Below are positions 1 to 64,000 of a stretch of 64,000 nucleotides of DNA, one piece after another; the first letter of the stretch is position 1, and every line of letters starts with the position of its first letter. This DNA comes from a virus (lineage: Duplodnaviria; Caudoviricetes). Under the pieces are notes generated by a model. That model was given only the letters and a program-made list of their open reading frames with translations. It made no database searches and was not told the DNA's origin. The stretch is from positions 25,209 to 89,208 of the IMG/VR virus record IMGVR_UViG_3300005077_000712. The stretch is one strand, 5' to 3'. The position numbers and the translations under genes were made by a program.

Positions 1-614
1 TACTCTAAACCATTTGAAATATTTTTAACAATATGTGGCGCGTTAGGAGTGTTTTGAAGTTTCTCATAAAAATCATTTCCAATTTTAATTGAAAAATTAA
101 ATCTATTAAATTGGTTAAGATTTAATTTAGCATCAATAAATTTAAGAATATCAGGATGACTAATATCAAGAAGAGACATGCCCGCACCCCTCCTTGCGCC
201 CCCCTGTTGAACACCATCAAGAACTGAATTAAATATATTTATAAACTGTAATGGTCCTGATGATTTTCTACCCCCAAGACCTTTAATTCCCTCATTACTT
301 CCTCTAAGAGTTGAAAAATCATAGCCTACACCACCACCCATGCGTGTTACTTCAGCACATTCTTTTACTGCATCAAATATACCATTTATACTGTCATCTA
401 TTTTGCCCATAGGGAAACAAGAAGAAAGAGTACCTATCCTTTCTTTTGTATTGGCGTTCATTAACGTAGGTGATGATGGTATAAAATTCATATTTTTTAT
501 ATCATCATATATTTCAGGATATATTGCTGATATTCTTTTTGCTATATGTTCCCATTCAGTTTCATCTTTAAGAAAATACCTATCTTTAAGAATTTTAAGG
601 ATTGATTCCTTCAT
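1..614 (-). CDS. Ribonucleotide reductase large subunit (class II NrdJ-like or NrdA), N-terminal part, runs off the window edge
   Basis: Not in the ORF track. Manual translation gives MKESILKILKDRYF...FIPSSPTLMNA...LSSCF...GGGVGYDFSTLR...SSGPLQF...QQGGARRGAGM...HPDI, which are RNR catalytic-subunit motifs. No ATP cone. Confidence 0.92.
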   Translation of the reverse strand, partial: MKESILKILKDRYFLKDETEWEHIAKRISAIYPEIYDDIKNMNFIPSSPTLMNANTKERIGTLSSCFPMGKIDDSINGIFDAVKECAEVTRMGGGVGYDFSTLRGSNEGIKGLGGRKSSGPLQFINIFNSVLDGVQQGGARRGAGMSLLDISHPDILKFIDAKLNLNQFNRFNFSIKIGNDFYEKLQNTPNAPHIVKNISNGLE

Positions 615-650
615 ATATTAATCTCCAAAATTTTTTAAATATACTTCCAT

Positions 651-1199
651 TTATATTATTTTTGTAATTACTTTGTTTTTCTTTGTCACATACATATAAG
701 CTTGACCAATAATTGCTATATTTCTTTCAACTTCTTTTGATAAAATAAGTGGTTTATCATTATGTGCATAATATTCATCCATTTGATAACAAGCATTATG
801 AATATTATTACTTGGCTCTTGACAATGTATTTCACTTAAATCTTTATTAATATGATTCGGATTTATAACTTTGTAAATATCATACATCATTTCTGTATAT
901 GGATATAAATTATCCATTTTAATATTTCTAAAATCTATAAAATCTTCATCATATTTTAAAGATAATTTATTTCTTGGAGCAATCCAAACTTTACAATAAA
1001 TCATATCTTTAATAAATTTTTCATTCTTTTCTGAATCTAACCACATATATAACATTTTATCTTCATTCTCATTTAAAAAATTAGTTGCTCTAAAACTTTC
1101 TAAATGATGATTTAATTTTATCTTTGATGGCATTAATCTATTTTTAAGAATACTGTTTCTATTATAATTTTCAGATATATGTATTGCAATTTTCCCCAT
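651..1199 (-). CDS. Hypothetical protein
   Basis: 182-aa ORF, co-oriented with neighbours; no motif recognised. Confidence 0.6.
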   Translation of the reverse strand: MGKIAIHISENYNRNSILKNRLMPSKIKLNHHLESFRATNFLNENEDKMLYMWLDSEKNEKFIKDMIYCKVWIAPRNKLSLKYDEDFIDFRNIKMDNLYPYTEMMYDIYKVINPNHINKDLSEIHCQEPSNNIHNACYQMDEYYAHNDKPLILSKEVERNIAIIGQAYMYVTKKNKVITKII

Positions 1200-1330
1200 A
1201 TATTAATCCATTAAAAATCTTTTTATTTTGTCAAAAAATATAACTATATAAATAAAACAAAACAAAAAAATAATAAGTATTTTATCTACCCACCATTCTA
1301 TAATACTTAAAATCCATTCAAAAAAAAATT

Positions 1331-1618
1331 CTAATGTTTGCATTTACACTCCTTATTAATTTTATTAGTTATTCTTATTAACTCTTCTTCAAATTTTTGT
1401 TCATTAGTAATAAGTTCATTTTCTAAAATATTAATTTGTTGTTTCAATTTTTCATTTTCTAATTTATAAAATTTCATACTTTTTAATTCAATATCATTAT
1501 AAAATTCAAAAGTTTCAATATATTGCAAAACCTCTTTATCTTCTCTTTTTTTTAATATTTCTTTTATTTCCATTATTGAATCATAAGCAGTTGGAATATA
1601 CTTCCCGTTAGTCATCAT
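1331..1618 (-). CDS. Hypothetical protein with C-terminal coiled coil
   Basis: 95-aa ORF. Confidence 0.55.
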   Translation of the reverse strand: MMTNGKYIPTAYDSIMEIKEILKKREDKEVLQYIETFEFYNDIELKSMKFYKLENEKLKQQINILENELITNEQKFEEELIRITNKINKECKCKH

Positions 1619-1634
1619 AATTTACTCCAGATTT

Positions 1635-1799
1635 TTATTTACTAATATTACCGCAAGTTTTACACTTTAAACTCCCATCTTTTTGTTCATAATAATTATG
1701 ACCACTTATATAACCCATTGATAAGGAAAAAAATGAAGAATAGATATAAGTATAATAAATACTACGAATAAAACAAATTATGCTGAAGATTTTTTTCAT
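1635..1799 (-). CDS. Small hypothetical protein with C-terminal CxxC
   Basis: 54 aa, MKKIFSIICF...HNYYEQKDGSLKCKTCGNISK; its stop lies just before the next gene's RBS. Confidence 0.45.
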   Translation of the reverse strand: MKKIFSIICFIRSIYYTYIYSSFFSLSMGYISGHNYYEQKDGSLKCKTCGNISK

Positions 1800-1856
1800 T
1801 TTTTACCTGTCTTTTATTATATTTTATAATATATAAAAAAGTCTAAAATTAAAATA

Positions 1857-1886
1857 AAAAACCCTAATTTTTTAAATTAGGGTTTT
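1857..1886. terminator. Intrinsic terminator hairpin
   Basis: AAAACCCTAATT-loop-AATTAGGGTTTT with A/T tails. Confidence 0.6.
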
Positions 1887-1915
1887 AACTCTTTATATAA
1901 AAAGTTAAATAATTT

Positions 1916-2146
1916 TTATTTCTTTTTCCAATGGAATCCTTTATAAATAGAATAATAAATCACATTTTCATTATGAAATCTTTTAATCTCATATTTACCA
2001 TTATTACTAATCATTCCATTATTCTTTGTATTATAAATAAGTTTTTTGTTATTTATTATTTGCACAATTTCAATCTCTTCATATTGTTGCGAAAAAACAA
2101 AAGTTGTATTAAATAATAAAATTAAAATTAATAATTTTGTTATCAT
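1916..2146 (-). CDS. Small secreted protein
   Basis: Probable start MITKLLILILLFNTTFVFSQ, which looks like a signal peptide. Confidence 0.5.
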   Translation of the reverse strand: MITKLLILILLFNTTFVFSQQYEEIEIVQIINNKKLIYNTKNNGMISNNGKYEIKRFHNENVIYYSIYKGFHWKKK

Positions 2147-2150
2147 TTGT

Positions 2151-2213
2151 TTATTTCCCACCTTTCTTACCACTTTTCTTAACTTTAGGTTCTTTTTTAG
2201 TTGAACAAGCCAT
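2151..2213 (-). CDS. 20-aa basic peptide MACSTKKEPKVKKSGKKGGK
   Basis: Strong GGAGG RBS 8 nt upstream of the ATG; not in the ORF track. Confidence 0.45.
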   Translation of the reverse strand: MACSTKKEPKVKKSGKKGGK

Positions 2214-2260
2214 GAAATTTACCTCCATTATATAATATAATCTTATATTATCAAAAGGCT

Positions 2261-2292
2261 AAAAAAAAAAGACATTTTATTGTCTTTTTTTT
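2261..2292. terminator. Intrinsic terminator hairpin
   Basis: A-run GACA-ttttat-TGTC T-run. Confidence 0.45.
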
Positions 2293-2317
2293 ATAAAATA
2301 AAAATTTTAAAATTTAA

Positions 2318-2440
2318 TTATTTTTTTACTTCTGTTGTAACTGCCTTTTCATCAACTTTAGGAGTTTCATCAACTTTGGTACATGACATAATACCAACTG
2401 TAAAAATAGCAACTACAAGCAACATAAAAAATCTTTTCAT
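2318..2440 (-). CDS. 40-aa lipoprotein
   Basis: MKRFFMLLVVAIFTVGIMSC-TKVDETPKVDEKAVTTEVKK: signal peptide with lipobox Cys; GAGG RBS. Confidence 0.65.
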   Translation of the reverse strand: MKRFFMLLVVAIFTVGIMSCTKVDETPKVDEKAVTTEVKK

Positions 2441-2534
2441 TCCACAACCTCTTTAAAATAATTTATCGGAAAAACCGATTTATAAAATATTATATTATTA
2501 AATCATATAAATAATATAATTTTTATTTACTTTT

Positions 2535-2999
2535 TTAAGCTTTTTTTCCAGCAATCCATCCTCTGCAATTTTCAGAACCACATGAACAATTAAATGTATT
2601 ATAAAGAACATCTTCTGTATCATTATAATCACATGTCAATCTATCAAAAACCTTAATAGGTTTAATAACAATTGCTGTTAATGTATTCATATCTAATTTC
2701 AAATTTGGGTCACAACTATGAAGTAGTTTCCCAGAAAAAAATGGATCATGAATATATATTCCTTCTTTATGCTGAAGACTATGAAGTGTTTGTTTTGTTA
2801 AAAACCATCCTGTCCATCTAAATGCTATATCTTCAACATTAAGACTAATCAATGAAATTATTCCTTCATTAATCGCTTCAGGACTTTTTACAATCTGAAA
2901 AAATGTTTTTAATGGTTCATAATCAAATACAGGGACTTCAATAGGATAAAACCTATCTTCTTGCTTTACATTTTCCCAATTTTTTATACTTAATATCAT
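2535..2999 (-). CDS. SET-domain protein (putative lysine methyltransferase) with post-SET motif
   Basis: LLHSCDPN (NHSC motif), LTCDY (ELxxDY), post-SET CSCGSENCRG. Confidence 0.85.
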   Translation of the reverse strand: MILSIKNWENVKQEDRFYPIEVPVFDYEPLKTFFQIVKSPEAINEGIISLISLNVEDIAFRWTGWFLTKQTLHSLQHKEGIYIHDPFFSGKLLHSCDPNLKLDMNTLTAIVIKPIKVFDRLTCDYNDTEDVLYNTFNCSCGSENCRGWIAGKKA

Positions 3000-3580
3000 T
3001 CTTTCCCTCTAAATTTATAATTATTTAAAACACGAATATCCGTATCTTTAGTAAGACCTTTATTCCAATGTTTACATCCTTTATTTGCTTTAGAAATTTT
3101 TTCCTTATGCTCTTTTGTAAGAATTTTCCCAATATGAGATTGTTTCATTTTATTTCTTGATTCTAAAGAGAATTTTCTACCTATATTTGGGCCAGGTTTA
3201 CCTTTGCATTTTAAACTTATTTTTAATTTTGTTTCTTCAGAATGTTTTTATGCCTTTACAACCTGATCCACCTTCTATTAAGTTATAACCATAAATTTTA
3301 TTATTACTATTAAAAAAACTTATACATTCTTTTTCACAATTATCTAGTTCTTCATATGTTTTACAATATCCTAAAATTTCCCATTTAAAATTATGTTTTT
3401 TATATTTTCTTATAGCCATATAAAGATATTTTATGTTTTTTTATTGAAAGCCATACTTAAATGATATTTATAATATATATCAAAATTTTGTATAGTTTGC
3501 CCAATATAAATTTTATTATTTATTAAGTTTGTTACTTTATAAATTAAACCAACAAAATTTATATTAATATCTAATTGCAA
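2996..3580 (-). pseudogene. GIY-YIG homing endonuclease with NUMOD3 repeats, frameshifted
   Basis: TTG start after AAGGAGG. GLIYKVTNLINNKIYIGQT...GYNLIEGG...HSEETKLKIS...HKEKISKANKG is restored by removing three single extra A's in A-runs. Confidence 0.8.
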
Positions 3581-3593
3581 TTAATCTACCTCC

Positions 3594-3908
3594 TTAAAAT
3601 ATAATTTTTGTTATTACTATCCAAGCTATAAAAAAAGTAATAATATTTCCTAAAATTTCTATAAAATCCATTTGTTCTTCTGTATATTTTGAGGCATTAT
3701 AAAATACAAAAGATGAATTTATTAATGAAGTAGCTCCAAGCATTTTTTTAAAGAACATTAATGCTAATGCTGTAGAATAATTAATTAAAAGCAATGTTGA
3801 AGAAATATATGGGGCTATACAATTCCACATATCTTGCAAAAACATTGCATTTAAAAAAAGTGAACCAAAACTCATTATTATACCAAATATTTTTAAACCT
3901 TTATTCAT
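3594..3908 (-). CDS. Membrane protein
   Basis: 104 aa with about three hydrophobic segments. Confidence 0.6.
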   Translation of the reverse strand: MNKGLKIFGIIMSFGSLFLNAMFLQDMWNCIAPYISSTLLLINYSTALALMFFKKMLGATSLINSSFVFYNASKYTEEQMDFIEILGNIITFFIAWIVITKIIF

Positions 3909-5002
3909 AAAACTTCTTCCCCCATAAAAAATATTTTACCTTTATACTTTTCTTTAAAATGAACTTTTAACTGTTTTTTTATAACAGGTAAAATTTCTTT
4001 ACCATCAAGTAGAATAAACATAATTGAACTTTCTTTTTCTTGTGCTATTTGAGTTCTTAATTCAGTTCTTTTATATTTTTTCTTTAATTCTTCTAATTTA
4101 ATAGATGCCATATTTTCTTTTTCAAGAATCCAATTAGAAAATTCATCTCTGAATCCTTCAAGCATTTTAGCTTTATCAGCATATCCATAAGTATAAAGTT
4201 CAGAAATATAATCATCAATAGATTCATTGATATATAATTCTAATATATCATTTATAGAAAACTTAGATAAAGCTCTATGTCTATTAAGATACCATTGAGT
4301 TTTAACTTTATATAGATTACTTCCATCTCCTATTACAAAACCTTCAACCCCTTCAAGAGATTTAGTATATTCTATAAATTCTTTTAAAGTGCTAAGTTTA
4401 TCATTAACATTAAAAGTATTATAAAACTGATATTCACCAGTTCTATTATTTCTTATAGCTAATGGTTGTAATTGTTGTTCTTTATATTGTATTACAATTG
4501 GATTCTCATTATCTAAAAATTCAAATAAAGGAGTTAAACCATCTTTTAATTGAGACATAACTTTTTCTTTAACTTTATCACAAGTTTTTGAAAATAGTTC
4601 AGTTGCTTTTATAGCAACTTCAGAATAAAAACTTTTTTTAGATTTAAAAATAATCTTATCATTAACTAAAACAGGCATAACTAAAGACCCATCCCATTTA
4701 GTATCAATATAATTAATTTTATTCCAATTAATTAAATATTCTTGAGTTTCAGGACGTTGATTAATATTGAAAAATTTATGATATGGTCTACAAATAATAT
4801 CACCAGTAGACATATCAAAAGTTATACCTCTACACTCTCTTGCCAAAGCAGAATTAAAAGTAGTATCAGTTTCAATCATATAAGAAATTATACCAAATTC
4901 AATACCATCAACTATTTCAGTTTTTAGTTTAATTTCTTTCTTATTCTTTAATATATCATCAAACTGACTTATATTTGTTATTATTGGAAAATTCATTTTC
5001 AT
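3905..5002 (-). CDS. rnlA: RNA ligase, T4 Rnl1-like
   Basis: ARECRGITF, RPYHKFFN, motif I KWDGS, EGFV, YKVK. Confidence 0.9.
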   Translation of the reverse strand: MKMNFPIITNISQFDDILKNKKEIKLKTEIVDGIEFGIISYMIETDTTFNSALARECRGITFDMSTGDIICRPYHKFFNINQRPETQEYLINWNKINYIDTKWDGSLVMPVLVNDKIIFKSKKSFYSEVAIKATELFSKTCDKVKEKVMSQLKDGLTPLFEFLDNENPIVIQYKEQQLQPLAIRNNRTGEYQFYNTFNVNDKLSTLKEFIEYTKSLEGVEGFVIGDGSNLYKVKTQWYLNRHRALSKFSINDILELYINESIDDYISELYTYGYADKAKMLEGFRDEFSNWILEKENMASIKLEELKKKYKRTELRTQIAQEKESSIMFILLDGKEILPVIKKQLKVHFKEKYKGKIFFMGEEVL

Positions 5003-5114
5003 GCCTCAATTCACATTCAAGTTCTTCTCTTTTAAAGTCTTCTTTCTCTCTATTAACTGCATATCTTTCAATTCTTTCTCTTTCTGAAAAGGATTTATTC
5101 ATATAATTTTTCAT
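4959..5114 (-). CDS. Small hypothetical protein
   Basis: Probable start MKNYMNK after an AGGAG RBS. Confidence 0.4.
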   Translation of the reverse strand: MKNYMNKSFSERERIERYAVNREKEDFKREELECELRHENEFSNNNKYKSV

Positions 5115-5130
5115 AGTTTTCTCCTTTGTT

Positions 5131-6018
5131 TTAATATTCATTAAGTCCATAAGCATCTTGTCTTACATCAAAAGTAAATAGACCAAGTTTATCTTGCCAA
5201 CATTCTGATAATACTTGAATCCTATCATCAAAAACACCAACAACATTAAACTTTGGTTCTATGTATTTTCTATATAACTCTTCTTTAATAATTGAATCTC
5301 TTCTGTTATCTCCTTCCTCTCTCATATAAAGATAATCATTATCAATGAGATAATAATTTAACCACATAGCTGTTTCACTTCTATATTTTGAATCTCTACC
5401 TGAAAGAACAATTATGATATAGCCTGATTTTTTTAAAGCATTTAAAATACTAATAACTGGATATATAGGAAGATCCATACCAACTTTAGTACCATCAAAA
5501 ATATCTCTATCAGGATGTTTCAAAGCTAATGTACCATCTATATCAAAAATAAATGCAGGTTTTTTATCTGATTTAACTATATAAGAAAAATCATAACAAT
5601 CTCTTTCAGGTTTATTTGCTATATATTTTTTATAAGTATTTCTTATAACTCTTTCACCAACAGAAAATGGTCTTCGTTTATCTCTTTCAATTGCATCATC
5701 AAGAGATACATCAAATCTTTTTATTTCAATATCTACTTTTGGAGATATAGTTTTAATAAACTCTATATTTTTTTTAAGAGTTTTTGGGTTAAGATTCATT
5801 TCATCTATAACAAGATTATGACCATCCCTAAGAATAGTTTTTACATTTTCTCCCCAAATTTTTTGAACAAGTTTCTCTGACTTATAAGAATAATCATCTA
5901 TCATGTGTCTAATAGCATCACGATTAACTCTTTTATAAGTTTTATTAGTTTTAAGAAATTCAGTTACCCAAGTAGATTTACCTGAGCCTTGTATTCCTTG
6001 AGTAAGTATAACTTTCAT
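5131..6018 (-). CDS. pseT: Polynucleotide 5'-kinase/3'-phosphatase (T4 Pnkp-like)
   Basis: P-loop GIQGSGKS, RVNRD, HAD motif DIDGT, VFDDR. Confidence 0.93.
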   Translation of the reverse strand: MKVILTQGIQGSGKSTWVTEFLKTNKTYKRVNRDAIRHMIDDYSYKSEKLVQKIWGENVKTILRDGHNLVIDEMNLNPKTLKKNIEFIKTISPKVDIEIKRFDVSLDDAIERDKRRPFSVGERVIRNTYKKYIANKPERDCYDFSYIVKSDKKPAFIFDIDGTLALKHPDRDIFDGTKVGMDLPIYPVISILNALKKSGYIIIVLSGRDSKYRSETAMWLNYYLIDNDYLYMREEGDNRRDSIIKEELYRKYIEPKFNVVGVFDDRIQVLSECWQDKLGLFTFDVRQDAYGLNEY

Positions 6019-6020
6019 TT

Positions 6021-6248
6021 TTATTCCTCTGTCCAATCAAAAGTTAATGAAACTTTTGATTTTTTATTTTTTTTAGATGCTTTCATTTTAAATTCTAAAG
6101 TATCATTAAATTTCAATATTAATTGTTCTTTATCTTTTCTAAGTACAAGTTCTCCACCTTTAAAGGCAGATGCCAACATTTTTAAATAATTTGAGATTGA
6201 TTTAGAATCTTGGACTGCTTTATGTTTAAAATTTAATTTTTTTTTCAT
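6021..6248 (-). CDS. Amphi-Trp domain protein
   Basis: 75 aa ending in an alternating beta pattern, KVSLTFDW. Confidence 0.7.
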   Translation of the reverse strand: MKKKLNFKHKAVQDSKSISNYLKMLASAFKGGELVLRKDKEQLILKFNDTLEFKMKASKKNKKSKVSLTFDWTEE

Positions 6249-6259
6249 ATTTTTTTCTA

Positions 6260-6748
6260 TTAATTTCCTTTTAATTTAATAAATTTTCCATTATTTGTTT
6301 CACTAAACCTTTTTAATTCAGTTTTTGCAAAATCACCATAAGCAATTAAAACCGATGGAGCATTTGCAGAATCACCTTTTCTCCCATCAACATAATGGAA
6401 AGCAAGTCTACCTTTGAAAAAGAAAACTGCATCTGCTCTATCCCACACTTCAGAATGAAAACCTTTTGTTTCAGTTCTTGCAAAAGTTAAAGCAATACAA
6501 TTATTATGTTCATGACATTTTTTTAACCAAATATATGTTTCTCTACCATATGGAGGATTACAAAAAACAAATCCTTCCCAAACTTGAATTAAACCGTTAT
6601 TATTTATATTGAAATGTTTTTTAGCAGTATCCCACGGTCTACTTATTGGGCTACATGGATCTAAATCGAAACTAAAAAAATCAGTAATATATTTAGGTGT
6701 AAGCCATTCATCATTATTTTTTGTATTTGTATTAAAACTATTACTCAT
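6260..6748 (-). CDS. Phage N6-adenine DNA methyltransferase (Dam family)
   Basis: DEWLTP, FDLDPC, VFCNPPYG. Confidence 0.88.
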   Translation of the reverse strand: MSNSFNTNTKNNDEWLTPKYITDFFSFDLDPCSPISRPWDTAKKHFNINNNGLIQVWEGFVFCNPPYGRETYIWLKKCHEHNNCIALTFARTETKGFHSEVWDRADAVFFFKGRLAFHYVDGRKGDSANAPSVLIAYGDFAKTELKRFSETNNGKFIKLKGN

Positions 6749-7065
6749 TTATTTTCCTTTAAATAATATTCTCTATATTCTGATAATATAGATTCTAAAT
6801 TACATAAAACACATGGGCATGAATCTTTAGTACAATCACCAGAATGAATTGGTTTTTTATCTTCTAAAAGACTTCTGATAAAAAGTCTTACATTAGCAAT
6901 AATATCATCATATTCACGATCATACCATTCAAACAAATTATATTTATCTTTATGTAAATTATCATTTTTATAATACTCTGTCAAGTTATTATTTTTATCT
7001 ATAATACCCGCATCTTGTAATTCTTTAAGTGCAAGAACTTGAGAAGATGATAATTTTTTTACCAT
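6745..7065 (-). CDS. Hypothetical protein
   Basis: 106-aa ORF with CxxxxCxCxxC. Confidence 0.55.
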   Translation of the reverse strand: MVKKLSSSQVLALKELQDAGIIDKNNNLTEYYKNDNLHKDKYNLFEWYDREYDDIIANVRLFIRSLLEDKKPIHSGDCTKDSCPCVLCNLESILSEYREYYLKENK

Positions 7066-7106
7066 AATTTTTTAAATCTTTAATTAGTTTTTTATTACTC
7101 ATCATC

Positions 7107-7454
7107 CTATTCTTCCTTTAAATATTTAATTTCATCTTCTTCACAAGCAATAATTTTATATTCTATAGCCTTAATAAAACTTTGATTAACAATATCAATC
7201 ACTATTTTATCTATCTGCATATTAGTCAATCTATTTTTATAATATTTACCTCTTTGAGAAATAACATATTCAAATGTTTCTGGATTACACCCTCCTCCAA
7301 ATGTAGCATTATTAGAATCAATTATACTACATATCTCATCTATAAAACAATCCATTTGTTTATTAGATAAAATAGTTTCAAAAGTTCCTTTAATAGCTAT
7401 ATAAGGTTCAAAAAATTCTTTTATTCTTAATTTTTTTCTCAATCTCTTTTTCAC
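7107..7454 (-). CDS. yggL: YggL (DUF469)-like 50S ribosome-binding protein
   Basis: GTG start. MKKRLRKKLRIKEF...FIDE...FGGG resembles YggL RRLRKKMHIDEF...FINE...FDGSG. Confidence 0.75.
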   Translation of the reverse strand: MKKRLRKKLRIKEFFEPYIAIKGTFETILSNKQMDCFIDEICSIIDSNNATFGGGCNPETFEYVISQRGKYYKNRLTNMQIDKIVIDIVNQSFIKAIEYKIIACEEDEIKYLKEE

Positions 7455-7507
7455 TTGTAAGTTCCTTTTAAAAAGATTATACGCACTTCTTATAATTACT
7501 GTTATGG

Positions 7508-7723
7508 CTAATTGCCTTTTAACTTCTCCAATCGCTGAATCATTATCGCTCTGTATTTATTTGCACCTTCAATCGCTCTTACTGTCTTTATGTTGCAATA
7601 TGGTAGGTTTGTGCTTCTGTCTGTAAACCACTCATCAACTTCCTGTTCGGTAGGCAACATAGCCATAACATCGGTTATATTCAATACCTTGCTTTCGTCT
7701 TGTTTTTTAGTTTTGTTTTTCAT
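7508..7723 (-). CDS. Cassette ORF, hypothetical
   Basis: Starts inside attC 7663-7794 and reads through the core as LNITDVMAM. Confidence 0.7.
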   Translation of the reverse strand: MKNKTKKQDESKVLNITDVMAMLPTEQEVDEWFTDRSTNLPYCNIKTVRAIEGANKYRAIMIQRLEKLKGN

Positions 7724-7794
7724 ATCAAGTTTTTTTTATTATTCAAAATTTGTGTTTCAAAATCGGCACTAAATATAGCCGAGAAACGTTAGGC
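7663..7794. other. attC-like site 1
   Basis: Minus strand: GCCTAAC GTTTC TCGGCTATATTTAGT...ATTGAATATAACCGA T GTTATGG. Confidence 0.8.
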
Positions 7795-8058
7795 GACATG
7801 CAACCTTAATCTATACATAATATCTATAAATTTGACAAGATTTTCCGTGCTTAAAAACTTAATCGGAATTTCTCCAGCATCATACATTTTTACTATTTCC
7901 CGCACGTCTCCTAACACGGCATTTGAGTCCGCTTCGCACATTGCCTCAATTATTACATCAGCTAAAAATCCGAACACTTTCGGCGGTATTTCCTGAATGT
8001 TACCATCACCGTCATTTGCAAAATTTTTTATTATATTTAATAACTTTTCTCTATACAT
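7789..8058 (-). CDS. Cassette ORF, hypothetical
   Basis: Starts in the loop of attC site 2, crosses the core as SNAVLGDVR, stop is the TAA of GCCTAAC. Confidence 0.7.
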   Translation of the reverse strand: MYREKLLNIIKNFANDGDGNIQEIPPKVFGFLADVIIEAMCEADSNAVLGDVREIVKMYDAGEIPIKFLSTENLVKFIDIMYRLRLHVA

Positions 8059-8109
8059 AACTTTCTTCTGTTAATTCGGCAACGTCTCAAATGCCGGGTA
8101 ATGTTGTAC
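7909..8109. other. attC-like site 2 (long, coding loop)
   Basis: Minus strand: GTACAAC ATTACC CGGCATTTGAG...CTCAAATGCCG T GTTAGGA; 11-bp perfect arms. Confidence 0.8.
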
Positions 8110-8110
8110 G

Positions 8111-8392
8111 TCATTTGAGCTTTGCCCACTTTGTAATATTCTTAAACGGCTCAAACCGTGAATTATCAAAACAATACATTCCTGCACACAAATAAACCAC
8201 TGGTCCACCCTCATCACATACCCATGCTTCAACGGTAAACTTTGACATCGCACATCCACCAATTCCCCCTCTCGGACCAGCTGTAGACCCGAATGTTTCT
8301 GGATAAGCATAATAATCTAAATCCATATACTCGACTTTTCGATCCTTAAGTATATCAATAACTTCTTGCGGTGGTTTGTTTTGATAATTCAC
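8111..8392 (-). CDS. Cassette ORF, hypothetical
   Basis: 93 aa (YPETFGSTAGPRGGIGG); AGGAG RBS. Confidence 0.7.
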   Translation of the reverse strand: MNYQNKPPQEVIDILKDRKVEYMDLDYYAYPETFGSTAGPRGGIGGCAMSKFTVEAWVCDEGGPVVYLCAGMYCFDNSRFEPFKNITKWAKLK

Positions 8393-8437
8393 GGCCTTTC
8401 TCCTTTCATGTATTTTATTCTGTGACGCTCAAACGAC

Positions 8438-8518
8438 GCACAACACTCGCTAAACGCTTCGCTTCGCTCGGCCTTCGGCACATGGCTTCGCCACGTCGTT
8501 TAGCTCTGCATGTTGTAC
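8438..8518. other. attC-like site 3
   Basis: Minus strand: GTACAAC ATGCAGA GCTAAACG...CGTTTAGC GAGT GTTGTGC. Confidence 0.85.
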
Positions 8519-8531
8519 GAAAGACGCACGA

Positions 8532-8732
8532 CTAATACTCTATTGGTTCATCCTTGTATTCATAAGTGTAATTACCGGTTCCCGTCCCGCTCGTTGTTAA
8601 TACGCTATGAAGTGCCTCATGCCCGCAAATAACACATCGCTTGAATGACGAGTCTCCGTGCCATACATGTTCAGGTTCTACGGTTGACCCACATTTTTTA
8701 CACTTATAACTTTGTTCAATCTTTATATACAT
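8532..8732 (-). CDS. Cassette ORF, small zinc-ribbon protein
   Basis: CKKC...CVIC; AGGAGG RBS. Confidence 0.7.
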   Translation of the reverse strand: MYIKIEQSYKCKKCGSTVEPEHVWHGDSSFKRCVICGHEALHSVLTTSGTGTGNYTYEYKDEPIEY

Positions 8733-8756
8733 AAATCCTCCTTTCGTGCGTCCTTC

Positions 8757-8847
8757 GTACAACAAAGCGTGAAACGAAAAACGACTTTATTTTATTTACA
8801 ACACTTTTACTATTCAGCGTTCTTCGTTTACGCTTGAATAGTTAGCG
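8757..8847. other. attC-like site 4
   Basis: Minus strand: CGCTAAC TATTCA AGCGTAAACG...CGTTTCACGCT TT GTTGTAC; one extrahelical base. Confidence 0.85.
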
Positions 8848-9071
8848 AACATTGCCATCGACTTGTTGCTTGTACCAATCCGCTCCCTCGCAAAATATGT
8901 GCATAGAAATACTTTCCTCAACGCCATATCTTTTGGCCAGCCACTGATATTTTTAATACGTTGTTTATTCAAATCCCCCGCATAATGGTCGGGCAACGAT
9001 CCGCTAACACGGCGTAAAACGAAAGCCGTCTTTATTATCTCAATTATCTTTCTGTACCATGTAGTTTTCAT
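8814..9071 (-). CDS. Cassette ORF, hypothetical
   Basis: AGGAG RBS and ATG inside attC site 5; crosses the core as LRRVSGSL. Confidence 0.65.
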   Translation of the reverse strand: MKTTWYRKIIEIIKTAFVLRRVSGSLPDHYAGDLNKQRIKNISGWPKDMALRKVFLCTYFARERIGTSNKSMAMFANYSSVNEER

Positions 9072-9125
9072 CTTGATTAAACTCCTTGTATTATCGGCCT
9101 ATCGTTTACGCCGGAATAGTTAGGC
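9002..9125. other. attC-like site 5
   Basis: Minus strand: GCCTAAC TATTC CGGCGTAAA...TTTACGCCG T GTTAGCG. Confidence 0.8.
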
Positions 9126-9326
9126 GACATTGCCAAACCCTTTTATGTATTTAATACATTCTTGGAATCCAGCCACAAAATATACTTGTTCCTTTTCTGA
9201 TATATTTAGTCCCTCGCTTATTCTTACTGCAATACCACCTGCTTCATAAATATTTGGCAACGGTCGCCTAACAGGGCGTATATTCAATTTCGCCCTTATT
9301 GCGTTAGTAGTATTACTTGACCTCAT
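9120..9326 (-). CDS. Cassette ORF, hypothetical
   Basis: Starts in attC site 6, crosses the core as NIRPVRRPL, stop is the TAA of the core. Confidence 0.65.
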   Translation of the reverse strand: MRSSNTTNAIRAKLNIRPVRRPLPNIYEAGGIAVRISEGLNISEKEQVYFVAGFQECIKYIKGFGNVA

Positions 9327-9392
9327 AAACTTATCCCTTTAATATGATTATTTCTATCATGCGAAACTAAACATACGCCCCATCAGTTATAT
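9266..9392. other. attC-like site 6
   Basis: Minus strand: ATATAAC TGATG GGGCGTATGTTTAGTTTCGC...GCGAAATTGAATATACGCCC T GTTAGGC; 20-bp stem with 3 G-T pairs. Confidence 0.85.
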
Positions 9393-9400
9393 GACATGGC

Positions 9401-9940
9401 TTAACTCTGGCTCGCCTTCCGTGGCTCGCTTTTTATTATCCTATCAAAACATATTTGTTTCGGCAATAAACCTCTACAAATATAAACACTCGAAAACGGA
9501 GGATTCAAACTCGGTTTTTGTTCTGTATAATCTTTAAAATATGCCACCCTTTTATTAAAATAAAGTATTTCAAAATCATTTGCTTCAAACATAGAAAATC
9601 TTTTTTCAGACTCGAATAATCCTACAACTCCAACAAGCATAGCAAATTTTTTATTCAACTTAAACAGTCTATCAAATACTTCGCCTTTTAAACTATAAGG
9701 AGGATTTGAAATAATAACATCACAATCAATATCAATATTAAAAAAATCATCACCGTTTGAAATATGCGTATTTTTTACGGCATTGCCATTATTCTTTAGC
9801 ATCTTTACAAAGTTACTTTCGTTCGTATCAAATGGACACCATACTGCTAAATTTGAATTTACATATTTCAATAAAGGCTCAATAGCATATTCAGGTGTAT
9901 AAAATTCATCCTGTTTTTTTGTAATTAAGTCAAGTTTCAT
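9401..9940 (-). CDS. Adenine-specific methyltransferase carried as a cassette
   Basis: DEFYTP, VWCPFD, IISNPPYS; GGAGAG RBS before MKLD. Confidence 0.8.
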   Translation of the reverse strand: MKLDLITKKQDEFYTPEYAIEPLLKYVNSNLAVWCPFDTNESNFVKMLKNNGNAVKNTHISNGDDFFNIDIDCDVIISNPPYSLKGEVFDRLFKLNKKFAMLVGVVGLFESEKRFSMFEANDFEILYFNKRVAYFKDYTEQKPSLNPPFSSVYICRGLLPKQICFDRIIKSEPRKASQS

Positions 9941-10007
9941 AAACTCTCCATACGTGTTCGGCATCCTGCCTCACACTAAATATATTTTTTGTTACAATCG
10001 CCACGTC

Positions 10008-10073
10008 ATATAACAACGGGTAAGCGTTCGCTTCACACACCCTTCGGGTGTCGCTTACCCTGTTCAGTTGTAC
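10008..10073. other. attC-like site 7
   Basis: Minus strand: GTACAAC TGAACA GGGTAAGCG ACACCCGAAGGGTGT...CGCTTACCC GTT GTTATAT. Confidence 0.85.
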
Positions 10074-10083
10074 GAAAGACGGC

Positions 10084-10290
10084 TTAACCCCCACCATAAA
10101 CATAAAAACCTTCTGCATCTTTAATCTCTCTCGGCTCAAGCGATAAATCAGCATGGGTATATCCCAACTTTTCAAGAACAAGTTTTCTCGCTTGCTCTGA
10201 ATTTTCAGCATATGCGAAGGCTATGCCTGCTGTATAATCTCTTAATACATTTTCCCATACATATAATTTTAATTTACTTATTGCTTCCAT
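10084..10290 (-). CDS. Cassette ORF, hypothetical
   Basis: 68 aa; GAGG RBS. Confidence 0.7.
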   Translation of the reverse strand: MEAISKLKLYVWENVLRDYTAGIAFAYAENSEQARKLVLEKLGYTHADLSLEPREIKDAEGFYVYGGG

Positions 10291-10348
10291 ACTAAATTAC
10301 CTCACTTTATATTTTACTTTCAATGCGTATTCTCATAGCCTTGAATAG

Positions 10349-10618
10349 TTAGCTAAAATGCTCGCTAACTTCTGCCATTTCAATATCATATTCTAATTCC
10401 ATTTGCTTAGCTCCATACCCATTAGACATCCAGTCTATAATATCTGTAAGTTTAGAAACTCTTTCTCGCAATGCTCGCACTTCAGCTAACACGGTGTCAT
10501 GCGTCATTGATTCCCTACATTTATTACAATATATAATTCCTATTGGATCACCATAATCTTTTCCACATTTAACATAATCGCTATGACAATATCTTAATAA
10601 GGCACCACATCCCTTCAT
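10349..10618 (-). CDS. Cassette ORF, Cys-containing hypothetical
   Basis: GGGAGG RBS and first ~43 codons lie inside the attC-like site at 10484-10666; crosses the core as HDTVLAEVRA; stop is the TAA of the core. Confidence 0.7.
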   Translation of the reverse strand: MKGCGALLRYCHSDYVKCGKDYGDPIGIIYCNKCRESMTHDTVLAEVRALRERVSKLTDIIDWMSNGYGAKQMELEYDIEMAEVSEHFS

Positions 10619-10666
10619 AATATCCTCCCTTGAATATCAACGACGCATACGCAGTCTCAGTTAGGC
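10484..10666. other. attC-like site 8 (long, coding loop)
   Basis: Minus strand: GCCTAAC TGAGA CTGCGTATGCGTC...GACGCATGACACCG T GTTAGCT. Confidence 0.75.
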
Positions 10667-10675
10667 GAAAGACGG

Positions 10676-10912
10676 CTAAACCTTTCGTATTTCAAAATTT
10701 ATTATCGAATATTTAAAATAAGCAATAAACAGTCTATATAATGCTATTATCAATAATTCTGTACTATAGATTCTCCACCCCGGATCGCCAATGTTTACAC
10801 ATAAAACTTGATATTTCCATCCATAACTTTCTCCTTTTAGTCGCCGTCCTTCGCCCAACACTCGGCAAACGCCATGAGTACACAGCGTCTGCCTCAGCAT
10901 GTTAGCAGCCAT
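10676..10912 (-). CDS. Cassette ORF, small membrane protein; start uncertain
   Basis: Open frame GWKYQVLCVNIGDPGW...; the AGGAG-preceded ATG near 10822 is one base out of frame. Confidence 0.4.
   Translation of the reverse strand: MAANMLRQTLCTHGVCRVLGEGRRLKGESYGWKYQVLCVNIGDPGWRIYSTELLIIALYRLFIAYFKYSIINFEIRKV
10853..10907. other. attC-like site 9 (short)
   Basis: Minus strand: TGCTAAC ATGCTGA GGCAGACGC...GCGTTTGCC GAGT GTTGGGC. Confidence 0.75.
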
Positions 10913-11144
10913 TTAAGACAAAAAACTTTTTAGCCTTATCTCTGAACTTGCCAACTCCAGATAATCTTACCATAAAATCATCACCTATGGCTTCAATAAA
11001 CTCACCTTCTTTTAAGTGTGGTTCATCTCCAATCGCACTTTCATAAATCGGATAGAATAAACGGCTGCTAACAGCAGGTATATTCAATGCCGAGCATCGA
11101 GTGTAATCAGAGTTTAGTTTTTCAATCAAGCCTTGTGTTGTCAT
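10902..11144 (-). CDS. Cassette ORF, hypothetical
   Basis: Starts in attC site 10, crosses the core as LNIPAVSSR, stop is the TAA of the core. Confidence 0.7.
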   Translation of the reverse strand: MTTQGLIEKLNSDYTRCSALNIPAVSSRLFYPIYESAIGDEPHLKEGEFIEAIGDDFMVRLSGVGKFRDKAKKFFVLNGC

Positions 11145-11205
11145 ATAATTTTGTATTTCAAATTTGGCACTAAATATACCTGCTCATACGCTTAAAAAGT
11201 TAGCA
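11066..11205. other. attC-like site 10 (same family as site 1)
   Basis: Minus strand: TGCTAAC...AGCAGGTATATTTAGTGCC...GGCATTGAATATACCTGCT GTTAGCA. Confidence 0.8.
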
Positions 11206-11216
11206 GAAATAACCGC

Positions 11217-11396
11217 CTAATCTTTAGTGATAATCTTATATGTATAGTAATCACTATCTTTAAACATATTCATTCTATTCTTATATAAATCTTTTAAAGA
11301 TTGCTCAACTCTTTCTTTTGCTTTCTTGCCACGAAATATTTTATATAATTTATATTCATCAAATGGATTTACTCGTCTTAATATTCTATACTCCAT
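11217..11396 (-). CDS. Cassette ORF, basic hypothetical
   Basis: MEYRILRR... after AAGGAGG. Confidence 0.65.
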   Translation of the reverse strand: MEYRILRRVNPFDEYKLYKIFRGKKAKERVEQSLKDLYKNRMNMFKDSDYYTYKIITKD

Positions 11397-11425
11397 ATAC
11401 TCCCTCCTTTGATGGCGGTTACATC

Positions 11426-11479
11426 CGCTAACATCGAGCAAGCGACATTGAAACGATCACCTACCTTTTTTAGTTAGAC
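11426..11479. other. attC-like site 11 (short)
   Basis: Minus strand: GTCTAAC TAAAAAA GGTAGGTGA...TCGCTTGCT CGAT GTTAGCG. Confidence 0.75.
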
Positions 11480-11483
11480 GTAA

Positions 11484-11651
11484 TTATTCGCCAACTTTTT
11501 CTGATGATTTAGCTCCACCGCACATCCCCATTATCATTGATAATTGTCCTATCATCTGCAATCCAAGTTCTTCATGACTTTTACTTTTCGGTATGCTATT
11601 TATTGCACACTCGCATAACTCAATTATTTTATCATATACATCATCTTTCAT
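11484..11651 (-). CDS. Cassette ORF, hypothetical
   Basis: MKDDVY... after AGGAGG. Confidence 0.65.
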   Translation of the reverse strand: MKDDVYDKIIELCECAINSIPKSKSHEELGLQMIGQLSMIMGMCGGAKSSEKVGE

Positions 11652-11684
11652 TTTAATCCTCCTGTAATAATGGCGAATAACTAC

Positions 11685-11738
11685 GCCTAACATCGGGCAA
11701 GCGACATTAAAACGGTCGCCTGCTCTGTTTAGTTAGGC
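11685..11738. other. attC-like site 12 (same family as site 11)
   Basis: Minus strand: GCCTAAC TAAACA GAGCAGGCGAC CGTTTTAAT GTCGCTTGCCC GAT GTTAGGC. Confidence 0.8.
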
Positions 11739-12209
11739 GAAACGGCTTAAAAATATTTCCATCATTTTGACCGCCTCTTCTCTATCACTGTTTTTTTCTC
11801 CCTCTGATAAATATTTATATTCTGTTTTCATTTGTCTTTTCCATCTATCAACTGCCCACTTCGGAATAACTAAATTTTTCTCTCCGTCTGGTTCTGCTAA
11901 TGTTGGCTCAAGATAAATCTCATAGCACTTGCTAAATAAATACTGCATCCATCCAGACTATTGACTATGCGCAAATGCGGCCAGCTCCTCTTTTAGTTCA
12001 GCCGTATCGCATAACACAGCATTAGACGAAAGAGGCTTTTCGCATTCTACCGCTTTATCCAGTATCCTATTCAATGGATCAGAATAATCTTTATTTTTTA
12101 AATACTCTATATCTTTCTCCATCCTTTCTATTCTCTCTGTTAACGCTCGCACTTCAGCTAACAGAGATATTTGATATAATTTTAAAATAGATTCTCTCAA
12201 ATCATCCAT
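11733..12209 (-). pseudogene. Chimeric cassette ORF interrupted by an in-frame TAG (11958-11960)
   Basis: ORFs 11958-12266 and 11733-11948 are in the same frame: ...AAFAHSQ*SGWMQYLFSKC...; the TAG sits where the family motif HxQWSGWM has Trp (TGG). Confidence 0.65.
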
Positions 12210-12252
12210 ATATTCCCTCCTCAAATTTTCGCATATTCTCAATATGTTGTAC
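12156..12252. other. attC-like site 13 (coding loop)
   Basis: Minus strand: GTACAAC ATATT GAGAATATGCGA...TCAAATATCTC T GTTAGCT. Confidence 0.7.
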
Positions 12253-12262
12253 GAAAGACTGC

Positions 12263-12433
12263 TCAATCTTTTTTATATTTTAATTCTAACTCTTTATAAA
12301 AACTACATATTGCACAACAATCTAACCCACAATCACAAAATGTTCGTTTGCCAGTTTTAATATATTCTTCTTCAATCCAATCTTGATAACAAGCCCAACA
12401 TTCTCCGTGTCCACAACCGCATCTCTTTTCCAT
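12263..12433 (-). CDS. Cassette ORF, 56-aa Cys-rich protein
   Basis: MEKRCGCGHGECWAC...CDCGLDCCAIC; AAGGGGG RBS; not in the ORF track. Confidence 0.65.
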   Translation of the reverse strand: MEKRCGCGHGECWACYQDWIEEEYIKTGKRTFCDCGLDCCAICSFYKELELKYKKD

Positions 12434-12463
12434 TAGCTAACCCCCTTCTATTCGTTGCCCTTC

Positions 12464-12531
12464 GTACAACACTTGCTAAATGCCACTTCGCTACATGGCT
12501 TTGATACGTTGTTTAGCTCTGCATGTTGTGC
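12464..12531. other. attC-like site 14 (same family as site 3)
   Basis: Minus strand: GCACAAC ATGCAGA GCTAAAC...CATTTAGC AAGT GTTGTAC. Confidence 0.85.
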
Positions 12532-12542
12532 GAAATTGCGCC

Positions 12543-12884
12543 TCACTCACTGCTCTTAAAATCTTCTTCTGGACTAAACCAATCGTTGTTAACGATATGA
12601 CCTATCGCATGCACCTTGCTATGCTCGCACTTTACCCGTATTGTTTTACCCTTCAACTGACTCCATTTTGAAACTTCCGCTATCTGCATTACCCTGAAAA
12701 TAAAATGTCCCGCTACAGACTCTAACTTGTAGTGCGTAAAGCTTTTCGGCAAATATAGCGCATACCCTCCAAACCCCTGACCGATCCCGCCATAATTAAG
12801 ATTCACCCACGCAGACAGACACCCGTGGTCATCATTTGTAATTTCCGCTGACTCAATAATCGCATTTCTGATTTCTAATTCCAT
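12543..12884 (-). CDS. Cassette ORF, conserved phage hypothetical
   Basis: NAIIESA...DHGCLSAWVNLNYGGIGQGFGGY; AGGAG RBS. Confidence 0.7.
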   Translation of the reverse strand: MELEIRNAIIESAEITNDDHGCLSAWVNLNYGGIGQGFGGYALYLPKSFTHYKLESVAGHFIFRVMQIAEVSKWSQLKGKTIRVKCEHSKVHAIGHIVNNDWFSPEEDFKSSE

Positions 12885-12929
12885 TTCTAATCTCCTATTA
12901 ATTAAGCAACGCCTCAAATACCATCTCTG

Positions 12930-13568
12930 TTAGTCGGCATTGCTTAAATATTTTTCTAATTCTTTTTCAAGTGCTATTACAATTCTCTCCAAACTTGCTC
13001 TGGTATGCTCCCTGAAATTATCTTCTCGTAACAGTATTTTCATTGTATCAAGTTGAGTCATAAGATGGATAAAATCAACTTGTTCTATCAAAACTTTGCC
13101 TAATAAAGAATCATGAGTTTCAGCTTTCGGCAAATTTTGAGGAATTACTTTATTTATTAAATCTTCTATTCGCTGACATAGTTCTGGTCTATTATCAGCA
13201 TAATCTTCCAAAAGTCCATTTACAATAATTTTTGATACTTCTCTTGAATCTATTTTTTTATCCCCTCTTCTATACTCGTTTAAAAAATCATAGACATCTG
13301 ACATTGATTCAAACTGTTTATGATAATCTTTAAATTTTTCATTAAAAGAATTTAATTGATCTTTTTCACATTGTTTTTCAAATTCAGGATCTTCAAGTTT
13401 TTTAGTATAAAAATCTGTTAGTCCACTACATATACCACATCCACCGTCACCATATTTCCCATGTTCGCACCAACCATTATCTGTTGATAAATCTTTTTCC
13501 TCTTGCATTGCTTTATCTATTCCTTTTTGAACTTTAGATTTATCATATTTTAAATCTTCTATTTTCAT
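12930..13568 (-). CDS. Hypothetical protein; its stop is part of the last attC half site
   Basis: 212-aa ORF ending GCC GAC TAA C. Confidence 0.65.
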   Translation of the reverse strand: MKIEDLKYDKSKVQKGIDKAMQEEKDLSTDNGWCEHGKYGDGGCGICSGLTDFYTKKLEDPEFEKQCEKDQLNSFNEKFKDYHKQFESMSDVYDFLNEYRRGDKKIDSREVSKIIVNGLLEDYADNRPELCQRIEDLINKVIPQNLPKAETHDSLLGKVLIEQVDFIHLMTQLDTMKILLREDNFREHTRASLERIVIALEKELEKYLSNAD

Positions 13569-13572
13569 TTCT

Positions 13573-14661
13573 TTATTGCTTCTCTTCTTTCAATAAAAAT
13601 TCAGGATTAATTACTTTAAAACTTGTAAATGGAAGATCTATACTCCTAAACACAAGCCCTTCTCTATCTTTAAGAGTATTAAGGACACTCTTTCCATAAC
13701 TTTCTTTTACAACACTATTTACATCAGAAAAAATAAATTTTTTTGTATCAATAATTGGAACAAGTTTTAAACCTGTTTCGTCTATAAATCTAATAATTTC
13801 ATTATATTGAAAATATTCATTTTTGTCAATATTAAATACATTAAATATATAGAACTCATTTTCTTTTAACTCATAAGGATTACCTTGAATCTTTGGCCCA
13901 ATAATTTCACCTTGAATGGCAATATTCATTTTATGCTTTTTACTATATTCTTTAAGAATAAAATCAATATTATATTTTTTAGCTATATTAAAATAAGCAT
14001 TATCTTTACTATTTGAAAGATTAATATTTCTTGAAGCAAATCCAAATTTACCTTTATTAAACCAAAAAGAAGAACTCATACCATCAAGTTTTTCAGTTAA
14101 ATAAAATACCCTGTTCTGATTATTCCATATAATAGATGGAATAGATTGTATTCTTGTTTCATCAGTTTTTCTAATAAATGATGGGAATCCCTTCTCTTTA
14201 TCCTCAAAAAATTTAAAATAAATTGTTCTAAATACTTTAAACTTAAAAAAGAATTTAAAGAGTTTAGATTTCTTATGATTAGTATTAAAAGCTGTTTGTT
14301 CTTCAACTAATTGAGGATCATATTTTTTAATACCAAGTATATCAGTAATATCAACACCTTCTTTAGCAACTATTTTAAAGCCACTATCTCTTAATGATTG
14401 AATAGGAATTATAAGTCCCTGACTGATCTGACCACGAAGTTTAATTATTCTAACACGATATTTTCTTTCTTCAAGAAATTCAAACATAGGTATTTGAGGG
14501 ACTATAGAATCAGTCTCCATATAGCAAACAAGATCACCAACATTAAATTCACCTTTTTTAACTACAACTTCCCATCCAAGGACTTGAGCTACTTCAATTT
14601 TATCTGCTCCTTCAATTGGACGTATTGATATTATTTTTTGTATGGTTGCTAATTGTCTCAT
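13573..14661 (-). CDS. RNA ligase, DRB0094 family
   Basis: MRQLATIQKI...IEGADKIE...KLRGQISQGL, TEKLDG, QGEIIG, REGLV. Confidence 0.9.
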   Translation of the reverse strand: MRQLATIQKIISIRPIEGADKIEVAQVLGWEVVVKKGEFNVGDLVCYMETDSIVPQIPMFEFLEERKYRVRIIKLRGQISQGLIIPIQSLRDSGFKIVAKEGVDITDILGIKKYDPQLVEEQTAFNTNHKKSKLFKFFFKFKVFRTIYFKFFEDKEKGFPSFIRKTDETRIQSIPSIIWNNQNRVFYLTEKLDGMSSSFWFNKGKFGFASRNINLSNSKDNAYFNIAKKYNIDFILKEYSKKHKMNIAIQGEIIGPKIQGNPYELKENEFYIFNVFNIDKNEYFQYNEIIRFIDETGLKLVPIIDTKKFIFSDVNSVVKESYGKSVLNTLKDREGLVFRSIDLPFTSFKVINPEFLLKEEKQ

Positions 14662-14663
14662 TT

Positions 14664-15017
14664 TTATACCTCATTTATTATTTCATTTGCAATTAATAAT
14701 GCACATTGTTCACATCTTGTTACTAAATCAATTTTTGATTTATTTATATCAACTTTATACTTTCTTTGGTATTCTGATAAATAAGAAATATCAGGGATTA
14801 TATAAGGACTTTTATGATTCATTCCTCTTCTTAACATTTCTTCTGCTAATTCATCATGTCTTGTTTGCATTGATTCAGGCTCAATTTGACCTAATTCAAT
14901 TCTTTTATTTATAGAGTGCTTTTTCTCGAAGTTATGCTTATGTTTATGAATTTCTCCATGTTCACCAATGAGATGTTTATTACAAAGTAATTTTGGGTCT
15001 ACCATCCACATTCTCAT
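14664..15017 (-). CDS. denV: Pyrimidine-dimer DNA glycosylase (endonuclease V)
   Basis: MRMWMVDPKLLCNKHLIGEHGEIH...RHDELAEEMLRRGMNH. Confidence 0.85.
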   Translation of the reverse strand: MRMWMVDPKLLCNKHLIGEHGEIHKHKHNFEKKHSINKRIELGQIEPESMQTRHDELAEEMLRRGMNHKSPYIIPDISYLSEYQRKYKVDINKSKIDLVTRCEQCALLIANEIINEV

Positions 15018-16890
15018 TTATTCCTAACCTATCCTCAATAATTTTACAATATTCTTCACTTAATTCACAACCAATTGCATTTCTATTTAATTCCTTTGCA
15101 ACAACTAATGTAGTACCTGCACCTGCAAATGGGTCAAGAATTGTATCATCTATATATGAAAACATTTTTATACATCTTTTTGCAAGTTCTTTTGGAAACA
15201 TTGCAGGATGCCCAATTTTTTTCATCTGTGTCTCAGGTGGAAATTTCCACAAAGCTAATGACCAATCTATAAATTCTTCTTTAGTTAAATCAGTTTCACC
15301 TTTTCTGTTTAACTTCTTATCTTCTTTTGCAAATACTAATATATGCTCAAAAGGTGTTGGAAAGGATGGGCAAGATGGCGACATAAATGAACCCCAGGAA
15401 CAATTATGGAATATTACTTTACCACTATAACTTTCATCTTCTTCTACTTGCAAATTGCAAACATCAATGTTTTCCACATATTCTTTTGTAATTTCTTTTA
15501 TTTTATAAAAGCCATAATGACTTCCTATTTTGCTTTTATTATATCTATATTTAAAATTATTATTTATATCTTCATTTAAGACATTTTTTTTTATTTTATC
15601 AATAAATTTTCCATATATTCGTAACACATAAGCATCACTATTACCTTTTATAATTCTTCCACTTTGTAACATTGTATCTCTATTATTTTTTTTATAAACA
15701 GAAGATAATATTTTAAGTCTTAATAAAATATCTCTTATTTGGTAACATAGTTCTTTAGAAATGGAAACATAACCAACTTCTGTTTCACTAATATACCCAT
15801 CACTTCTTATTAATCCTTTTATTAATTGTTTTTGTAAAAAAAATGGTGCTTGAAATAAAAATGGATGTATCTTTTTATTTTTTGCTAATTTACCACCTAA
15901 AACTTCTAAAATTTTAGGCAAAACTTTTTTTGATGATATACAAATACGATTTAAATTTTCTCTTTTTTCATAAAAAAAACTCCAATTAAATTCTTTACAA
16001 ATATTTTCAACATCTTTACAATAATTCGTTTCATTTAGACCAAAATCTATTCTTATTGTTGTATCTTTATGCGTAGATCCATCACCTATATAATAACCTA
16101 ATAATCTAAAAAAACCTTCAGAGTAATAATTTATTTTTTCGTTAGTTATTTTAGATAATCGTTCATTAAAATTTTCAACATTCCCATGATATTGAGTTGT
16201 ATATTTTGGAACTATTGCATACCACTCACCGTTATTATATAATTCTTCTGGAGTTTTCCACAAAAAATTCCAATTTACTCTTTTTTTTGGAGTATATTTT
16301 CCACATCTTCTTTCTAATGGGGAAACATAAATTTTATGACCTTCAGTTAATACAATATCTTCTCCAAAACTTGATTTTATCTTATAAATAAACCCACTAT
16401 ATTTATTTCTAAATATATTTTCAACTTTTTTAAATCTTCTATTATGAGTTAAAACTTTATCACCAATTTTTATATTTTGTATTTCTATATAACCATTATC
16501 TGTATTTATCAATTCATCAGGTAATAAACACCTATTCCCAACTTGAGACTTTTCCCATATAATATGTGTCATTGGTATATATGTTAAATTAACCATAAAT
16601 TGAATTATATCAGAACTAGTCGGGACTCCACCGTTGCGGCCATCACCAATATTTATAACTACACGACCACCTTTAACAAGTTTCATATATATAAGAAAAA
16701 ATATAGATTTAAGCCAATTAATATATTCTTTATGGTCTTTATTATCATTATAAAGATTATAAGGATTTTTATTATATTTATTATTTCCTAAATCAACATT
16801 GTATGGTGGAGATGTAACAACTAAATGCACACTATCATCTTGAATAGTGTGCAAAGTTTTAAAGCAATCTCCTTGTAATATTTGTATCAT
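14980..16890 (-). CDS. N4-C/N6-A DNA methyltransferase containing an intein
   Basis: VVTSPPYN; HPAMFP...ILDPFAGAGTT; probable start MIQILQGD. Confidence 0.9.
   Translation of the reverse strand: MIQILQGDCFKTLHTIQDDSVHLVVTSPPYNVDLGNNKYNKNPYNLYNDNKDHKEYINWLKSIFFLIYMKLVKGGRVVINIGDGRNGGVPTSSDIIQFMVNLTYIPMTHIIWEKSQVGNRCLLPDELINTDNGYIEIQNIKIGDKVLTHNRRFKKVENIFRNKYSGFIYKIKSSFGEDIVLTEGHKIYVSPLERRCGKYTPKKRVNWNFLWKTPEELYNNGEWYAIVPKYTTQYHGNVENFNERLSKITNEKINYYSEGFFRLLGYYIGDGSTHKDTTIRIDFGLNETNYCKDVENICKEFNWSFFYEKRENLNRICISSKKVLPKILEVLGGKLAKNKKIHPFLFQAPFFLQKQLIKGLIRSDGYISETEVGYVSISKELCYQIRDILLRLKILSSVYKKNNRDTMLQSGRIIKGNSDAYVLRIYGKFIDKIKKNVLNEDINNNFKYRYNKSKIGSHYGFYKIKEITKEYVENIDVCNLQVEEDESYSGKVIFHNCSWGSFMSPSCPSFPTPFEHILVFAKEDKKLNRKGETDLTKEEFIDWSLALWKFPPETQMKKIGHPAMFPKELAKRCIKMFSYIDDTILDPFAGAGTTLVVAKELNRNAIGCELSEEYCKIIEDRLGINENVDGRPKITL
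15403..16530 (-). mobile_element. Intein with LAGLIDADG endonuclease (376 aa)
   Basis: N-terminus CLLPDELI, block B LTEGH, LLGYYIGDG and IKGLIRSDG, C-terminal HN followed by Cys+1. Confidence 0.9.
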
Positions 16891-17222
16891 TTTGCAAAAT
16901 TCCATTTACTTGAATAATCTATAGTTTCGTATTCACCAAGTTTTATTTCTTGATTTATATTTTGTAAAACTATTTGTAACGCTATTTTTGTTTCTAAATG
17001 CAATTTATCTAATTCTTTTTCCTGTTCTTCTGTAAGATCGCTATCATCATCTTTTGATCTCAATTCAAGTATTTCAGCTATATCTCTAATAACATCAGAA
17101 TTACCATAAGGACGTTTACAATTTATTGAAGGCGCACCATATTCACAGTCCCACCAACTTACATACATATTTCTTAATAGTATAAGATGTTCTTCTCTTA
17201 AAATAAATGTTTTTTTATTCAT
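16887..17222 (-). CDS. Conserved phage hypothetical protein
   Basis: CKRPYGNSDV; probable start MNKK (the track start lies inside a terminator hairpin). Confidence 0.65.
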   Translation of the reverse strand: MNKKTFILREEHLILLRNMYVSWWDCEYGAPSINCKRPYGNSDVIRDIAEILELRSKDDDSDLTEEQEKELDKLHLETKIALQIVLQNINQEIKLGEYETIDYSSKWNFAK

Positions 17223-17242
17223 ATCTTCCTCTTTTTTGATAA

Positions 17243-17289
17243 AAAAAATGTCGCACTGGTGCGACAAAACACCTAATGCGACATTTTTT
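17243..17289 (-). terminator. Intrinsic terminator with a duplicated left arm
   Basis: Minus strand: TGTCGCA...TGTCGCA CCAG TGCGACA TTTTTTTT. Confidence 0.55.
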
Positions 17290-17292
17290 GTT

Positions 17293-18075
17293 TTACTTAC
17301 TCTTTGCTACTTGATCCATAAGACCCCATAACAAGATATTTACTTTGGTATCTTTTACAACACTTTTGATACCTTTAGTTTTAGAACGCCTTTTCTCGCC
17401 TTGAAATTCAATTCCACCTTTAATTACATTTTCCTGCACTACATTGAAAACTGTAAAGAGGTCATTTTGAAAATCATCTTCACGTCTTGGAGTGAGAAGA
17501 GTAGAAGAATTAATTTTGCTTGTATCACCATAGATACCAATTTTAGCTTCATTAGCAAATTGTTCTTTTTCTGTTTGATTCAGTTTAATACTTTTGTAGG
17601 TATCAACTTGAGTCATAATCTTATCACTACTCTTTGCAAAGTTAAAAATCAGTTCTTCAATATCACCCACTTGCATACCTGCATGTCTTTGATTTATTCC
17701 ACCAAAGATATTTTCAGCTATTGTGAGACCATTACTACAAACAAGTCTATAAAGACCTGCAAGAGCTTGAGCTGAAAGTCTACCATTATGGCTGTTAAAT
17801 ACTGATATTTCAGGGGCAACATCTTTAAGAGAAAGATTTAAAAAACTTTTGTGACGAAATCTTACGTTATGAACAGCATAAGGAGAAACAGCACCTTTTC
17901 TTGTTTTTGATTGTTTTGCAAAAGTTGGATAATATCCAAATTCCTCAAAACCTTTAATTATATCTATAGTTGGAACCATGACATATTTTTCAGACATCTT
18001 TTCGCTTGGTAATGTTGAAAATATTGAGGGAGCTTTTTCTCGAAGTTGTTCAGTAGTCAACACATTTTGTAACAT
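17293..18075 (-). CDS. DUF932/DUF945-family phage protein
   Basis: LTTEQLREKAPSIF...SEKY..VPT...NSHNG...GLYRLVCSNGL. Confidence 0.85.
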   Translation of the reverse strand: MLQNVLTTEQLREKAPSIFSTLPSEKMSEKYVMVPTIDIIKGFEEFGYYPTFAKQSKTRKGAVSPYAVHNVRFRHKSFLNLSLKDVAPEISVFNSHNGRLSAQALAGLYRLVCSNGLTIAENIFGGINQRHAGMQVGDIEELIFNFAKSSDKIMTQVDTYKSIKLNQTEKEQFANEAKIGIYGDTSKINSSTLLTPRREDDFQNDLFTVFNVVQENVIKGGIEFQGEKRRSKTKGIKSVVKDTKVNILLWGLMDQVAKSK

Positions 18076-18138
18076 ATTTTTTCTCCTTTGTAATATTGTA
18101 TATTATTTCTTGTAACAATATTTAAAAAAATTAAATAA

Positions 18139-18354
18139 TTATTGCAAATAATTATTTAATAAATTTAAGTATTGTTTTTCTTTTTTGGAGAGTTTGTTTT
18201 TGGATTGAATTTCAGATATTTTGTTTTTTAAACTATTAAGAAATATTTTTTGTTTATGTTTCTTATTATGAACAGAATTAGTAAAATATTGTTCATATTT
18301 AGTTATAATATAAAAAAACAAAATAGCAGAAAAAACAATTATAAATATAATCAT
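18139..18354 (-). CDS. Small membrane-anchored protein
   Basis: N-terminal transmembrane segment. Confidence 0.5.
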   Translation of the reverse strand: MIIFIIVFSAILFFYIITKYEQYFTNSVHNKKHKQKIFLNSLKNKISEIQSKNKLSKKEKQYLNLLNNYLQ

Positions 18355-18407
18355 TCTTTCCTCCGCTGTTCTAATACTATAACAATTTATATAATGTTTG
18401 TCAAACT

Positions 18408-18635
18408 TTAATTAACATTATTCCCTATATTTTTTAATATAGATATTAATTCATTAATATTATCAAAAGGTATTGATATACCTTTTTTCAAAGGAATAAT
18501 TTCATTATCTTTATTCCACATTTTTCTTATATCAATATATTTTTTATTTTTAAACTCTGATATACTTACTTTTATAAAATTTTCTGCTTCAGGATTACCA
18601 ATAATTCCTACATTTTCTTTCTCATCAAATAACAT
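18408..18635 (-). CDS. PC4/YdbC-like ssDNA-binding protein
   Basis: IKVSISEFKNKKYIDIRKMW...PLKKGISI. Confidence 0.85.
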   Translation of the reverse strand: MLFDEKENVGIIGNPEAENFIKVSISEFKNKKYIDIRKMWNKDNEIIPLKKGISIPFDNINELISILKNIGNNVN

Positions 18636-18650
18636 TTTTAACCCCTTTTT

Positions 18651-18784
18651 TTGTCAATAAATTTCCAAACCCTTAGAATATTTAAGAAGTATTTAATATA
18701 TTAAATACCTTAATATATTTAACACTACAACCCTTTCCACAAGGTTATTATATTGTAAAAAAAATAAATAATTTAATTTTTTTT
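18651..18784 (-). repeat. Copy 1 of a ~134-bp inverted repeat (partner at 47999-48132)
   Basis: Reverse complement matches copy 2 with 3 mismatches by manual alignment; contains a 20-bp palindrome and TTGACA. Confidence 0.9.
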
Positions 18785-18805
18785 AAAAAAAAGAGAAAAA
18801 AAAAA

Positions 18806-20695
18806 TTAATCATTTAATCTTACACTACTTCCTGTAGCTTTTGCCCATTTAATTGCTTCTATATCTGCTTCTGATAGATCAAATTCATCTTCCCAGTATT
18901 TAGGCAAATTAAGTTCTTTTTTAATTGGTTCATTTGGGTCAACAAATTCATCTTCATCACCTAAAAGATAATCTTTCATTATCATTTTATCTGTTACTGC
19001 CCATCCAATTTCTTGTAAATAAACATATTGACATAAAGCCATAACTAAGTCGTCATTGCCACTAATAGCAGCAATTCTTCCTCTTGATGTCATACCAAAA
19101 TTTCTTAATTCATTTACAGTTCTTATTGAATTAATTTTTAGTTCTTTTTTTGTTAAATAACTTTCAAGAAAAGAAATTGCATTTGGTCTTATTGGGTTAA
19201 CCATAGGGAAACCTGCTACAAAATTATGTTTACTTTTTTGATGCCAATAAAATCCTTCATAATTAATAGTATTACCAAAATATTGACATATATTAATTCC
19301 AAGTCCATTTCTTTCAACAGATAATTTAGCATTATTATAATATTCACACATTACTTCAAGAACTTCTTTATATTGTTCTGTGTTAACTTTTCCTTTATAT
19401 TCTGCTACTTGATTATTACCATCTTCAGGATCAAACACATGAAAGGTACAATAGTCATTACTTTCCCCACCGCTGACATCCGCAGTTATGCAATATTGTT
19501 TTTCAGGTTCAGGATCTTTCCATATCCAAAGACCTTTAAGATATTTATATTCAGGATCCCAATTATTTTTCATATTTACAAAGACGTTTAAATCTTTGTA
19601 ATATCCTTCTGAATTTACATCATTTGGGTTTATAAAATCAACTCTAATTGGATTTTTTGTTTCAATAGCTTGTAATATATAACCTTCAATAAGTGAATGT
19701 TCAGTTTCATAAACTTCTTGTTTACATACTTCAATTTTATATCCTCTTGTTCCAAGAGTTTCAAGCATTTCAAGATGCCATGATTTACTTCTATAGTGAG
19801 GAATATCATCAACTTCTACATCTATAAGTTTATATTTAGAATCAGGATTATCTTGCGCTCCATGAAGGATTCTAAGATAATCATTATTAACAACATTATT
19901 TCTTGGTAAAGTAGATATTACAAAAAACTGTGATGGTAATGTTTTATTTGTAAAGTCTGTTAATGCACCTGCTGATAGAGCAGGAGTAGCTGCACTAAGT
20001 ATTGCTTGACTATCTTGGTATGAAGCAAATTCATCAGTAACAAGTAAGGAGAGAGATTCACCCTGGGCAGGATCACCTTTATTTGGGAGGGAAGTAATTT
20101 TAGAGAAGTTGTGAGCAAATGTTACTGATGTTTTTGCAAATTCACTTGTTTGTTGTTTTAACCAAACAGGTAAATGCTCATACATAAATTTTATTCTTTC
20201 AAGGAAAGTAGTTGAATCTCTTAAAGTTTTTGAAATTACTACTATTCTTTGGGAATCAAAAAATAAAGCTCTCCATAAAGCATAAGCACCAACCGTTGTG
20301 GAGAAGGCAACCTGTCTTGATTTTAATGAAACTACATATCTATGTTTTAAAAAATCCATAGCAGCATTTACTTGCCATTTATAAGCATTATCTTTAATAA
20401 CTATTGCACCTTTTGTTGGATGTGATACAGTACAATATTCAAGAAAAAAATAAGCAAATCCTGTTCCATTTACAACATCAGTTATTTTTTTTAATTCTTC
20501 TTTTGCTTGATCTAATGTTAAATTATCTTTTTCTTCATCACTTAACATAACTATGTTATGTTCTTTATAAAACTTAATTCTATCAAATGGGTAAAAAGTT
20601 TCTTCTTCTACTCGTAATAGAGATTCATCTATTATTGTTTGATCTTCTTGTCTTATATTTTCTTGAACCTTTTCTTGAGTTTTTTTCATGCACAC
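18806..20695 (-). CDS. terL: Terminase large subunit (T4 gp17-like)
   Basis: LKSRQVAFST (Walker A), LLVTDEFA (Walker B), ITADVSGG..NDYC, NDDLVMAL. Confidence 0.92.
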   Translation of the reverse strand: MCMKKTQEKVQENIRQEDQTIIDESLLRVEEETFYPFDRIKFYKEHNIVMLSDEEKDNLTLDQAKEELKKITDVVNGTGFAYFFLEYCTVSHPTKGAIVIKDNAYKWQVNAAMDFLKHRYVVSLKSRQVAFSTTVGAYALWRALFFDSQRIVVISKTLRDSTTFLERIKFMYEHLPVWLKQQTSEFAKTSVTFAHNFSKITSLPNKGDPAQGESLSLLVTDEFASYQDSQAILSAATPALSAGALTDFTNKTLPSQFFVISTLPRNNVVNNDYLRILHGAQDNPDSKYKLIDVEVDDIPHYRSKSWHLEMLETLGTRGYKIEVCKQEVYETEHSLIEGYILQAIETKNPIRVDFINPNDVNSEGYYKDLNVFVNMKNNWDPEYKYLKGLWIWKDPEPEKQYCITADVSGGESNDYCTFHVFDPEDGNNQVAEYKGKVNTEQYKEVLEVMCEYYNNAKLSVERNGLGINICQYFGNTINYEGFYWHQKSKHNFVAGFPMVNPIRPNAISFLESYLTKKELKINSIRTVNELRNFGMTSRGRIAAISGNDDLVMALCQYVYLQEIGWAVTDKMIMKDYLLGDEDEFVDPNEPIKKELNLPKYWEDEFDLSEADIEAIKWAKATGSSVRLND

Positions 20696-20792
20696 CTTTT
20701 TTTAAGAATTTTATTTTATTAAAAACAAATATAAGTTTAATTATTATATAATATATATATTTCATTATTATCACTAAAAATGAGGATTTTTT

Positions 20793-23700
20793 ATGGCAGA
20801 AATATTAAGTAGAAATGATGTAAAACAAGCATGGAAACAAATAGATCGTAAGTTAAAAAGAGTTACGACAGATACAGAAATTGTAGGTGAACTTAATACT
20901 TCATTAGTCCCAACACATATGCTTCCTCTTGAATTAGATGATAATTATACTGCTTTAGGCGCATTATCAGCAAACAATATATCTCAATTACAAGAACAAC
21001 TTGAACTTGATAAATTAAATAGAACAACAAGATATGATAGATTACAAAGTGCTATGGAACATCCTGAAATTGATGGTTCTCTTTCTATATATGCTGATGA
21101 AGCAACTACAGAAGACCAAGATGGTATTACTATTCATGTTCAACATCCTGACCAAAAGGTTCAAGAGATTGTTGAACAATGTTTTGAAAGAATAGGCATT
21201 GAAGAAAAGGCATGGCAAATAGTAAAGAATTTTTGTGGTTATGGTGATGAATTTTATGAAGTTGCAATTTCTAAAACTGTTGATTCAATTTTAAAAATTG
21301 ATAAACTTCCTAGAAAAGCAGTTGAAAGGGTTGAAGAAAATAATATATTAAAAGGTTTTAAATTTAATAACGAATCACTTGATAGTGAAAATCAATTTTT
21401 TACATACCAAATTAATTATCAATCACAGCAAGAACAAGAAGAAGAATTAATATATCCATTTAGAATACTTCATTTTAAAACTAATTCAGATAAATATGGA
21501 GTATATGGTCAAGCAATTATTGATACAATTATTTCTACTATTGACCAATTAAAAATGATGGAAAAGGCAATGGTTGTTGCAAGGGTGACAAGAGCTGCCG
21601 AAAGAAGAATATATACAATTGATGTTGGAAATTTACAAGGTGAAAAAGCTATTAAATATGCTAATCAAGTTGTAGCTAATTTTAAAAATAAGAAAAAACT
21701 TAGTTTTGGTTCAGAAACATCAAGAACACTTGATTTACAAAAAGATGTTTTTGGAACTGTAGAAGACCTTGTAATTCCTAAAAGACAAGGATCTGAAGGA
21801 AATACAATTACTACATTAGAACAAGCTTGCCTAAGTTTAGAAACAAAAATTGATTTATTAGACGGAAGAAGTTTACCACTAAAAGATATAATTAAAGAAT
21901 ATAATGAAGGTAAAGAAAATTGGGTTTATTCTTGTGATCCTATAAATGGTAAAATAGAGCCAGCATGTATTAGTTGGGCAGGCGAAACAAGAAATAATGC
22001 AGAAGTTTTAGAAATAACTTTAGACAATAATGAAAAAATAATTTGCACACCAGATCATAAATTTCCTATAAAAGATATTGGTTTTATAGAAGCAAAAGAT
22101 TTGAAAGAAAACCAATCTATGATTCCTTTATATAAAAGAAAGTCTAAAGAAGGATATGAAGAAATTTTTAATAATTATAATAAAGAATGGGAATTAACTC
22201 ATAGACTAGTGCGAAAACATATTGATTTGCCAGAATATATTTTTAATGAAAGTTATAAAGATAATCCCAAAACAATAACACATCACAAAAATTTTAAAAA
22301 AGACGTTTATAATAGAGTTGGACTTGGTTTAATCAAATATAGAAAAGAAAATAAAAATTGGCATGATAATTATCCATCACCACCTGTATGGGATAACCAA
22401 AAAGTTATATTTGACCAAAAACTTTTAAATTGGTTTATAGATATTGTTGCAAGCAATAAATTGTATAACAAAGAACAAGCTGTAAATTATATACAAAGTA
22501 ATTGTAATAATTTCCTTAATTATTTTTTTGAATTAAATAAAAAGCAAGATGGAAAAATATCAAAATTTGTACCACATTTTTCAATAAATTATTTACAAAA
22601 GCTTTTAATATTTGGAAATTTTAATGGGTGGAAAAATTTTAAAGATTCTTATAATTATAATAATCATAAAATAATTTCTATTAAAACTTTAAATGAAAAA
22701 ATAAATACGGGAACAATAACAGTTAACCATAGGTTCCATACATTTGCTTTAAGTTGTGGTATTTTTACTAAAAATTCAAATTTAGGGGAAACATCGGATC
22801 TTGAATTTTTAAGAGATAAAATATTTCCTGCTCTTGGTATTCCAAGACAATATTTTTATGATGATACATTTGCAAACGCAAATACAAATCTTTCATCTAA
22901 ATCTGTTCCATTTGCTAAAAAAATTAAAAGAGTACAAAGAGCATTTTTAACACCTTGTTATAAAATAGCAATCATTGAATTAAAATTAAAAGGAATCTCT
23001 AATGAAAAAATTAAACAATTAGTTCTTTTAATGAATAATCCATCTAATATAGATGATAGAGAAAAAATAACTCTTGAAACTGAAAGATGGAATTTAATTG
23101 CTGCTATTAAAGGTTTAAATGCTGAAAAAACATTTTTTCCTGATTATCTCATCTATCAAGATTTTCTTAAAATGAATAAAGATGAAATAGCAATGTTAAT
23201 GAAATTAAATATTATGCAAGATAATGGTCAAAACCCATTTGATATATTTGATATTGATGAAAAACCTGAGCTTGCAAAAGATTTAAATTTGCAACCAGGA
23301 GCAGGTGGCGGCGAAGCAGGTGCTATGGGTGGTGGTATGCCTATGGGTGGTGGAGAAATTGGAGGAGAACTTGGTGGTGGAGAAGGAACAGAGATAGGTG
23401 GTGGAGAAGAAGTTGAAACTGAAATACCACAAGAAGTTAGAGAAAAATTAGGACCTCCTCCGACTGAAGGTGGTGGCGAAAAAGCAGAAGCCAAACCTGA
23501 AACAGCTTCAGCAGATATTTATAAAAAAGATAAGAAGATTTATGCAGATGATTTAAAGAAACAAGTTGAAATAAAGAAAAGTAAAATTTTAAATAAATTA
23601 TCAAGTTTTATGGAACAACATAAAATTGAGATTGAAATTGAAAGAGATGAAGATATTTATAGGGAGATGTTATTAAAAACTAAAAGGGTTTCATTTTCTG

Positions 23701-23810
23701 AAATATTTCTTAATGGCCAATTAGATGGATTAGATAAGATTAAAAAAGATATAGTAATTTATGATGAAGAATATGAAAGAATGGATTTTATAAAAAAAGA
23801 CATCAGTTAA
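20793..23810 (+). CDS. Portal protein (T4 gp20-like) with intein and Gly/Glu-rich C-terminus
   Basis: HPEIDGSLSIYADEAT, RVTRAAERRIYTIDVGNL, EDLVIP, FPALGIP. Confidence 0.9.
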   Translation: MAEILSRNDVKQAWKQIDRKLKRVTTDTEIVGELNTSLVPTHMLPLELDDNYTALGALSANNISQLQEQLELDKLNRTTRYDRLQSAMEHPEIDGSLSIYADEATTEDQDGITIHVQHPDQKVQEIVEQCFERIGIEEKAWQIVKNFCGYGDEFYEVAISKTVDSILKIDKLPRKAVERVEENNILKGFKFNNESLDSENQFFTYQINYQSQQEQEEELIYPFRILHFKTNSDKYGVYGQAIIDTIISTIDQLKMMEKAMVVARVTRAAERRIYTIDVGNLQGEKAIKYANQVVANFKNKKKLSFGSETSRTLDLQKDVFGTVEDLVIPKRQGSEGNTITTLEQACLSLETKIDLLDGRSLPLKDIIKEYNEGKENWVYSCDPINGKIEPACISWAGETRNNAEVLEITLDNNEKIICTPDHKFPIKDIGFIEAKDLKENQSMIPLYKRKSKEGYEEIFNNYNKEWELTHRLVRKHIDLPEYIFNESYKDNPKTITHHKNFKKDVYNRVGLGLIKYRKENKNWHDNYPSPPVWDNQKVIFDQKLLNWFIDIVASNKLYNKEQAVNYIQSNCNNFLNYFFELNKKQDGKISKFVPHFSINYLQKLLIFGNFNGWKNFKDSYNYNNHKIISIKTLNEKINTGTITVNHRFHTFALSCGIFTKNSNLGETSDLEFLRDKIFPALGIPRQYFYDDTFANANTNLSSKSVPFAKKIKRVQRAFLTPCYKIAIIELKLKGISNEKIKQLVLLMNNPSNIDDREKITLETERWNLIAAIKGLNAEKTFFPDYLIYQDFLKMNKDEIAMLMKLNIMQDNGQNPFDIFDIDEKPELAKDLNLQPGAGGGEAGAMGGGMPMGGGEIGGELGGGEGTEIGGGEEVETEIPQEVREKLGPPPTEGGGEKAEAKPETASADIYKKDKKIYADDLKKQVEIKKSKILNKLSSFMEQHKIEIEIERDEDIYREMLLKTKRVSFSEIFLNGQLDGLDKIKKDIVIYDEEYERMDFIKKDIS
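21828..22775 (+). mobile_element. Intein (316 aa) in the portal, with a degenerate HNH-like insert
   Basis: CLSLETKI..., CTPDHKF, ...HTFALSCGIFTKN followed by Ser+1. Confidence 0.85.
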
Positions 23811-24021
23811 TGATGTCTTTTTTTATATCAGAAAGAGTTTCGTCTAATTCTGGTGTGTTTGGTAGAATTTGTGTTCCTAATTTATTTTTATCTATATTAA
23901 ACATGTCATGAGTTATTTTTTTATCTGACATTTTCTTATAAACAAATATTGAAATAATTGATGTAAATATAAGAGTTAAAAATCCAACAATACTAATCCA
24001 TATAAGTTTAATTTTATCCAT
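23803..24021 (-). CDS. Small membrane protein
   Basis: N-terminal transmembrane segment; AGAGG RBS. Confidence 0.55.
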   Translation of the reverse strand: MDKIKLIWISIVGFLTLIFTSIISIFVYKKMSDKKITHDMFNIDKNKLGTQILPNTPELDETLSDIKKDIIN

Positions 24022-24123
24022 ATTAAAATCCTCTTTTTTTATGATTTTATATTAATATATTCAATTTTTTATAAAATGTTTTTTGTTTTTTTGTAAATAT
24101 AACCTATATAACTATATTTTTAA

Positions 24124-24639
24124 ATGAGAGAAAATATTATGGCAAAAAAACAAAAAGAAGAATCAAATGAAATAATAGAAGTTGTTGAGCCAATTAAAGA
24201 ACCTATTTCTACTGAAATAAGAATAACTGATGAACAATTTGAGGCAATTCAAACAGCTTTACAAACAGAATCACTTGAAAAATCTAAAGGTATTTTTGAT
24301 TATATTAAAAAAGTAGCTTGTAAATTATTTAGTTCGTTTGTTAGTTTACTTTTAAGTATAATTACTTTAAAAAATACTGGTAAATGGGTTTCAGTTATTA
24401 CTATTAGTTTTGTATTGTATGTTTTATATACATTTCTTAATAAACATAATTATAGTATAGAAGCAATGACTATTGCTATTCCTCATATTGCACAAATAGC
24501 TGTAATAGTATTTACGATTATTGGTGGTGTTAAGGGTGTTGAAGGTATTGTTGAAAAACTTGCAAGTAATTCTGATATTGCAAATAAAGTAAAAAATATG
24601 GTTAAAAGTGCAACTTCAAAGGATGACGATGTTAAATAA
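24124..24639 (+). CDS. Holin-like membrane protein
   Basis: 2-3 hydrophobic segments and a charged C-terminus; overlaps the lipoprotein gene. Confidence 0.45.
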   Translation: MRENIMAKKQKEESNEIIEVVEPIKEPISTEIRITDEQFEAIQTALQTESLEKSKGIFDYIKKVACKLFSSFVSLLLSIITLKNTGKWVSVITISFVLYVLYTFLNKHNYSIEAMTIAIPHIAQIAVIVFTIIGGVKGVEGIVEKLASNSDIANKVKNMVKSATSKDDDVK

Positions 24640-25087
24640 ATTATTTTTTTTATTAATATGTTTTTCTTTAATTTCATGTTCAACATTTGAAAAAAAAGAA
24701 AAAGTATATAATGTTAATACCAATGATTTTGCTATTAAGTGGGATGTAGAATATATTCATCCAACAGATAAAGAAGGTTATTTAATAGTTATAAATCCTG
24801 AAACAAAAAAACAATTTAAAATTAGTTATAAAGATTTTTTTGTAATGGATAAGGCTTATAAAAATTGGAGAATAGTTGAAAAAGCTAATCCAATGATTAC
24901 AAGTATTGTAGAAAAAAATGAAATTTTGATAATTACTTTTAATTATTTTGATGAAGATTCAAAAAGTATTTTATCAGGTAAATTTATAGTAAACACAAAA
25001 TATTTAACAACAGATAAAAAAGAATTATGGACATGGCGTGGTATTAGTGGTGCATTATTAATTGCATTAATAGCTGTAGCATTATAA
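24629..25087 (+). CDS. Lipoprotein with C-terminal transmembrane segment (candidate unimolecular spanin)
   Basis: MLNKLFFLLICFSLISC lipobox; ends WTWRGISGALLIALIAVAL. Confidence 0.55.
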   Translation: MLNKLFFLLICFSLISCSTFEKKEKVYNVNTNDFAIKWDVEYIHPTDKEGYLIVINPETKKQFKISYKDFFVMDKAYKNWRIVEKANPMITSIVEKNEILIITFNYFDEDSKSILSGKFIVNTKYLTTDKKELWTWRGISGALLIALIAVAL

Positions 25088-25108
25088 AATAAGTAGGAGA
25101 AATATAAA

Positions 25109-26401
25109 ATGAATTTTATTAAATTTCAAGAAATTAAAGACAAAGTTGAAAAATTACCTAATGTTAATTTTTACTCCTTTAATGAAGATACAATTATTGT
25201 AAAAAATACAAAGAATCAAGCATTGTATCAAATTCCATTTACAGAAGAACAAGACGAAACTCTTACACTTCACTTACAAGAAGGTGAACAAGTCACAGAG
25301 GCAACACCTACATTAGAAGAAGAATTTATCTCTTATAAAAAAGGTATAAAGAATAGTGTAAAAAAAATATTTTCAAATTATAATGAAGGTGTTTCAGACC
25401 TAAAAAAATATTTTCAAGAACTCCCTCAAATAGATATTGATAGTCTTAAAAAAGATGTTAATGAAAAAAAATCATTTGCAGAAGCTATTGATGTTTATTC
25501 AAAAAGTGATTTTGAACCTATAAGAAATATTAATAAAAAGTTTAAAAAACAACTTATAGAAATGAATGAAGATAAAAAAGAATTTATAAATCTTCTTAAT
25601 ATCTTTGATGAAAATAATAATCTTAAATCATATGACTTAAATTACGATCATTTCAAATCTATGTATAATGAATCTATGTTAGCTTATGAAGAATTTAATA
25701 ATACTCTTAAAAAGATGAGTAAATTTCATAAAGCTGTTGAAAGAATTGTAATGAATGAAGATATTGCTAAAAATATTATAGAAAAACTTGATTATACTGA
25801 AAGTGCAAAAATCTCAGTACCTAAAACTCTTGTAAAGGTGAAACAACTTTATAAAGAAGATGAATTTAAAGTTAGTATTACTGACGCATCTAAAAAAATT
25901 ATTAAAACATATAATGAATTTTTTGATGTTGAAGGTGATTCTGCACCAGTTCTTTATAATAAATTCATTGATGGTGGAGATGAAATTCCTAAATATTTAA
26001 AATTCTCTAATGGTAAATATTCAACAACTGATGTTCAAACACTTGCACATGAACTTGAACAATCTTACTATGTTCTTTCTGACCTTACTCCAGAAGATTT
26101 AATGCAAATAGCAGATTGGAGAAATCAATGTGAATATATGTCAAGAACAAATATGATCTCTGATAAAAAAGTTGATGAAATCATTAATGGATTTAATAAA
26201 AGATTCACAGTAAATAGTGCAGAAGAATTTAATGATGGTGATATGGCATTAGGATTTAAAGATTCTGAAGAAATGGATATGGAAAATGCTGATGGTATAG
26301 CTTATGATGGTTCTTCTGTAAAAGATGATGATATTGAAGGTGAACTTGAATATGATGATGAAGAAGATTTTGAAGAAGTTAAAGGTGCAGCAATAGCTTA
26401 A
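25109..26401 (+). CDS. Hypothetical head-region protein, acidic
   Basis: 430 aa; AGGAG RBS. Confidence 0.65.
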   Translation: MNFIKFQEIKDKVEKLPNVNFYSFNEDTIIVKNTKNQALYQIPFTEEQDETLTLHLQEGEQVTEATPTLEEEFISYKKGIKNSVKKIFSNYNEGVSDLKKYFQELPQIDIDSLKKDVNEKKSFAEAIDVYSKSDFEPIRNINKKFKKQLIEMNEDKKEFINLLNIFDENNNLKSYDLNYDHFKSMYNESMLAYEEFNNTLKKMSKFHKAVERIVMNEDIAKNIIEKLDYTESAKISVPKTLVKVKQLYKEDEFKVSITDASKKIIKTYNEFFDVEGDSAPVLYNKFIDGGDEIPKYLKFSNGKYSTTDVQTLAHELEQSYYVLSDLTPEDLMQIADWRNQCEYMSRTNMISDKKVDEIINGFNKRFTVNSAEEFNDGDMALGFKDSEEMDMENADGIAYDGSSVKDDDIEGELEYDDEEDFEEVKGAAIA

Positions 26402-26428
26402 TTAAAAATAAAAAAAGAGGATAATGTA

Positions 26429-26833
26429 ATGAGTGAAATATTCAATAAATATATGAAAAAAGCAAAAGAGTATAATGAAGTTAATATTCAATTTACTCAA
26501 TCAAAAGGTTTAAAATCAGGAAGAGATTTTATGTCAGCAGGAATAGATGATGTTCCTGAAAAGGATAGAAGTAAAGTCAAAGCAGGGATGAGTAGAAAAT
26601 TTAAACTTAATAAAAAAATAACTCAAGGTATAAATGATGGCTCATTAGACCCACAAGAGCTTATTACTGCAACTGTGAATTTTCTTCAACCTATGATGCT
26701 TAATAGCTATGAATCATATATAGATGCAAAAATGGCAGGAGAAGAAGCTACACTCTCTGAATTTAATGACGAAGGTTCTGAAGAAGATGATATGCTTGAA
26801 TTAAGTGATACATCTGCAACTGCTCCATATTAA
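26429..26833 (+). CDS. Hypothetical head-region protein
   Basis: 134 aa, starts MSEIFNKYM. Confidence 0.6.
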   Translation: MSEIFNKYMKKAKEYNEVNIQFTQSKGLKSGRDFMSAGIDDVPEKDRSKVKAGMSRKFKLNKKITQGINDGSLDPQELITATVNFLQPMMLNSYESYIDAKMAGEEATLSEFNDEGSEEDDMLELSDTSATAPY

Positions 26834-26914
26834 TACATGATGAAAGTTATGAATTTATTTAATAAATATTTAATAGAGATCCAGTTGGAATATTTAAATA
26901 AGAGAGGTTAGAAA

Positions 26915-27592
26915 ATGTCTGATTCTAAAAATTTGCGAGCTTACATATCAACAGCATGGGTTTCTAAGGCTTTTGGATATACAGAAAGTATAGATGAAAA
27001 GAGTGGATCAGCTCAATTTATTCTTGAAGGAGAATTTCAAAGAGCTAATGCACAAAATAGAAATACCCGTATTTATAAATTTGAATTACTTAATAGAGAG
27101 AATAATAAACTTAGAGAAATTATTGAATCAAGAGGTGGACATCCTATGGGAATGGATCATCCTATTCCTGATGGCACAGAAGCATCTATGACTCGTATTC
27201 AACGTATTGATATGGAAAATGCTTGTGGTCTTACTACATGGCTTGAAATGCAAGGTGATGTAGTTTATGGTAAAGCTAAGATAATTCTTGGTGATTATGG
27301 TACAGGTGACAAATTAGCTGCTTTTGTTAAAGCAGGATATAAGCCAGGTGTATCTTCAAGAGGACTTGGTGGTGATCCTGTTATGACTGCTGAAGGTTAT
27401 ATGTATGTTCCTGATGATTATAATATGATTTGTTATGATTTTGTTACTAATCCATCTACACATAATGCAATTCTTCAAAGAAGTTTTCAAGAAGAAGTTG
27501 ATTATTATAGTCATCTTACTAAAGGTAATACACAAAAAAATGTTTGGGAAGTTTTAACAAGCCTTAGTAAAAAGCATATTAAAGGTGAATAA
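26915..27592 (+). CDS. Prohead protease (T4 gp21-like)
   Basis: LEGEFQRANAQNRNTRIY, MDHP, GVSSRGLG, DFVTNPSTHNA. Confidence 0.92.
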   Translation: MSDSKNLRAYISTAWVSKAFGYTESIDEKSGSAQFILEGEFQRANAQNRNTRIYKFELLNRENNKLREIIESRGGHPMGMDHPIPDGTEASMTRIQRIDMENACGLTTWLEMQGDVVYGKAKIILGDYGTGDKLAAFVKAGYKPGVSSRGLGGDPVMTAEGYMYVPDDYNMICYDFVTNPSTHNAILQRSFQEEVDYYSHLTKGNTQKNVWEVLTSLSKKHIKGE

Positions 27593-27594
27593 TT

Positions 27595-27969
27595 ATGAAA
27601 GATTATAATGAAGTTGAAAAAATATATAATGTTGAAATTTTAAAAAAATCTATTAATGAATCAAAAACTAATAGTGTAAAAGACAAAATAAGAGAAACAA
27701 TTATAAATGGTATTTTTTCTAAAAAGAAAAGTTTTAATCTTAAAAACATATTAAAAGACCTTAATGAAGATGAATATAAAAAGATATATGATAAATGTTA
27801 TGATAACGATAGATTTTTGGGTACTATTCTTGGATCTATTAAAAAAGAGTATAAAGAAAAATATCCAAATTTTGATTGGTCTTATGATACTGTAAATCAT
27901 AAGCAAGATGTTATTATATCTATAAAGTTTGAAAAAAAAGAATCTACTATTAATGAAAAGGAAAAGTAA
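27595..27969 (+). CDS. Hypothetical protein
   Basis: 124-aa ORF with SINES/TINE motifs. Confidence 0.55.
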   Translation: MKDYNEVEKIYNVEILKKSINESKTNSVKDKIRETIINGIFSKKKSFNLKNILKDLNEDEYKKIYDKCYDNDRFLGTILGSIKKEYKEKYPNFDWSYDTVNHKQDVIISIKFEKKESTINEKEK

Positions 27970-27975
27970 AAAAAT

Positions 27976-28512
27976 ATGAAAAAAAAATTAGATACCTATT
28001 TACAAAAACTATATGCTGAAGAAACTAATAAGGTTGATTTAGGCAGTAAAAAGAAAAAAGTTATTAATGAAGTTGTAACTCAAATTGGTAGTGAATCTGA
28101 ACAACGTAGAGGTCTTAATAAAAGATTTGATAATGTTACTAAAGGTCAAAAAACTCTTACATCTCAACAAAAGAAATTAGGCCAATTAATTATTGCTAAA
28201 GTTATGGATAAATCTTTAACTGCTGATGAAGTTATTAGAGTTCTTCTAAAAGTCCTTCCTTCAAATTATATGGATCAAGTACAAATTATGCTTAATCTTA
28301 ATCCTGATAAAATTAAACAAGTTCCTGTAGAAGAATCAGTTAAACCTATAAATGAATTATTTGGAGAAGATCCTTTATTGACAGATGAAGAAGGAAATTC
28401 ACAAGAATACCAAAGAGGATATGATGATGGCTATGAAGAGGGTTACAATTATGGCTATGAAGATGGTTATAAAGAGGGAATTGAAAAAGAATTATTAAGA
28501 CGCAATATTTAA
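27976..28512 (+). CDS. Hypothetical protein with GYxxGY repeats
   Basis: GYDDGYEEGYNYGYEDGYKEG...EKELLRRNI. Confidence 0.6.
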   Translation: MKKKLDTYLQKLYAEETNKVDLGSKKKKVINEVVTQIGSESEQRRGLNKRFDNVTKGQKTLTSQQKKLGQLIIAKVMDKSLTADEVIRVLLKVLPSNYMDQVQIMLNLNPDKIKQVPVEESVKPINELFGEDPLLTDEEGNSQEYQRGYDDGYEEGYNYGYEDGYKEGIEKELLRRNI

Positions 28513-28549
28513 TAGTTTTGAAGAGGATAATGGTTTGGATTATTAACAT

Positions 28550-28819
28550 ATGAACTTATTAAATAAATTTTTAAATGGTGTTTATACAAAAGAAATTTTT
28601 AATGAGAGTGAAGAACTTGATGAATATGAATTTTATAAACCACTAAAGAATGAAACAAAGAAACAATATATTTATAGACACACACAAAAGCTCCCAATAG
28701 ACCCAAAAAATATAAAGATGTTTAAAACAGAAACAATTAAAAAAATAATAATAGAGTACAGAGAGTATTATTCAGATCTATACGATCAATATAAAAATAA
28801 TGGTAAAAGGTTAATATGA
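28550..28819 (+). CDS. Hypothetical protein
   Basis: 89 aa; a partially deleted copy lies at ~29212-29365. Confidence 0.55.
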   Translation: MNLLNKFLNGVYTKEIFNESEELDEYEFYKPLKNETKKQYIYRHTQKLPIDPKNIKMFKTETIKKIIIEYREYYSDLYDQYKNNGKRLI

Positions 28820-29211
28820 AAAGAAGTGTAATAGATGTTTATTTAGAAAAGATTTATAATGAAGATGTTTTAAACAAACAATTTTATGGGAAAGATTTAG
28901 TCCCAATTCTTAGCAAAGAATCAGTTAAATCTAAAGGTAAAAAAGTTATAAATGAATTATGGGATAATGATGATGATTATTTACCTGAAGGGAATCCAGA
29001 TGAACATCAAATGGGATATGATGATGGCTATGAAATTGGTTATGAAGATGGTAAAGCAAGAATTGAAAAAGAATTAATAAGACCTGAAGATTTATTAAGA
29101 CCTGAAGAGCCATTAAATGAATATCAAATAGGTTATAATGATGGTTATGAAGATGGCTATAAAGATGGCAAAGCAATGGTTGAAAAAGAATTATTAAGAC
29201 GCAATATTTAA
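28816..29211 (+). CDS. Paralog of 27976-28512 with two GYxxGY blocks
   Basis: GYDDGYEIGYEDG, GYNDGYEDGYKDG; same EKELLRRNI end. Confidence 0.6.
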   Translation: MKRSVIDVYLEKIYNEDVLNKQFYGKDLVPILSKESVKSKGKKVINELWDNDDDYLPEGNPDEHQMGYDDGYEIGYEDGKARIEKELIRPEDLLRPEEPLNEYQIGYNDGYEDGYKDGKAMVEKELLRRNI

Positions 29212-29510
29212 TGGTATTTATACAAAAAAAAATTTTAATCAGAGTGATAAATATGAATTTTATAAACCGCTAAAGAATGAAACAATTAAAAAAATAATAA
29301 TAGAGTACAGAGAGTATTATTCAGATTTGTACGATCAATATAAAAATAATGGTAAAAGGTTAATATGAAAAAAATGCAATTGATATTTATTTAGAAAAGG
29401 TTTATGAGAAGTCTATTATGTATCAGAAATATATTAAATAAAAAAACATAAATATACAAAAAATTACGAAAGAATTTTAACAATTAACAAATATATATAT
29501 TAGTAATAAA

Positions 29511-30446
29511 ATGGAGGATTTATTAATGAATCTTAAAAGAGTAAAGGAAATACTTGAATCCAAAAGTTTGGATGAAAAGGAAATTAAAGCTCTTGACGAA
29601 TTTTTTACTCAATATACAGAGGAAGTCAAAATAGCCGAAAGAAAAAAACTTGGTATTAATGGGAATGAAGAAATGATTCCTAAATCTCTTGCAGAAAAAG
29701 CTTTTAATAAATTTAACAAAGATGCTGAAACAGCTTTTAATCTTTTTAAAGAAGATTCAAAAAACGCTTTTAATCTTTTTAAATCTGATTCAGAAAAAGC
29801 TTTTGATCTTTATGCAGAAGATTTACAAAATGAATATGCTGAGAATATGGTGAAAGGACTTCAAGATCTTTATTCTGATATTGAAACAAGAGTTAAGAAA
29901 GACTTTATGGAATCAAAGGATGCCTCTATACTTAATGGTATTAAAAGACTTGTTATGCCATTAGTAGCAGCGGAAGAGCAACAAGCATTGCTTGAAGAAA
30001 TTGATAAACTAAAGAGTGAAAAGAAAATCATTCTTGAAGAAACACAAGAAGTTACTAAAGAGAATATAATTAATTCATTAGTATCTGGTTTCCCAAAAGA
30101 ATATGCAGAAGATATTAAATCTTATTTAGTTCCATCTAAAAATGAAGATGAGATTTATGAGCGTTTTTCTTTTATTTGTGAAATGGTTGATAAGGGTGCA
30201 ATAAAACCTAAAACTGTTATTTCAGAAGAAGTTAAAAAAGTAGAAGATAAAAAAGTTGCAAAGAAAGTTGAAAAGAAACAAATTACAGAAGAAAAAAGAC
30301 CTGCTATTAAACAAAAGAAATTAATAACGGAAGAGTTAAATTCTTCTTCAAGTGTTAGATCAAAATCTAAGGAAGTAACAACTGCTCCTAAGAAATTCTT
30401 TACTGATGAAGATGATGCTATTATTAGCATGTTATTTGGTGCATAA
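29511..30446 (+). CDS. Prohead core/scaffold protein (gp22-like)
   Basis: Charged coiled-coil protein directly upstream of the major capsid gene. Confidence 0.7.
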   Translation: MEDLLMNLKRVKEILESKSLDEKEIKALDEFFTQYTEEVKIAERKKLGINGNEEMIPKSLAEKAFNKFNKDAETAFNLFKEDSKNAFNLFKSDSEKAFDLYAEDLQNEYAENMVKGLQDLYSDIETRVKKDFMESKDASILNGIKRLVMPLVAAEEQQALLEEIDKLKSEKKIILEETQEVTKENIINSLVSGFPKEYAEDIKSYLVPSKNEDEIYERFSFICEMVDKGAIKPKTVISEEVKKVEDKKVAKKVEKKQITEEKRPAIKQKKLITEELNSSSSVRSKSKEVTTAPKKFFTDEDDAIISMLFGA

Positions 30447-30485
30447 ATTAAACAATAATAGTTTAAAAATATTGGAGGAATTATA

Positions 30486-32177
30486 ATGTTTTATACCGAA
30501 GCATACAAACAAAGACAAGAATTAGAAAGTTCTCTTTTGTCAAAATGGGAACCTGCTCTTAATGCAAACGGCGGTGTTGCTAATGAACACCTTGCAAGAG
30601 CTACTGCTATTCTTTGTGAGAACTATCTTACTGAACTCAAAGGTGATCCAAGACTTATCGCTGAAGATAGAGTTCAAACAGGAGCATTTAGAGGAGTTAA
30701 CCTTGCTCTACTTGGTCTTATTACCCGTGTTATTCCTGCCCTTGTAGGTGCAGAACTTGTTGGTGTTCAAGCTATGCCAACCCCTAAATCACCTATATTT
30801 ACAATGACATGGCACAAATCTGCAACCAAAGGTTTCACTACTGGAAATACAGGATCATTCCCTAATCTTCCTGATGGTGATGAACTTTGGGTAACTCCTA
30901 TTCCTGACTCTTATGCTGAATTTGGTGGGGTTGATCCTTACTATTCATCTAATCAGGTTTATGAGAAAAAAACCAAAGCTCAAGTAGTTGCTTTCGCAGC
31001 TTCAGCTTATGAATTTGCATGGGCTAAAGAATTGGATAAAATGGATACTAAAGGTTATCTTTATCCTGAAAGTGTTGTAGTTTATTTTCTTGATAGTACA
31101 GCAGAAATTAAAGATTTTGCAACTTATGGACCTAATGGAAATTATCTTGCAAGAGCATATATTACAGGTGGACTCAATGGCCTTAATGAATATGTTATGC
31201 TTTTTACAGATGTAAATGGCGTGAATATTCCTATTGCTGCTGCTGATCTTTCTTTTGATCAAACTGCAAATCCTAAACTTATTGTTGCAACAGGTACTTG
31301 GCCAAATATTATCACAGCAATTGAAACTGCTTCAGGAAAGGTTGTTGGTAATGTAATATTCTCTTATCAATATGATGCTGAAGATGAAGGTAATATTCCT
31401 GAAATCGAATTTAAAATTTCAGAAGAAGTAATTGGTCTTACTCGTAGACAATTAAGAGGAAAATATACAGTTGATGCTGTGCAAGATCTTAAAGTATTGC
31501 ATGGTATTAATCTTGATAGCGAACTTGTGAACATGATGAAAAACGAGCTTATGCACGAAATTAATCATGAAATCGTAACTGACCTTCGCAAACTTGCTTA
31601 TCATGTAAAAGAACTTGATTTTAATGATTTTGTAAACTATACTGCTGGTACTGCTGGTGCTGTTACTACAGGTAACTATGATGATGCCGCTAAACTTGCT
31701 CTCGATGCAATTAATAGAATTGCTGCAAGTATATGGGTTAAAGGACGTATGGGATATGGTAACTTCGTAGTTGGTAATCCTATCACACTTTCTTATCTTG
31801 ATAGAGTTCCTGGTTTCGTAGGTTCTGGAGTTACTTATTCTGGAAGAGACCTCTCTTATGCAGGCTCAGTTGGTGGTAAACTTAAAATCTATCACGATCC
31901 TACCTTCCCTGAAGATGAACTTCTTATCGGTTATAAAGGCGGATCTGCTCTTGAGACTGGATACTTATACTGTCCATATCTCCCTATTACAGCAACTCCT
32001 ACTCTTTATAATCCAACAACAGGAGACCCAAGTAAGATTTTTTATACTCGTTATTCTAAGACTCTTAAAGAAAGTGGTTCTGGTTTAACAAGACCAAAAT
32101 CTGTTATTCTTAATGGAGAGCTTCAATATGCGAGACTTAAATTAACAAATTACCCTGGTTCTAAACTTTTTGGATAA
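30486..32177 (+). CDS. Major capsid protein (T4 gp23-like)
   Basis: LLSKWEPAL, VGVQAMPTP..PIF, RQLRGKYTVDAVQDLKVLHG...EINHEI, YCPYLP. Confidence 0.95.
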   Translation: MFYTEAYKQRQELESSLLSKWEPALNANGGVANEHLARATAILCENYLTELKGDPRLIAEDRVQTGAFRGVNLALLGLITRVIPALVGAELVGVQAMPTPKSPIFTMTWHKSATKGFTTGNTGSFPNLPDGDELWVTPIPDSYAEFGGVDPYYSSNQVYEKKTKAQVVAFAASAYEFAWAKELDKMDTKGYLYPESVVVYFLDSTAEIKDFATYGPNGNYLARAYITGGLNGLNEYVMLFTDVNGVNIPIAAADLSFDQTANPKLIVATGTWPNIITAIETASGKVVGNVIFSYQYDAEDEGNIPEIEFKISEEVIGLTRRQLRGKYTVDAVQDLKVLHGINLDSELVNMMKNELMHEINHEIVTDLRKLAYHVKELDFNDFVNYTAGTAGAVTTGNYDDAAKLALDAINRIAASIWVKGRMGYGNFVVGNPITLSYLDRVPGFVGSGVTYSGRDLSYAGSVGGKLKIYHDPTFPEDELLIGYKGGSALETGYLYCPYLPITATPTLYNPTTGDPSKIFYTRYSKTLKESGSGLTRPKSVILNGELQYARLKLTNYPGSKLFG

Positions 32178-32200
32178 GATTTAAGATTTAGTCAATTTAT

Positions 32201-32234
32201 AAAAAGCGGAGAAGAAATTCTCCGCTTTTTTTTT
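32201..32234 (+). terminator. Intrinsic terminator after the major capsid gene
   Basis: AAAAAGCGGAGAA-GAAA-TTCTCCGCTTTTT. Confidence 0.85.
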
Positions 32235-32268
32235 ATATAAAAGTTTTAAAAAAGTAATATAATTATAC

Positions 32269-33954
32269 ATGAGAGAAAAATATATAAAAAAAGCTAATTT
32301 AGTTCATAATAATAAATATGACTATTCAAAACTGATATATACTAATTTAAATAATAAGGGTATAATTATATGTCCTATTCATGGTGAATTTGAACAAAAT
32401 TTACATGCTCATTTATATTTAAAACAAGGTTGTAAACTTTGTGGTATAGAATCAAGAATTAATAAACGAAAAAAAACTTTAATTGAATTTAAAAGAAATG
32501 CTTCATATATTCATAATAACAAGTATGATTATTCATTAGTTGAATATATAAACAACTCAACAAAAGTTATTATAATATGCCCTATTCATGGTAAATTTGA
32601 ACAAATTCCAAAAGATCATTTAAATGGTCATGGGTGTAGCAAATGTGGTGGCACATCAAAATTAATTAAAGAAGATATAATTATTAATTTAAATAATATT
32701 CATAATAATAAATATGATTATTCAAAATTAAAATATATAAACGGAAAAAATAAAATTAAAATTATATGTCCTATTCATGGTGAATTTGAACAAACACTTG
32801 AAAATCATAAAAATAGACAATCTGGCTGTCCTAAATGTCACATTGCACAATCTTCTTATGAAAAGGAAATTATAAAAATATTAATAAGTATAAAACCAGA
32901 TTTAAAAATATTAAATAATATATCTATAAATAAAATAAATGAGTTAAATATGAATAATAATTTTTTAGATAAAATAAAAGATAAACCAATAACTCTTCTT
33001 TCACCATATATTAAAAATTCAGAAAAAATAAAAGTTAAATGTAATATCTGTAATCATGAATGGAGTGTATTATCATCTAATTTGAATAAAGGCAATGGAT
33101 GTCCAAATTGTTTTAATAGGATTAGTTCTTATGAAAATGAGACTTATGATATATTTAAGAATGAAAATATTCAAAGGAATAAGAGATTTAATAATTATGA
33201 AATAGATATTTTTTTTCCTGATTATAATCTTGGCATAGAATTTCATGGATTATATTATCATTCAGATAAATTTAAAAATAAAAATTATCATAAAGATAAA
33301 TATTTAAAATTTAAAGAATTAAATATAGATTTAATTCAAATATTTGAAAATGAATGGATTAATAAAAAAGATATAGTTTTATCTATTATAAAAAATAGAT
33401 TAGGATTAAATAAAGAAAAGATATTTGCAAGAAAATGTGAAATAAAAAATATAGATACTGAAACAGCCAAACAGTTTTGCAATGATAATCATATACAAGG
33501 TTATGCAAGTAGTAGTGTAAAAATAGGATTATTTTATAAAGATGAGTTAGTTTCTTTAATTACTTTAAGGAAGAATAGATTTAATAAAAATAGTATTCAA
33601 GAGATAATAAGATTTTGTAATAAAAAAGATTTAACTATAATTGGAGGATTTAATAAATTATTAAGTTATATTAAAAACAGTTTGCATATAAATGAACTTT
33701 CAAGTTTTGTTGATGTTAGATATTTTAATGGAAATAGTTATAAAAATTATAAATTTGAATATCATACTGTTCCTAATTATTTTTATTTCAAAACTAATAA
33801 ATTGCTTCAAAATAGAATGATGTTTCAAAAACATAAACTTAAAAATAAACTTCCTATTTTTAATGAAACATTAAGTGAATATGAAAATATGGAATTAAAT
33901 GGATATTATCGGATTTTTGATGCAGGGAATTTAAAATTTAAACTTGATTTATAA
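32269..33954 (+). CDS. Hef-like/PD-(D/E)XK homing endonuclease with zinc-ribbon repeats
   Basis: Three CPIHG(E/K)FEQ...GCxxC repeats; EIDIFFPDYNLGIEFHGLYYHS. Confidence 0.8.
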   Translation: MREKYIKKANLVHNNKYDYSKLIYTNLNNKGIIICPIHGEFEQNLHAHLYLKQGCKLCGIESRINKRKKTLIEFKRNASYIHNNKYDYSLVEYINNSTKVIIICPIHGKFEQIPKDHLNGHGCSKCGGTSKLIKEDIIINLNNIHNNKYDYSKLKYINGKNKIKIICPIHGEFEQTLENHKNRQSGCPKCHIAQSSYEKEIIKILISIKPDLKILNNISINKINELNMNNNFLDKIKDKPITLLSPYIKNSEKIKVKCNICNHEWSVLSSNLNKGNGCPNCFNRISSYENETYDIFKNENIQRNKRFNNYEIDIFFPDYNLGIEFHGLYYHSDKFKNKNYHKDKYLKFKELNIDLIQIFENEWINKKDIVLSIIKNRLGLNKEKIFARKCEIKNIDTETAKQFCNDNHIQGYASSSVKIGLFYKDELVSLITLRKNRFNKNSIQEIIRFCNKKDLTIIGGFNKLLSYIKNSLHINELSSFVDVRYFNGNSYKNYKFEYHTVPNYFYFKTNKLLQNRMMFQKHKLKNKLPIFNETLSEYENMELNGYYRIFDAGNLKFKLDL

Positions 33955-33984
33955 AAAAGAGAGAAGAAATTCTCTCTTTTTTTT
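33954..33984 (+). terminator. Intrinsic terminator, homologous to 32201-32234
   Basis: AAAAAGAGAGAA-GAAA-TTCTCTCTTTTT. Confidence 0.8.
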
Positions 33985-34063
33985 ATATACTGAAAAAATA
34001 TATATATAAATTAACAAAAATTACAAATATAAATTTATCACTAATTTGTGGAGAAATTTATAA

Positions 34064-35329
34064 ATGATTAATTTTAACATTGATGATAAAAGTATAAAAA
34101 GTATGTTTCAATATTTTGAAGCAATTGATAAAAAAGATGATATAAGTATTTCTGAAATTATTAAAAAACAAAACTTAAAAAAATCAGGTCGTAAATCTAT
34201 AGAATTTAGTTTAATAAATTCTTTGAAAGAAAAAGATATGAGTGATATAGCAATCTATACTGCTTTATATCTTTCTAAACTAACAACTAATAAATGGTCT
34301 ATGGATGATATTGAAAATGTTTTAGAGAACGAAAATTTTATAGATGAAACATTAATACCAATGTTATCAAAAAATTTTATTGATACAAATAATTTAGATG
34401 AAGACCAAATAAGAGAAATTGCTAAGAAAGTACAAGAAAATATAGTTGAAAATGAAAAGAAAACAATATTAATGGTATCTGACTTTATTAATGAGAGAAA
34501 GAGTGATAATACTATTTTTGTTCATCAATTAACACAATCTCAATTAAGTTCAATTCAAAATTTAATTATAGAAACTTTACAAATATTTGAAAATGTTTTA
34601 GAGGATTATAACATTTCTGATTTCTTAAATCATGAAGCATCTGAAACATCATTAGAACAAACATATTTATTTATGAATAAATTACTTGGTGGTAATTTTG
34701 AATCAAAAACAACCTCATTATTATCAGAAATTAAAGTAGTTATAGATACTTTAGAAGATGTAAAAAAAACAACTAAATTAAATGAAACAGGTCAAAAAAA
34801 AGTAGAAAAATATTTAAAACTTCTTAATAAAGCAAAAGATGTATTTGAAAAATTAAGTGAAAAAACTATAATTTGGATTCAAGCAGAAAATTCAATAACT
34901 GATATAGAATCTCTTAAAAATTACTTTGATCAATTAGAAGCTGATAGAGCAAAATCTATAAAAGTAATATCACAATATAAAAAATTAAGCAAAAAACAGA
35001 CTCAAATACCATCTGAAAATCTAGAAGAAGATGAGGAAATGAGTGGATCAGATTGGTCACATGAAAGACTTAAAAAAGAAATCAAAGAAATTGCAAGAAT
35101 AATAGTAAAAGAAAAAAGAATTTCAAATCTTTCTGCTGAAGAACTTACTAAATTAAGTAATGAACTTGCTGAAAGTTTTATTAATGACAAAAAAAATATT
35201 GGGATAAAACAATATTTAAGAACAAGTGGGCATAAGGATTATGTTAGTGAAATAGCAAGTCAATTTGCAATTCAGTTAAAATCTAAAAATGTAACAGTAG
35301 GTAGACCTAAAGGAGTGGTTAAAAAATGA
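34064..35329 (+). CDS. Hypothetical protein
   Basis: 421-aa ORF; GGAG RBS. Confidence 0.6.
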   Translation: MINFNIDDKSIKSMFQYFEAIDKKDDISISEIIKKQNLKKSGRKSIEFSLINSLKEKDMSDIAIYTALYLSKLTTNKWSMDDIENVLENENFIDETLIPMLSKNFIDTNNLDEDQIREIAKKVQENIVENEKKTILMVSDFINERKSDNTIFVHQLTQSQLSSIQNLIIETLQIFENVLEDYNISDFLNHEASETSLEQTYLFMNKLLGGNFESKTTSLLSEIKVVIDTLEDVKKTTKLNETGQKKVEKYLKLLNKAKDVFEKLSEKTIIWIQAENSITDIESLKNYFDQLEADRAKSIKVISQYKKLSKKQTQIPSENLEEDEEMSGSDWSHERLKKEIKEIARIIVKEKRISNLSAEELTKLSNELAESFINDKKNIGIKQYLRTSGHKDYVSEIASQFAIQLKSKNVTVGRPKGVVKK

Positions 35330-35664
35330 GTAAAAAATTTTTTCATTATTTAAATAGATCAAATAAATTAAACAAAGAAGAAGAAAAAGATTTAGTTTCT
35401 TTTGTTGAAAATTTTGATGAAATAACTAAATCAAAAGAATATTTTGAAGATGATTATTCATTACCTTTATCACAACATATAAAACTAATTATTGAATCAG
35501 AACAAAGTGAACTTGATAAGGCAAAGAATATGTTTTCTATGCTTATAAAAAATAAAATTGATAATGAAATGGCAGCAAAAAGACTTATGACTGCTTTTGG
35601 AGTTGATAAAGAAATAAAGAGCAAAGTAATAGCATTATTTAAAGAAAATAAAGGTGAAGCATAA
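35326..35664 (+). CDS. Hypothetical protein
   Basis: 112 aa; overlaps both neighbours. Confidence 0.6.
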   Translation: MSKKFFHYLNRSNKLNKEEEKDLVSFVENFDEITKSKEYFEDDYSLPLSQHIKLIIESEQSELDKAKNMFSMLIKNKIDNEMAAKRLMTAFGVDKEIKSKVIALFKENKGEA

Positions 35665-36446
35665 TGCCAATAGGTGATTCTACATTTATCCCATTAAATC
35701 CACAACTTTTTAATGATAATAATGAATTATCAAATTTTAAAAGTTATATATTAAGACAACTTGGGTGGCCTCTTATAAGAGTTGAAATTACAGAAGAACA
35801 ACTTATGGATTGTATATTGGATGCAGTTCAATTATATCATGAGTATGCTGCTTCTGATTATGATGTAAGAGTAATTTCTGGATTTGCTGGTAATCAGGTT
35901 GATATTCCAATGGATATAAATCCTAAATTTATTCTTGATGTAATATTTGAAAGAGATTATTATGATACTATGTCTGCTGGTTTAGGTGCTATGGGTTATG
36001 AAGAAACTCTTGGTGGAGTATTACCATATAATATATCAGGAAGATCTGCTTTAGTACAAGATTTTGATATAGCAGGTTATTATTTATATTTACAACATAT
36101 GGAAGATTTTAAAAAAATGTTAGGAATAAGAAATTATTTTGAAGTTATTGGGAATAAGATACATTTATTTCCTGCTACTGTTAGTTATAGTAGGGTTGGT
36201 ATTATTTATAAACCTATGATGAATGAACAAAAAATTGAGAATGAAATGTGGGTTAAAAAGTATGCTATTGCAAAAGCTAAGATGATAGTTGGAACTATTA
36301 GAAGTAAACTTGGTGGATTTTCAAGTACAGGTACAAACATTGCTGTTGATGGTGAAGCAATGAAATCAGAGGCACAAGCAGAAATAGATAAACTTGAAGA
36401 AAAGTTACAATTTCTTGGTGTTCCTATGCCAATTATGCAGATGTAA
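35664..36446 (+). CDS. Neck protein (T4 gp13-like)
   Basis: YILRQLGWPLIRVEITEEQL..CI.DAVQLY; WVKKYAIAKAK...G.IRSK...DGEAM..EA..EI..LEE. Confidence 0.85.
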   Translation: MPIGDSTFIPLNPQLFNDNNELSNFKSYILRQLGWPLIRVEITEEQLMDCILDAVQLYHEYAASDYDVRVISGFAGNQVDIPMDINPKFILDVIFERDYYDTMSAGLGAMGYEETLGGVLPYNISGRSALVQDFDIAGYYLYLQHMEDFKKMLGIRNYFEVIGNKIHLFPATVSYSRVGIIYKPMMNEQKIENEMWVKKYAIAKAKMIVGTIRSKLGGFSSTGTNIAVDGEAMKSEAQAEIDKLEEKLQFLGVPMPIMQM

Positions 36447-36481
36447 AAATAATTTTAAATATATTGGGATAATAAAAAAAT

Positions 36482-38017
36482 ATGTCTATTAAAAGAAATT
36501 CTAAAAAAATAAAATTCATTAATCCTTTAGACGAAATTTATAATAATGAACTTTTTAATGAATATAGAAGAGATGTTGAAAATCTTGATAAAACCTATGT
36601 TGAATTAATGAGTTTTAGTTTATTAAATAAAAAGAAACCAATTTATGAAAATTATTTTTTTGAGGCTGTTACACCCATTAACTCATCTTTTTTTGAATTA
36701 TTTTTGGAAGCTATGGCTAAAGGTTTTATAAAAAATGAAAAATCTTTTGAAACTTTTTTAAAGAATTTATATAATGATGAAAATAATGTAAATGTTTTTA
36801 AAAAGAATTTAAAAGATGCAATACAAAAAGATAATGAGTATAAAAATTTATCACAAGAACAAATAGATGAAAGAACTCAAAATGTTATAGATAAAACTAA
36901 AGAAGAATATAAAGAAAATTATGATAGATCTTTGTCTGATTTCATTGAGGCGTTTAATAAATTATCAGATAATGAAATTACATTTTTATATAAAAAATAT
37001 TTGACTTCTAATGAAGTTAAACAAATTAATGAAAATATTTCAAAATTTGAACAAGGTCAAAACAAAAACTTAAATTTATTCATTAATAAAATTTCTAAAT
37101 TAATGAGTGATAGAAAAGATGTTAATTTAGATGATAAAGAGGAAGAAGAAGGTAATAAACAAACTATAAAACTTAATATGATATATGAAGTATTAGAAAA
37201 ATCTAATGCTTTACAAGAAGTTTATTCTGTATTAAGAAATAATCATATACAAGTTTTAACAGATGGAATGAATTTAGCTGGTGAAAAAGTTGGTGTATCT
37301 TTGGCAAATGCTGGAAGTAGTAATAGCAAATTTGCTCCTGTTACTGGTAATGATGATAGAAGTAATAATATAAGAATTGCTCAAAAAGCTTCTATTTCTT
37401 ATATAACAATTATGTCTTGTGTAGTTTTTATATCAGGAACATATCAGAATAAAGAAGAAGTTAATGAAGCATTTTTATTAAAGCAAATTAACAAAACTTT
37501 ATATAGTGAAGGCCTTTCTAATTTTGTGATGAGACCAATAAAATTTGCATCTAATATGATAAATAAATATATTACTGTTACAAGTTTTGAACAGCTTTTA
37601 AGAGATCCAGGGGTGTTTGCAAAAAATGTATATAAATTTTTTAAATCAAGTAATTATACATTAAATAAAGTTTTATCTGATGCAGGAATACAAATAAAAC
37701 CAAGAGATTTAGAAGAATTATTAAAAGATGGATTAGACAAAAATAATTTTGAAACTGCAAAAAACTTTTTAATTTCATATCTGAAACAATATATGAACAA
37801 AGACAACGTGAAGAGTATAACTCTTGAATATTTTCAAAACTTTGGAATTAAACAATCAGCAGGTGCAAAATTAAGAGAAGGTATTAAAAGTGTTGGTAAA
37901 GCATTAGGAATGAATAAGGAAAGTAGAGAACTTGAAGCACAAAGTAATCAAGCAGGGCAAAGAATGTCTGGTGAGTTAAGTAACGCTTCTAATCCACCTA
38001 CTAAGACTGAGGTTTAA
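36482..38017 (+). CDS. Hypothetical protein
   Basis: 511-aa ORF within the operon. Confidence 0.6.
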   Translation: MSIKRNSKKIKFINPLDEIYNNELFNEYRRDVENLDKTYVELMSFSLLNKKKPIYENYFFEAVTPINSSFFELFLEAMAKGFIKNEKSFETFLKNLYNDENNVNVFKKNLKDAIQKDNEYKNLSQEQIDERTQNVIDKTKEEYKENYDRSLSDFIEAFNKLSDNEITFLYKKYLTSNEVKQINENISKFEQGQNKNLNLFINKISKLMSDRKDVNLDDKEEEEGNKQTIKLNMIYEVLEKSNALQEVYSVLRNNHIQVLTDGMNLAGEKVGVSLANAGSSNSKFAPVTGNDDRSNNIRIAQKASISYITIMSCVVFISGTYQNKEEVNEAFLLKQINKTLYSEGLSNFVMRPIKFASNMINKYITVTSFEQLLRDPGVFAKNVYKFFKSSNYTLNKVLSDAGIQIKPRDLEELLKDGLDKNNFETAKNFLISYLKQYMNKDNVKSITLEYFQNFGIKQSAGAKLREGIKSVGKALGMNKESRELEAQSNQAGQRMSGELSNASNPPTKTEV

Positions 38018-38020
38018 AAT

Positions 38021-38614
38021 ATGTATCGTCCAACAGCTCCAAGAATGTTTGAGCCTTTAAATCCAGAACATTCTCTTGTTGATTCTATAACTGAAGAAAT
38101 GCACATGAGTGAAAGTCCTGAAATTATTTATTGGAGATTAAAAAAACCAGAAGAAATTGATGCTCAACCTGAAAATATAATAAGTGGTGAAAGTTACTTA
38201 GATGATCTTGATAAGACTTATGGTGAAAAATCATCTAAGGAAGGAAAGTTACTATATAAAGATCCTGTAAGGATTTATGGTAAGATAGACATACAGCCGA
38301 TTATAAATGAATTACAAAGGATGGGATTAACAACAATAAAACAAATTGACCTTTACATTAATATTGCTCATGCACATGAAAGGTTAGAGGAGGTTCCGAA
38401 AGGTGGTGATGTTTTTAGAGTAACATATTTGATAAGGGATACAGATGGTGAGTTGAAGGACAAATATGTTTACTATCACATAGCTAACGTAACGGAGGTT
38501 GATTTATATAATTATCAATATATTAATTATCAACTATTTGCAGAGCAAACAAATATGATGGATGTTGCTGATGAAATTAAGCAATATTTTGTAGACAATG
38601 AATTTAAAAAATAA
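38021..38614 (+). CDS. Neck/head-closure protein (gp14-like)
   Basis: Position after gp13; ELQRMGL, PKGGDVF. Confidence 0.55.
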   Translation: MYRPTAPRMFEPLNPEHSLVDSITEEMHMSESPEIIYWRLKKPEEIDAQPENIISGESYLDDLDKTYGEKSSKEGKLLYKDPVRIYGKIDIQPIINELQRMGLTTIKQIDLYINIAHAHERLEEVPKGGDVFRVTYLIRDTDGELKDKYVYYHIANVTEVDLYNYQYINYQLFAEQTNMMDVADEIKQYFVDNEFKK

Positions 38615-38629
38615 ATTGAGGTAATAATT

Positions 38630-39319
38630 ATGAGTAAATTTTCAGATAGGGCTGAACAATTCTATATGGAACAATTTAAAGATATGTTCAATCAAGAAAA
38701 AGACAAAGAAAAAGCACAAAAACAACTTCGTAAAAAACTTAAAAAAGTAAATGATGAAGTAATTTTTGAAGATGTTCTTTCAACCATTGCTGAAATTGCA
38801 GAAAAAAATTTTGATATTTTTAATGGTACAAAATTTGCAAAAAAAACAAAGAAGATTATAAATGAAGCATTTGGCGATGAAGAAGAAATGGATATGGAAG
38901 ATGATGTCCCAGAATCTACTGATCCTGATGATGAACCAATGGAAAATGAAGAAGACGAAATCCCTGAAGATGAAAAGGATGATATGGATAAAGCTGATGA
39001 AATATTACAAGACCTTGATCTTGAAGAATTAGACAATGCAACACGTCTTGAACTTATTAGAAATATTATAGATTCAGCTCAAAACATGGCAGATGAAGAA
39101 GATGAAATGGATTTTGATAGCTTCATAGAAGAACTCAAAGGTGTTATGGACGAATTTGAATACGACGAAGAGCCTGAAGGTGAAGAAGGTACAGAAGAAT
39201 TTGGTGATGAAGAAGAACCTGAATTTGAAGAAGAACCTGAAGGTGAAGAAGGTGAAGAAGAACCTGTAGAGGGCGAAGAAGAATCTGAAGAAGAAGAAGA
39301 AGAAGAAGAAGAATTTTAA
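38630..39319 (+). CDS. Highly acidic hypothetical protein
   Basis: D/E-rich C-terminal half. Confidence 0.65.
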   Translation: MSKFSDRAEQFYMEQFKDMFNQEKDKEKAQKQLRKKLKKVNDEVIFEDVLSTIAEIAEKNFDIFNGTKFAKKTKKIINEAFGDEEEMDMEDDVPESTDPDDEPMENEEDEIPEDEKDDMDKADEILQDLDLEELDNATRLELIRNIIDSAQNMADEEDEMDFDSFIEELKGVMDEFEYDEEPEGEEGTEEFGDEEEPEFEEEPEGEEGEEEPVEGEEESEEEEEEEEEF

Positions 39320-39322
39320 TGA

Positions 39323-39754
39323 ATGAAAAGTTTATCACAAGATATAAGAGAGCAAGCTGAAGAAATCATAAGTAATCAACTTGATGACATGGAAGATGTC
39401 ATCAAGGATTACTATGAAAGAAACAGAGATTTTTATGAAATTGTTCAATTAAAAGATGAAGATAAAAAGCAGAAAACAATTACAAAGAGAATACCAACTG
39501 AAATTGTTATAGAAAGAGATGAGTTAGATATAAATATTGCTATAGTTACTAATGATAAGGTTAATGATAGGATTTTGCATGCACAACATACTGGTACTGG
39601 TTTACAAATAAGCGATCAGATATTAGATAAGTTTGGAGTGCCAAAAGAAAGTAGAACTAAATTAGTTATGAGTAGAAAGTATTTTGATCCTAACAATGCA
39701 GATATAGTTTTTAAAAATGATTTAAAAATACTTTTAAATGCTAAGAAAAGTTAG
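39323..39754 (+). CDS. Hypothetical protein
   Basis: 143-aa ORF. Confidence 0.55.
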   Translation: MKSLSQDIREQAEEIISNQLDDMEDVIKDYYERNRDFYEIVQLKDEDKKQKTITKRIPTEIVIERDELDINIAIVTNDKVNDRILHAQHTGTGLQISDQILDKFGVPKESRTKLVMSRKYFDPNNADIVFKNDLKILLNAKKS

Positions 39755-39770
39755 AGTAATATGGTGAACA

Positions 39771-40601
39771 ATGGCTACTGGAGAAAACTTATTTCCTCAT
39801 CATTTATTTGGTAATTACGTTGTTGAAATTGCTAAATTATTTAAATTCCAATTCAGAGAATTTCAATTAACCCCTCAATCAGAAAAACTTGAGTTACAAG
39901 TATATTATGGTACACCAAGAGCAGCTTTCAGATATTGGTATAAAAGATTTAATGGGCAATTAATATTACCATTACTTAATTTTTATGGTGCAGATTTTAG
40001 AAGAAGATATGATAAAGAGCATCCTGATGTTTTTAGAAATTTTTCTATTAAATCAAGTATGGATCATAATGATGGTACTGTATCAGTAACTAAAGCACCT
40101 ATGCATTTTGATGTAACATATCAATTTAGTATATATAATAACTCAGCAAGAGAAAGAGATAAATTATTACATAAAATTATGCAACTTTTTCCAAGAGGTC
40201 AAAGAAGTATAAGATGGTATGTTGATCCTGATGGGCATCCTGAAATTTTTCTTTTTATGCCATTAAGTGTTGATGAGAGTTTTGCAGATGAAACAGAAAT
40301 TGAAGGATTAGATCAAACAGAAACAAGAAACATAGTAAAAACTAATTTTACAATAGTTAGTTCAGCAGTTGTACCTTATGATATTTATAGAGTCCCTGCT
40401 GTAACAAGAGTATTAGTTGATAATATTATACATGAAGATGAAGGTAGATATACTTCTTTAAGTGTAAGTAATATTATTGATAATGATGCTTATAACTATA
40501 TTTTTTATTCAAGTGGATATAGAATGAAATTTAATGGAGCTTGTTTTTATGGTTCTAATTATTATTTTACTTCTCAGGATGGTTCAATAAAAATCAAGTA
40601 A
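39771..40601 (+). CDS. Tail terminator/sheath stabiliser (gp15-like)
   Basis: LILPLLNFY...APMHFDVTYQFSIY...LLHKIMQLF; directly upstream of the sheath. Confidence 0.7.
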   Translation: MATGENLFPHHLFGNYVVEIAKLFKFQFREFQLTPQSEKLELQVYYGTPRAAFRYWYKRFNGQLILPLLNFYGADFRRRYDKEHPDVFRNFSIKSSMDHNDGTVSVTKAPMHFDVTYQFSIYNNSARERDKLLHKIMQLFPRGQRSIRWYVDPDGHPEIFLFMPLSVDESFADETEIEGLDQTETRNIVKTNFTIVSSAVVPYDIYRVPAVTRVLVDNIIHEDEGRYTSLSVSNIIDNDAYNYIFYSSGYRMKFNGACFYGSNYYFTSQDGSIKIK

Positions 40602-40685
40602 ATTATTTTTTTTTACTTATGATTTTTTAAAATATTCAAATATAAATATTAATGAATATATATTTTAATTATTTTGGAGATTAAA

Positions 40686-40859
40686 ATGCTTAATGTAACA
40701 ATTAAAAATAAAAGTTATTATCCTATAACTACAATTATTGATGGAAGAACAATAAAATTTCCATCTAAAGGAAAGGAACTAAAACTTCAAATTACAAAAA
40801 TAACAGATCATATGAATGAATTAATACAGAACAATTTAATTCAAGTAGTTCAAAAATAA
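40686..40859 (+). CDS. Small hypothetical protein
   Basis: GGAG RBS before MLNVTIKN. Confidence 0.45.
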   Translation: MLNVTIKNKSYYPITTIIDGRTIKFPSKGKELKLQITKITDHMNELIQNNLIQVVQK

Positions 40860-40885
40860 AGAAAATTATATAAGGAGTTAATATC

Positions 40886-43800
40886 ATGGCAGAAACCGTA
40901 AGCGATATATTAGGTAAGGGCCTAAAAGTTGAAAACAGAGTTATTATCGATGCCTTACCACCTCAAAAAATAGTTGGTACAATTCCAGCTTTTATTGGTG
41001 GAGCGCATTGGGGAGAAGTAAACAAACCTATATTAATCTATAAAGATTTTGATAAATATATGGGTTCTCCTGTAATAGCTGAAGATGAAGCAGACAGTAG
41101 GGCTTTAGATTATTCTGGTCTTGCTGCAAAATATCATCTTAACTATTCTCAAGTATGTTATTATACAAGAATATCAGATGGTACTGATACTAAAGCATCT
41201 TCTTTCCTTAGAAGAACTGCTAAGGTTGCAAAATTTGTTGGTAATGGTGCTATTCAAAATGGTGTAGCAACTATTTATCCTAAAACAAATCAAAGTCTTA
41301 ATTTTATTCAAAATAATATTTTTGTAATAAAAAAGGACTCAATTATTAAAACCGTTGAGATTACTCCATCTACTACAGTTTCACAAGCAGTTGATATAAG
41401 TAATGTAGTTGTAGCATCATTAGTTAATAAAAATATTTTATTTACAATTGATGACCAACTTGTAATTTATAAAATACTTGGTACTGAATTAAATTTAACA
41501 GAAGTTCTTAGAAATGCTCTTGCAACAAAATTTGGTATAAGTAGCACAGAAGCAGATAAATATGTTTTTAACTTAACAATTGATAATATTAATTTACTTG
41601 ATGAAACTTTTGAAAGTGGTGATGTCATTGTAATAAATGATGTGTTTTATTCATATGATGGAACTATATGGTCATTATTAGTAAAAACTGATGGTGCTAC
41701 AACTATAACACCTAACCCTTCTGACAATGCAGTTTTTTATGTAAATAGTGCATCTGTAAGTTCTTTTGATAAGGCTGGTAATGGTGGTTTAGGTGCTTTT
41801 ACTTCTGAAACTTATGCAACAGGTGATTTTGCAAGTAGACCTGTGGCAAATCAAAGTGGTGATTATTATTATCAAACAAATAATACTCCTGGGCTTTATT
41901 ATGATGATCCATCTGAATCAGATTATGTTCTTTTAGTTGCAGGAACAGATTATACAGCAGTTGCAGCATTACCAAGTATAGTTGCAGAAGGATATTATTA
42001 TAATACTGTAACAGAAGTTCTTTCTTTTTATGATTATGATTTAAATACTGTAACTACAGTATCTCATGAAGTATTAGAATATATTATTTTTAGCTCACAG
42101 AAGTATGGTAAAACATCTACTATAGCTATACATGATTTCCCTGGGACAATTTATAATGAAAGTAATACATTAAATATCACAGGGCAAGATACTCCTATAA
42201 ATGGTATTGTAAGCTCTATAGATGCAGAAATAAAATTAAATACTACTCCTGGTGTCCCTGGTGATGTTGGTATTTATAAAAAGGTAACAGGGGCATGGGT
42301 ATTACAAACTGGTCAAGTTTATGGCACAATTCCTGCTGCACCAGTATCAGGAAATAATTGGAAATCAGATGGATCTAATACAACATATCCTTATGGATGG
42401 TATCAATATAATGGTACAGCATGGGTATCCTTAAATTTCGTTGAAAAGGAATCAGCAAAACCATTAAACACTTATGGATCTGATGGAGATTATTTTGAAG
42501 TTGGTGGAGAAGTTGGGATTGATGATATTGTAGTTGGATTTGATGAATTTGGTAGATTAATGATAAATTCTGTTGAAGTTGGTTCTGCTGAAAATATTAC
42601 AGTGTTAAGTTTAAATGGAACTTATTCAATTTATAATGTGTTTGCAATAGACTCAAGTAAACTTAATGTATTAAATGTTGGTATTGATGAAAAACTTGGT
42701 GGAAGAATTGATGCTTTTTATACTGGTGAAGAAGGAAACAAAATTGGATATTTTGCAAAAGAAGACCAGAATGGGATAGTATTACAAATATTTAAAGGTA
42801 GTGATATTCTTGGAACATTTTTTGATTTTTCTTATATAATTGCTGATAGTAATTTCATAGGAACATTAATTAATACAGATAGAGTTGCATCTACTTATGT
42901 AAAATTGATTCCTGATTCAAGCGTAAGTGATATACCTGAATTTGAATTAAATAAAACTATTTATTTAAGTGGTGGTACATCAGGTGTAAATAATCTTCAA
43001 GATTTCATGTATGTTGCAGCACTTAAAGAATATAAAAATCTTGATCTTTATGATGTAGATATAGTTTCATGTCCTGGGTTAATAAGTGAAACAGTTGTAG
43101 ATGCAATGCTTGATGTTTGTTCTTATAGACAGGATGCCTTTTCAATTCTTGATACACCACAAGCAATGTCACCTTATCTTGTAGAGAGATGGCATAATGG
43201 TTTATCAGATTTAAGAACAAAAAAACTTGATTCAGAATATGGGGTTCTTTATTATCCTTGGCTTCTTATAAAAACTGATTCTGCTAAACTTCCTAATCAA
43301 TGGGTTCCACCTTCTGTAAGAGCAGTTGGGGCTGTAAGTAGTTGTGATATGCTAAATCAGAATAAATATTCTGTTCCTGCTGGTCATAAAAATGCAGCAT
43401 TAGTTGAAGTTGAAGCCCTTGAAAGATATTTAACAGAAGAAGAAAAACAGACATTATATGCTGATCGTCTTGATAATAATATTAATCCTATTGTTTATAA
43501 TAAGAATAATGGTTATTTTATAGATGGCCAAAAAACAACCAAAAAAGGTGCTACTCCTCTTAATAGGATTAAAGCTGTAAGAACAGCACTTTTCATAAAA
43601 AGAAGAATTTATGAAATTGCTCCTGATTTTTTCTGGTTGCCTATTGATGCAAGAACAAGAGCAAGTTTAGCAGGTAGCTTAAAAACAATAATGGATCAAC
43701 TTGTTGCGGATCGTGTTATTAAACCAAATCCAGTTGTAATAGTTGATGAAACTTTAAACAACGAATATGTAGAGGCTGAAGGTGGTTTAATTGCTAAAAT

Positions 43801-43888
43801 TGAATGGTATCCTGTAAAAAGTGTTGAAAAGATTAAAATTATAAATGTTATTCGTGACCAACAGGTTAGTGTAGCAATAGAGATTTAA
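40886..43888 (+). CDS. Tail sheath protein (gp18-like) with a large insertion
   Basis: AFIGGAHWG..NKP; LYYPW...WVPPS...; NINPIV; DGQKT...LNRIKAVR. Confidence 0.92.
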   Translation: MAETVSDILGKGLKVENRVIIDALPPQKIVGTIPAFIGGAHWGEVNKPILIYKDFDKYMGSPVIAEDEADSRALDYSGLAAKYHLNYSQVCYYTRISDGTDTKASSFLRRTAKVAKFVGNGAIQNGVATIYPKTNQSLNFIQNNIFVIKKDSIIKTVEITPSTTVSQAVDISNVVVASLVNKNILFTIDDQLVIYKILGTELNLTEVLRNALATKFGISSTEADKYVFNLTIDNINLLDETFESGDVIVINDVFYSYDGTIWSLLVKTDGATTITPNPSDNAVFYVNSASVSSFDKAGNGGLGAFTSETYATGDFASRPVANQSGDYYYQTNNTPGLYYDDPSESDYVLLVAGTDYTAVAALPSIVAEGYYYNTVTEVLSFYDYDLNTVTTVSHEVLEYIIFSSQKYGKTSTIAIHDFPGTIYNESNTLNITGQDTPINGIVSSIDAEIKLNTTPGVPGDVGIYKKVTGAWVLQTGQVYGTIPAAPVSGNNWKSDGSNTTYPYGWYQYNGTAWVSLNFVEKESAKPLNTYGSDGDYFEVGGEVGIDDIVVGFDEFGRLMINSVEVGSAENITVLSLNGTYSIYNVFAIDSSKLNVLNVGIDEKLGGRIDAFYTGEEGNKIGYFAKEDQNGIVLQIFKGSDILGTFFDFSYIIADSNFIGTLINTDRVASTYVKLIPDSSVSDIPEFELNKTIYLSGGTSGVNNLQDFMYVAALKEYKNLDLYDVDIVSCPGLISETVVDAMLDVCSYRQDAFSILDTPQAMSPYLVERWHNGLSDLRTKKLDSEYGVLYYPWLLIKTDSAKLPNQWVPPSVRAVGAVSSCDMLNQNKYSVPAGHKNAALVEVEALERYLTEEEKQTLYADRLDNNINPIVYNKNNGYFIDGQKTTKKGATPLNRIKAVRTALFIKRRIYEIAPDFFWLPIDARTRASLAGSLKTIMDQLVADRVIKPNPVVIVDETLNNEYVEAEGGLIAKIEWYPVKSVEKIKIINVIRDQQVSVAIEI

Positions 43889-43893
43889 TAAAA

Positions 43894-43919
43894 AAGCGAT
43901 AGGATAAAACCTATCGCTT
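43894..43919 (+). terminator. Hairpin between sheath and tube genes
   Basis: AAGCGATAGG-ATAAAA-CCTATCGCTT. Confidence 0.65.
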
Positions 43920-43946
43920 AAAAAATTTATATAAAGAGGGTTAATT

Positions 43947-44684
43947 ATGGGATATTTAGACGGTTACAATAATATATTTCAAGTTGAAAGAATAAGAAAT
44001 GAACAAACTATAAATACTAATAGATGGAGTTTACAATTTAAAAATTTAGGTGCTATGATACAAAAAGCAGCTACAAGCCCACTCCCTGCTATTAGAGATA
44101 GATACAAAAACACAAGAGTTGCATTTGACCAAAGTATTACTGGTTTAGATATTGAAACAACTCTTGAATTGTCTTTATTCTCTGTTTCTATTCCTTCAGT
44201 AAAACTTGAAACTCAAGATATTACAAGATTCAATGATACTATTAAAGCTGTTACAAAATTTGCACCAATGGAAGATATGCAAGTCGTGTTTTGGGATTAT
44301 GTAGATGGTTCTGCATCTGCAATTATGCAGTTATGGCATGCTCTTGTTGGTGATAAAGTAACAGGGGCAATTGGATTCAAACAAGACTTTGTTCTTAAAG
44401 AAGCATACTTCTATGTATATGGCCCTGATGCTCCTGGATATAAAGGAGATGGAGAAGGATTAGATGATACTAATACAGATGATGGTAAAATACCATATTT
44501 ACAAAAATATGAAATTTGGAACTTATTCCCTAATTCTGTAGAACTTGGTGAACATAGTGATAATGCAGAAGCTCGTAAAGTTACTTGCACATTCTCATTA
44601 GATAATATATTTGCTGTTGATATTCAAAGTTATGGTTCAAATCATAACTACATTAATAATAATGTTTTTAATGAAGAACAATAA
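43947..44684 (+). CDS. Tail tube protein (gp19-like)
   Basis: Follows the sheath; VSIPSV, VVFWD, WNLFPNSV. Confidence 0.8.
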   Translation: MGYLDGYNNIFQVERIRNEQTINTNRWSLQFKNLGAMIQKAATSPLPAIRDRYKNTRVAFDQSITGLDIETTLELSLFSVSIPSVKLETQDITRFNDTIKAVTKFAPMEDMQVVFWDYVDGSASAIMQLWHALVGDKVTGAIGFKQDFVLKEAYFYVYGPDAPGYKGDGEGLDDTNTDDGKIPYLQKYEIWNLFPNSVELGEHSDNAEARKVTCTFSLDNIFAVDIQSYGSNHNYINNNVFNEEQ

Positions 44685-44710
44685 TTCTTATCTGTAATAT
44701 AAAAAATTAT

Positions 44711-44745
44711 AAAAGCCGTTAGAAATAATCCTAACGGCTTTTTTT
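44711..44745. terminator. Bidirectional terminator between convergent genes
   Basis: AAAAGCCGTTAG-AAATAATC-CTAACGGCTTTT. Confidence 0.85.
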
Positions 44746-46588
44746 ATACTATTTCTATAGAAGAACATTTATCTCTTTTCTTAATAACTGTCTTTGTTTT
44801 TGGATTAATATTATTCTCAACATTCTTATCATGACTTATTAAATATATAGCTGATTGTTTTGAATACTTATCTTTAATAATATTAAGAAATTTTTCAGTT
44901 GTTGGATTATCAATATTAATAAAAACATCATCAAAAAACATTAAATTACTTGCATTAAGATTAATCTTTGTCATATCAAATATAGAAAAATTAGTACAAA
45001 AATTTACCTTAAACTTTTCACCCGAACTTAACTCAAAATAATCATATTCTTCTCCATCCTTAATTATCTTCTCATTAAGTAAATTATCTACAATAATATT
45101 TAATTTCCCATTAAATACCTGATTGAGATTTTCCATAAGTATTCTATTAAATACAGGAATAACTTTTAACATAACATAAGACTTAATTGAATTATCATTT
45201 CTTACATCAAGAGCTTGTTCCCACCATTTTAACATATTAATATTATTAGAAATAATTTGTTTTTCTAATATTATTGCTTTTAATTTTTCTTTTTCTTCAG
45301 TAGCTTTTTCTTTATGAGAATTTGCTTTATCAAATGATAATTTTTTAAATTCCTTTTCAAGTTCTTCTATCAAATCATTATTATTCTGTATTTCATTTAT
45401 TTCATCTTCATCCATTTCATTAATTTCTGAAAAATCTTTATCAATTTTTATTTCAATTTCATCTATTTCTTTTTTAATCTTATTTATAATTAATTTTTTT
45501 TCTTCTTTCTTCTTTTTTTGTTCTGGTATTACTTCTTCCATTAATCTAACTTCTTCTTCTTTTTCATTCATTTCAGTAATTAAATCATCTAATGTAGCTT
45601 TCATTAAATTTAACTCATTATTATAATCAACTTCATTCTGAATTGAACCACAATTATCACATACTACAGGTAAGAAATCATTTATTCTTTTAATTTGTCT
45701 TTCAACTCTTTCCTGTAATTTTTCATATTGTTTCTTTAATGAAGATGAATCAAAAACAACTATAGTTTCTTTTTGTTCTTCCTTTAATTTATTATTAAGA
45801 ACATTTAAATATCCTTTTAATAAAAGAAAAGCATTTATATCTATATCTAAATTTTGTTCTTTAAGTTTCTTTAATTCTTTCTTAATTCTTTTTTCTTCTG
45901 ATTTAATAAAATTAGTTTCTTCTTGCTCATTATCTGTATGTATTTTTATAGCTTTTATTGAAGCCGATTCCTCCTTTTCAATACCTATAAATTTTTCATT
46001 TGCTTTCTTTAATTTATCCTTTATTCTTTTAAGATATTTATTAAATTTGTTAAGTTGAATAATATTTTCAAATATTTTAATTCTTTCACTATTAGTTAAT
46101 TTGAAAAAATGTTTATCGTCTTCACGAGAATAAAGAATAATTTTTAAAAAAGTATCAGGAGTAATTGAAATGATCTTATCAATCTCTTTTTGTGTATCAT
46201 CTACATTTGGTTTTGAAATATCGTTCCATTTCTCATCAACAAAAACTTCTAATGTCAGACCATTATCAAATTCTGAATGTTTTCTGTATCTGCTTACTCT
46301 ATATAACTCTTTATCACATTCAAATATTAATTGAACAGTTAAATTTTTCTTAGCTTGTTTATTTATAGTTTTGTCTTTTTTGCTAAGTTTCTTTTCAATT
46401 AATCCAAACAAAGCATATTGAATTACAAATGTAAAGGCTGATTTCCCGCTACCTATTGAAACATTTTCTTCTTCTGCATCTAAATTTTCACCTGTGATCC
46501 AATGAATACCATTATTATCAAAAGTATAACTATGTTTTCCATAAAATGAAAGAAAATTTTCAAAATAAATCTCTTTAAATATAATCAT
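44744..46588 (-). CDS. sbcC: SbcC/Rad50-like ATPase (T4 gp46-like)
   Basis: GSGKS, CDNC zinc hook, LSSGEK, FFDDVF, ISHD. Confidence 0.93.
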   Translation of the reverse strand: MIIFKEIYFENFLSFYGKHSYTFDNNGIHWITGENLDAEEENVSIGSGKSAFTFVIQYALFGLIEKKLSKKDKTINKQAKKNLTVQLIFECDKELYRVSRYRKHSEFDNGLTLEVFVDEKWNDISKPNVDDTQKEIDKIISITPDTFLKIILYSREDDKHFFKLTNSERIKIFENIIQLNKFNKYLKRIKDKLKKANEKFIGIEKEESASIKAIKIHTDNEQEETNFIKSEEKRIKKELKKLKEQNLDIDINAFLLLKGYLNVLNNKLKEEQKETIVVFDSSSLKKQYEKLQERVERQIKRINDFLPVVCDNCGSIQNEVDYNNELNLMKATLDDLITEMNEKEEEVRLMEEVIPEQKKKKEEKKLIINKIKKEIDEIEIKIDKDFSEINEMDEDEINEIQNNNDLIEELEKEFKKLSFDKANSHKEKATEEKEKLKAIILEKQIISNNINMLKWWEQALDVRNDNSIKSYVMLKVIPVFNRILMENLNQVFNGKLNIIVDNLLNEKIIKDGEEYDYFELSSGEKFKVNFCTNFSIFDMTKINLNASNLMFFDDVFINIDNPTTEKFLNIIKDKYSKQSAIYLISHDKNVENNINPKTKTVIKKRDKCSSIEIV

Positions 46589-46589
46589 C

Positions 46590-46853
46590 TTAACCTTCTA
46601 ATTTTTCTTTTTCAATAACTGCTGTATTAATAATTTGTTTCAATTCACTAAATACTCTTTTCCTTAAAGTATTATTAAGTTGTCTATGAAGAATTTTTAT
46701 ATCTTCAGCATTTTGATCTTTTAAAAGCCTTGCTTTAAGTCCCTGGTCTACTCTTGTACTTTCATAATTACCAAGATTAATTGTAAATCCTATATTAGCA
46801 CTAATTTCAGTAATTTCATAATCAATTCCTTGTTCAAATTCTTTAGTTTCCAT
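46590..46853 (-). CDS. Hypothetical protein
   Basis: 87 aa; INLGNYESTRVD. Confidence 0.6.
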   Translation of the reverse strand: METKEFEQGIDYEITEISANIGFTINLGNYESTRVDQGLKARLLKDQNAEDIKILHRQLNNTLRKRVFSELKQIINTAVIEKEKLEG

Positions 46854-46854
46854 A

Positions 46855-47925
46855 TTAGTCTCCTTTTAATATTATATCTATCATATCTTGAGTATTAAAG
46901 TTATTTTTTTTAAATATTTCTTCGTTGTTTATAGCAAATTCTTTAATAATTGATTCTGAATCTTGTTTAATAAAATCATCCCATCCATCTACAACAGAAA
47001 TTTCATGTTGTTGTGAATCCTCTTGTGTAATTTTTACATCATAATTATTTTTTAATAAATCATATCTTAATTTAATTATTTTTTCTTGACTAAGTTTAGC
47101 AGGGGCAAAAAGTCTAACATAATAACCACCTTCTTTCATTATTGTTTTAATCATTGGAAGATTTTCTTTATTAATTTTTAAAGTTATATATTTTGGTGAA
47201 AATGTATTAGCTTTAAACTCAAGTAGTTCTTCATTATCAGTATCATAATAAGCAAATCCATGAATTGAATATTCATCACCATGTCTTAATTGAATAGGAC
47301 TTCCTATATAAGTTATATTATTTTTATTTTGATGCCCATGATAATGTCCAAGAAAAACATGAGTAAATTTTTTAAGAAATGATGGGGTTATTTCTGATGT
47401 TTTATCTAAAACTTCTTCATAAAAAGTATTGTTTGTATAATTATTCATTACAAAACCATTTACACCAAAATGACCAAATAAGTAATTTTTCTTTTCTTTT
47501 ATTTCTATCTCATTAATTTTATTTATAAGTTTATTTTCATGTATGTATGGTAAAAAATGAAAATCTATATTAGAATTATTGAATTTAAAATATGAATCTA
47601 TAACAGTAATATTTTTTTTATTTTCAAAAATATTAGGAAGATTTAATGTTGAATCAGATGCAGAAGCCATATCATGATTTCCAACAATTATATATACATG
47701 ACAATAAGAACTAAATGAATCTATACGTCTTGTAATATTTATTAGGCCTTCTGTAGATGTCATTACTTTTGTATCAAAGAGATCACCCATAATTACAAGG
47801 AAGTCAGGTTTTTTTTCTTCTATATACTTTTCAAGATGATCTAATGTTTCAGTTATGTGTTCAAATTTTTTATTATTCTTTTCCCATATATTTATATGAA
47901 GATCGCCTACCATTATAAACTTCAT
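46855..47925 (-). CDS. sbcD: SbcD/Mre11-like nuclease (T4 gp47-like)
   Basis: GDLH, GDLFD, GNHD, GHYH. Confidence 0.93.
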   Translation of the reverse strand: MKFIMVGDLHINIWEKNNKKFEHITETLDHLEKYIEEKKPDFLVIMGDLFDTKVMTSTEGLINITRRIDSFSSYCHVYIIVGNHDMASASDSTLNLPNIFENKKNITVIDSYFKFNNSNIDFHFLPYIHENKLINKINEIEIKEKKNYLFGHFGVNGFVMNNYTNNTFYEEVLDKTSEITPSFLKKFTHVFLGHYHGHQNKNNITYIGSPIQLRHGDEYSIHGFAYYDTDNEELLEFKANTFSPKYITLKINKENLPMIKTIMKEGGYYVRLFAPAKLSQEKIIKLRYDLLKNNYDVKITQEDSQQHEISVVDGWDDFIKQDSESIIKEFAINNEEIFKKNNFNTQDMIDIILKGD

Positions 47926-47998
47926 TTATACCTCACTTTAAAATATTATATAAAATTTAAATATAAAACATTTAAAAAAAATATTTATAAAAATGTTT

Positions 47999-48132
47999 AA
48001 AAAAAATTAAATTATTTATTTTTTTAACAATACAATAACCTTGTGGAAAGGGTTGTAGTGTTAAATATATTAAGGTATTTAATATATTAAATACTTCTTA
48101 AATATTCTAAGGATTTGGAAATTTATTGACAA
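47999..48132 (+). repeat. Copy 2 of the ~134-bp inverted repeat
   Basis: Palindrome GTATTTAATATATTAAATAC at 48075-48094; TTGACA at 48126. Confidence 0.9.
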
Positions 48133-48184
48133 AAATTTTAATAAAAAAAATAAATGTTTTTTTTCTTTTGTGATATAATGAAGT

Positions 48185-48520
48185 ATGATAATAAAATATT
48201 ATAACAAGAAAATAAATGATTTTGTTAAACTTGCTAAACAATATTGTAAAGAGAATGATATTGAGTATAGTTTTAAGGATTTTTTAAATCATAAAAAGAA
48301 TGATATATGTAGTCCTGCATATTATTATTTACATTTATGTCCAAGTTTATTTTTGGCAAATAGTAAATCTTTTATGGAATATTATCATACATTAGATGAT
48401 GATTTCAGAAATGATATTATAACAAGAACACAAATAAAGGAAGATTTAATTTTATTAAAGAGACACAAACCATTACTAAGGATGATAAAGAAAAAATTAG
48501 GTGAGGATTCGATTTTATAG
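48185..48520 (+). CDS. Hypothetical protein
   Basis: 111 aa; preceded by TG-A-TATAAT (extended -10-like). Confidence 0.55.
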   Translation: MIIKYYNKKINDFVKLAKQYCKENDIEYSFKDFLNHKKNDICSPAYYYLHLCPSLFLANSKSFMEYYHTLDDDFRNDIITRTQIKEDLILLKRHKPLLRMIKKKLGEDSIL

Positions 48521-48535
48521 GAATGGTTATGATAT

Positions 48536-49060
48536 ATGTTATTTTTAAGAACTAATGATAGTGTAGAAATTGCTACCAATAATGGACAAATTACTTTTAA
48601 CACGCATAATAGAAAAGGTAATGAAATAATTAAATTTAAATTAGAGAATGGAGTAATTTCATATTTTAATGAATTATTAATTACAAAGATGATACCAAAA
48701 AAATCAATTAATATGTTAAAATATCATCCTATAAAAATGGTATTAACAGATAATCAAAATGTATTAGCCTTTCAAGATTTAGATTGTAAGGTTAAATTTC
48801 TTGTTATAGATGATGCAGGAAAGATTACACAAAAAGAGTTTGATAATTTAACACAAGATGATTCTATTCTTTGCTATGATGGAGAAGATTGGTATATAGA
48901 TGATGTAGAATCAATATCAGTTATTTATTATGATGAAGATAAAGAAGTTATAGATGAAGAATTAGATGAAGATGATAAATTTGAAGATATGGAATTAAGT
49001 AATTATATAATTTCTTCAGAAAATGGTGGTATTATAATTAATAATATATTCATTATATAA
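48536..49060 (+). CDS. Hypothetical protein, possibly a degenerate Hint fold
   Basis: 174-aa ORF. Confidence 0.5.
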   Translation: MLFLRTNDSVEIATNNGQITFNTHNRKGNEIIKFKLENGVISYFNELLITKMIPKKSINMLKYHPIKMVLTDNQNVLAFQDLDCKVKFLVIDDAGKITQKEFDNLTQDDSILCYDGEDWYIDDVESISVIYYDEDKEVIDEELDEDDKFEDMELSNYIISSENGGIIINNIFII

Positions 49061-49129
49061 AGTAGTTAAAATGTAATTTTTATATATGTAAAATATCTAA
49101 AATAAAAAAGTATATAAATGGAGTTATAA

Positions 49130-50092
49130 ATGGTAAGAAATTTTGAAAGTTTTCAAGAAGGTCATTGGTATATTTATACTGGGATAAAAAGAGAGGGTGG
49201 ATGGAATGATAATGGTTATATGGATTTTGTGTTAGGTCATAAACCTCAAAAATGTGTGCATGGTTATTATGATAACGCTATGTTTATATGTGCAAATAGC
49301 AAAGAGCATGTTCAATGGAGATGGGGAAATGGTTTTGATAACTGGATTGAAATTAGAGACCCTAATAGAATCTGGTGGATAAAAGCAGGTGAAAAGTATT
49401 ATAGTAGGACACTAAATAAAATATTTATTAATACTTCTGATCACAGTCAACCTTGCTCTGGCGCTCCTTTTTATACTCTTATAGATTCAAAATGTATTGA
49501 AGATGATGATAAGACTGAAGAATTTAAAGTAGGAGATACAGTAAAAATAATTAAAAAATTTGGAAAAGGGGATATTAGTTGGTGTCCAGAAATGGATGAA
49601 TATATAGGAGACTTTGGTAAAATTGAAACAATAGAGAATGAAAGAAATGGATATAAAATTAGGTTTCAAGATAATGATTGCTGGTGGTTTTGTAAAGAAA
49701 GTTTAGAAAAAATTAATCTATTAGAAGATTTATCTGCTAAATACAAAGTAGGAGATAAAGTAAGAATAGGGGAAATAGTAGAGAAATGGAGAGGTAATTC
49801 ATGGGTATCTGAAATGGATAGGTTTGTAGGTCAGGTAGTAACAATTTGTAAACAAGTAGATGAGTTTCAATTTAAAATAGAAGAGGATTCATATCTTTGT
49901 AGTTTCCCTTATGAATGTATAGATGAAAGTTATGATAATAAACATTATTCTATGTCTCCTCCTAACATGCCTATATTTGCAATGAAATTTACTTATGATA
50001 ACAAAAGATTAGAAAAACAAAAGTTCACTAAACCAAAGACTAATAAAATAAGTTTTAAAGTTAAAAAGAGTACAAAAAAATTTGCAATATAA
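49130..50092 (+). CDS. Hypothetical protein with two KOW/SH3-like repeats
   Basis: FKVGDTVKI..W.PEMDEYIG and YKVGDKVRI..WVSEMDRFVG. Confidence 0.65.
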   Translation: MVRNFESFQEGHWYIYTGIKREGGWNDNGYMDFVLGHKPQKCVHGYYDNAMFICANSKEHVQWRWGNGFDNWIEIRDPNRIWWIKAGEKYYSRTLNKIFINTSDHSQPCSGAPFYTLIDSKCIEDDDKTEEFKVGDTVKIIKKFGKGDISWCPEMDEYIGDFGKIETIENERNGYKIRFQDNDCWWFCKESLEKINLLEDLSAKYKVGDKVRIGEIVEKWRGNSWVSEMDRFVGQVVTICKQVDEFQFKIEEDSYLCSFPYECIDESYDNKHYSMSPPNMPIFAMKFTYDNKRLEKQKFTKPKTNKISFKVKKSTKKFAI

Positions 50093-50106
50093 TTAGGAGG
50101 CTTAAT

Positions 50107-50376
50107 ATGGTTGATATAAATAAATTATATAGTTATATTAAAATAATTGATAGCAGACAAGATGAAACTCTTAATTGTTTATATGATGCAGGTTTATTAT
50201 CTATACAAGAAATTTATGAAAAATGTGCAAAATTATTGTATGAAACTGGAAAAATTGCTCGAAGGTATCCAAAAGATAAATTGTCTGATTTAGAACTTGA
50301 TGTATTTCATCATAGTAAATTAACAATTTTTGATAATGACGGTTCATTATTTTATTTAGGCGTAAAATTAAATTAA
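50107..50376 (+). CDS. Hypothetical protein
   Basis: AGGAGG RBS. Confidence 0.6.
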   Translation: MVDINKLYSYIKIIDSRQDETLNCLYDAGLLSIQEIYEKCAKLLYETGKIARRYPKDKLSDLELDVFHHSKLTIFDNDGSLFYLGVKLN

Positions 50377-50400
50377 AATATAATTAGGAGAGTAAAGACT

Positions 50401-50694
50401 ATGGCAGAAGTAAGATTGTTTGACAGAATTATGAAAGAAGAGGATAAAGTATTTGATGAAAAAATGCTCCCTCTTATTGAGCAGGAAGTGAAAGCTAATT
50501 TCCAAGCAACGAAAAGAGAAGGCGAGAAGATGAAAATTTCTCTTGAAAAAGATTCATGGAGTGATCTACTGAGTGATCCTGCCACATTTGATGTCGATGC
50601 AATGGCAAATCGAAAACTTGAGATTGAAGCAATTGATAAAAAAATTGTTGTAATTGAAAAACTATATGAAGAATTATTTGCTGAAAAAATGTAG
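50401..50694 (+). CDS. Hypothetical coiled-coil protein
   Basis: AGGAG RBS. Confidence 0.6.
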   Translation: MAEVRLFDRIMKEEDKVFDEKMLPLIEQEVKANFQATKREGEKMKISLEKDSWSDLLSDPATFDVDAMANRKLEIEAIDKKIVVIEKLYEELFAEKM

Positions 50695-50726
50695 TTTGGA
50701 TATTAAAATAATAAAAGGAGAAAAAA

Positions 50727-51095
50727 ATGAGAAAGTCATTTAAACATGGAGATTATCAAGTAAGATTTAGAGATTATAATAATTTAGTTGTATATTGTGA
50801 TATTTCATTTATGTTAAATGAAATTAATTCATGGGATTATAAAAAAGTGACTGGTAAAGCATTTCTTCATAAAGATGATACGTTTAACATCATAGAAGGA
50901 AGAAAAATTGCCTTTGATAAAGCAATAAAAAAAGTAAATCATATCTTTACAGTAATCACAAATGAAAAAGAAAAGGAACTTAAAAATATTTATTCAATTA
51001 GAGATAGAGCAATTAATGGCATATCTCATAGATATGAAAAGTTTGAAAGAAAAGAAGGAAAAAGAAAACCACCAAAGGCAAAAGAAGTTGTTTAG
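50727..51095 (+). CDS. Conserved phage hypothetical protein
   Basis: GKAFLHKDDTFNIIEGRKIAF. Confidence 0.6.
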   Translation: MRKSFKHGDYQVRFRDYNNLVVYCDISFMLNEINSWDYKKVTGKAFLHKDDTFNIIEGRKIAFDKAIKKVNHIFTVITNEKEKELKNIYSIRDRAINGISHRYEKFERKEGKRKPPKAKEVV

Positions 51096-51735
51096 TTACT
51101 ATGGTGCAAAAACAAAGATAATCAAACACTACCCAAAACCAACATATAAAACTATAGTTGAACCTTTTGCTGGTAGTGCAAGATATTCTTTGGAATATTT
51201 TGAAAATAATATAATTCTTTATGAATTATTTGATAAAGTATATCTTATATGGAAGTATCTTATTCAAGCTACAGAAAAGGATATATTATTTTTACCTGAT
51301 TTAAAAGTTGGTGATAATACTAAAAATATTAAAAGTCTTTCTGATGTAGAAAGATGGTTAATTGGCTATCATATTGGTAGAGGATCTGCAAGACCAAGTT
51401 ATAAGGTTAATGAAAGATGTAGGTGGAATACTGATAAGATAAGAATTGCAAATAATTTATTTAAAATTAGACATTGGAAAATATATCAAGAAGATGGAAC
51501 TAATAATGAATGGAATGATGCAACTTATTTTATAGATCCTCCTTATATGGTACAAAAACATGGTTATAATTTTAAAAATGTAAATTATAATCATATAAAA
51601 GAAAAGATAGAAAATGGTAAAGGACAATTTATTGTTTGTGGAAATTCTACAGATACATGGATAGATTTTAAGCCACTTGTAACAATGATGGGGAATAGCA
51701 AACAACATATTGAATGTGTTTATATAAAGGAGTAA
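51088..51735 (+). CDS. DNA adenine methyltransferase (D12/Dam class)
   Basis: FSYYGAK, VEPFAGSA, YFIDPPY; probable TTG start. Confidence 0.85.
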   Translation: MFSYYGAKTKIIKHYPKPTYKTIVEPFAGSARYSLEYFENNIILYELFDKVYLIWKYLIQATEKDILFLPDLKVGDNTKNIKSLSDVERWLIGYHIGRGSARPSYKVNERCRWNTDKIRIANNLFKIRHWKIYQEDGTNNEWNDATYFIDPPYMVQKHGYNFKNVNYNHIKEKIENGKGQFIVCGNSTDTWIDFKPLVTMMGNSKQHIECVYIKE

Positions 51736-51737
51736 AT

Positions 51738-52223
51738 ATGAAAGATAAAATTTATGAAATCCATTTAGGAGATGGTTTTAAATATCATTTAATGTATGAC
51801 TCAATACTTTATACAAAAAATGAATGTTGGGATGCTGATATTAAAACAGCTATGGCAAGAAATAAACCAATACTTCATAAAGATACTCCCGTAATTCTCA
51901 TGGAAGTATTTACAAATCTTTATGGTGAATTTGTAAGATGTGATGTAGGTGGAACAATATATGATTTAGATCCAAAAGATTTATATTATAAACAAAATAA
52001 AAATTTATTTAAAAAGAATAAATTTTATAAACATAAAGATGGAACATATATAGCAGTTCTTGATTATTTACAAACTCATGCTTATGGGAGAGCATTGATG
52101 GCAGAAGTGATTTCAGATACATCACAAAGTATGTTTAAAAAAGTTCAGGATGATGTAGAGTATGATGAGAATTGGGAAGAAATTACTGAAGAACAATGGA
52201 TAGAAAAATTTAGGAGTATTTAA
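51738..52223 (+). CDS. Hypothetical protein
   Basis: AAGGAG RBS before MKDKIY. Confidence 0.6.
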   Translation: MKDKIYEIHLGDGFKYHLMYDSILYTKNECWDADIKTAMARNKPILHKDTPVILMEVFTNLYGEFVRCDVGGTIYDLDPKDLYYKQNKNLFKKNKFYKHKDGTYIAVLDYLQTHAYGRALMAEVISDTSQSMFKKVQDDVEYDENWEEITEEQWIEKFRSI

Positions 52224-52226
52224 TTT

Positions 52227-52403
52227 ATGGTTTATGAATATAAGTGTAAAGTATGTAAATTTGTTTTTGATATGAGTCATGGTATGAATGAATCTCCTGA
52301 AATAAAATGCCCTAAATGTGGTGAAGATTCTCATAAGATATTTACCACAAGTGATCCTATTTATAAAGCGAGTGGATTTTATAGAACGGACAATAAGAAA
52401 TGA
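52227..52403 (+). CDS. FmdB-family zinc-ribbon protein
   Basis: MVYEYKCKVC...CPKCG...YKASGFYRTD; not in the ORF track. Confidence 0.85.
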   Translation: MVYEYKCKVCKFVFDMSHGMNESPEIKCPKCGEDSHKIFTTSDPIYKASGFYRTDNKK

Positions 52404-52558
52404 AAATATTTTTGATTAAAATTTATAATAAGATTGTTTTAAACCTTGCATCATTATTAATTAATATTTCAAAAGATTATACTAATTGTAATTATATAGT
52501 AAAATATGATGTAAGATATTATTTAAAAAATTATAAAGGTAAAGTAAGTAAATAAATT

Positions 52559-53089
52559 ATGAGTCAAAAACCCATTACAATTATTGTTGGTAAATCAGGG
52601 TCAGGAAAGAATTATATACCTGAAGCATTAGGTCTCACATTAACTCCTGGATATACTACGAGAGAGTTAAGACCTACAGATAATTCATGTTTGAAGAGGA
52701 TGGAATCATTAAATATAGATGAAGTAAAAGATTTTATTTGTGGTGAAACATTTTTTAATGATAATTGGTATTTTACTTATATAGAGGATTTTAATAATTA
52801 TAAATATGATTTTGTTATTCTTTCTAAAGAGGGGTTACAAAATATTTTGATTAAGAAAGAATTTCAGAAAGAATTTTTTAAAAAAAATGAAAAAAATTTT
52901 AGAGAATTTTTAATTCGTGATTATAATATAATATATATAGAATGTACCTTAATTAAACGATTTCTTAATATGTATAAAAGGGGTGATTCTTTAAAAAATA
53001 TCATTAAACGATTAATACATGATAGAAAAGCTTTTAAAGGTATAAAGCAGATTGTATTAAATAATGATGGTAAAATTATAAAATTGTAA
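52559..53089 (+). CDS. Guanylate kinase-like nucleotide kinase
   Basis: GKSGSGKN, YTTRELR. Confidence 0.75.
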   Translation: MSQKPITIIVGKSGSGKNYIPEALGLTLTPGYTTRELRPTDNSCLKRMESLNIDEVKDFICGETFFNDNWYFTYIEDFNNYKYDFVILSKEGLQNILIKKEFQKEFFKKNEKNFREFLIRDYNIIYIECTLIKRFLNMYKRGDSLKNIIKRLIHDRKAFKGIKQIVLNNDGKIIKL

Positions 53090-53153
53090 TTTAATTCTAT
53101 CACCTTTAAGGGGTAGATTAAATAAATAAAAACAATTAATAAGGAGGTATGCT

Positions 53154-53618
53154 ATGAGAAATAGACACATGGCATGTTTACCACAAACAGATTTAATCGA
53201 TTCTTTTTTTAATGATTTCAATACGTTTTTTAACGTAACATTTCCAGACATTACAATACCTGACATTTCAAAAAATATTGAAGGGTATCCTGTAGCAAAT
53301 GTTTTTACAAACAAAGATGGAGATGTAAAATTTGAAATTGCTGTTACAGGATTTACAGAAAAAGAACTTTCTGTATCTATTGAGAATGGTCTTCTTACTA
53401 TAAAAGGTGAGAAAGAAGATGACAAAGAAAAAGAAGATGATGGTTGGAGATTTGTAGCAGGTAAGTTGAAACATTCAACATTTGAAAAACGCTATAGATT
53501 GTCAAATAAGATGGATATTGACAAAATGAATGCAAAAATTAAAGATGGTGTTTTAACTATTTTAATTAGGAGTAAAGAAGATGTAAAACCTAAAGAAATA
53601 CCAATTACTGTTGGTTAA
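53154..53618 (+). CDS. Small heat-shock protein (Hsp20)
   Basis: YPVANV...FEIAVTGF...LLTIKGEK...AKIKDGVLTI. Confidence 0.92.
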   Translation: MRNRHMACLPQTDLIDSFFNDFNTFFNVTFPDITIPDISKNIEGYPVANVFTNKDGDVKFEIAVTGFTEKELSVSIENGLLTIKGEKEDDKEKEDDGWRFVAGKLKHSTFEKRYRLSNKMDIDKMNAKIKDGVLTILIRSKEDVKPKEIPITVG

Positions 53619-53640
53619 AAATAAATGGTTTTAATTTATA

Positions 53641-53668
53641 AAAAGCATGGAAAAATCCATGCTTTTTT
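53641..53668 (+). terminator. Intrinsic terminator
   Basis: AAAAGCATGG-AAAAAT-CCATGCTTTT. Confidence 0.85.
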
Positions 53669-53693
53669 ATTTATATATTAAATATAATTATAT

Positions 53694-54032
53694 ATGGAAA
53701 AGAAACATTATATTTATTTAATAAAAAATCGTAATTATACTCTATTTAAAATTGGATATACGAGTAACAATCCTGAAAAAAGATTTAAGAATTATATAAG
53801 TCATAATCCTGAAGTTGTACCTATTGATTATTGGGAAGTCCCAAATAAACGATTTGAAAATTATGTCAGGTGTGAAGTTTTAAAACTTGGGTTTATATAT
53901 ATTGATATAAAACATCAAAAAGAATGGATGTGCGGTAATCTGTTTAAAATGGAAGTAGATAATATAATTAAAAAATTAAAGGAACAACATAATGTCTTAC
54001 AAACAAATGGACTTCACAATATCGTTTCATAA
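53694..54032 (+). CDS. GIY-YIG/T5orf172-like protein
   Basis: YIYLIK...FKIGYTSNNPEKR. Confidence 0.75.
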   Translation: MEKKHYIYLIKNRNYTLFKIGYTSNNPEKRFKNYISHNPEVVPIDYWEVPNKRFENYVRCEVLKLGFIYIDIKHQKEWMCGNLFKMEVDNIIKKLKEQHNVLQTNGLHNIVS

Positions 54033-54777
54033 CCAATTAATAAAAAATTATATAATAGAAACTGATTTTGAAATTGTATTTCAAACATCTATTCAATCTA
54101 TAGAAAAATATTGTAAAGAAAAATATCCAACATTAATAACGCATAAACAATATTCAACAGATGAATTAGCTCAATTAGTATTAATGAAAAACTATATTAA
54201 AAAAAACCTTAATAGTAACGATATTACATACATACATAATTATTTTTATGAAAAACATTGGTTTGAGCCATTATCTTATATATCAAACATAACATCTATA
54301 AAATTAACAGATTATAATTGCAAAATGTGGTCTGATCCTGAATTACCATATCTTGAAATTAAAGGAATTATTTCTCTTGATTTAAAAAAATTAGTAGATT
54401 TATATTTAAACAAGAAAAAATATTATGATATAATTTTACCTTATAGTCAAAAAGTTGTATCAAAAGTTTCATCTATTAAATTTAATAGAGCCTTTCCATT
54501 ATATGTGACTTATAAAGGTGGAGTTGAATTTAGAAATCAGGTTTTAAATATTGTTAAAGATTATATAAAAAATAAGATACCAAATAATATTAAACAAGTT
54601 ATTGAAAAAAAAATGAAAATAAATAATATTGATGAATATAAAATGGAAGTTAATTGGAAATCTTCTGATGAAATTGAGATTAATATTAACGATGCGATGA
54701 AATTATTAAAATTAAAAATAAAAGAAAATTTCTTGCCAATGGCAGGTGGTTTTGTTTTATATAGGAATTTAAAATAA
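53992..54777 (+). CDS. Hypothetical protein
   Basis: 261-aa ORF. Confidence 0.55.
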   Translation: MSYKQMDFTISFHNQLIKNYIIETDFEIVFQTSIQSIEKYCKEKYPTLITHKQYSTDELAQLVLMKNYIKKNLNSNDITYIHNYFYEKHWFEPLSYISNITSIKLTDYNCKMWSDPELPYLEIKGIISLDLKKLVDLYLNKKKYYDIILPYSQKVVSKVSSIKFNRAFPLYVTYKGGVEFRNQVLNIVKDYIKNKIPNNIKQVIEKKMKINNIDEYKMEVNWKSSDEIEININDAMKLLKLKIKENFLPMAGGFVLYRNLK

Positions 54778-55713
54778 ATGTATAGTTTTCAAGAAGTATT
54801 TTCAAGCACAGCAAGCACGTCAACACATAAAACTCTTGGGAAAGATATAGAAGAAGTTATAAAAGATTTTTCTAATGTTGTGTTTGATAAAAATGCAATT
54901 ACAAATAATATAAAAAAAATATGTGTTTGTTTACCAGGAAATTTTCAACCATTTCATAATGGGCATTTAGTTACATATAAATTGCTTAGAAAATTATTTG
55001 GAGATGATTCAATATTTATCCTTCCATCAGCACAAAGAATATTCCCAAATAATCCGTTAACATTTGAACAAAGAAAAAAATTAATACTTAACTCAAGAGG
55101 ATTGACATTACATCCAAACCATATAAAACAAAGAAGAAGTAAAGGTTTTAAACATCTTGAACTAGCTAAAGATATAGGTATTTCAAATCAATTAAGTGAA
55201 TATATTTTTATAACAGTATTATCTATAGAAGATAGTTTATTAATGCCAACTGAAGATAAAGTAACTTATTATCAACCATATCCAGCAGAATTGTATGATA
55301 TAAATATAGATAAATTAAGAAATCTTACAAGATTTTTACCATCAATGGATAAATATGGCTTTAAATTTACAGTAGATGCTTTTGGTAGTGAAATACTTTA
55401 TGATTTTGGAAAGAAAGAACAAAGTAAATTTTCATTAATTAAAAATATTTTATTTAATATTAGTATTGAAGAAGTTAGAGAACAATTAGAATTTGATCAA
55501 TTAAAAGATTTAGAGAAAGTTCTTCCTTATGACCCAAAATTACTTTATAGTATGAAAGAGTTTTTTATAAATAATAATTATGATTATGAAAAAGAACAAG
55601 AAGAAAAAGAAGATAAACTTATTGATATGAAAAAAGATTTAGTACAACAATTAAATGAAAAAGAGGTGATTGAAAATGAGGTGATTGAAAATGAGCAAGA
55701 AAAATCAATTTGA
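54778..55713 (+). CDS. HIGH-motif nucleotidyltransferase-like protein
   Basis: LPGNFQPFHNGHL...NPLTFEQRKKLI. Confidence 0.7.
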   Translation: MYSFQEVFSSTASTSTHKTLGKDIEEVIKDFSNVVFDKNAITNNIKKICVCLPGNFQPFHNGHLVTYKLLRKLFGDDSIFILPSAQRIFPNNPLTFEQRKKLILNSRGLTLHPNHIKQRRSKGFKHLELAKDIGISNQLSEYIFITVLSIEDSLLMPTEDKVTYYQPYPAELYDINIDKLRNLTRFLPSMDKYGFKFTVDAFGSEILYDFGKKEQSKFSLIKNILFNISIEEVREQLEFDQLKDLEKVLPYDPKLLYSMKEFFINNNYDYEKEQEEKEDKLIDMKKDLVQQLNEKEVIENEVIENEQEKSI

Positions 55714-56068
55714 AGAAATAGAAAAAATATTTAATGATGCAATAAAACTAAAACCAATTAATGAAGTGACAAATTTCAAAGATGAAAGTGATTGGTCAGA
55801 TTATGATGATGAAAAAGATGAACGTGTATTAGATTTTGACCCAAATGAACTTGAAAAGTTAAATCCTTCATTCATCATGACACCTGATAAACCTAAATTA
55901 CAAAAAATTTCTGAAGAAGATATTCAAGATATAAAAAATGCTGCTAATACGGCTCTTATTGCATTAGGTGACATTGAAGCCATCTGTAAAAAATATCCAG
56001 CAGCTTTAAATACAGATTATTTAACAGATATTATGTATGAAATAAGAGATTTAATAGAAGATCTATAA
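55685..56068 (+). CDS. Hypothetical protein
   Basis: 127 aa, acidic. Confidence 0.55.
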   Translation: MKMSKKNQFEEIEKIFNDAIKLKPINEVTNFKDESDWSDYDDEKDERVLDFDPNELEKLNPSFIMTPDKPKLQKISEEDIQDIKNAANTALIALGDIEAICKKYPAALNTDYLTDIMYEIRDLIEDL

Positions 56069-56148
56069 TATGTATAAAACTAAAGAATATGATTTCATTG
56101 ATATTAATGAAGCAATAGAAGAAGAAGTTGAGAAAACTTTAAAACGTA

Positions 56149-57420
56149 TTGAGAAGAGAAAAGGAAATGATACAACAATTAAAAAATCAGAAAAATGATT
56201 ATGATAATTATTTAGAATCAATAGTTAGTAATTTTCTATCAAATACTATATCTAAAGCTAAATCAAAATTAGTACAAATGTTTTCTAAAGGTGATGCAGA
56301 ATTAATTTATGATGATGCTATAAATTCAATTAAAGAAAAATTTCCAAATGATTATAATGTGATTTTAAATAAGTTACAAGCTGTTAGTGAAATAGTTTTA
56401 TCAAAAAATAAGGATGATATTGCTTCTTTATTTCAAACGATGTTTGCTGAGTCTGATGAAGTAATTGTAGATGAACCTAAATTTTCTGAAATTAAAAAAG
56501 AAGTATTTCAAAGAGTTAGTAAAGGGTTTGTTCCTTCTGCTATGTTTTATCCTGTGTTAAAAATGTTTGAAGAGATTATGAAAATTTTAAATGGTGATAA
56601 AGAACTTCAAAATATTTCATTTAATCTTAATAGTGTAGAAATTGCATCAATTGTTGGTGCGTTTATAATGTTTACAGCATTTAAATTAGTAAAAGAAACT
56701 TATAAAGCTAAAAAAGAATATGTAAAATTAAAAACTAAAGAACTTGAACATGAAAAGATTAGGAAACAACAAATAAAAGAAAGAATCAATAAAGAATTTG
56801 ACAAAAAGTTATGGAAAAAGGAAGAAATGGATGAATGGATTTCACAAAAATTATGGTCTCCTGATGAGCTTGAAAAATTAATTGATGAAAGAATAAAAAA
56901 ACTTTCATATAAAGAGGAAGAAATGTCAGAATATTATAAACAATATCTTGAATCAGCTCAAGAAAATTCTTTATTTAATAAAGTAAATAAATTTAAAGAA
57001 ATAGTTAAATCATTTAAAAATATTACTATAAAAAAAGCAAAAGAAATGTTATATAGAATATTAAATAAATTAAGTGATGATGATTTGCAAAAATTAATTG
57101 AGCTGCCATCTCAAAATATTGTTAATGAAGATATTTATGATGAATCATTTAAAGATATACTTAAAAATGCAGGAAAGAATATTAGCGGTGCTGTTTTTGG
57201 GCCACTATCATTTTTACCTGCGTTTAATGTATGGGTTATAATTGACAAAGCTGTTTCAGAAGGTTCTTTTGATGTTTTAAATAATGCTGATAAAAATAGA
57301 TTAGCTATATATGCTTCTTTATATGCTGGATTAATTGGTGGTCAAGCATTAAAAAATATAATTAGAGATTATTTAAAAGAAAGAAAAAATAAAAAAAAGG
57401 AAGAAAATTATGAAATCTGA
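56149..57420 (+). CDS. Hypothetical membrane protein with two internal repeats
   Basis: Two similar blocks (AMFYPVLKMF / LSFLPAFNVW) each followed by a hydrophobic segment. Confidence 0.55.
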   Translation: MRREKEMIQQLKNQKNDYDNYLESIVSNFLSNTISKAKSKLVQMFSKGDAELIYDDAINSIKEKFPNDYNVILNKLQAVSEIVLSKNKDDIASLFQTMFAESDEVIVDEPKFSEIKKEVFQRVSKGFVPSAMFYPVLKMFEEIMKILNGDKELQNISFNLNSVEIASIVGAFIMFTAFKLVKETYKAKKEYVKLKTKELEHEKIRKQQIKERINKEFDKKLWKKEEMDEWISQKLWSPDELEKLIDERIKKLSYKEEEMSEYYKQYLESAQENSLFNKVNKFKEIVKSFKNITIKKAKEMLYRILNKLSDDDLQKLIELPSQNIVNEDIYDESFKDILKNAGKNISGAVFGPLSFLPAFNVWVIIDKAVSEGSFDVLNNADKNRLAIYASLYAGLIGGQALKNIIRDYLKERKNKKKEENYEI

Positions 57421-57688
57421 TATGTATGATAAATATTTAAATAGGATAAAATCAAAAGAAAACCCAATAAATGAAAGTTTTGTAGATTCAACAGTAGAGA
57501 GATTATCAAAATTTGTTGGTACTGCGTTAGCTGAATTTATGAATGAATTAAAAGCTGAAGATAGTAATTTAGCTAGTAATATAAATAAGTTGGGTGCTAA
57601 TAAAAAAATAAAAGAATTTCAAGAAAGATTTAAAGATAGTCCTCAATTCAAAAAATTTATAGAAAGACAAATTAAAAAAGGAGAATAA
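57410..57688 (+). CDS. Hypothetical protein
   Basis: 92 aa. Confidence 0.55.
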   Translation: MKSDMYDKYLNRIKSKENPINESFVDSTVERLSKFVGTALAEFMNELKAEDSNLASNINKLGANKKIKEFQERFKDSPQFKKFIERQIKKGE

Positions 57689-57728
57689 ATATAATTATAT
57701 ATAAGTTAAATATATAAGGATATTTTAC

Positions 57729-58439
57729 ATGGAAGAACAAACTATTTTAACTCAATTAAGTAATGTCGTAAAATCTCGTAAAAAAGGTGTAGAAGGAAAG
57801 AAAAAAGGGAAAAGAGGTGAGTCTTGGTTTGCTGATAAATTATCAGATGTATCAGGATTACATTTCCATCGAATATTTTCAAGTGGTGCTGCTGTAGGTG
57901 GAACAAATAATAATTTGCTTAATCAATTAACCCAATCTCAAGCAGAAGCGCAACTTGGTGATATTCAAAGCCCTGAAGATTTTTTGCATTATTTTATATG
58001 GGAATGTAAAAATTATGCGGATCTTGATTTTCATAATTTATTTAATTTATCATTTTCAAAAACAGTTTTAGGTTGGATTAACGAACTTGAATATGATTTA
58101 CAATCTGCTGTTACTTTAATGAAAAATAATTATAGACCTGTTGTTGGGTTTTTATGTATAAAGATAACAAGGAAGGGGGCTTGGATTATTGGTAATGAAA
58201 AGTATATAAATGATATATTTTTTAAGAATAGTGAAATGAAAGTTGATAATATCTTATATTTTGTAAGAGAACCAAATGAAGTTTTAAAAAAAATTGGATT
58301 TGGAAATAAATATTTCATGATGGACTTCACAAATTTTGTAACATATAATAAAGAACAATTGTTTATTATTGATTCTGAAAAACAAAAAAGAATACAAAAA
58401 GCAATAAGTATTTTAAAACAAATTAATCATAATATATGA
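57729..58439 (+). CDS. Holliday junction resolvase-like PD-(D/E)XK nuclease
   Basis: GKRGESWF, LGDI, WECKNY. Confidence 0.75.
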   Translation: MEEQTILTQLSNVVKSRKKGVEGKKKGKRGESWFADKLSDVSGLHFHRIFSSGAAVGGTNNNLLNQLTQSQAEAQLGDIQSPEDFLHYFIWECKNYADLDFHNLFNLSFSKTVLGWINELEYDLQSAVTLMKNNYRPVVGFLCIKITRKGAWIIGNEKYINDIFFKNSEMKVDNILYFVREPNEVLKKIGFGNKYFMMDFTNFVTYNKEQLFIIDSEKQKRIQKAISILKQINHNI

Positions 58440-58744
58440 GGAAAGAAATGGAAAAAAATTTAGAATATTATTTAAATAAAGCAAGAGAAACTAATGAAGA
58501 AGTTCAACTTAAAGATAATCAAATAGAAATTTCAAAAAATAATGTTTTTGGTTCTATAAAAGGAAAGGATCTAAGTTCTATGTCAGCTCCAGACCTATAT
58601 GAAAAAATTAAAACAATCATGCCAAAACTTTATCAAGCAATTGAAGAAAAGGGTGGGTTAAAAATATTAATTGGGCAAGATGATTTACCAGATATAAGTA
58701 TAAATATGGATAGAAGTTTTGATATAAAACCAGATTCTAAATAA
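58436..58744 (+). CDS. Hypothetical protein
   Basis: 102 aa. Confidence 0.55.
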   Translation: MRKEMEKNLEYYLNKARETNEEVQLKDNQIEISKNNVFGSIKGKDLSSMSAPDLYEKIKTIMPKLYQAIEEKGGLKILIGQDDLPDISINMDRSFDIKPDSK

Positions 58745-58758
58745 ATAGGATAAAAAAA

Positions 58759-60564
58759 ATGTTTGATAAATATTTAAAGGAAGCATTAAATATTAATGCT
58801 ATAAATGAAGATTATTATATAGAATCAGGATTAAGAGACATAAAAGAACTTGCAAAAAAATATAAAAATGCAGTTATTTATTTTCATGAGGATCTTGATG
58901 GTGTAACATCTGCTATTGGTTTAAAAGAATATCTTAAAAAATATGGTATTCAAACAATAGAAGTACATCAAATCCAATATGGTTCACAAGAATATGCGAT
59001 ACCTAAATCAAGTGATAATGTACTTAATGTTTTAGTAGATTTTGCTCATGGAAAGTATATGATGCACATTCATACAGATCATCATGAATCACAAATAGGT
59101 GCAGGGCAAACAAAAGCAACTTCTTTCGTAAAAGCTCCTTCAAATGCAGATTTTATATCAACAGTTTTAAATCCACAAGATGTTTTTCCACAAGATGATA
59201 TTAAATTAATTTCAATAGTTGATAGTGCTGATTATGCAAAGAATGATATTCCAATAGAAAGAGTTATAAATGGTTTATTTGAATTAGATAAAAACAAACC
59301 GTTAAAAATAAATAAAGAAAATCAAGGGTTTGTTGTTAACAAATTACTTCTTTCTTATAAAAATAAAAAAGGATTTCTTGAACAAATTGTTATGAGATCA
59401 AAACCGTCATTACATTCTATGTATTTAGAAATTTTAAAATTTATAAAAGAAGCTAATATTACTATGCCTGGGAATTTAATTGGTGATAAAAAAAGTACAG
59501 AAGAATGGTCAAATCAATATGAAATGGTACAACGTGGTAAAAGATATAATTTAGGGAAAAGAGATGTTAAATATATATTACAATTAGGAGAAATAAAATA
59601 TTTCCAAGAAAAACGACATGGGAAATTTATAAAAGAAGTAATTTCACAAGAGATAAATAATCAAGGGCAACATATGGTAGTTGGAAATCTTTTAATTCAA
59701 TATGGGTCTTCTCCTTTATGGGGGCATAAAAAATTTGATAGATATATGGCATTTAAAATTAATCCTGATGTTGATTACTTTTGTATGATATGGCCATTTG
59801 GTATGATACAAGTTTCTAAAAACCCATTTAAGAAAGGTATTAACCCAGTTTCATTAGGTGATTTAATTCTTGGGAAAGGTGAAGGTATTACAAGATCTGG
59901 TGGAATAATGGATAAATTTAAATCAGAACTTGAAAATATTAAAGTTACTTTAGATGATATAAAATATAATCTTGAATCTGATATTAAAACGGAAGAACAT
60001 CCTGAAATAGAAGGAAAAGATATTGAAAATTTAAAAAATTCTTTACTTGAAATGGGTTATCAATCAAAATCAAAATCTGTTGGATTCACCGCAGATGATT
60101 TTGCTAATGTTTTCAAAGGATGCAGGATAGAAGGATTACAAAAGGACCCTGAATGGAAAAAAATGATGAGAACAATTACAAATACTAAATATCATAATTT
60201 AGTAGAAACAAGAAGTTCTAAAAGTTTTTATGATAAGAAAAAAGTTACAGAATTAATAAAAAGATTGTCAGTTAAAGAAGTTTACCCGCAAGCAACTGAA
60301 GAAATTGTAGGTGGTGATCCTAATAAAGTTTTAGCAACTGATATGTTGAAAAAAGTTAGTGTTCCTTTATGGGATATAGTTATGATAAATTCAGGCGGTC
60401 ATAAAGATATTACAAATATATCAAGTTTAAATTTTTGTGGTAGTGGTTTAAATATTTTAAGAAGAATTGCTTTTGAAATTGCTGAAAAAATGAAAGATAT
60501 GAAATTAGTTGATAATACACAAATTGAAGAATCATTTAATGAATTAAAAAATGAATTTGTTTAA
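58759..60564 (+). CDS. DHH-family phosphoesterase
   Basis: HEDLDG, VDFAH, HTDHH. Confidence 0.8.
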   Translation: MFDKYLKEALNINAINEDYYIESGLRDIKELAKKYKNAVIYFHEDLDGVTSAIGLKEYLKKYGIQTIEVHQIQYGSQEYAIPKSSDNVLNVLVDFAHGKYMMHIHTDHHESQIGAGQTKATSFVKAPSNADFISTVLNPQDVFPQDDIKLISIVDSADYAKNDIPIERVINGLFELDKNKPLKINKENQGFVVNKLLLSYKNKKGFLEQIVMRSKPSLHSMYLEILKFIKEANITMPGNLIGDKKSTEEWSNQYEMVQRGKRYNLGKRDVKYILQLGEIKYFQEKRHGKFIKEVISQEINNQGQHMVVGNLLIQYGSSPLWGHKKFDRYMAFKINPDVDYFCMIWPFGMIQVSKNPFKKGINPVSLGDLILGKGEGITRSGGIMDKFKSELENIKVTLDDIKYNLESDIKTEEHPEIEGKDIENLKNSLLEMGYQSKSKSVGFTADDFANVFKGCRIEGLQKDPEWKKMMRTITNTKYHNLVETRSSKSFYDKKKVTELIKRLSVKEVYPQATEEIVGGDPNKVLATDMLKKVSVPLWDIVMINSGGHKDITNISSLNFCGSGLNILRRIAFEIAEKMKDMKLVDNTQIEESFNELKNEFV

Positions 60565-61105
60565 TTATTATATAGAAAATGAAAAAGATTTCATTGATTT
60601 AGAACTTGGAAATAAAAATACAAGAATAAATTTTGGTGATAAAGCAGAAGCTTTTGTATATAATGATCTTATATCAAAAGGAATTAATGTTAAATCTGTA
60701 AAAGAATTTAAGAATTATACAAGAAAATTTGATCTTGAATATGGTGATTTATATTTTCCTGATACAAAAAAGTATATTGATGTTAAGATGGGAAAGGGAT
60801 TAAGTAAAGCATCTTTAAATAATTTTAAAGGTGAAGGATATTTGTTCGCAATAGGTATTCCTCCTACTGGTGGTAATGTAACTGCTAATAAAATTTGGTA
60901 TATAAAAGCAAGTGTATTGAGAGGAATAAGGGATAATGGTTATAATTCTAATATAGTTGAAAATCATTTAGATGCAAAGAAAATGGATGATATTATTGTA
61001 TATGCAAAAATGCCAAGTAAAGAAGAAGGGTTTTATTTTAATTTTAATTTAATTAAAGAAAAGATTAGTTATAGTTCAATTATAGAAAAAAAGTTAAAGA
61101 AATGA
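60551..61105 (+). CDS. PD-(D/E)XK nuclease-like protein
   Basis: GDKAE...GDL...YIDVK. Confidence 0.5.
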   Translation: MNLFNYYIENEKDFIDLELGNKNTRINFGDKAEAFVYNDLISKGINVKSVKEFKNYTRKFDLEYGDLYFPDTKKYIDVKMGKGLSKASLNNFKGEGYLFAIGIPPTGGNVTANKIWYIKASVLRGIRDNGYNSNIVENHLDAKKMDDIIVYAKMPSKEEGFYFNFNLIKEKISYSSIIEKKLKK

Positions 61106-61980
61106 AAATAGAAATTAAAAAAGAATTAGACCAAGAAACTTTAAAAAAAGTTAAAGAAGGTTTAAAAAGAAGCAGACAACTTAAACCACAAACTTTAAGA
61201 TATGCAGAAACATATGCTAAGGAGTGGATATTTATAAAAAATAATGATAATAAAGTCATTGGTTTTGCTGCAATTAAAAAACCTGAAAAAGACGGATTTG
61301 ATTCTGAAATTGGTTTCATTTATACTTATCCTGATAAAGAACTATCAAAAGAAGATATAATTTATAAATTAATAAGCTATATTAATAAAAAAAATGGAAA
61401 TGGTGGGATATACGCTTCTGTTTTATTAAATCCTATAAAAAAAATATTTAAACAACTTGGATATGATAAAATAGATGAATGGGATTCTGAAGTAAGACCA
61501 GGAAATAAAGTTGAATTATTTACAAATAAAAAATTAAAAATTGTTAGTGAGGACAAAATGAAAAAAATAACATTATGGGATTATCTTGAAAATAAATTAA
61601 ATATATTTAATGAAAGTGTATATACAATTACCCCTGAAAAAATGTATCTTGGAGGTACTACAGCGGGAACAGCACCAGGAGCAGGTAAAGAATTAATTAA
61701 ATTTAGTAGACAAATAAAATCAATTGATCCTGCTGATTCTGATATAAAAATGCAACTTAAAGAAGGTATTCTTGCATCAGGATTTATTAAAGATGAAAAG
61801 AAAGTAGAAGAAATGATTAATAATTTTTTAGTGGTTGGTCATACATATAGTTTACCTATGGAAATACAATTAAGAGGTGGAAAAATAGTTATTGTAAATG
61901 AAAAACAAAAATCACTAGATAAAACTGTTGCAAAACAAGACAAATCTGAATTTAATAAAAATTTTAAAAAAGTTGTATAA
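61102..61980 (+). CDS. GNAT-like N-terminal domain fused to an unknown C-terminal domain
   Basis: VIGFAAIKK...EIGFIYT...IFKQLGY. Confidence 0.55.
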   Translation: MKIEIKKELDQETLKKVKEGLKRSRQLKPQTLRYAETYAKEWIFIKNNDNKVIGFAAIKKPEKDGFDSEIGFIYTYPDKELSKEDIIYKLISYINKKNGNGGIYASVLLNPIKKIFKQLGYDKIDEWDSEVRPGNKVELFTNKKLKIVSEDKMKKITLWDYLENKLNIFNESVYTITPEKMYLGGTTAGTAPGAGKELIKFSRQIKSIDPADSDIKMQLKEGILASGFIKDEKKVEEMINNFLVVGHTYSLPMEIQLRGGKIVIVNEKQKSLDKTVAKQDKSEFNKNFKKVV

Positions 61981-61981
61981 T

Positions 61982-62010
61982 AAAAACCCCATCATAAAGA
62001 TGGGGTTTTT
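61982..62010. terminator. Bidirectional terminator
   Basis: AAAAACCCCATC-ATAAA-GATGGGGTTTTT. Confidence 0.85.
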
Positions 62011-62345
62011 ATTTCATGAGGAAAGTTTTTTGTAGAGTCCCATACAGCATTTTCATCATCAGCGGGAGCGCAAAAAAACACTTCTGATAAATCTTCTGGT
62101 ATAAGAAATGAATATTCAACATTAATATTTTTAATAGAGTTATCAATTACAGACCCTTTAAAAATATTATTTAGGGTATCATTTTTTATGTTATCTAAAA
62201 TTCTAAAAGCATATTTAATATAATGTTCATCAGTTTTTTCATTTTTTACATGAATATTATTATTATATATGATTATGATTTTTTTAATAAATTCATCAGA
62301 TTCAAGTATGGGTTTCTGTTTGAATTGAAATACATTATTTTTCAC
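61992..62345 (-). CDS. Hypothetical protein
   Basis: GTG start after AGGAG. Confidence 0.45.
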   Translation of the reverse strand: MKNNVFQFKQKPILESDEFIKKIIIIYNNNIHVKNEKTDEHYIKYAFRILDNIKNDTLNNIFKGSVIDNSIKNINVEYSFLIPEDLSEVFFCAPADDENAVWDSTKNFPHEIKTPSL

Positions 62346-62434
62346 ATATTTCTCCTAAAAAATAAGATATAATTTATTATAATAATTTAATATAAAATTG
62401 TCAATATTAAATTTAAAAAAATGGAAAAAAATAT

Positions 62435-63730
62435 ATGTTTTTAGCATATTTAGAAGCTAATGTTATTGATAAAATACAAAAATTAAAGAATTATAATAAT
62501 CAATTAATTAAATTAGAAAATTTTCTCAATAATCAAACACCACAATTAAAAGATAGTATTATTGATTTTTTAGCTGATATTGAAATAAAAACATTAGTGC
62601 AACTTATAGATTTAATTGGTTCATCTAATATAAATAATTTAATATCAAAAGTAAATGAAAACCCAATATTATCTAATATTTATAAATTTTATAACGCATC
62701 TATAGGTGATGGAGAATTACTTTGTGCTTGGATTTTAAATGGAAAATTAACATCAAATTCTGCATATGATATTTTATTAGGTGATAAATTAGTAGAAATA
62801 AAAACTCCTGCAAATAATGGTGACATATTTTTTTATAGATTTGGCATGGCAAATGATATTGTCATTCAAAATATAAGTATAGAAGGAATTAATTTATGGA
62901 ATGAGATTTCATATACATTAAATAAATTAAATAAATTAGATATTGAGGAATTAAAAAAACTATATATAAATGAAACAGAAGAAAATAAAAGATTAGTTTA
63001 TGAAGCTATAGATTATTTATTAGAAAATATTTCAACTATAAAAAATGCAAATATTACAGGTATAACCATTTACCATTTAAATAATTTTTATATTGTAAGT
63101 AAAAATTTATCTATTGATAAAGAAGATAAAACTTATTCAAGAGTTGATTTAAGAGGGAATTATATTAACAGGGATAAAATAGATATTGAACCGATTAAAA
63201 GAGAAGATATAGAAAATGCTAAACAAGGAAATACAAAAAGTCAAAGAACTATAAAAATAACTATTAAAGATAAAAGTAATAAAGAAGATAAAGTTGATAA
63301 TTTTTTAGTTGGTAGATTAAATGACTTGTATTATGTAAGACATGCAGATAAATTTGAAGATCATATAAAAGAATCAGCTAAAGCAATTATTGACGACAAT
63401 AAGTTATATATATTTTTTGACAAAAATGAAAATATAATTTTTTCTGGTAATGGGGTAAAATTAAAAAATCGTATAGGTTTTCATTCAATATCAAACTCAA
63501 GATTTAAAGTATTTGTTAATAATATTGATAAAGTTTATGATATATTTAAACAACTATATCATGAAGATGCTATAGGTACAGCAGCATTTTCAACTCCATC
63601 AGGAGCAGGTGGAAGTCCTGTAGAATCTATAACACCATCTAATTATGTTGGAACTATGGGTAGAAAGAAAAAAAAGAAAAGAAAATTTATTAGAATCCAA
63701 AGGCAAAAAGTAATTAATGATTTTATATAA
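62435..63730 (+). CDS. Hypothetical protein with a nuclease-like motif
   Basis: GDGEL...YDILL...VEIK; basic C-terminus. Confidence 0.55.
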   Translation: MFLAYLEANVIDKIQKLKNYNNQLIKLENFLNNQTPQLKDSIIDFLADIEIKTLVQLIDLIGSSNINNLISKVNENPILSNIYKFYNASIGDGELLCAWILNGKLTSNSAYDILLGDKLVEIKTPANNGDIFFYRFGMANDIVIQNISIEGINLWNEISYTLNKLNKLDIEELKKLYINETEENKRLVYEAIDYLLENISTIKNANITGITIYHLNNFYIVSKNLSIDKEDKTYSRVDLRGNYINRDKIDIEPIKREDIENAKQGNTKSQRTIKITIKDKSNKEDKVDNFLVGRLNDLYYVRHADKFEDHIKESAKAIIDDNKLYIFFDKNENIIFSGNGVKLKNRIGFHSISNSRFKVFVNNIDKVYDIFKQLYHEDAIGTAAFSTPSGAGGSPVESITPSNYVGTMGRKKKKKRKFIRIQRQKVINDFI

Positions 63731-63765
63731 TATTATATAAAATCTATATTTTAAAAGGCAAAACT

Positions 63766-64000
63766 ATGACTTTATTTGAAACATATTTAGAACAAGTAAG
63801 AAAAGAAAATTTTGAATTTATTCAACAAGAAGAAAATGATACTATTCTTGAATCTCTAGATAAAAGAATAAAATTAAAACATGAAAATATATATAAAGAA
63901 GAAAAAGAAGAAAAAGAAAAAGAAAATGAAGTTGAAAAAAAGGTTAATTCTGTTGAAAAGTCTAATGATTCTAAAAGAGAAAAGATATTAACTTCTTGGT
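63766..64000 (+). CDS. Hypothetical protein, truncated by the window edge
   Basis: MTLFETYLEQV..., open to the end of the window. Confidence 0.55.
   Translation, partial: MTLFETYLEQVRKENFEFIQQEENDTILESLDKRIKLKHENIYKEEKEEKEKENEVEKKVNSVEKSNDSKREKILTSW

Follow-up and report, generated by a model that had tools for sequence, protein, structure and literature searches.

The window analysed here, a 64,000-nt stretch of a phage record, carries a cassette array that is probably the recombinase-less, orphan form of an integron-like system shared by Flavobacteriales-type bacteria and phages. In Flavobacteriales chromosomes and in phage contigs, a recombinase gene has sites of the same grammar upstream and in its own orientation, which is why the array is assigned to that system. 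The system itself would be a barely described sister of the bacterial integron, run elsewhere by a short Xer-like recombinase.

The record (G000; 89,208 bp) belongs to a T4-type phage, as an earlier note on this DNA had proposed, since Gp23 capsid, Portal_T4, PNKP and Rnl1 were all found. It is 41% complete according to CheckV, and the remaining 59% of the genome is therefore unseen. Shine-Dalgarno sites precede the phage core genes, an unusual feature for Bacteroidota. A close relative of the phage was searched for to compare cassette order, and none was found. The earlier note had seen no tyrosine recombinase in the 64 kb, and this holds for the entire 89,208-bp record, in which PF00589 has no match. 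The array is also GC-richer than its flanks, as described before (0.33–0.41 across 8–13 kb versus 0.19–0.30, about 0.25). It contains about 16 ORFs instead of the roughly 18 first counted, and their co-orientation (minus strand) is as reported.

The array consists of 16–17 units, each of which starts just past an AAC core and extends to the next, and the units abut at AAC without spacer. There are 17 xxxxAAC cores (ends at 12929, 12525, 12246, 11732, 11473, 11199, 10901, 10660, 10348, 10067, 9386, 9119, 8841, 8512, 8103, 7788 and 7501) and one that has decayed to AAT (12021), together with 15 GTTxxxx cores (starts at 12470, 12162, 12015, 11691, 11432, 11072, 10859, 10490, 10014, 9272, 9008, 8763, 8444, 7915 and 7669). 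The 14 complete sites are imperfect palindromes of 54–201 nt with a paired inner stem of 5–21 bp, and four further sites are half or decayed (12929, 12021/12015, 10348 and 7501), which reproduces the earlier counts. The asymmetric spacer beside the cores was likewise recovered: it measures 4–14 nt on the AAC side versus 0–8 nt on the GTT side and is longer on the AAC side in 13 of 14 sites, the exception being S3, where the stem placement by the script is ambiguous. The outer stems are 13–21 bp long, and no extrahelical bases occur in the inner stems of the 14 complete sites. Each ORF is enclosed by the outer arms, one shortly before its ribosome-binding site (RBS) and the other immediately past or over its stop codon, while start codons and ribosome-binding sites lie within the loops of six sites. 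A bare AAC core stands at either end of the array (12929 and 7501), which is what insertion of AAC-ending units 3' of an AAC would produce. This pattern exceeds chance, with 12 of the genome's 13 matches for extended unit-end pairing falling inside the array, compared with a mean of 2.3 across the full 89 kb after shuffling.

The features are listed below in window coordinates, genes and sites being read 5' to 3' on the minus strand. Bit scores refer to R1, a covariance model built on six short window sites (S2, S4, S5, S7, S10 and S14), which scores these training sites at 40–51 bits and finds nothing else significant within the window.

7501..12936, minus strand: whole cassette array
12929..12935, minus strand: S1, first AAC core (GACTAAC), overlapping the stop codon of a 212-aa backbone ORF; upstream array boundary, followed by a decayed L-module
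12464..12531, minus strand: S2, complete, 68 nt, family A (spacer ATGCAGA); 41 bits
12156..12252, minus strand: S3, complete, 97 nt; loop holds RBS and ATG (12209); GTT arm identical to that of S8 over 16 nt
12009..12027, minus strand: S3b, decayed fused site (AAT core, 5 nt, GTTATGC) within ORF 11958-12209; its GTT arm pairs with the AAC arm at 11732
11685..11738, minus strand: S4, complete, 54 nt, family D; 51 bits; loop CGTTTTAATG
11426..11479, minus strand: S5, complete, 54 nt, family D; 47.5 bits; five G.T wobbles in the stem
11066..11205, minus strand: S6, complete, 140 nt, family B (inverted repeat I4); loop holds the ATG (11144) of an 80-aa gene
10901..11198, minus strand: shared unit (hairpin S6, GTT arm, body, AAC arm), coding for the 80-aa protein (10902-11144)
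10853..10907, minus strand: S7, complete, 55 nt; 45.5 bits
10484..10666, minus strand: S8, complete, 183 nt; loop holds RBS and ATG (10618)
10348..10354, minus strand: S9, half site; AAC core, then a unit without inner stem and without GTT arm
10008..10073, minus strand: S10, complete, 66 nt, heading the methyltransferase unit; 41 bits
9401..9964, minus strand: cassette gene for a 187-aa DNA methyltransferase (phrog_799), in a unit bounded by matching arms at 10014 and 9386
9266..9392, minus strand: S11, complete, 127 nt, family B (inverted repeat I5); loop holds ATG (9326)
9002..9125, minus strand: S12, complete, 124 nt, family C; loop holds AAGGAG RBS and ATG (9071)
8757..8847, minus strand: S13, complete, 91 nt, family C
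8438..8518, minus strand: S14, complete, 81 nt, family A; 40 bits
7909..8109, minus strand: S15, complete, 201 nt (inverted repeat I22); loop holds ATG (8058)
7663..7794, minus strand: S16, complete, 132 nt, family B (inverted repeat I14); loop holds ATG (7723)
7501..7507, minus strand: S17, last AAC core (CCATAAC), closing the last unit; downstream array boundary, not followed by a recombinase gene

Comparison of the arms shows that the sites are chimeric, in that the two ends of each unit match each other. Among 15 candidate arms, the best partner of the 16-nt arm ending in AAC was the GTT arm of its own unit in 13 of 14 units, with a pairing of 13–15.5 of 16, whereas the adjacent GTT arm paired at background level (7–11.5). 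The inverted repeats I1, I3, I8, I11 and I12 likewise link the two ends of one unit. In addition, the units look like mobile, shufflable cassettes, as had been proposed from the single genome. The unit 10901-11198 recurs at 84–93% nucleotide identity in G001, G002/L006, L014, L015 and L016, where L014 is a prophage and G001 (55 kb) and G002 (33 kb) are complete phage records unrelated to this one, with which it has no other DNA or protein in common. In the window, G001, G002/L006 and L015/L016, the similarity begins just past an unrelated upstream AAC core and runs precisely to the terminal AAC; in the L014 copy both flanking cores have decayed. A second unit, common to G001 and G004, again ends at AAC. 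The hairpin moves with the downstream body and not with the upstream one. Exchange also takes place at or near the GTT core, given that G003 and G004 have one hairpin in front of different bodies and that one body comes with different loops in G001 and G004, and therefore a single crossover point does not explain everything.

Outside this phage, R1 matches 6 of 151 Flavobacteriales genomes (33–46 bits), four of which have the S4/S5 loop or a near-identical one, and the S4 loop is common to Flavobacteriales chromosomal sites and the P12002L_attC1 site of Polaribacter phage P12002L, which has many more sites of this grammar than annotated. Only families B and D tie this genome to other phages or Flavobacteriales; families A and C were searched for outside it and not found. 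Genomic neighbourhoods show a link between the site grammar and a predicted Xer/IntI-like tyrosine recombinase of about 265–275 aa, which sits at the downstream end of arrays, co-oriented with the sites. In G028, a site, one cassette, an AAC core and 130 nt are followed by a co-oriented 275-aa tyrosine recombinase, and its Zobellia uliginosa homologue (about 48% identity) lies next to at least five sites of this grammar and cassettes that look defence-like. On chromosomes this adjacency was seen in two genomes, and no recombinase was found near the five other chromosomal R1-hit loci (L114–L118). Among 41 phage loci with relatives of the recombinase, all nine R1 hits precede the gene and share its strand, for which the chance expectation is about (1/4)^9. 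Furthermore, the low-GC phage arrays L164 and L142 resemble the window in their sense-oriented small ORFs and family-D sites. The catalytic residues R-K-H-R-H-Y are invariant in 12 members of the recombinase family, and the enzyme looks active. It scores 152–194 bits on the IntI model TIGR02249, under the cut-off of 265, and aligns only over model positions about 2–181 and 237–315, and is thus devoid of the stretch inserted in IntI. Searches for the recombinase in the three complete site-carrying phages G001, G002 and P12002L found none.

On the gene-sense strand, each unit comprises a 4–14 nt spacer, the hairpin, a 0–8 nt spacer, GTT with a 13–21 nt arm, the gene body and the complementary arm ending in AAC, and the hairpin loop often holds the RBS, the start codon and the first 20–50 codons. 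Should a unit be excised as a circle, the two outer arms and the hairpin could stack into one long imperfect stem, following the same logic as a folded attC site. The Xer/IntI-like recombinase, coming from the host, a co-infecting phage or the unsequenced 59% of the genome, may cut at AAC on folded single-stranded DNA and insert or excise units as IntI does, catalysis presumably occurring in trans on an array without its own enzyme. The cargo may represent phage accessory or anti-defence genes.

Stem mismatches on the sense strand comprise 41 G.T versus 3 A.C (binomial P about 8e-10), and the same bias is present in the arrays of G001, G004 and L015, which we count for single-strand folding of the sites. 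As the strand in question is the transcribed one, the bias also fits stems that act in polycistronic mRNA, where they would close each cistron, present start codons in hairpin loops or serve as processing or stability signals, while ordinary recombination, homologous or illegitimate, would swap the modules, a mechanism suggested for the PeSL motifs. Such RNA-level elements, which we consider unlikely yet worth keeping in mind, agree with the start codons and ribosome-binding sites in loops and with the placement of the outer arms around the ORFs. PeSL-mediated shuffling is documented in T4-type phages (PMC4122927, PMC2839356), and one gene replacement between L015 and L016 has nothing but a short repeated leader on its flanks and none of these sites. 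However, the base of every stem keeps AAC and GTT unchanged, in unrelated phages as well as in bacterial chromosomes, the units abut without spacer and have AAC breakpoints in several independent contexts, and the sites are tied to the recombinase gene by position and strand, all of which argues against an RNA-level function. Moreover, ORFs are sense to the sites in the phage arrays, whereas those of chromosomal arrays are antisense and their mRNAs would leave the sites unfolded; and neither sigma-70 promoters (25 versus 21.8 expected) nor intrinsic terminators (5 versus 2.9) are enriched.

An enzyme of the short Xer-like family also agrees better with the data than the classical integron integrase. 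A canonical integron CALIN, with genuine attC sites acquired from the host and served by its classical IntI, is improbable and already weakened, even though the R''-L''...L'-R' geometry is present, several cores read GCCTAAC/GTTAGGC and fit RYYYAAC/GTTRRRY, and integron arrays have chimeric sites too (PMC4889954). One P12002L site with this grammar was picked up by HattCI, and IntI1 recombined five other phage attC sites, but P12002L_attC1 is the one that it failed to recombine (PMC9892861). The absence of extrahelical bases from the inner stems and the movement of the hairpin with the downstream body speak against true attC sites, as do the spacers, which are asymmetric instead of the canonical 5–6 nt per arm, with the extra bases on the AAC arm of the breakpoint strand, a geometry that disfavours IntI (PMC5027507). 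A real Vibrio integron shows no enrichment of 16-nt outer-arm pairing (7 hits versus 4.7 by chance), and TIGR02249 exceeds its cut-off in none of 301 sampled Flavobacteriales genomes. Of the earlier suggestion that the array is serviced by a host IntI or a recombinase elsewhere, an enzyme working in trans or coded elsewhere is plausible, and IntI as the matching enzyme is not supported.

Slightly less probable still is another single-strand enzyme, either a host HUH IS200/IS605-type transposase of the peel-and-paste kind or a phage junction-resolving or palindrome nuclease, for which the units would be non-autonomous hairpin-ended elements inserting 3' of AAC. Strand-specific folding, AAC-ending units placed 3' of an AAC, three complete phage genomes without recombinase, the SbcC/Mre11-type nucleases coded in the window and a TnpB-like gene in L015 are all compatible with it; however, PF01797 (Y1 transposase) and PF00239 (serine recombinase) have no match in G000–G004, the 3' end of the unit has no local hairpin, unlike IS200/IS605 ends, and the association of sites with a recombinase gene points to a tyrosine recombinase. 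A misjoin of bacterial integron DNA to a phage contig would explain the GC contrast but is barely credible, because co-oriented T4-type phage genes flank the array on both sides of one contig, three cassette proteins match phage-only PHROG families, and the same architecture recurs in the isolated, fully sequenced phage P12002L and many independent viral contigs.

The array shares with classical integrons and CALINs its single-gene units, the imperfect palindromes between them, AAC/GTT cores, paired inner boxes and a cargo of mostly ORFans with a methyltransferase, and in both a crossover within the core makes the sites chimeric. Its chromosomal relatives carry the recombinase at one array end with cassette ORFs antisense to it, and this layout on the AAC-cleaved strand matches the integron bottom strand. 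In contrast to integron attC sites, those found here have no extrahelical bases, asymmetric spacers and outer stems of 13–21 bp, not 7. In phages, the ORFs read in sense along the strand on which the breakpoint AAC lies, and the hairpin therefore stands at the head of its gene and is frequently translated; it goes with the gene after it, as the mirror image of an integron cassette. The enzyme beside such arrays is also shorter than IntI and below the TIGR02249 cut-off. The integron attC architecture claimed in the earlier note is therefore attC-like without being canonical, and while its observation as such is confirmed, its interpretation as a whole is partly supported.

In CTX-phi type integration by XerCD, a Xer tyrosine recombinase acts on a hairpin of one DNA strand, with one strand exchange that is resolved by replication; there the whole phage integrates at dif and gene-cassette arrays are not known, and no dif-like sequence is apparent in the window. 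The PeSL motifs of T4-type phages (Arbiol 2010, PMC2839356; Comeau 2014, PMC4122927) are likewise short stem-loops that flank small ORFs and mark points of gene gain, loss and swap in hyperplastic regions, but they are sequence-conserved (an early promoter and a terminator) and thought to work through homologous recombination, whereas the present sites are variable in sequence, conserved in structure, invariant at AAC/GTT and associated with a site-specific recombinase.

The earlier note had left aside whether phage-borne arrays were already reported, and attC clusters in phages are indeed known (Qi, Rajabal, Ghaly, Tetu and Gillings 2023, PMC9892861). A cluster is defined there as at least two attC sites, the detailed example has three, and no array approaching the present size is reported in that study. 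Its sites were read as ordinary attC for bacterial IntI, and six were assayed, of which P12002L_attC1 alone failed with IntI1; this site, the one published with this grammar, has the grammar and loop of S4 and S5. Both the published clusters and the present array combine integrase-less attC-type sites with virulent phages and often carry methyltransferases, but the array described here comprises 14 complete and 4 half sites, and it is a different recombinase family that adjoins such arrays.

The record that carries the window is 41% complete according to CheckV, with 59% of the genome missing, and the phage (about 25% GC) has the gene set of a T4-type myovirus, including a Gp23-family capsid protein, a T4-type portal with an intein, a large terminase and a tail sheath. 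It also codes for Mre11/SbcC-type nucleases, PNKP and two RNA ligases. The cassette array is a 5.4 kb stretch with a GC content of 0.33–0.41, placed between the RNA-ligase and 212-aa genes and a YggL-like gene, and Dam is also among its neighbours. About 16 small ORFs are found in the array, every one on the minus strand, and family matches were obtained for only four of them (one DNA methyltransferase and three PHROG families of unknown function). The main features are as follows.

3905–6036 and 13573–14661: RNA-repair genes on both sides of the array (Rnl1-type ligase, PNKP, PHA02142-OB/RNA-ligase protein)
7501–12936 (−): cassette array
8156–8174 / 8376–8394: perfect 19-nt inverted repeat within one cassette, outside the AAC/GTT system; one arm lies over the start region of ORF 8111–8392, the other near its 3' end
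10349–10618 and 11958–12209 (−): cassette ORFs with a common peptide (..LLAEVRAL.ER..) and identical 16-nt GTT arms (at 10490 and 12162), which appear to be paralogous units; ORF 11958–12209 reads through a decayed fused site at 12009–12027
10901–11198 (−): unit consisting of hairpin S6, GTT arm, body and AAC arm, coding for an 80-aa protein
14980–16905 (−): N6/N4 DNA methylase with an intein and a LAGLIDADG domain
20793–23810 (+): T4-type portal gene with an intein (Intein_splicing, residues 357–635)
32269–33954 (+): 561-aa HNH/homing endonuclease (phrog_559, E = 1.6e-129), immediately after the major capsid gene

In gene orientation, the cores of the array comprise 17 xxxxAAC and one decayed AAT together with 15 GTTxxxx, and both the AAC and the GTT are invariant. 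GCCTAAC (four cores) and GTCTAAC (one core) fit the RYYYAAC consensus, while GTACAAC, TGCTAAC, ATATAAC and others do not. Fourteen AAC...GTT pairs surround an inner stem of 5–21 bp with loops of 4–158 nt, spanning 54–201 nt in total, and four half or decayed sites exist besides; the earlier note had counted the same 14 complete palindromes of 54–201 bp and four half sites. Within their R boxes, all 14 have paired boxes of the L''/L' type and a terminal structure that varies, and at least four sequence families, unrelated to one another, are represented among the sites of this single array. In six sites (included among S3, S6, S8, S11, S12, S15 and S16), the loop holds the ribosome-binding site, the start codon and the first 20–50 codons of the next gene, therefore the distal arm and the GTT core are translated. 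Strong GGAGG sites are found at the cassette starts 12209, 11651, 11396, 10618 and 8732 (start regions in 7508–12884), and the family-B units (starts 11144 and 7723) have A-rich leaders with no Shine–Dalgarno sequence; these differing translation signals suggest that the cargo may derive from hosts with different initiation habits. Rfam gave no match in the window. The first crude stem scanners could not separate a signal from the AT-rich background, and an arm-matrix test and a covariance model were used instead.

Integrons are considered a bacterial device, defined by the IntI integrase and by attC sites with extrahelical bases. The earlier note had read the array as an integron-type attC array, and this reading stands for the mode of working (cassettes, folded sites and chimeric junctions) and falls for membership, as the sites are not canonical attC sites. 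Their inner stems are ungapped and free of bulges (144 Watson–Crick, 23 G.T, 2 A.C and 1 other position), and the 2–3 extrahelical bases expected near L'', on the arm opposite the cleaved AAC, are absent from all 14. The spacers are uneven, with 4–14 nt by AAC and 0–8 nt by GTT, the AAC side being longer in 13 of 14 sites, and do not have the unpaired 5–6 nt on each arm of canonical attC. Extrahelical bases opposite the cleaved-AAC arm and 5–6 nt spacers on each arm are the hallmarks of attC (PMC5027507).

Seventeen phage attC clusters have been reported by Qi et al. 2023 (PMC9892861). One of the sites, P12002L_attC1 from a Polaribacter phage, was called by HattCI and is the only one of six sites that gave no verified recombinants with IntI1 (PMC9892861). 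This site has exactly the grammar of the array, and its loop, CGTTTTAATG, is the same as that of S4; furthermore, direct reading of the P12002L early region reveals many more sites of this grammar than have been annotated. Judged from this look-alike, the array sites are probably not IntI substrates. The claim that no tyrosine recombinase is in view was borne out over the entire 89-kb record, which has no PF00589 match, and neither intI/attI nor a recombinase of ~265–275 aa lies beside the array. Genes for a tyrosine recombinase, a serine recombinase or a Y1 transposase are missing from this record, from five other phage records (G001–G005), from the record of locus L092 and from P12002L, and PF00239 and PF01797 are absent from this record and from G001–G004. 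No candidate recombinase was found beside the G001 array. A primase-helicase and an HU-like protein are among the neighbours of that array, and a DNA-binding protein of the HU/IHF family is coded ~3 kb upstream of it (L007 13296–13829). In addition, none of 301 sampled Flavobacteriales genomes had a match above the cut-off to the integron-integrase model TIGR02249. As the recombinase is missing from the record, the window array is an orphan, and we conclude that it belongs to a sister system of integrons.

The arrangement of pairing arms indicates what the mobile unit is. Within one palindrome, the 16 nt ending in AAC pair with the GTT arm at 7–11.5 of 16 positions, which is background. With the GTT arm one gene upstream they pair at 13–15.5 of 16 positions, and this arm ranks first among 15 candidates for 13 of 14 units. 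Each unit, running from just after one AAC core through the next, thus matches its own ends, and the inverted repeats I1, I3, I8, I11 and I12 represent this same own-end pairing. The paired stretches are 13–21 bp long, and stricter filtering leaves 13 arm pairs over the full 89 kb, 12 of them inside the array, compared to 2.3 in shuffled sequence. A real Vibrio integron on a phage (MK672802), used as a control, exhibits no extended arm pairing (7 versus 4.7 expected), since a canonical R box measures just 7 bp. Own-end matching is the chimeric-site signature expected of circular units inserted by core crossover. The array starts (12929) and ends (7501) with bare AAC cores, which fits with units that end in AAC and insert 3' of an AAC.

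Comparison between genomes shows where the breakpoints lie. The unit at 10901–11198 is the sole thing common to the window phage and two complete, unrelated phage records, G001 (55 kb, 40% GC) and G002 (33 kb), and it is also found in a phage contig of a Flavobacteriales MAG (L015/L016/L019) and in a Mu-like prophage (L014) of a 4.5-Mb Bacteroidota genome, where the core on either side of it is decayed. In the window, G001, G002/L006 and L015/L016, the likeness starts just after a different xxxxAAC core on the upstream side and ends exactly at the terminal AAC, and the hairpins on the 3' side are unrelated among the window, G001 and G002. A second unit, common to G001 and the phage record G004, has the same AAC ending. 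Because the shared units keep the upstream hairpin and stop at AAC, the unit of inheritance is a hairpin plus the gene that follows it; this mirrors an integron-type cassette, in which the ORF precedes its own attC and crossover occurs at G|TT of R'. Exchange also takes place at or near GTT, as one hairpin with an identical leader peptide is joined to different bodies in G003 and G004, and the same body stands behind hairpins with differing loops in G001 and G004. A different, PeSL-like mode of exchange is present in the same phages: the contigs L015 (8786–9300) and L016 (1151–1400) are 96–99% identical except for a single replaced gene, the borders of which have just a short repeated leader (..CACAGAACAA..ATG) and no AAC/GTT hairpins. 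Other phages (L029, Enterocloster phage CB473P3) have homologues of cassette genes that are not accompanied by such sites. A search with the flanking RNA ligase for close relatives, in which cassette order could be compared, yielded at most 55% identity among viral and metagenome contigs and none with an array.

The stems also carry a strand bias. The non-Watson–Crick positions on the sense strand comprise 41 G.T and 3 A.C (binomial P about 8e-10), divided as 18:1 in the outer arms and 23:2 in the inner stems, and the same bias is present in G001, G004 and L015, which shows selection for the folding of one strand. The bias was also considered as a mark of the recombining strand, and this use was dropped because in the Vibrio integron control (L018), too, the ORF-sense strand gives the better fold when RNA parameters are used; the bias is evidence for single-strand folding only, and the recombining strand cannot be assigned from it.

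A candidate enzyme emerged from sites outside the window. The covariance model R1, built from six short window sites and three P12002L sites, finds nothing significant in the window outside the array, where its training sites S4 and S5 score 51 and 47 bits; it is unable to score long-loop sites (E about 7 for S11–S13), so its counts are lower bounds. R1 matches (33–46 bits) were found in 6 of 151 Flavobacteriales genomes, and untrained chromosomal and phage sites score alike. These sites follow the grammar xxxxAAC, 4–8 nt, stem-loop-stem, 0–4 nt, (T)GTTxxxx; one subfamily has the S4 loop, and the same or a near-identical loop is present in four of the chromosomal loci read and in most untrained sites examined. 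Solitary sites of the S4/S5 family (36–46 bits) occur in four chromosomes (L114–L117 in G028, G048, G121 and G055) with no array or recombinase near, among ordinary genes such as those of a T9SS-sorted protein, a glyoxalase and a Dyp peroxidase. Viral contigs scanned for exact motifs of families A, C and D gave no matches, a loosened family-B pattern gave 46, only one of which (L092) looked genuine, and in 401 Flavobacteriales genomes the family-B motif with 2 mismatches was no more frequent than a reversed-pattern control.

Among seven host tyrosine-recombinase regions scanned with R1, one, in the Flavobacteriales genome G028, has a site and the other six have none. The order there is site, one cassette, AAC core, 130 nt and a co-oriented 275-aa recombinase. 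The enzyme is a member of a large and well-conserved protein family in Flavobacteriales (about 274 aa; PF13495 and PF00589), the catalytic residues of which are invariant in 12 of 12 aligned members. Its homologue in Zobellia uliginosa (272 aa; L127 1–7900) adjoins at least five sites of the same grammar that separate defence-like genes, including a reverse transcriptase with PRTase-CE and HEPN (HEPN_Cthe2314); three of these sites are near-identical 91-nt GC-rich copies. Two more homologues lie ~220 nt from contig ends, and one of them (L128) has an AAC core just upstream. The G028 recombinase, used alone as the query, gave no match in viral contigs; a search of them with the 12-sequence alignment found 207 relatives. 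In the best 41 of these 207 loci, R1 gave nine matches, every one of them on the same strand as the recombinase gene and upstream of it. L164 and L142, two low-GC phage contigs, have rows of small sense-oriented ORFs and family-D sites, and at the downstream end stands a recombinase, of 264 aa in L164; this placement, co-oriented with the sites, recurs in G028, Zobellia and other loci. By NCBIfam, the enzyme falls between XerA/XerC/XerD and IntI and under every cut-off. It aligns to TIGR02249 only at model positions about 2–181 and 237–315, so it is without the stretch inserted in IntI, and this may go together with the lack of extrahelical bases in the sites.

The two settings differ in gene orientation. 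In chromosomes, the ORFs of the cassettes run antisense to the sites and diverge from the recombinase, which is the same bottom-strand layout on the AAC-cleaved strand as in a classical integron. In phages, including the window, L164 and L142, the ORFs read in the same sense as the sites, each with the hairpin at its head, therefore the phage version is mirror-imaged relative to its genes.

The main rival explanation is that the stems act in mRNA and that exchange is PeSL-like. It is weakened by the invariance of the cores, by the abutting of the units, by the antisense orientation of the chromosomal arrays, and by the tie of the sites to a recombinase in both strand and position; in addition, sigma-70 promoters and intrinsic terminators are not in excess. 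PeSL consists of a near-identical early promoter and terminator stem-loop, whereas the array has at least four unrelated site families and no such excess.

It seems to us an evenly balanced proposition that Flavobacteriales-type bacteria and many of their phages, T4-type and jumbo phages included, run a second, non-IntI integron-like system, with a short Xer/IntI-like recombinase that lacks the IntI insert, bulge-free folded sites, a mirror-imaged phage form and orphan arrays serviced in trans. The catalytic steps of cassette recombination we infer: recombination at two cores would swap genes and would also join different N-terminal leaders to different bodies, and servicing of orphan arrays in trans during infection would let virulent phages reach a common pool of accessory and anti-defence genes. 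The shared unit and the families B and D among the sites suggest a host in the Flavobacteriales, although the core genes use Shine–Dalgarno sites, a habit uncommon in Bacteroidota; the cassettes are mixed, with and without them.

To conclude, the array supports the existence of a sister system that has a shorter, different recombinase and otherwise-built sites and extends across unrelated phages and Flavobacteriales chromosomes; we found no published description of cassette arrays with an Xer-like recombinase in Flavobacteriales and their phages. If active, it would offer virulent phages, T4-type included, site-specific gain, loss and reordering of small accessory genes, and would link phage and host gene pools, with methyltransferases seen in the phages and defence-like genes in the chromosomes. 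It makes testable how the hyperplastic regions of large phages are built, and whether single-strand structure-specific recombination arose more than once from Xer-like enzymes. Finally, genes that start inside a recombination site, so that the core is translated, are a feature of this array with no counterpart in classical integrons, and the translated core could be a natural device for shuffling protein leaders.

Follow-up and report, generated by a model that had tools for sequence, protein, structure and literature searches.

A probable integron-type cluster of attC-like sites with extended crossover helices among the accessory genes of a low-GC phage

The stretch of DNA analysed here, a window of 64,000 nt, comes from a low-GC T4-like or jumbo phage and carries, surrounded by accessory genes, what is probably an integron-type cluster of attC-like sites. 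Some 14 gene cassettes of integron style stand in a row at 7501-12527, where GC content is 36%; that of the record, which is of a large, virulent-type phage, is 25%. Our comparison shows that in this phage cassette family the recombination site is longer than the classical R''-L''-L'-R' element. We regard it as probable that this is an integron-type cassette array whose once-circular units entered at a GTT/AAC core within such a lengthened site; there are no data on circles or on the enzyme. The phage record is 89 kb long and represents about 41% of the genome, with 59% missing. The RNA ligase neighbouring the array has no relatives of more than 50% identity among 5.8 billion proteins, the sole viral locus found for synteny (L001) carries no array, and Rfam gave no matches in 6500-15500.

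All parts of the array are on the minus strand. The cassettes are composed of a segment (S) and a hairpin (H), with at least five classes of hairpins and about a dozen families of arms mixed in the row.

7462-7500, minus strand: fixed flank in attI-like position; the same 43 nt (91% identity) come after a different last cassette in contig L014
within 7462-7500, minus strand: TATAAT box of the fixed flank, a promoter-like match spanning the junction
7501-7787, minus strand: cassette 1, S1 (7501-7669) and H1 (7670-7787, class C); 16-bp helix with 1x2 loop at position 11; ORF start at 7723 within the H1 loop
7788-8102, minus strand: cassette 2, S2 (7788-7915) and long hairpin H2 (7916-8102); 13-bp helix, 11-bp inner stem; ORF 8058 to 7789 begins in the loop and continues across the core, no homologues found
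8103-8511, minus strand: cassette 3, S3 (8103-8444) and H3 (8445-8511, class A); 18-bp helix; S3 holds a 93-aa ORF with its own ribosome-binding site, and an 80% identical homologue with the same arms is in the L005 array
8512-8840, minus strand: cassette 4, S4 (8512-8763) and H4 (8764-8840, class B); 20-bp helix, the most stable at -22.8 kcal/mol; S4 holds a 66-aa zinc-ribbon ORF (Pfam Zn_ribbon_8, weak match)
8841-9118, minus strand: cassette 5, S5 (8841-9008) and H5 (9009-9118, class B); helix with 1x2 loop at position 11; ORF start at 9071 within the loop; the S5 5' arm recurs in L013
9119-9385, minus strand: cassette 6, S6 (9119-9272) and H6 (9273-9385, class C); 18-bp helix with 1x2 loop; ORF start at 9326 in the loop
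9386-10066, minus strand: cassette 7, S7 (9386-10014) and hairpin 10015-10066 (class E, also present in L034); 15-bp helix; S7 holds a 187-aa DNA adenine methyltransferase (Pfam EcoRI_methylase and Dam)
10067-10347, minus strand: incomplete unit, a GTT arm of the S4/S9/S14 family with a 68-aa ORF and no AAC partner of its own
about 10320-10347, minus strand: hairpin of the incomplete unit, half of class B only
10348-10659, minus strand: cassette 8, S8 (10348-10490) and long hairpin H8 (10491-10659); weak helix of 14-16 bp; ORF 10618 to 10349 joins a zinc ribbon (loop) to a coiled-coil module (segment)
10660-10900, minus strand: cassette 9, S9 (10660-10859) and H9 (10860-10900, class A); 17-bp helix
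10901-11198, minus strand: cassette 10, S10 (10901-11072) and H10 (11073-11198, class C); 15-bp helix; ORF start at 11144 in the loop
11199-11472, minus strand: cassette 11, S11 (11199-11432) and H11 (11433-11472, decayed class D); 18-bp helix
11473-11731, minus strand: cassette 12, S12 (11473-11691) and H12 (11692-11731, class D); 21-bp helix
11732-12245, minus strand: cassette 13, S13 (11732-12015) and a composite decayed site (12016-12245); 14/16 helix positions pair
12016-12245, minus strand: the decayed site itself, comprising a 3' arm of class F, a ribosome-binding-site module and, internally, an S8-type arm whose end is at 12164
12246-12526, minus strand: cassette 14, S14 (12246-12470) and H14 (12471-12526, class A); 14-bp helix, weak past position 14
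12527-12917, minus strand: S15 remnant, a 124-aa ORF of higher GC with a typical GTT arm and no AAC partner in the window; its arm family, with both arms, is present in L034 and L035

The cargo consists mostly of small proteins of unknown role together with the one methyltransferase, a kind of enzyme used by phages against restriction. The promoter-like box in the fixed flank faces a YggL-like gene (7107-7454).

The two ends of a cassette pair with each other. The first-pass annotation had reported near-reverse-complementary ends for 13 cassettes and we found them in every case, with the same match counts for S3 (16/18), S7 (14/15), S10 (14/15) and S12 (19/21); the further pair 12015/11732 of S13, which it had also listed, matches at 14/16 positions. 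GTT/AAC end pairs are thus inverted repeats of 13-22 bp in 14/14 cassettes, and the complementarity does run well past the 7-bp core, as had been proposed. A blind scan of 6500-16000 with a threshold of 11/15 positions recovered 12 of the 14 end pairs; of the four others that it returned, three are chance matches in AT-rich sequence and one, 10067/10859, involves an arm of the same family. The anchored extension score averaged 10.0 for own ends versus 2.1 for non-own ends, and 6.9 versus 1.7 beyond the 7-bp core. The observed sum was reached by none of 100,000 partner permutations, for whole arms and beyond the core alike, and the outcome that would have refuted the claim, own ends pairing no better than random ones, was not met. 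Core positions 4-7 are complementary at 50/56 positions between own ends versus 25/52 between neighbours, and the switch of partner is located exactly at GTT/AAC. Own-end match, disagreeing neighbours and a switch at this point are together the expected footprint of inserted circles. The weakest own-end pairs are 10490/10348, 12470/12246 and 9008/8841. Genome-wide, 51 loose own-end pairs were found in 84 kb, all AT-rich and none tiled, which points to chance occurrence in AT-rich DNA; the statistics given here rest on the permutation tests and not on that scan.

DNA folding gave the same picture. When only the arms were folded, own ends reached -13.6 (plus strand) and -15.3 kcal/mol (minus strand) and linear neighbours -5.1 and -5.9 kcal/mol, with none of 20,000 permutations as low. 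With the real hairpins included, circularised sites lie at -22.1 to -25.6 kcal/mol, versus -14.0 and -16.0 for linear sites and -14.4 and -16.1 for shuffled ends, so the test of circularising, folding and shuffling that had been suggested came out in favour of own-end pairing. The site of the circle is thus about 8-10 kcal/mol more stable than the linear hybrid sites, because the outer helix exists only in the circle. Two stretches that had been treated as single sites, 10014-10348 and 12015-12246, proved to be composite. The former is a true site (10014-10067) plus a segment with a half site, and the latter is decayed.

Eleven well-folded and three decayed AAC...GTT hairpin sites lie in one orientation within 5 kb, without integrase. 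Their anatomy is attC-like: the cores are AAC/GTT, the unpaired spacers are of unequal length, there is an inner stem, and the loop varies in size. In 11 sites the inner stem has 8-20 bp and the spacers are 4-8 nt versus 0-5 nt on the coding strand; we could make out no clear extrahelical base in these stems. Site length is 54-140 nt in eight cases and 183-244 nt in the rest. The core triplets AAC/GTT never vary (14/14), and a purine occupies position 4 throughout; the consensus RYYYAAC/GTTRRRY is strictly fitted by only 3-5 of 14 cores. The criterion of chimeric sites, with crossover at G|TT, is met, since positions 4-7, and those farther out, agree with the opposite end of the same cassette and not with the neighbour; arrays are already known to contain such chimeric attC sites (Cury et al. 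2016, PMC4889954). Clusters of attachment sites in virulent phages, recombined by IntI1, have also been published (Qi et al. 2023, PMC9892861). The array meets the definition of a CALIN (at least two co-oriented attC sites and no intI nearby) only if its sites are counted as attC. It does not meet on this record that of a complete integron, with an integrase gene (for a tyrosine recombinase bearing the IntI-specific insert) beside the array: models TIGR02249 and PF00589 for tyrosine recombinases gave no match on the whole 89-kb record. As the record covers only about 41% of the genome, absence of an integrase from the phage itself is not shown. Six further viral records that carry these cassettes, including one that is 92% complete, likewise lack tyrosine recombinases.

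Terminal inverted repeats of 13-22 bp, and arm families conserved around varied cargo, would also be expected if the segments were small non-autonomous transposons inserting into palindromic targets. We hold this to be very improbable, since there are no target-site duplications, the units follow one another head to tail, each separated from the next by an attC-like hairpin, and no transposase was found, the Y1, serine and tyrosine families all being negative on the record.

In other phage contigs the same end pairs recur around unrelated genes and with different neighbours. The cassette homologous to S3 lies with the same arms in L005, an S8-type cassette adjoins an S12-type one in L014, and further arrays are found in L032-L037. 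The S8 arm pair is also in L009, L011/L012, L013 and L014; L014, L032 and L033 have near-identical copies of the S12 arms and ribosome-binding site, enclosing unrelated ORFs; and L032 matches the block of H12 and the 5' arm at 96% identity over 78 nt. An S11-type arm comes after an S12-type cassette in L032 and L033 too, and class F with an S13-type segment is also found in L037. The homology blocks between contigs start and stop at GTT/AAC. Shuffling is directly supported by these cassettes, because the same end pairs adjoin different neighbours elsewhere; the pattern proposed in the first-pass annotation, units shuffled as former circles, is supported to this extent, while circles themselves were not shown. 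The possibility that unrelated hairpins flank the S3 cassette of L005 was ruled out, as alignment assigns the two to one broad class of hairpins. L002-L004, which encode homologues of the S3 protein, and L010, which encodes a homologue of the zinc ribbon, are ordinary phage genomes without sites. The left-junction 17-mer had 18 viral matches, of which only that in L014 is real, and a 19-mer of the class A site had no viral match. Two arm 19-20-mers were found only in viral or metagenome contigs and had no exact match in 185,579 prokaryote species genomes. The cassette pool appears to be confined to phages, separate from that of sequenced bacteria.

Gene shuffling could alternatively result from homologous recombination between short conserved linkers, as has been suggested for the PeSLs, the promoter/stem-loop motifs of T4-type phages, the arms being such shared linkers. 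The carrier is a T4-like phage, no site-specific recombinase was found, different contigs share nearly identical blocks of arm plus ribosome-binding site, 33-41 nt long, and minicircles of PeSLs are documented (PMC4122927). PeSLs are direct repeats of a promoter and a terminator stem-loop, used by homologous recombination (PMC4122927). In the array the unit ends are inverted, not direct, repeats, and adjacent units have only the 3-nt core in common at the junction, which leaves no homology to recombine. The PeSL criterion of a sigma-70-type early promoter plus terminator stem-loop in direct repeats is not met: promoter-like and terminator-like sites are not enriched (25 found versus 21.8 expected), and the hairpins are heterogeneous, of five or more classes. 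We therefore give this explanation little credence.

The layout of the units differs from the classical one, in which a top-strand gene has its attC downstream; that criterion is not met, though some repeats argue otherwise. Four arrays (that of the window and those of L014, L034 and L035) end with the AAC of a segment directly on non-array DNA, and the same four begin with a hairpin and lack one behind the last gene. The same end flank is found in the window and in L014, each time behind a different last cassette. The starts of seven ORFs lie in hairpin loops, and these ORFs are whole only if the hairpin and the segment downstream form one unit. Contrary to this orientation, the direct repeats D1, D5 and D6 cross GTT on the plus strand, and the class F hairpin precedes two segment types, which also conflicts in part. 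Taken together with the coding-strand wobbles described below, the array ends suggest that a cassette is a hairpin with the gene downstream, the genes being antisense to the classical orientation; this is an inference with moderate support.

The helix that carries the crossover, or core, has 7 bp in the textbook description, half to a third of the length over which the cassette ends pair here. In the phage cassettes it extends 6-15 bp past the core, and in control class 1 cassettes (n=3) it stops at 7-8 bp. A G·T wobble at position 11 was found in 28/32 cassettes from 11 contigs (19/23, then 9/9), always on the coding strand; in three cassettes the defect at position 11 is a 1x2 loop instead. 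Of the wobbles in the outer helices, 18 favour the coding strand and none the other; in the inner arms the counts are 13 and 3. Since all wobbles of the outer helix are of this kind, the coding strand, as DNA or RNA, is the one selected to fold. It is possible that this bias stems from folding of the RNA and not from the DNA strand that recombines. Full-text searching of the literature yielded no relevant account of an extended helix at attC ends, which is weak evidence of novelty. What is new beyond textbook chimeric sites is the long helix, the position-11 wobble, the end pairs around unrelated genes and the suggested reversed gene orientation.

The strand bias is also what one would expect if the arms and hairpins were RNA elements of a polycistronic transcript in which the ends of a cistron pair, recombination not being their purpose; with the inner hairpins they would be processing or stabilising sites (RNase III type) or would tune translation. 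Altogether 31 wobbles are G·U-compatible on the transcribed sense strand versus 3 on the other, a ribosome-binding site directly follows the 5' arm in seven cassettes, and the minus-strand folds are the more stable. We think it unlikely as the explanation, because it accounts neither for homology-block borders at GTT/AAC and differing neighbours between contigs nor for invariant AAC/GTT cores and array ends placed precisely at the core, and because pairing across 130-630 nt is less likely than local folding. A role in RNA is compatible with recombination.

Under the integron-type explanation, which we prefer, each cassette entered as a circle through site-specific crossover at the invariant GTT/AAC core, and the crossover split the folded site into the two halves that flank the gene, as the pattern shows. 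The helix bearing the crossover runs on for 6-15 bp with the conserved defect at position 11, and this outer part exists only in the circle. From the calculated stabilities we infer that the difference should favour capture over loss. The reaction may be catalysed in trans by an integron integrase of the host, or by a recombinase whose gene lies in the missing 59% of the genome. The phages with such cassettes range from 25 to 51% GC and from 33 kb to jumbo size, and a recombinase is present on 0/7 viral records examined. A wider proposal, which we put forward only tentatively and would not yet bet on, is a phage-specific branch of integrons, in which a pool circulates among unrelated phages, a third, outer helix exists only in the circle, the G·T marks the coding strand as the one that folds, frames receive unrelated genes, and some genes are made of part loop and part segment. 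If this were true, the frames would be the first visible intermediate of cassette genesis, by a mechanism still unknown. How cassettes are made and how capture and loss are balanced are open questions in the integron field. Framed ends around unrelated genes offer a handle on the former, and a circle-only part of the site that is long, covarying and conserved across phages offers a simple, testable reason why capture should beat excision. The array also adds to the evidence that virulent phages hold and exchange cassettes.

Among known systems, sedentary chromosomal integrons (the Vibrio cholerae repeats) resemble the array in having long attC-type sites in families with unrelated cargo. Their sites are homogeneous, whereas the phage array mixes its hairpin classes and has no known integrase or attI; we know of no description of an outer helix split across the cassette in these integrons. 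The pdif modules of Acinetobacter plasmids have XerC/D sites in alternating orientation, and their half sites travel with the adjoining module, so that module ends are inverted copies, a likeness to the phage cassettes. The array differs in having no 11-6-11 dif-like site and in half sites separated by a hairpin of 40-230 nt. PeSL shuffling in T4-type phages (Arbiol et al. 2010; Comeau et al. 2014, PMC4122927) likewise involves small orphan genes, a plastic T4-like region and proposed minicircles. Unlike PeSLs, the array has ends that are unit-specific inverted repeats, with exchange at a 3-nt core. Integron cassettes and CALINs, including those of virulent phages (PMC9892861), have the following in common with the array: small, mostly promoter-less genes, folding sites with AAC/GTT cores, and chimeric array sites with cassette ends that match each other. 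An orphan DNA methyltransferase cassette is likewise among the published phage cassettes (PMC9892861). The array differs from them in a crossover helix of 13-22 bp, not 7, with the conserved position-11 G·T; in arms and ribosome-binding site that form a conserved frame around unrelated genes; in apparently antisense genes, seven of them starting in a site loop, across 14 cassettes; and in a cassette pool that is seemingly confined to phages.

In the array (7501–12527, about 14 integron-style cassettes), the bases that follow the GTT of a segment are nearly the reverse complement of those that precede the next AAC, and this holds for all 14 pairs listed in the first-pass annotation. A blind scan of 6500–16000 found 12 of these 14 pairs again together with three AT-rich chance pairs, and it gave the extra pair 10067/10859, whose arm belongs to the same family as the array arms. 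In an all-against-all matrix the two arms of one segment (own ends) had a mean score of 10.0, against 2.1 for other pairings, and none of 100,000 partner permutations matched the observed sum; the claim that cassette ends match each other is thus confirmed. The complementarity had also been said to extend well past the 7-bp core, and it does so, with 6.9 for own ends and 1.7 for others beyond the core. In fact, the outer helices of the array are 13–22 bp long, whereas own-end complementarity in three class 1 control cassettes is limited to 7–8 bp (8 in blaIMP-1, 7 in aac(6')-IIc and 8 in dfrA14), with nothing further out. Core positions 4–7 are paired in 50 of 56 own-end cases versus 25 of 52 between neighbours, and the switch from matching the neighbour to matching the own other end falls exactly at the invariant triplet. 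The rest of the AT-rich genome contains 51 loose chance pairs in 84 kb, all AT-only and without tiling.

Calculated with DNA energy parameters, pairing of own ends reached −13.6 kcal/mol on the plus strand and −15.3 on the minus strand, compared with −5.1 and −5.9 kcal/mol for the truly adjacent arms of the linear array. We then ran the proposed circularise-and-fold check with the real hairpins. It was passed: circles gave −22.1 to −25.6 kcal/mol, linear sites −14.0 and −16.0, and shuffled ends −14.4 and −16.1. The original observation is confirmed, and its interpretation, that insertion of a circular cassette splits an attC site, is the textbook one, fits the array and is supported.

The hairpins between segments are built like attC sites. 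They are closed by an AAC...GTT helix and have unpaired spacers of unequal length, an 8–20-bp inner stem and a loop whose length varies widely. At least five hairpin sequence classes occur in the array, with two or three copies each. Two stretches previously taken as single sites, 10014–10348 and 12015–12246, proved to be composite or decayed.

On the coding strand, 10 of the 14 cassettes have a G at position 11 in the 5' arm, opposite a T; the exceptions are a 1×2 loop in three and an A-T pair in one. This G·T also occurs in 18 of 18 further cassettes from ten other contigs (28 of 32 in total). Read on the coding strand, each of the 18 outer-helix wobbles is a G·T pair whose T lies in the 3' arm, and on the opposite strand it would turn into an A·C mismatch; of the wobbles in the inner hairpin arms, 13 are on the coding strand and 3 on the opposite one. 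Since the wobbles sit on the coding strand, the structure is under selection on that strand, as single-stranded DNA or RNA. The arms and hairpins may act at the RNA level, in processing or stability; this agrees with the wobble bias and can coexist with recombination, but leaves the junction pattern unexplained. A relic cassette at 1560–1810 of a phage-like contig of 29% GC (L012) still has its two 17-bp arms with the G/A difference at position 11, but AAT now stands in place of the core GTT and the AAC is followed by neither a hairpin nor a GTT; the arms can thus persist after a site has decayed.

Comparison with other contigs provides direct evidence, at the sequence level, of cassette reassortment. 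A homologue of the S3 cassette (80% protein identity) lies in a different array (L005), and the viral contig L014 has an S8-type cassette followed by an S12-type one, an order that differs from the window. An S12-type cassette followed by an S11-type arm is found in the window, L032 and L033 with different intervening hairpins, and inter-contig homology blocks mostly start or stop within 4 nt of GTT or AAC. Shuffling of the genes by PeSL-like homologous recombination is opposed by junctions without any homology and by the lack of enrichment of promoter-like and terminator-like sites.

Judged from these sequences, the arms form elements of their own. L014 and the metagenome contigs L032 and L033 carry nearly the same S12 arm pair as the window, including its ribosome-binding site and the final five to six codons; the genes within are unrelated (BLASTP E = 11, window versus L014) and vary in length, with two ORFs in L033. 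The S8 arm pair also occurs in L009, L011/L012, L013 and L014 around at least three different interiors, and arrays of the same build were found in L034, L035 and L037, viral contigs with 40–51% GC. Two arm 19–20-mers had no exact match in 185,579 prokaryote species, one genome each.

All S12-framed proteins (window 11484–11693, L014 1613–1795, L032 1365–1625, L033 613–986) share their five or six C-terminal residues (..KVGE, stop), since the last codons and the stop lie in the conserved 3' arm. The 89-aa ORF at 10349–10618 (minus strand) is modular (proteins P0137–P0146). Its 47 C-terminal residues, encoded by S8, recur in other contigs at 70–76% identity behind very different N-termini of 14–123 aa; its loop-encoded zinc ribbon stands alone at a protein end in another phage (L010); and an L012 paralogue keeps the N-terminal part with a different C-terminus at the same join point. 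At 3633–4883 of L011, the S8-type gene is immediately preceded by an IS605-type OrfB/TnpB gene, probably by coincidence.

The source, an IMG/VR virus record, is 89 kb long (window, bases 25209–89208) and about 41% complete by CheckV. Window GC is 23–28%, except for 32–37% at 8–14 kb. All array ORFs and both flanking gene sets are on the minus strand, and the flanking genes are of the sort expected in T4-like or jumbo phages. Features in and around the array:

Left of the array, minus strand: RNA ligase 1, polynucleotide kinase/phosphatase, Dam methylase, YggL-like protein
9401–9964, minus strand: orphan adenine methyltransferase, the largest cassette cargo
12897–12945: 8-bp stem with a 30-nt loop and TAAC and GTT motifs inside, between a 212-aa gene and the ORF of remnant S15; it may be a decayed site at the old right array end
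Right of the array, minus strand: RNA ligase 2-type enzyme, intein-bearing methyltransferase
14980–16905, minus strand: DNA methyltransferase gene split by an intein that carries a LAGLIDADG endonuclease domain, according to Pfam hits

We compared two cassette definitions, the classical one (a segment with the hairpin that follows its gene) and a reversed one (a hairpin with the gene that follows it), and lean modestly towards the reversed layout; the finding itself is unaffected by the choice. In its favour, all four arrays (window, L014, L034 and L035) start with a hairpin and end downstream with a segment AAC abutting non-array DNA, and a 43-nt flank is common to the window and L014 after different last cassettes, as a fixed insertion point predicts. 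Moreover, seven ORFs have their start within a long hairpin loop and continue across the core (7723, 8058, 9071, 9326, 10618, 11144 and ~12212), short hairpins precede segments with their own ribosome-binding site, the block of H12 and the S12 5' arm has 96% identity over 78 nt in L032 and ends at GTT 11732, and it is the coding strand that folds. The class F hairpins point both ways: their position ahead of S8-type segments (three contigs) and of S13-type segments (two contigs) speaks for this layout, but the involvement of two segment types speaks against it. Also against it, repeats D1, D5 and D6 cross GTT on the plus strand, and the classical layout is that of most known cassettes.

Translation of the loop-starting ORFs (7663–12252) crosses the inner arm, core and 5' arm; the three class C hairpins are all read in one common frame (xLNIxxV), and another group reads the crossover as xxG|TTA (V/L then L). 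A promoter-like site spans the array end (7476–7505, minus strand), with a −35-like hexamer partly from the last cassette's core and TATAAT in the shared flank; L014 has the same arrangement.

No integron integrase, other tyrosine recombinase, serine recombinase or Y1 transposase was found in the record, and tyrosine recombinases are absent from six other viral records with such cassettes, one rated 92% complete. Our best guess is that the enzyme is supplied by the host, as an integrase working in trans, or is encoded in the portion of the genome that the record lacks. The outer helix would form only in the circular cassette and add about 8–10 kcal/mol to the folded site, so that circles should be the favoured substrate, by inference much better than the hybrid sites of the array, with a bias to capture and retention.

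Chimeric attC sites arising from circular cassette insertion are established in arrays (PMC4889954), and attC clusters in virulent phages have been published, with IntI1 recombining them in an assay and orphan adenine methyltransferase as a cargo type (Qi et al. 2023, PMC9892861). The general principle is already known; the new part is the extended, covarying, conserved outer helix, together with the seemingly phage-restricted framed cassettes. The fixed G·T at position 11 lies one turn of the helix away from the crossover and would leave the helix unbroken on one strand and broken (A·C) on the other. By inference, this could contribute to strand choice, a role that extrahelical bases have in classical attC sites.

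Follow-up and report, generated by a model that had tools for sequence, protein, structure and literature searches.

The window, a stretch of 64,000 nucleotides from a tailed-phage (Caudoviricetes) record, contains a cassette array at positions 7501..12935 on the minus strand, consisting of approximately 17 hairpin sites and approximately 18 small genes. The GC content is 36.9% within the array compared with 24-27% in its flanks, and every gene between 7.5 and 13.6 kb lies on the minus strand. Along this strand, each site follows the order YAAC, a 5-9 nt spacer, stem, loop, stem, a 0-6 nt spacer, and GTTR. Each gene module is flanked by module-specific inverted repeats of 10-21 nt that adjoin the cores. 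The features are as follows, all on the minus strand unless otherwise stated.

7508..7723, 71-aa gene from the S1 loop; the cassette ends at a lone core, GTTATGGCTA (plus strand, 7501-7510)
7663..7794, site S1, 132 nt; loop ATG at 7723 without SD; LNITDV read through arm and GTT
7666-7664, second ATG in the S1 core (GTT ATG G), an alternative start for gene 7508-7723
7789..8058, 89-aa gene from the S2 loop; its stop is the TAA of the S1 TAAC core
7909..8109, site S2, 201 nt; loop with weak SD, ATG at 8058 and 48 codons; SNAVLGDV
8438..8518, site S3, short type
8532-8732, gene next to S3, with SD and ATG placed past the upstream core
8757..8847, site S4, short/medium type
8814..9071, 85-aa gene from the S5 loop
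9002..9125, site S5, 124 nt; loop with SD AAGGAG and ATG at 9071; LRRVSG
9120..9326, 68-aa gene from the S6 loop; no Met past the core; stop in the S5 TAAC
9266..9392, site S6, 127 nt; loop with SD-like AAGGG and ATG at 9326; NIRPVR; stem of 21 bp that includes, on the gene strand, three G.T pairs
9401..9964, DNA methyltransferase cassette, 187 aa; ordinary start past site S7
10008..10073, site S7, short type
10084..10290, 68-aa gene from the S8 loop; full-length phrog_34232 member
10217..10353, site S8; GCTAAC core, 5-nt spacer, 9-bp stem with arms at 10334-10342 and 10217-10225
10349..10618, 89-aa gene from the S9 loop; head plus start-less tail LAEVRAL...SEHFS from the core TTA
10484..10666, site S9, 183 nt; loop with SD GGGAGG, ATG at 10618 and a 43-aa Cys-rich head; HDTVLAEV
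10853..10907, site S10, short type
10902..11144, 80-aa gene from the S11 loop; stop in TAAC
11066..11205, site S11, 140 nt; loop ATG at 11144 without SD; LNIPAV
11426..11479, site S12, short type; loop motif CGTTTCAATG
11685..11738, site S13, short type; loop motif CGTTTTAATG
11958..12209, composite gene, 83 aa, from the S15 loop head onward
12009..12035, half site S14; distal arm coding PLSSNAV plus core GTTATGC; proximal arm missing
12156..12252, site S15, ~97 nt; SD GAGGAGG inside the proximal arm, ATG at 12209; SLLAEV
12464..12531, site S16, short type
12904..12935, site S17, truncated; only core and proximal arm
12930..13568, 212-aa ORF at the upstream array end; stop in the S17 TAAC

All seven sites at which the initial annotation had placed a start codon inside the hairpin loop (7663, 7909, 9002, 9266, 10484, 11066, and 12156) bear an in-frame loop ATG, and the arm and core peptides it had given read as listed above. 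The far end of the site at 7909 is corrected to 8109, and an eighth loop-start site, 10217-10353, is added, whose distal arm corresponds to codons 23-25 (G-I-A, to the first base of F26) of gene 10084-10290 and whose GTT core is no longer present. The loop start is the regular start for about half of the array genes. Likewise borne out are the six ORF stops inside the TAAC core (7789, 9120, 10349, 10902, 11733, and 12930), the half site near 12015, which reads SNAVLCD, and the use of two frames only, with GTT read as Val in four cases and xxG-TTA as Leu in four, although this pattern is forced at GTTAG cores, where reading in the third frame meets a TAG, and therefore provides no extra evidence. 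The composite gene 11958-12209 comprises the S15 head, ~12 residues from the beginning of the LAEVRAL tail, other sequence, the arm and core of S14, which is read through, and 18 codons of the next cassette. The ORF at 12930-13568 is probably an old fusion, since it contains an internal distal-arm motif, PQNLPKAETHDSL at 13104-13142, followed by a decayed core, ATTAGG.

The hairpin family in phages and host chromosomes

The hairpins belong to a real, uncatalogued family, common to Flavobacteriales chromosomes and their phages, for which no match was found in Rfam. In a covariance model derived from 13 short sites, compensatory changes occur at 11 of 14 pairs; AAC and (T)GTT are invariant in the 13 aligned sites, while the flanking positions covary. 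The hairpins carry an asymmetric internal loop, ranging from 5x1 to 9x6, and families of arms recur among the sites. In the phage, G.U/G.T pairs favour the gene strand, an effect that is weaker with DNA parameters, and folding of the sense strand is much more favourable under RNA than under DNA parameters. Within the 89-kb record, the model matches the array only, and all 23 matches in phage loci fall on the gene strand. Another match is the published attC1 of Polaribacter phage P12002L, a family member that had already been listed as a putative attC; it alone among the phage sites gave no recombinants with IntI1 (Qi et al. 2023, PMC9892861). In that study, HattCI labelled as the bottom strand of P12002L_attC1 the one that carries the gene in the phage (PMC9892861).

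Sites are present in 17 of 151 Flavobacteriales genomes, and in 17 of 19 informative host cases the site lies at the 3' end of a gene encoded on the strand opposite to the model strand. At two host loci, at least four such cassettes are located downstream of a short tyrosine recombinase, which at one of them adjoins a GTTGTGTAC junction. This recombinase is a short Xer-type enzyme of ~275 aa, composed of a SAM-like and a catalytic domain without the integron-integrase insert, and both host genes examined are interrupted. In the phages, the genes are encoded on the other strand of the site, which places the hairpin 5' of its gene; the host polarity (gene, then site) is the opposite. A gene upstream of, and moving with, its own attC is found in the host chromosomal arrays but not in the phages. 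No recombinase was found in the record, whose completeness is only 41%, nor in P12002L, whose genome is complete.

Several characteristics connect the array with integrons and phage CALINs (Qi et al. 2023, PMC9892861). The site ends bear an inverse core RYYYAAC and a core GTTRRRY. As YAAC/GTTR, these close the base of an imperfect hairpin, in which the inner boxes pair and a spacer stays unpaired and which is conserved at the level of structure. Single small promoter-less genes lie between the sites, with stops inside TAAC and a methyltransferase among the cargo, and host chromosomal arrays stand beside a tyrosine recombinase. By structure, the array is CALIN-like, with approximately 17 clustered attC-like sites and no integrase in 89 kb. 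The 5' end of the cassette and the inverse core of the site that belongs to it are complementary, a feature of circular origin, and module-specific terminal inverted repeats beside the cores are expected from a circular intermediate. Unlike integrons and CALINs, however, the present system shows no IntI with the signature insert in the record, in P12002L or in the 151 host genomes, none of which reaches the TIGR02249 cut-off. Its short sites have a conserved apical loop, CGTTTTAATG, unlike attC, as well as terminal inverted repeats of 10-20 nt, and its phage genes lie on the folding (bottom-type) strand, with the site 5' of the gene and partly coding. A hairpin element of the IS200/IS605 type was ruled against, given that neither the record nor P12002L has a PF01797 match (Y1 HUH transposase, TnpA). 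In the loci L139 and L141, the proximity of TnpB genes to cassettes looks incidental.

Translation of the loop-coded parts

The loop codes the first 15-48 codons of the loop-start genes. An SD is clear for five of the eight starts (8814-9071, 9120-9326, 10084-10290, 10349-10618, and 11958-12209), weak for 7789-8058, and absent for 7508-7723 and 10902-11144. It is highly improbable that the true starts lie past the cores and that the longest ORFs reach back to the loop ATGs by chance, an outcome that the initial annotation had named as contrary to its reading. Such an artefact would be consistent with the ATG directly in the core for gene 7508-7723, with the site-free homologs of the GTTATGCGAAGGGC gene, which begin at the core ATG, and with the two loop ATGs lacking an SD. 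Against it stand the SD ahead of five loop ATGs and the lack of a plausible start past the core in six of the eight genes. Moreover, in 5000 shuffles per site scored for an in-frame open ATG, the chance expectation was 0.16-0.30 per site, with a product of ~3e-5.

The loop-coded heads are also conserved at the protein level. Gene 10084-10290 matches phrog_34232 end to end, with homologs that occur both with and without sites. Gene 10902-11144 has full-length homologs, 86-91% identical, in Flavobacteriales phage and prophage DNA; its head is conserved, synonymous and non-synonymous changes being equally numerous there, as in the rest of the gene, and this conservation extends to a prophage copy with a decayed site (GTT to GTA, silent; AAC to AAA). 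For another gene, the leaders of five site-linked copies are in frame and come from three hairpin families, and a search with gene 7789-8058 yielded no homolog. On the basis of this conservation, the loop-coded parts can be regarded as translated.

Module boundaries and the mode of exchange

Every module common to related phages ends at AAC, and mosaic blocks in the loci L071-L078 and L079/L085-L089 end at sites. In more than 10 comparisons, the downstream hairpin was never co-inherited with the gene and was always unrelated, whereas the closest pairs do have their upstream hairpin in common, with gene/hairpin identity at 96/91% and 95/90%, as do the window and L139. Exchange has occurred at other edges as well: divergence between L071 and L078 begins right after GTT, the LAEVRAL and GTTATGCGAAGGGC modules each have several different upstream hairpins, and L143 and L146 have both arms in common but differ in the loop, so that the pattern also fits short-homology recombination.

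These boundaries bear on the two crossover points considered in the initial annotation, whose underlying observation is confirmed and whose interpretation is partly supported. Crossover at AAC, which would make each cassette an expression-ready unit carrying its site at the 5' end, is best supported, since modules end at AAC and the upstream hairpin is co-inherited, and it also fits the opposite gene-to-site polarity of the host arrays. Crossover at GTT, which would swap N-termini, holds for a 45-aa tail whose first codon is the TTA in the cores of sites 10484 and 12156: the search for one tail behind varied N-termini found it behind at least seven unrelated ones, joined exactly at the core, and in no core-joined form does it have a start of its own (P0038, a distant 50-aa homolog, stands alone). 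As a general principle, however, N-terminus swapping fails, given that the products of 10902-11144 and 10084-10290 align collinearly with homologs over their full length, even where the homologous copy has a decayed site or none. The distinction drawn from the textbook cassette with its non-coding 3' attC remains valid.

Two other explanations of the array deserve consideration. If textbook polarity applied, each gene would own the hairpin behind it, crossover would occur at G|TT on the coding strand, and the loop-start ORFs would span two cassettes, making the array mainly a shuffler of heads and tails. The LAEVRAL tail joined to its many heads exactly at G|TTA, the gene with three different leaders joined at GTT, the L071/L078 split, and the resemblance of a TAAC stop followed by a hairpin to ordinary cassettes are all compatible with it. 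Nevertheless, the consistent lack of co-inheritance of the downstream hairpin, the collinear heads and tails of 10902-11144 and 10084-10290 in all homologs, and the reverse site-to-gene polarity of the host arrays render this arrangement quite improbable.

Alternatively, the hairpins could be regulatory linkers akin to PeSL, acting through mRNA structure and translational coupling, with homologous or microhomology shuffling among co-infecting phages and no dedicated enzyme. There is a precedent in T4-type phages (PMC2839356, PMC4122927), where conserved stem-loops between small accessory genes in hyperplastic regions mark swap points, and the present motif likewise marks boundaries of insertion, deletion, and replacement among related phages. 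Boundaries at every conserved edge (AAC, proximal arm/loop, loop/distal arm, and GTT), the recurring arm families, the missing recombinase in the record and P12002L, and the better folding under RNA parameters point in the same direction. The composite of early sigma-70 promoter and terminator stem-loop is, however, lacking: sigma-70-like promoters number 29 against 26 +/- 5.5 in shuffles, which is no excess, and terminator-like sites number 5 against 2.7 +/- 1.7, none of them at hairpins. AAC and TGTT are constant over very different hairpins and GC contents, module-specific inverted repeats of 10-20 nt lie beside the cores, and a tyrosine recombinase adjoins the host arrays, in which the opposite strand of the copies relative to transcription argues against a role at the RNA level. 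This explanation is accordingly considered unlikely.

The array probably represents cassettes of an integron-like system that Flavobacteria-type hosts have in common with their phages and that uses folded hairpin sites, placed 5' of the gene in the phages. On the host side, sites beside a short Xer-type recombinase, the putative enzyme, follow their own gene, with the best-folding strand being non-coding, whereas phage genes are written on the folding strand. A presumed cut at AA|C on the folding strand would yield a unit of hairpin, GTT, gene, and TAA|C, an order that would make the hairpin the 5' leader of its gene. In about half of the cassettes, the RBS, the start codon, and 15-48 N-terminal codons lie in the loop, and in some families the RBS forms part of the proximal arm and pairs with an anti-SD located in the distal arm; the distal arm and GTT core are then translated, the core as Val or Leu. 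Since the upstream stop lies in or adjoins the TAAC core, we infer that the terminating ribosome may open the stem and couple the translation of successive cassettes. Most loop-coded heads move together with their own gene; less often, exchange also occurs on the GTT side, placing start-less tails such as LAEVRAL... behind many heads.

Related arrangements have been described in which hairpin sites are coding. In synthetic attC sites within coding sequences, the arms encode linkers between protein parts (Nivina et al. 2020, PMC7439510), but these were engineered for IntI1, whereas the present array is natural, with a different putative enzyme. In ORF-11 and ORF-18 of attI1, short attC ORFs, and aacA4 fusions, translation begins in the site and crosses the crossover point, the site ORF helps or extends the next cassette, and start-less cassettes borrow an upstream start (PMC8876359). 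The ORFs in those cases encode short coupling peptides, or they arise as rare accidents at attI or at attC sites that have decayed, in contrast to the site-borne start of the present array, which is regular for about half of the genes and extends to as many as 48 conserved residues. The hairpins often hold the RBS, the start, and the first codons, and part of the recombination site is therefore translated.

The cassette array and its hairpins

The virus record containing the window comprises 89 kb in IMG/VR at 26.6% GC, with a CheckV completeness of 41%, and encodes a terminase, two RNA ligases, PNKP, and Dam. The block at 7.5-12.9 kb of the window stands at 36.9% GC, against 24-27% in its flanks, and consists of approximately 18 small minus-strand genes with approximately 17 palindromic sites between them (S1 to S17). 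On the gene strand, all sites have the same layout, namely YAAC, a spacer of 5-9 nt, stem, loop, stem, a spacer of 0-6 nt, and GTTR; the arm next to YAAC is referred to as proximal and that next to GTTR as distal. Strong Shine-Dalgarno (SD) cassettes are mixed in the array (7501-12935) with cassettes having A-rich, SD-less leaders, and the nearest relatives of the cassettes lie on contigs of 27-46% GC, which together suggests a cassette pool common to phages of different hosts.

Several other features of the region were recorded. RNA-repair genes, encoding a T4 Rnl1-type ligase, PNKP, and a second RNA ligase with an OB fold, are located on both sides of the array (3905-6036 and 13573-14661, minus strand); a relative of the flanking RNA ligase (L001, 48% GC) carries no sites. 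Unusually for a phage, the first gene beyond the array (7107-7454, minus strand) gives a match to the YggL family of 50S ribosome-binding proteins (E 3e-9). An intein containing a LAGLIDADG endonuclease domain splits a DNA methylase gene at 14980-16905 (minus strand). Gene 8111-8392 contains a perfect 19-nt inverted repeat (8156-8174 and 8376-8394), formed by its first codons, GTG start included, and a stretch near its 3' end, and adjoining no AAC or GTT core. The cassette of about 190 nt between S9 and S10 (10667-10852) has no convincing ORF, the sole candidates being a 9-codon ORF after a good SD and ORF 10676-10912, which overlaps S10; it may represent an ORF-less or micro-peptide cassette.

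A first naive hairpin scanner proved too noisy in AT-rich DNA, and a stricter scanner was used instead, together with a covariance model built on 13 short sites, drawn from related loci as well as the window. The model comprises 14 pairs, with compensatory changes in 11, and the short sites have the loop motif CGTTTTAATG in common. Across the whole record, matches were confined to the array and scored much higher on the gene strand, while all 23 matches in 55 other loci were on the gene strand. Matches were also obtained in Polaribacter phage P12002L, between its methyltransferase genes, one of them being P12002L_attC1, a site predicted by HattCI only and the sole phage site without IntI1 recombination (Qi et al. 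2023, PMC9892861). The hairpins are a real and widespread family. Rfam holds no family matching them, and the model detected no member in MW202573 or Pseudoalteromonas phage H101, two further phages with published CALINs. Exact pattern scans of viral and genome contigs with GTTGTACGAAAGACK, a 19-mer of S3/S16, and a 22-mer of S12/S13 returned single chance matches or none, and blastn of the array against isolated phages returned methyltransferase matches only.

Gene starts within the hairpin loops

The initial annotation proposed that genes begin inside the sites and are translated through the core. All seven loop-start sites that it listed are present, the peptides read across arm and core agree exactly with its list, and both the frames (Val in four cases, Leu in four) and the six stops provided by the TAA of a TAAC core were confirmed. 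The restriction to two frames is forced, since GTTAG cores contain TAG. An eighth loop-start site was added at 10217-10353; its distal arm falls in codons 23-25 of gene 10084-10290, extending one base into codon 26. Of these eight loop ATGs, five follow a good Shine-Dalgarno motif, and a plausible alternative start is lacking in six of the genes. Were the loop ATGs chance extensions of ORFs with true starts downstream of the cores, an explanation that fits poorly and is highly improbable, each site would have to yield an in-frame open ATG by chance; in shuffled site interiors this occurs at 0.16-0.30 per site, with a product of 3e-5.

Sequence comparison indicates translation of the loop-coded parts. 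Gene 10084-10290 aligns with phrog_34232 over its full length and has 17 homologs, some of which lie within tightly packed phage operons without any site. Gene 10902-11144 has 80-aa homologs at 86-91% identity, and hairpin and gene have stayed together in a phage-like Flavobacteriales contig (L139/L140). The head, that is, the N-terminal part coded in the loop, is conserved even where the site has decayed, in a Mu-like prophage (L138) of a 4.5-Mb Bacteroidota chromosome: there, GTT has changed silently to GTA, AAC has become AAA, and the proximal arm is lost, and synonymous and non-synonymous changes are equally numerous in the head, as they are elsewhere in the gene. A relative of 10084-10290 in L079 and L085-L089 starts GTT ATG at the core and lies behind long-loop hairpins of three families, each with an in-frame ATG GAA leader of 13-19 codons. 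For the protein of 7789-8058, the homolog search found nothing besides itself.

Module boundaries and the joining of heads to tails

Related phage contigs are mosaics built of the same kind of cassettes. In all comparisons, shared gene modules end at AAC (plus 1-2 nt) and are followed by unrelated hairpins, while the upstream hairpin is common to the closest pairs, namely two with gene/hairpin identity of 96/91% and 95/90% and the pair of the window and L139. Homology in these pairs begins at the proximal arm, right after the preceding AAC; in more distant pairs, the break falls at T|GTT. At one related locus (L076, ~2250-2275, TATAAAAC|GTTATG), an AAC core is joined straight to a GTT core between two genes, with no hairpin, as though the junction were "empty" or the hairpin had been precisely lost. 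TnpB genes (OrfB_IS605 / Cas12f-like) adjoin cassettes in two related loci (L141:1633-2883 and L139:10714-11868); the L141 insertion has apparently deleted the AAC side of a long-loop site.

For the 89-aa protein of 10349-10618, homologs found by exhaustive HMMER search cover the last 45-60 residues only. The tail (LAEVRAL...SEHFS) begins at the TTA of the core G|TTAGCTGAAGTGCGAGC and is under purifying selection. In four DNA contexts, identity of this module starts exactly at T|GTT and ends at AGCTAA|C. None of the forms joined at the core has its own start; a distant homolog of 50 aa (P0038) has an initial Met of its own. Two hairpin frames recur, in which an SD inside the proximal arm pairs with CCTC of the distal arm and the distal arm encodes PLSSDAV or PQNLPKA..YSL; one and the same frame occurs with different loop-coded heads in L143 and L146. 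Gene 11958-12209 of the window is composite and reads through a half site. The expectation that crossover at the core would swap N-termini is borne out for this tail, where at least seven unrelated heads (15 to ~123 residues, counting head plus arm-coded linker) are joined exactly there, but head-tail swapping is not the rule. One tentative reading, possible rather than probable, is an analogue of exon shuffling, in which recombination sites would be folded and embedded in coding sequence, with heads contributing start signals and small N-terminal domains such as zinc ribbons. A recombinase or short-homology core exchange would join these loop-encoded heads in frame to start-less tails, new small chimeras would continually be made and tested, and the same hairpin would gate translation.

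Host arrays, polarity, and mechanism

Among 151 Flavobacteriales genomes, the model detected one or two strong sites in 17 genomes, and none of the 151 reached the integron-integrase cut-off. In 17 of 19 informative host cases, the gene and the model match lie on opposite strands and the site stands at the 3' end of the gene, the reverse of the phage arrangement. With filters off, two host loci were inspected, both being arrays immediately downstream of a short tyrosine recombinase in the same orientation (~275 aa, with a SAM-like and a catalytic domain), each copy of which is broken by a frameshift or stop:

L176, G126:C5:26500-33500: Flavobacteriales chromosomal array of at least four cassettes, short tyrosine recombinase adjoining
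L177, G062:C3:833000-843500: Flavobacteriales chromosomal array of at least four cassettes, short tyrosine recombinase adjoining

In L176, GTTGTGTAC forms the junction between the recombinase and the first cassette, the ends of which are complementary. Cargo of the two arrays includes a WG-repeat/Hint protein, a T9SS-sorted protein, and a GAF protein.

Orienting the sites by the arm with extra bases was dropped as ambiguous, since the canonical aadA7 attC has arms equal in total length (Table S3, PMC9892861). The folding (bottom-type) strand was taken to be the model strand, in agreement with the G.U/G.T pairs (a bias weaker under DNA parameters), the HattCI call for P12002L_attC1, and a cut at AA|C on that strand. 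With this strand and cut, the mobile unit would be a gene plus 3' site in hosts and a 5' site plus gene in phages, the latter being what the inheritance pattern shows.

Integron cassettes are typically promoter-less genes with a non-coding site behind, moved by IntI. Such textbook polarity fits the phage arrays poorly and is improbable here. The system is probably integron-like, with a putative Xer-type recombinase and gene polarity reversed in phages. A serious rival, which we nevertheless consider unlikely, is short-homology exchange of the PeSL kind (PMC2839356, PMC4122927): boundaries are seen at all conserved edges and no recombinase was found in the 89-kb record or P12002L, whereas no promoter or terminator signature was found and neither element is in excess, the cores are invariant, each module has private terminal repeats, and polarity is reversed in hosts. 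No HUH transposase was found in the record or in P12002L.

CALINs have been described in virulent phages (PMC9892861), as have ORF-11/18, short ORFs inside attC, and fused cassettes (PMC8876359), and synthetic coding attC sites (PMC7439510); our literature search found no paper on site-borne gene starts or Xer-type arrays of this hairpin family. The Bacteroidota phage arrays follow the same logic as integrons, but the enzyme context differs (putatively Xer-type, without the IntI insert), gene polarity is reversed, and the recombination site also serves as leader, start, and N-terminal coding sequence. Such cassettes call for care in annotation, as their orientation or start will be miscalled by attC finders and gene callers. 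The sites are natural examples of recombination sites tolerating translation, useful for structure-specific recombination tools. In one clear case or more, heads and tails of proteins have been recombined at the core of a site. For the phages, a 5' site with start signals would explain cassettes that are expression-ready at any landing place.
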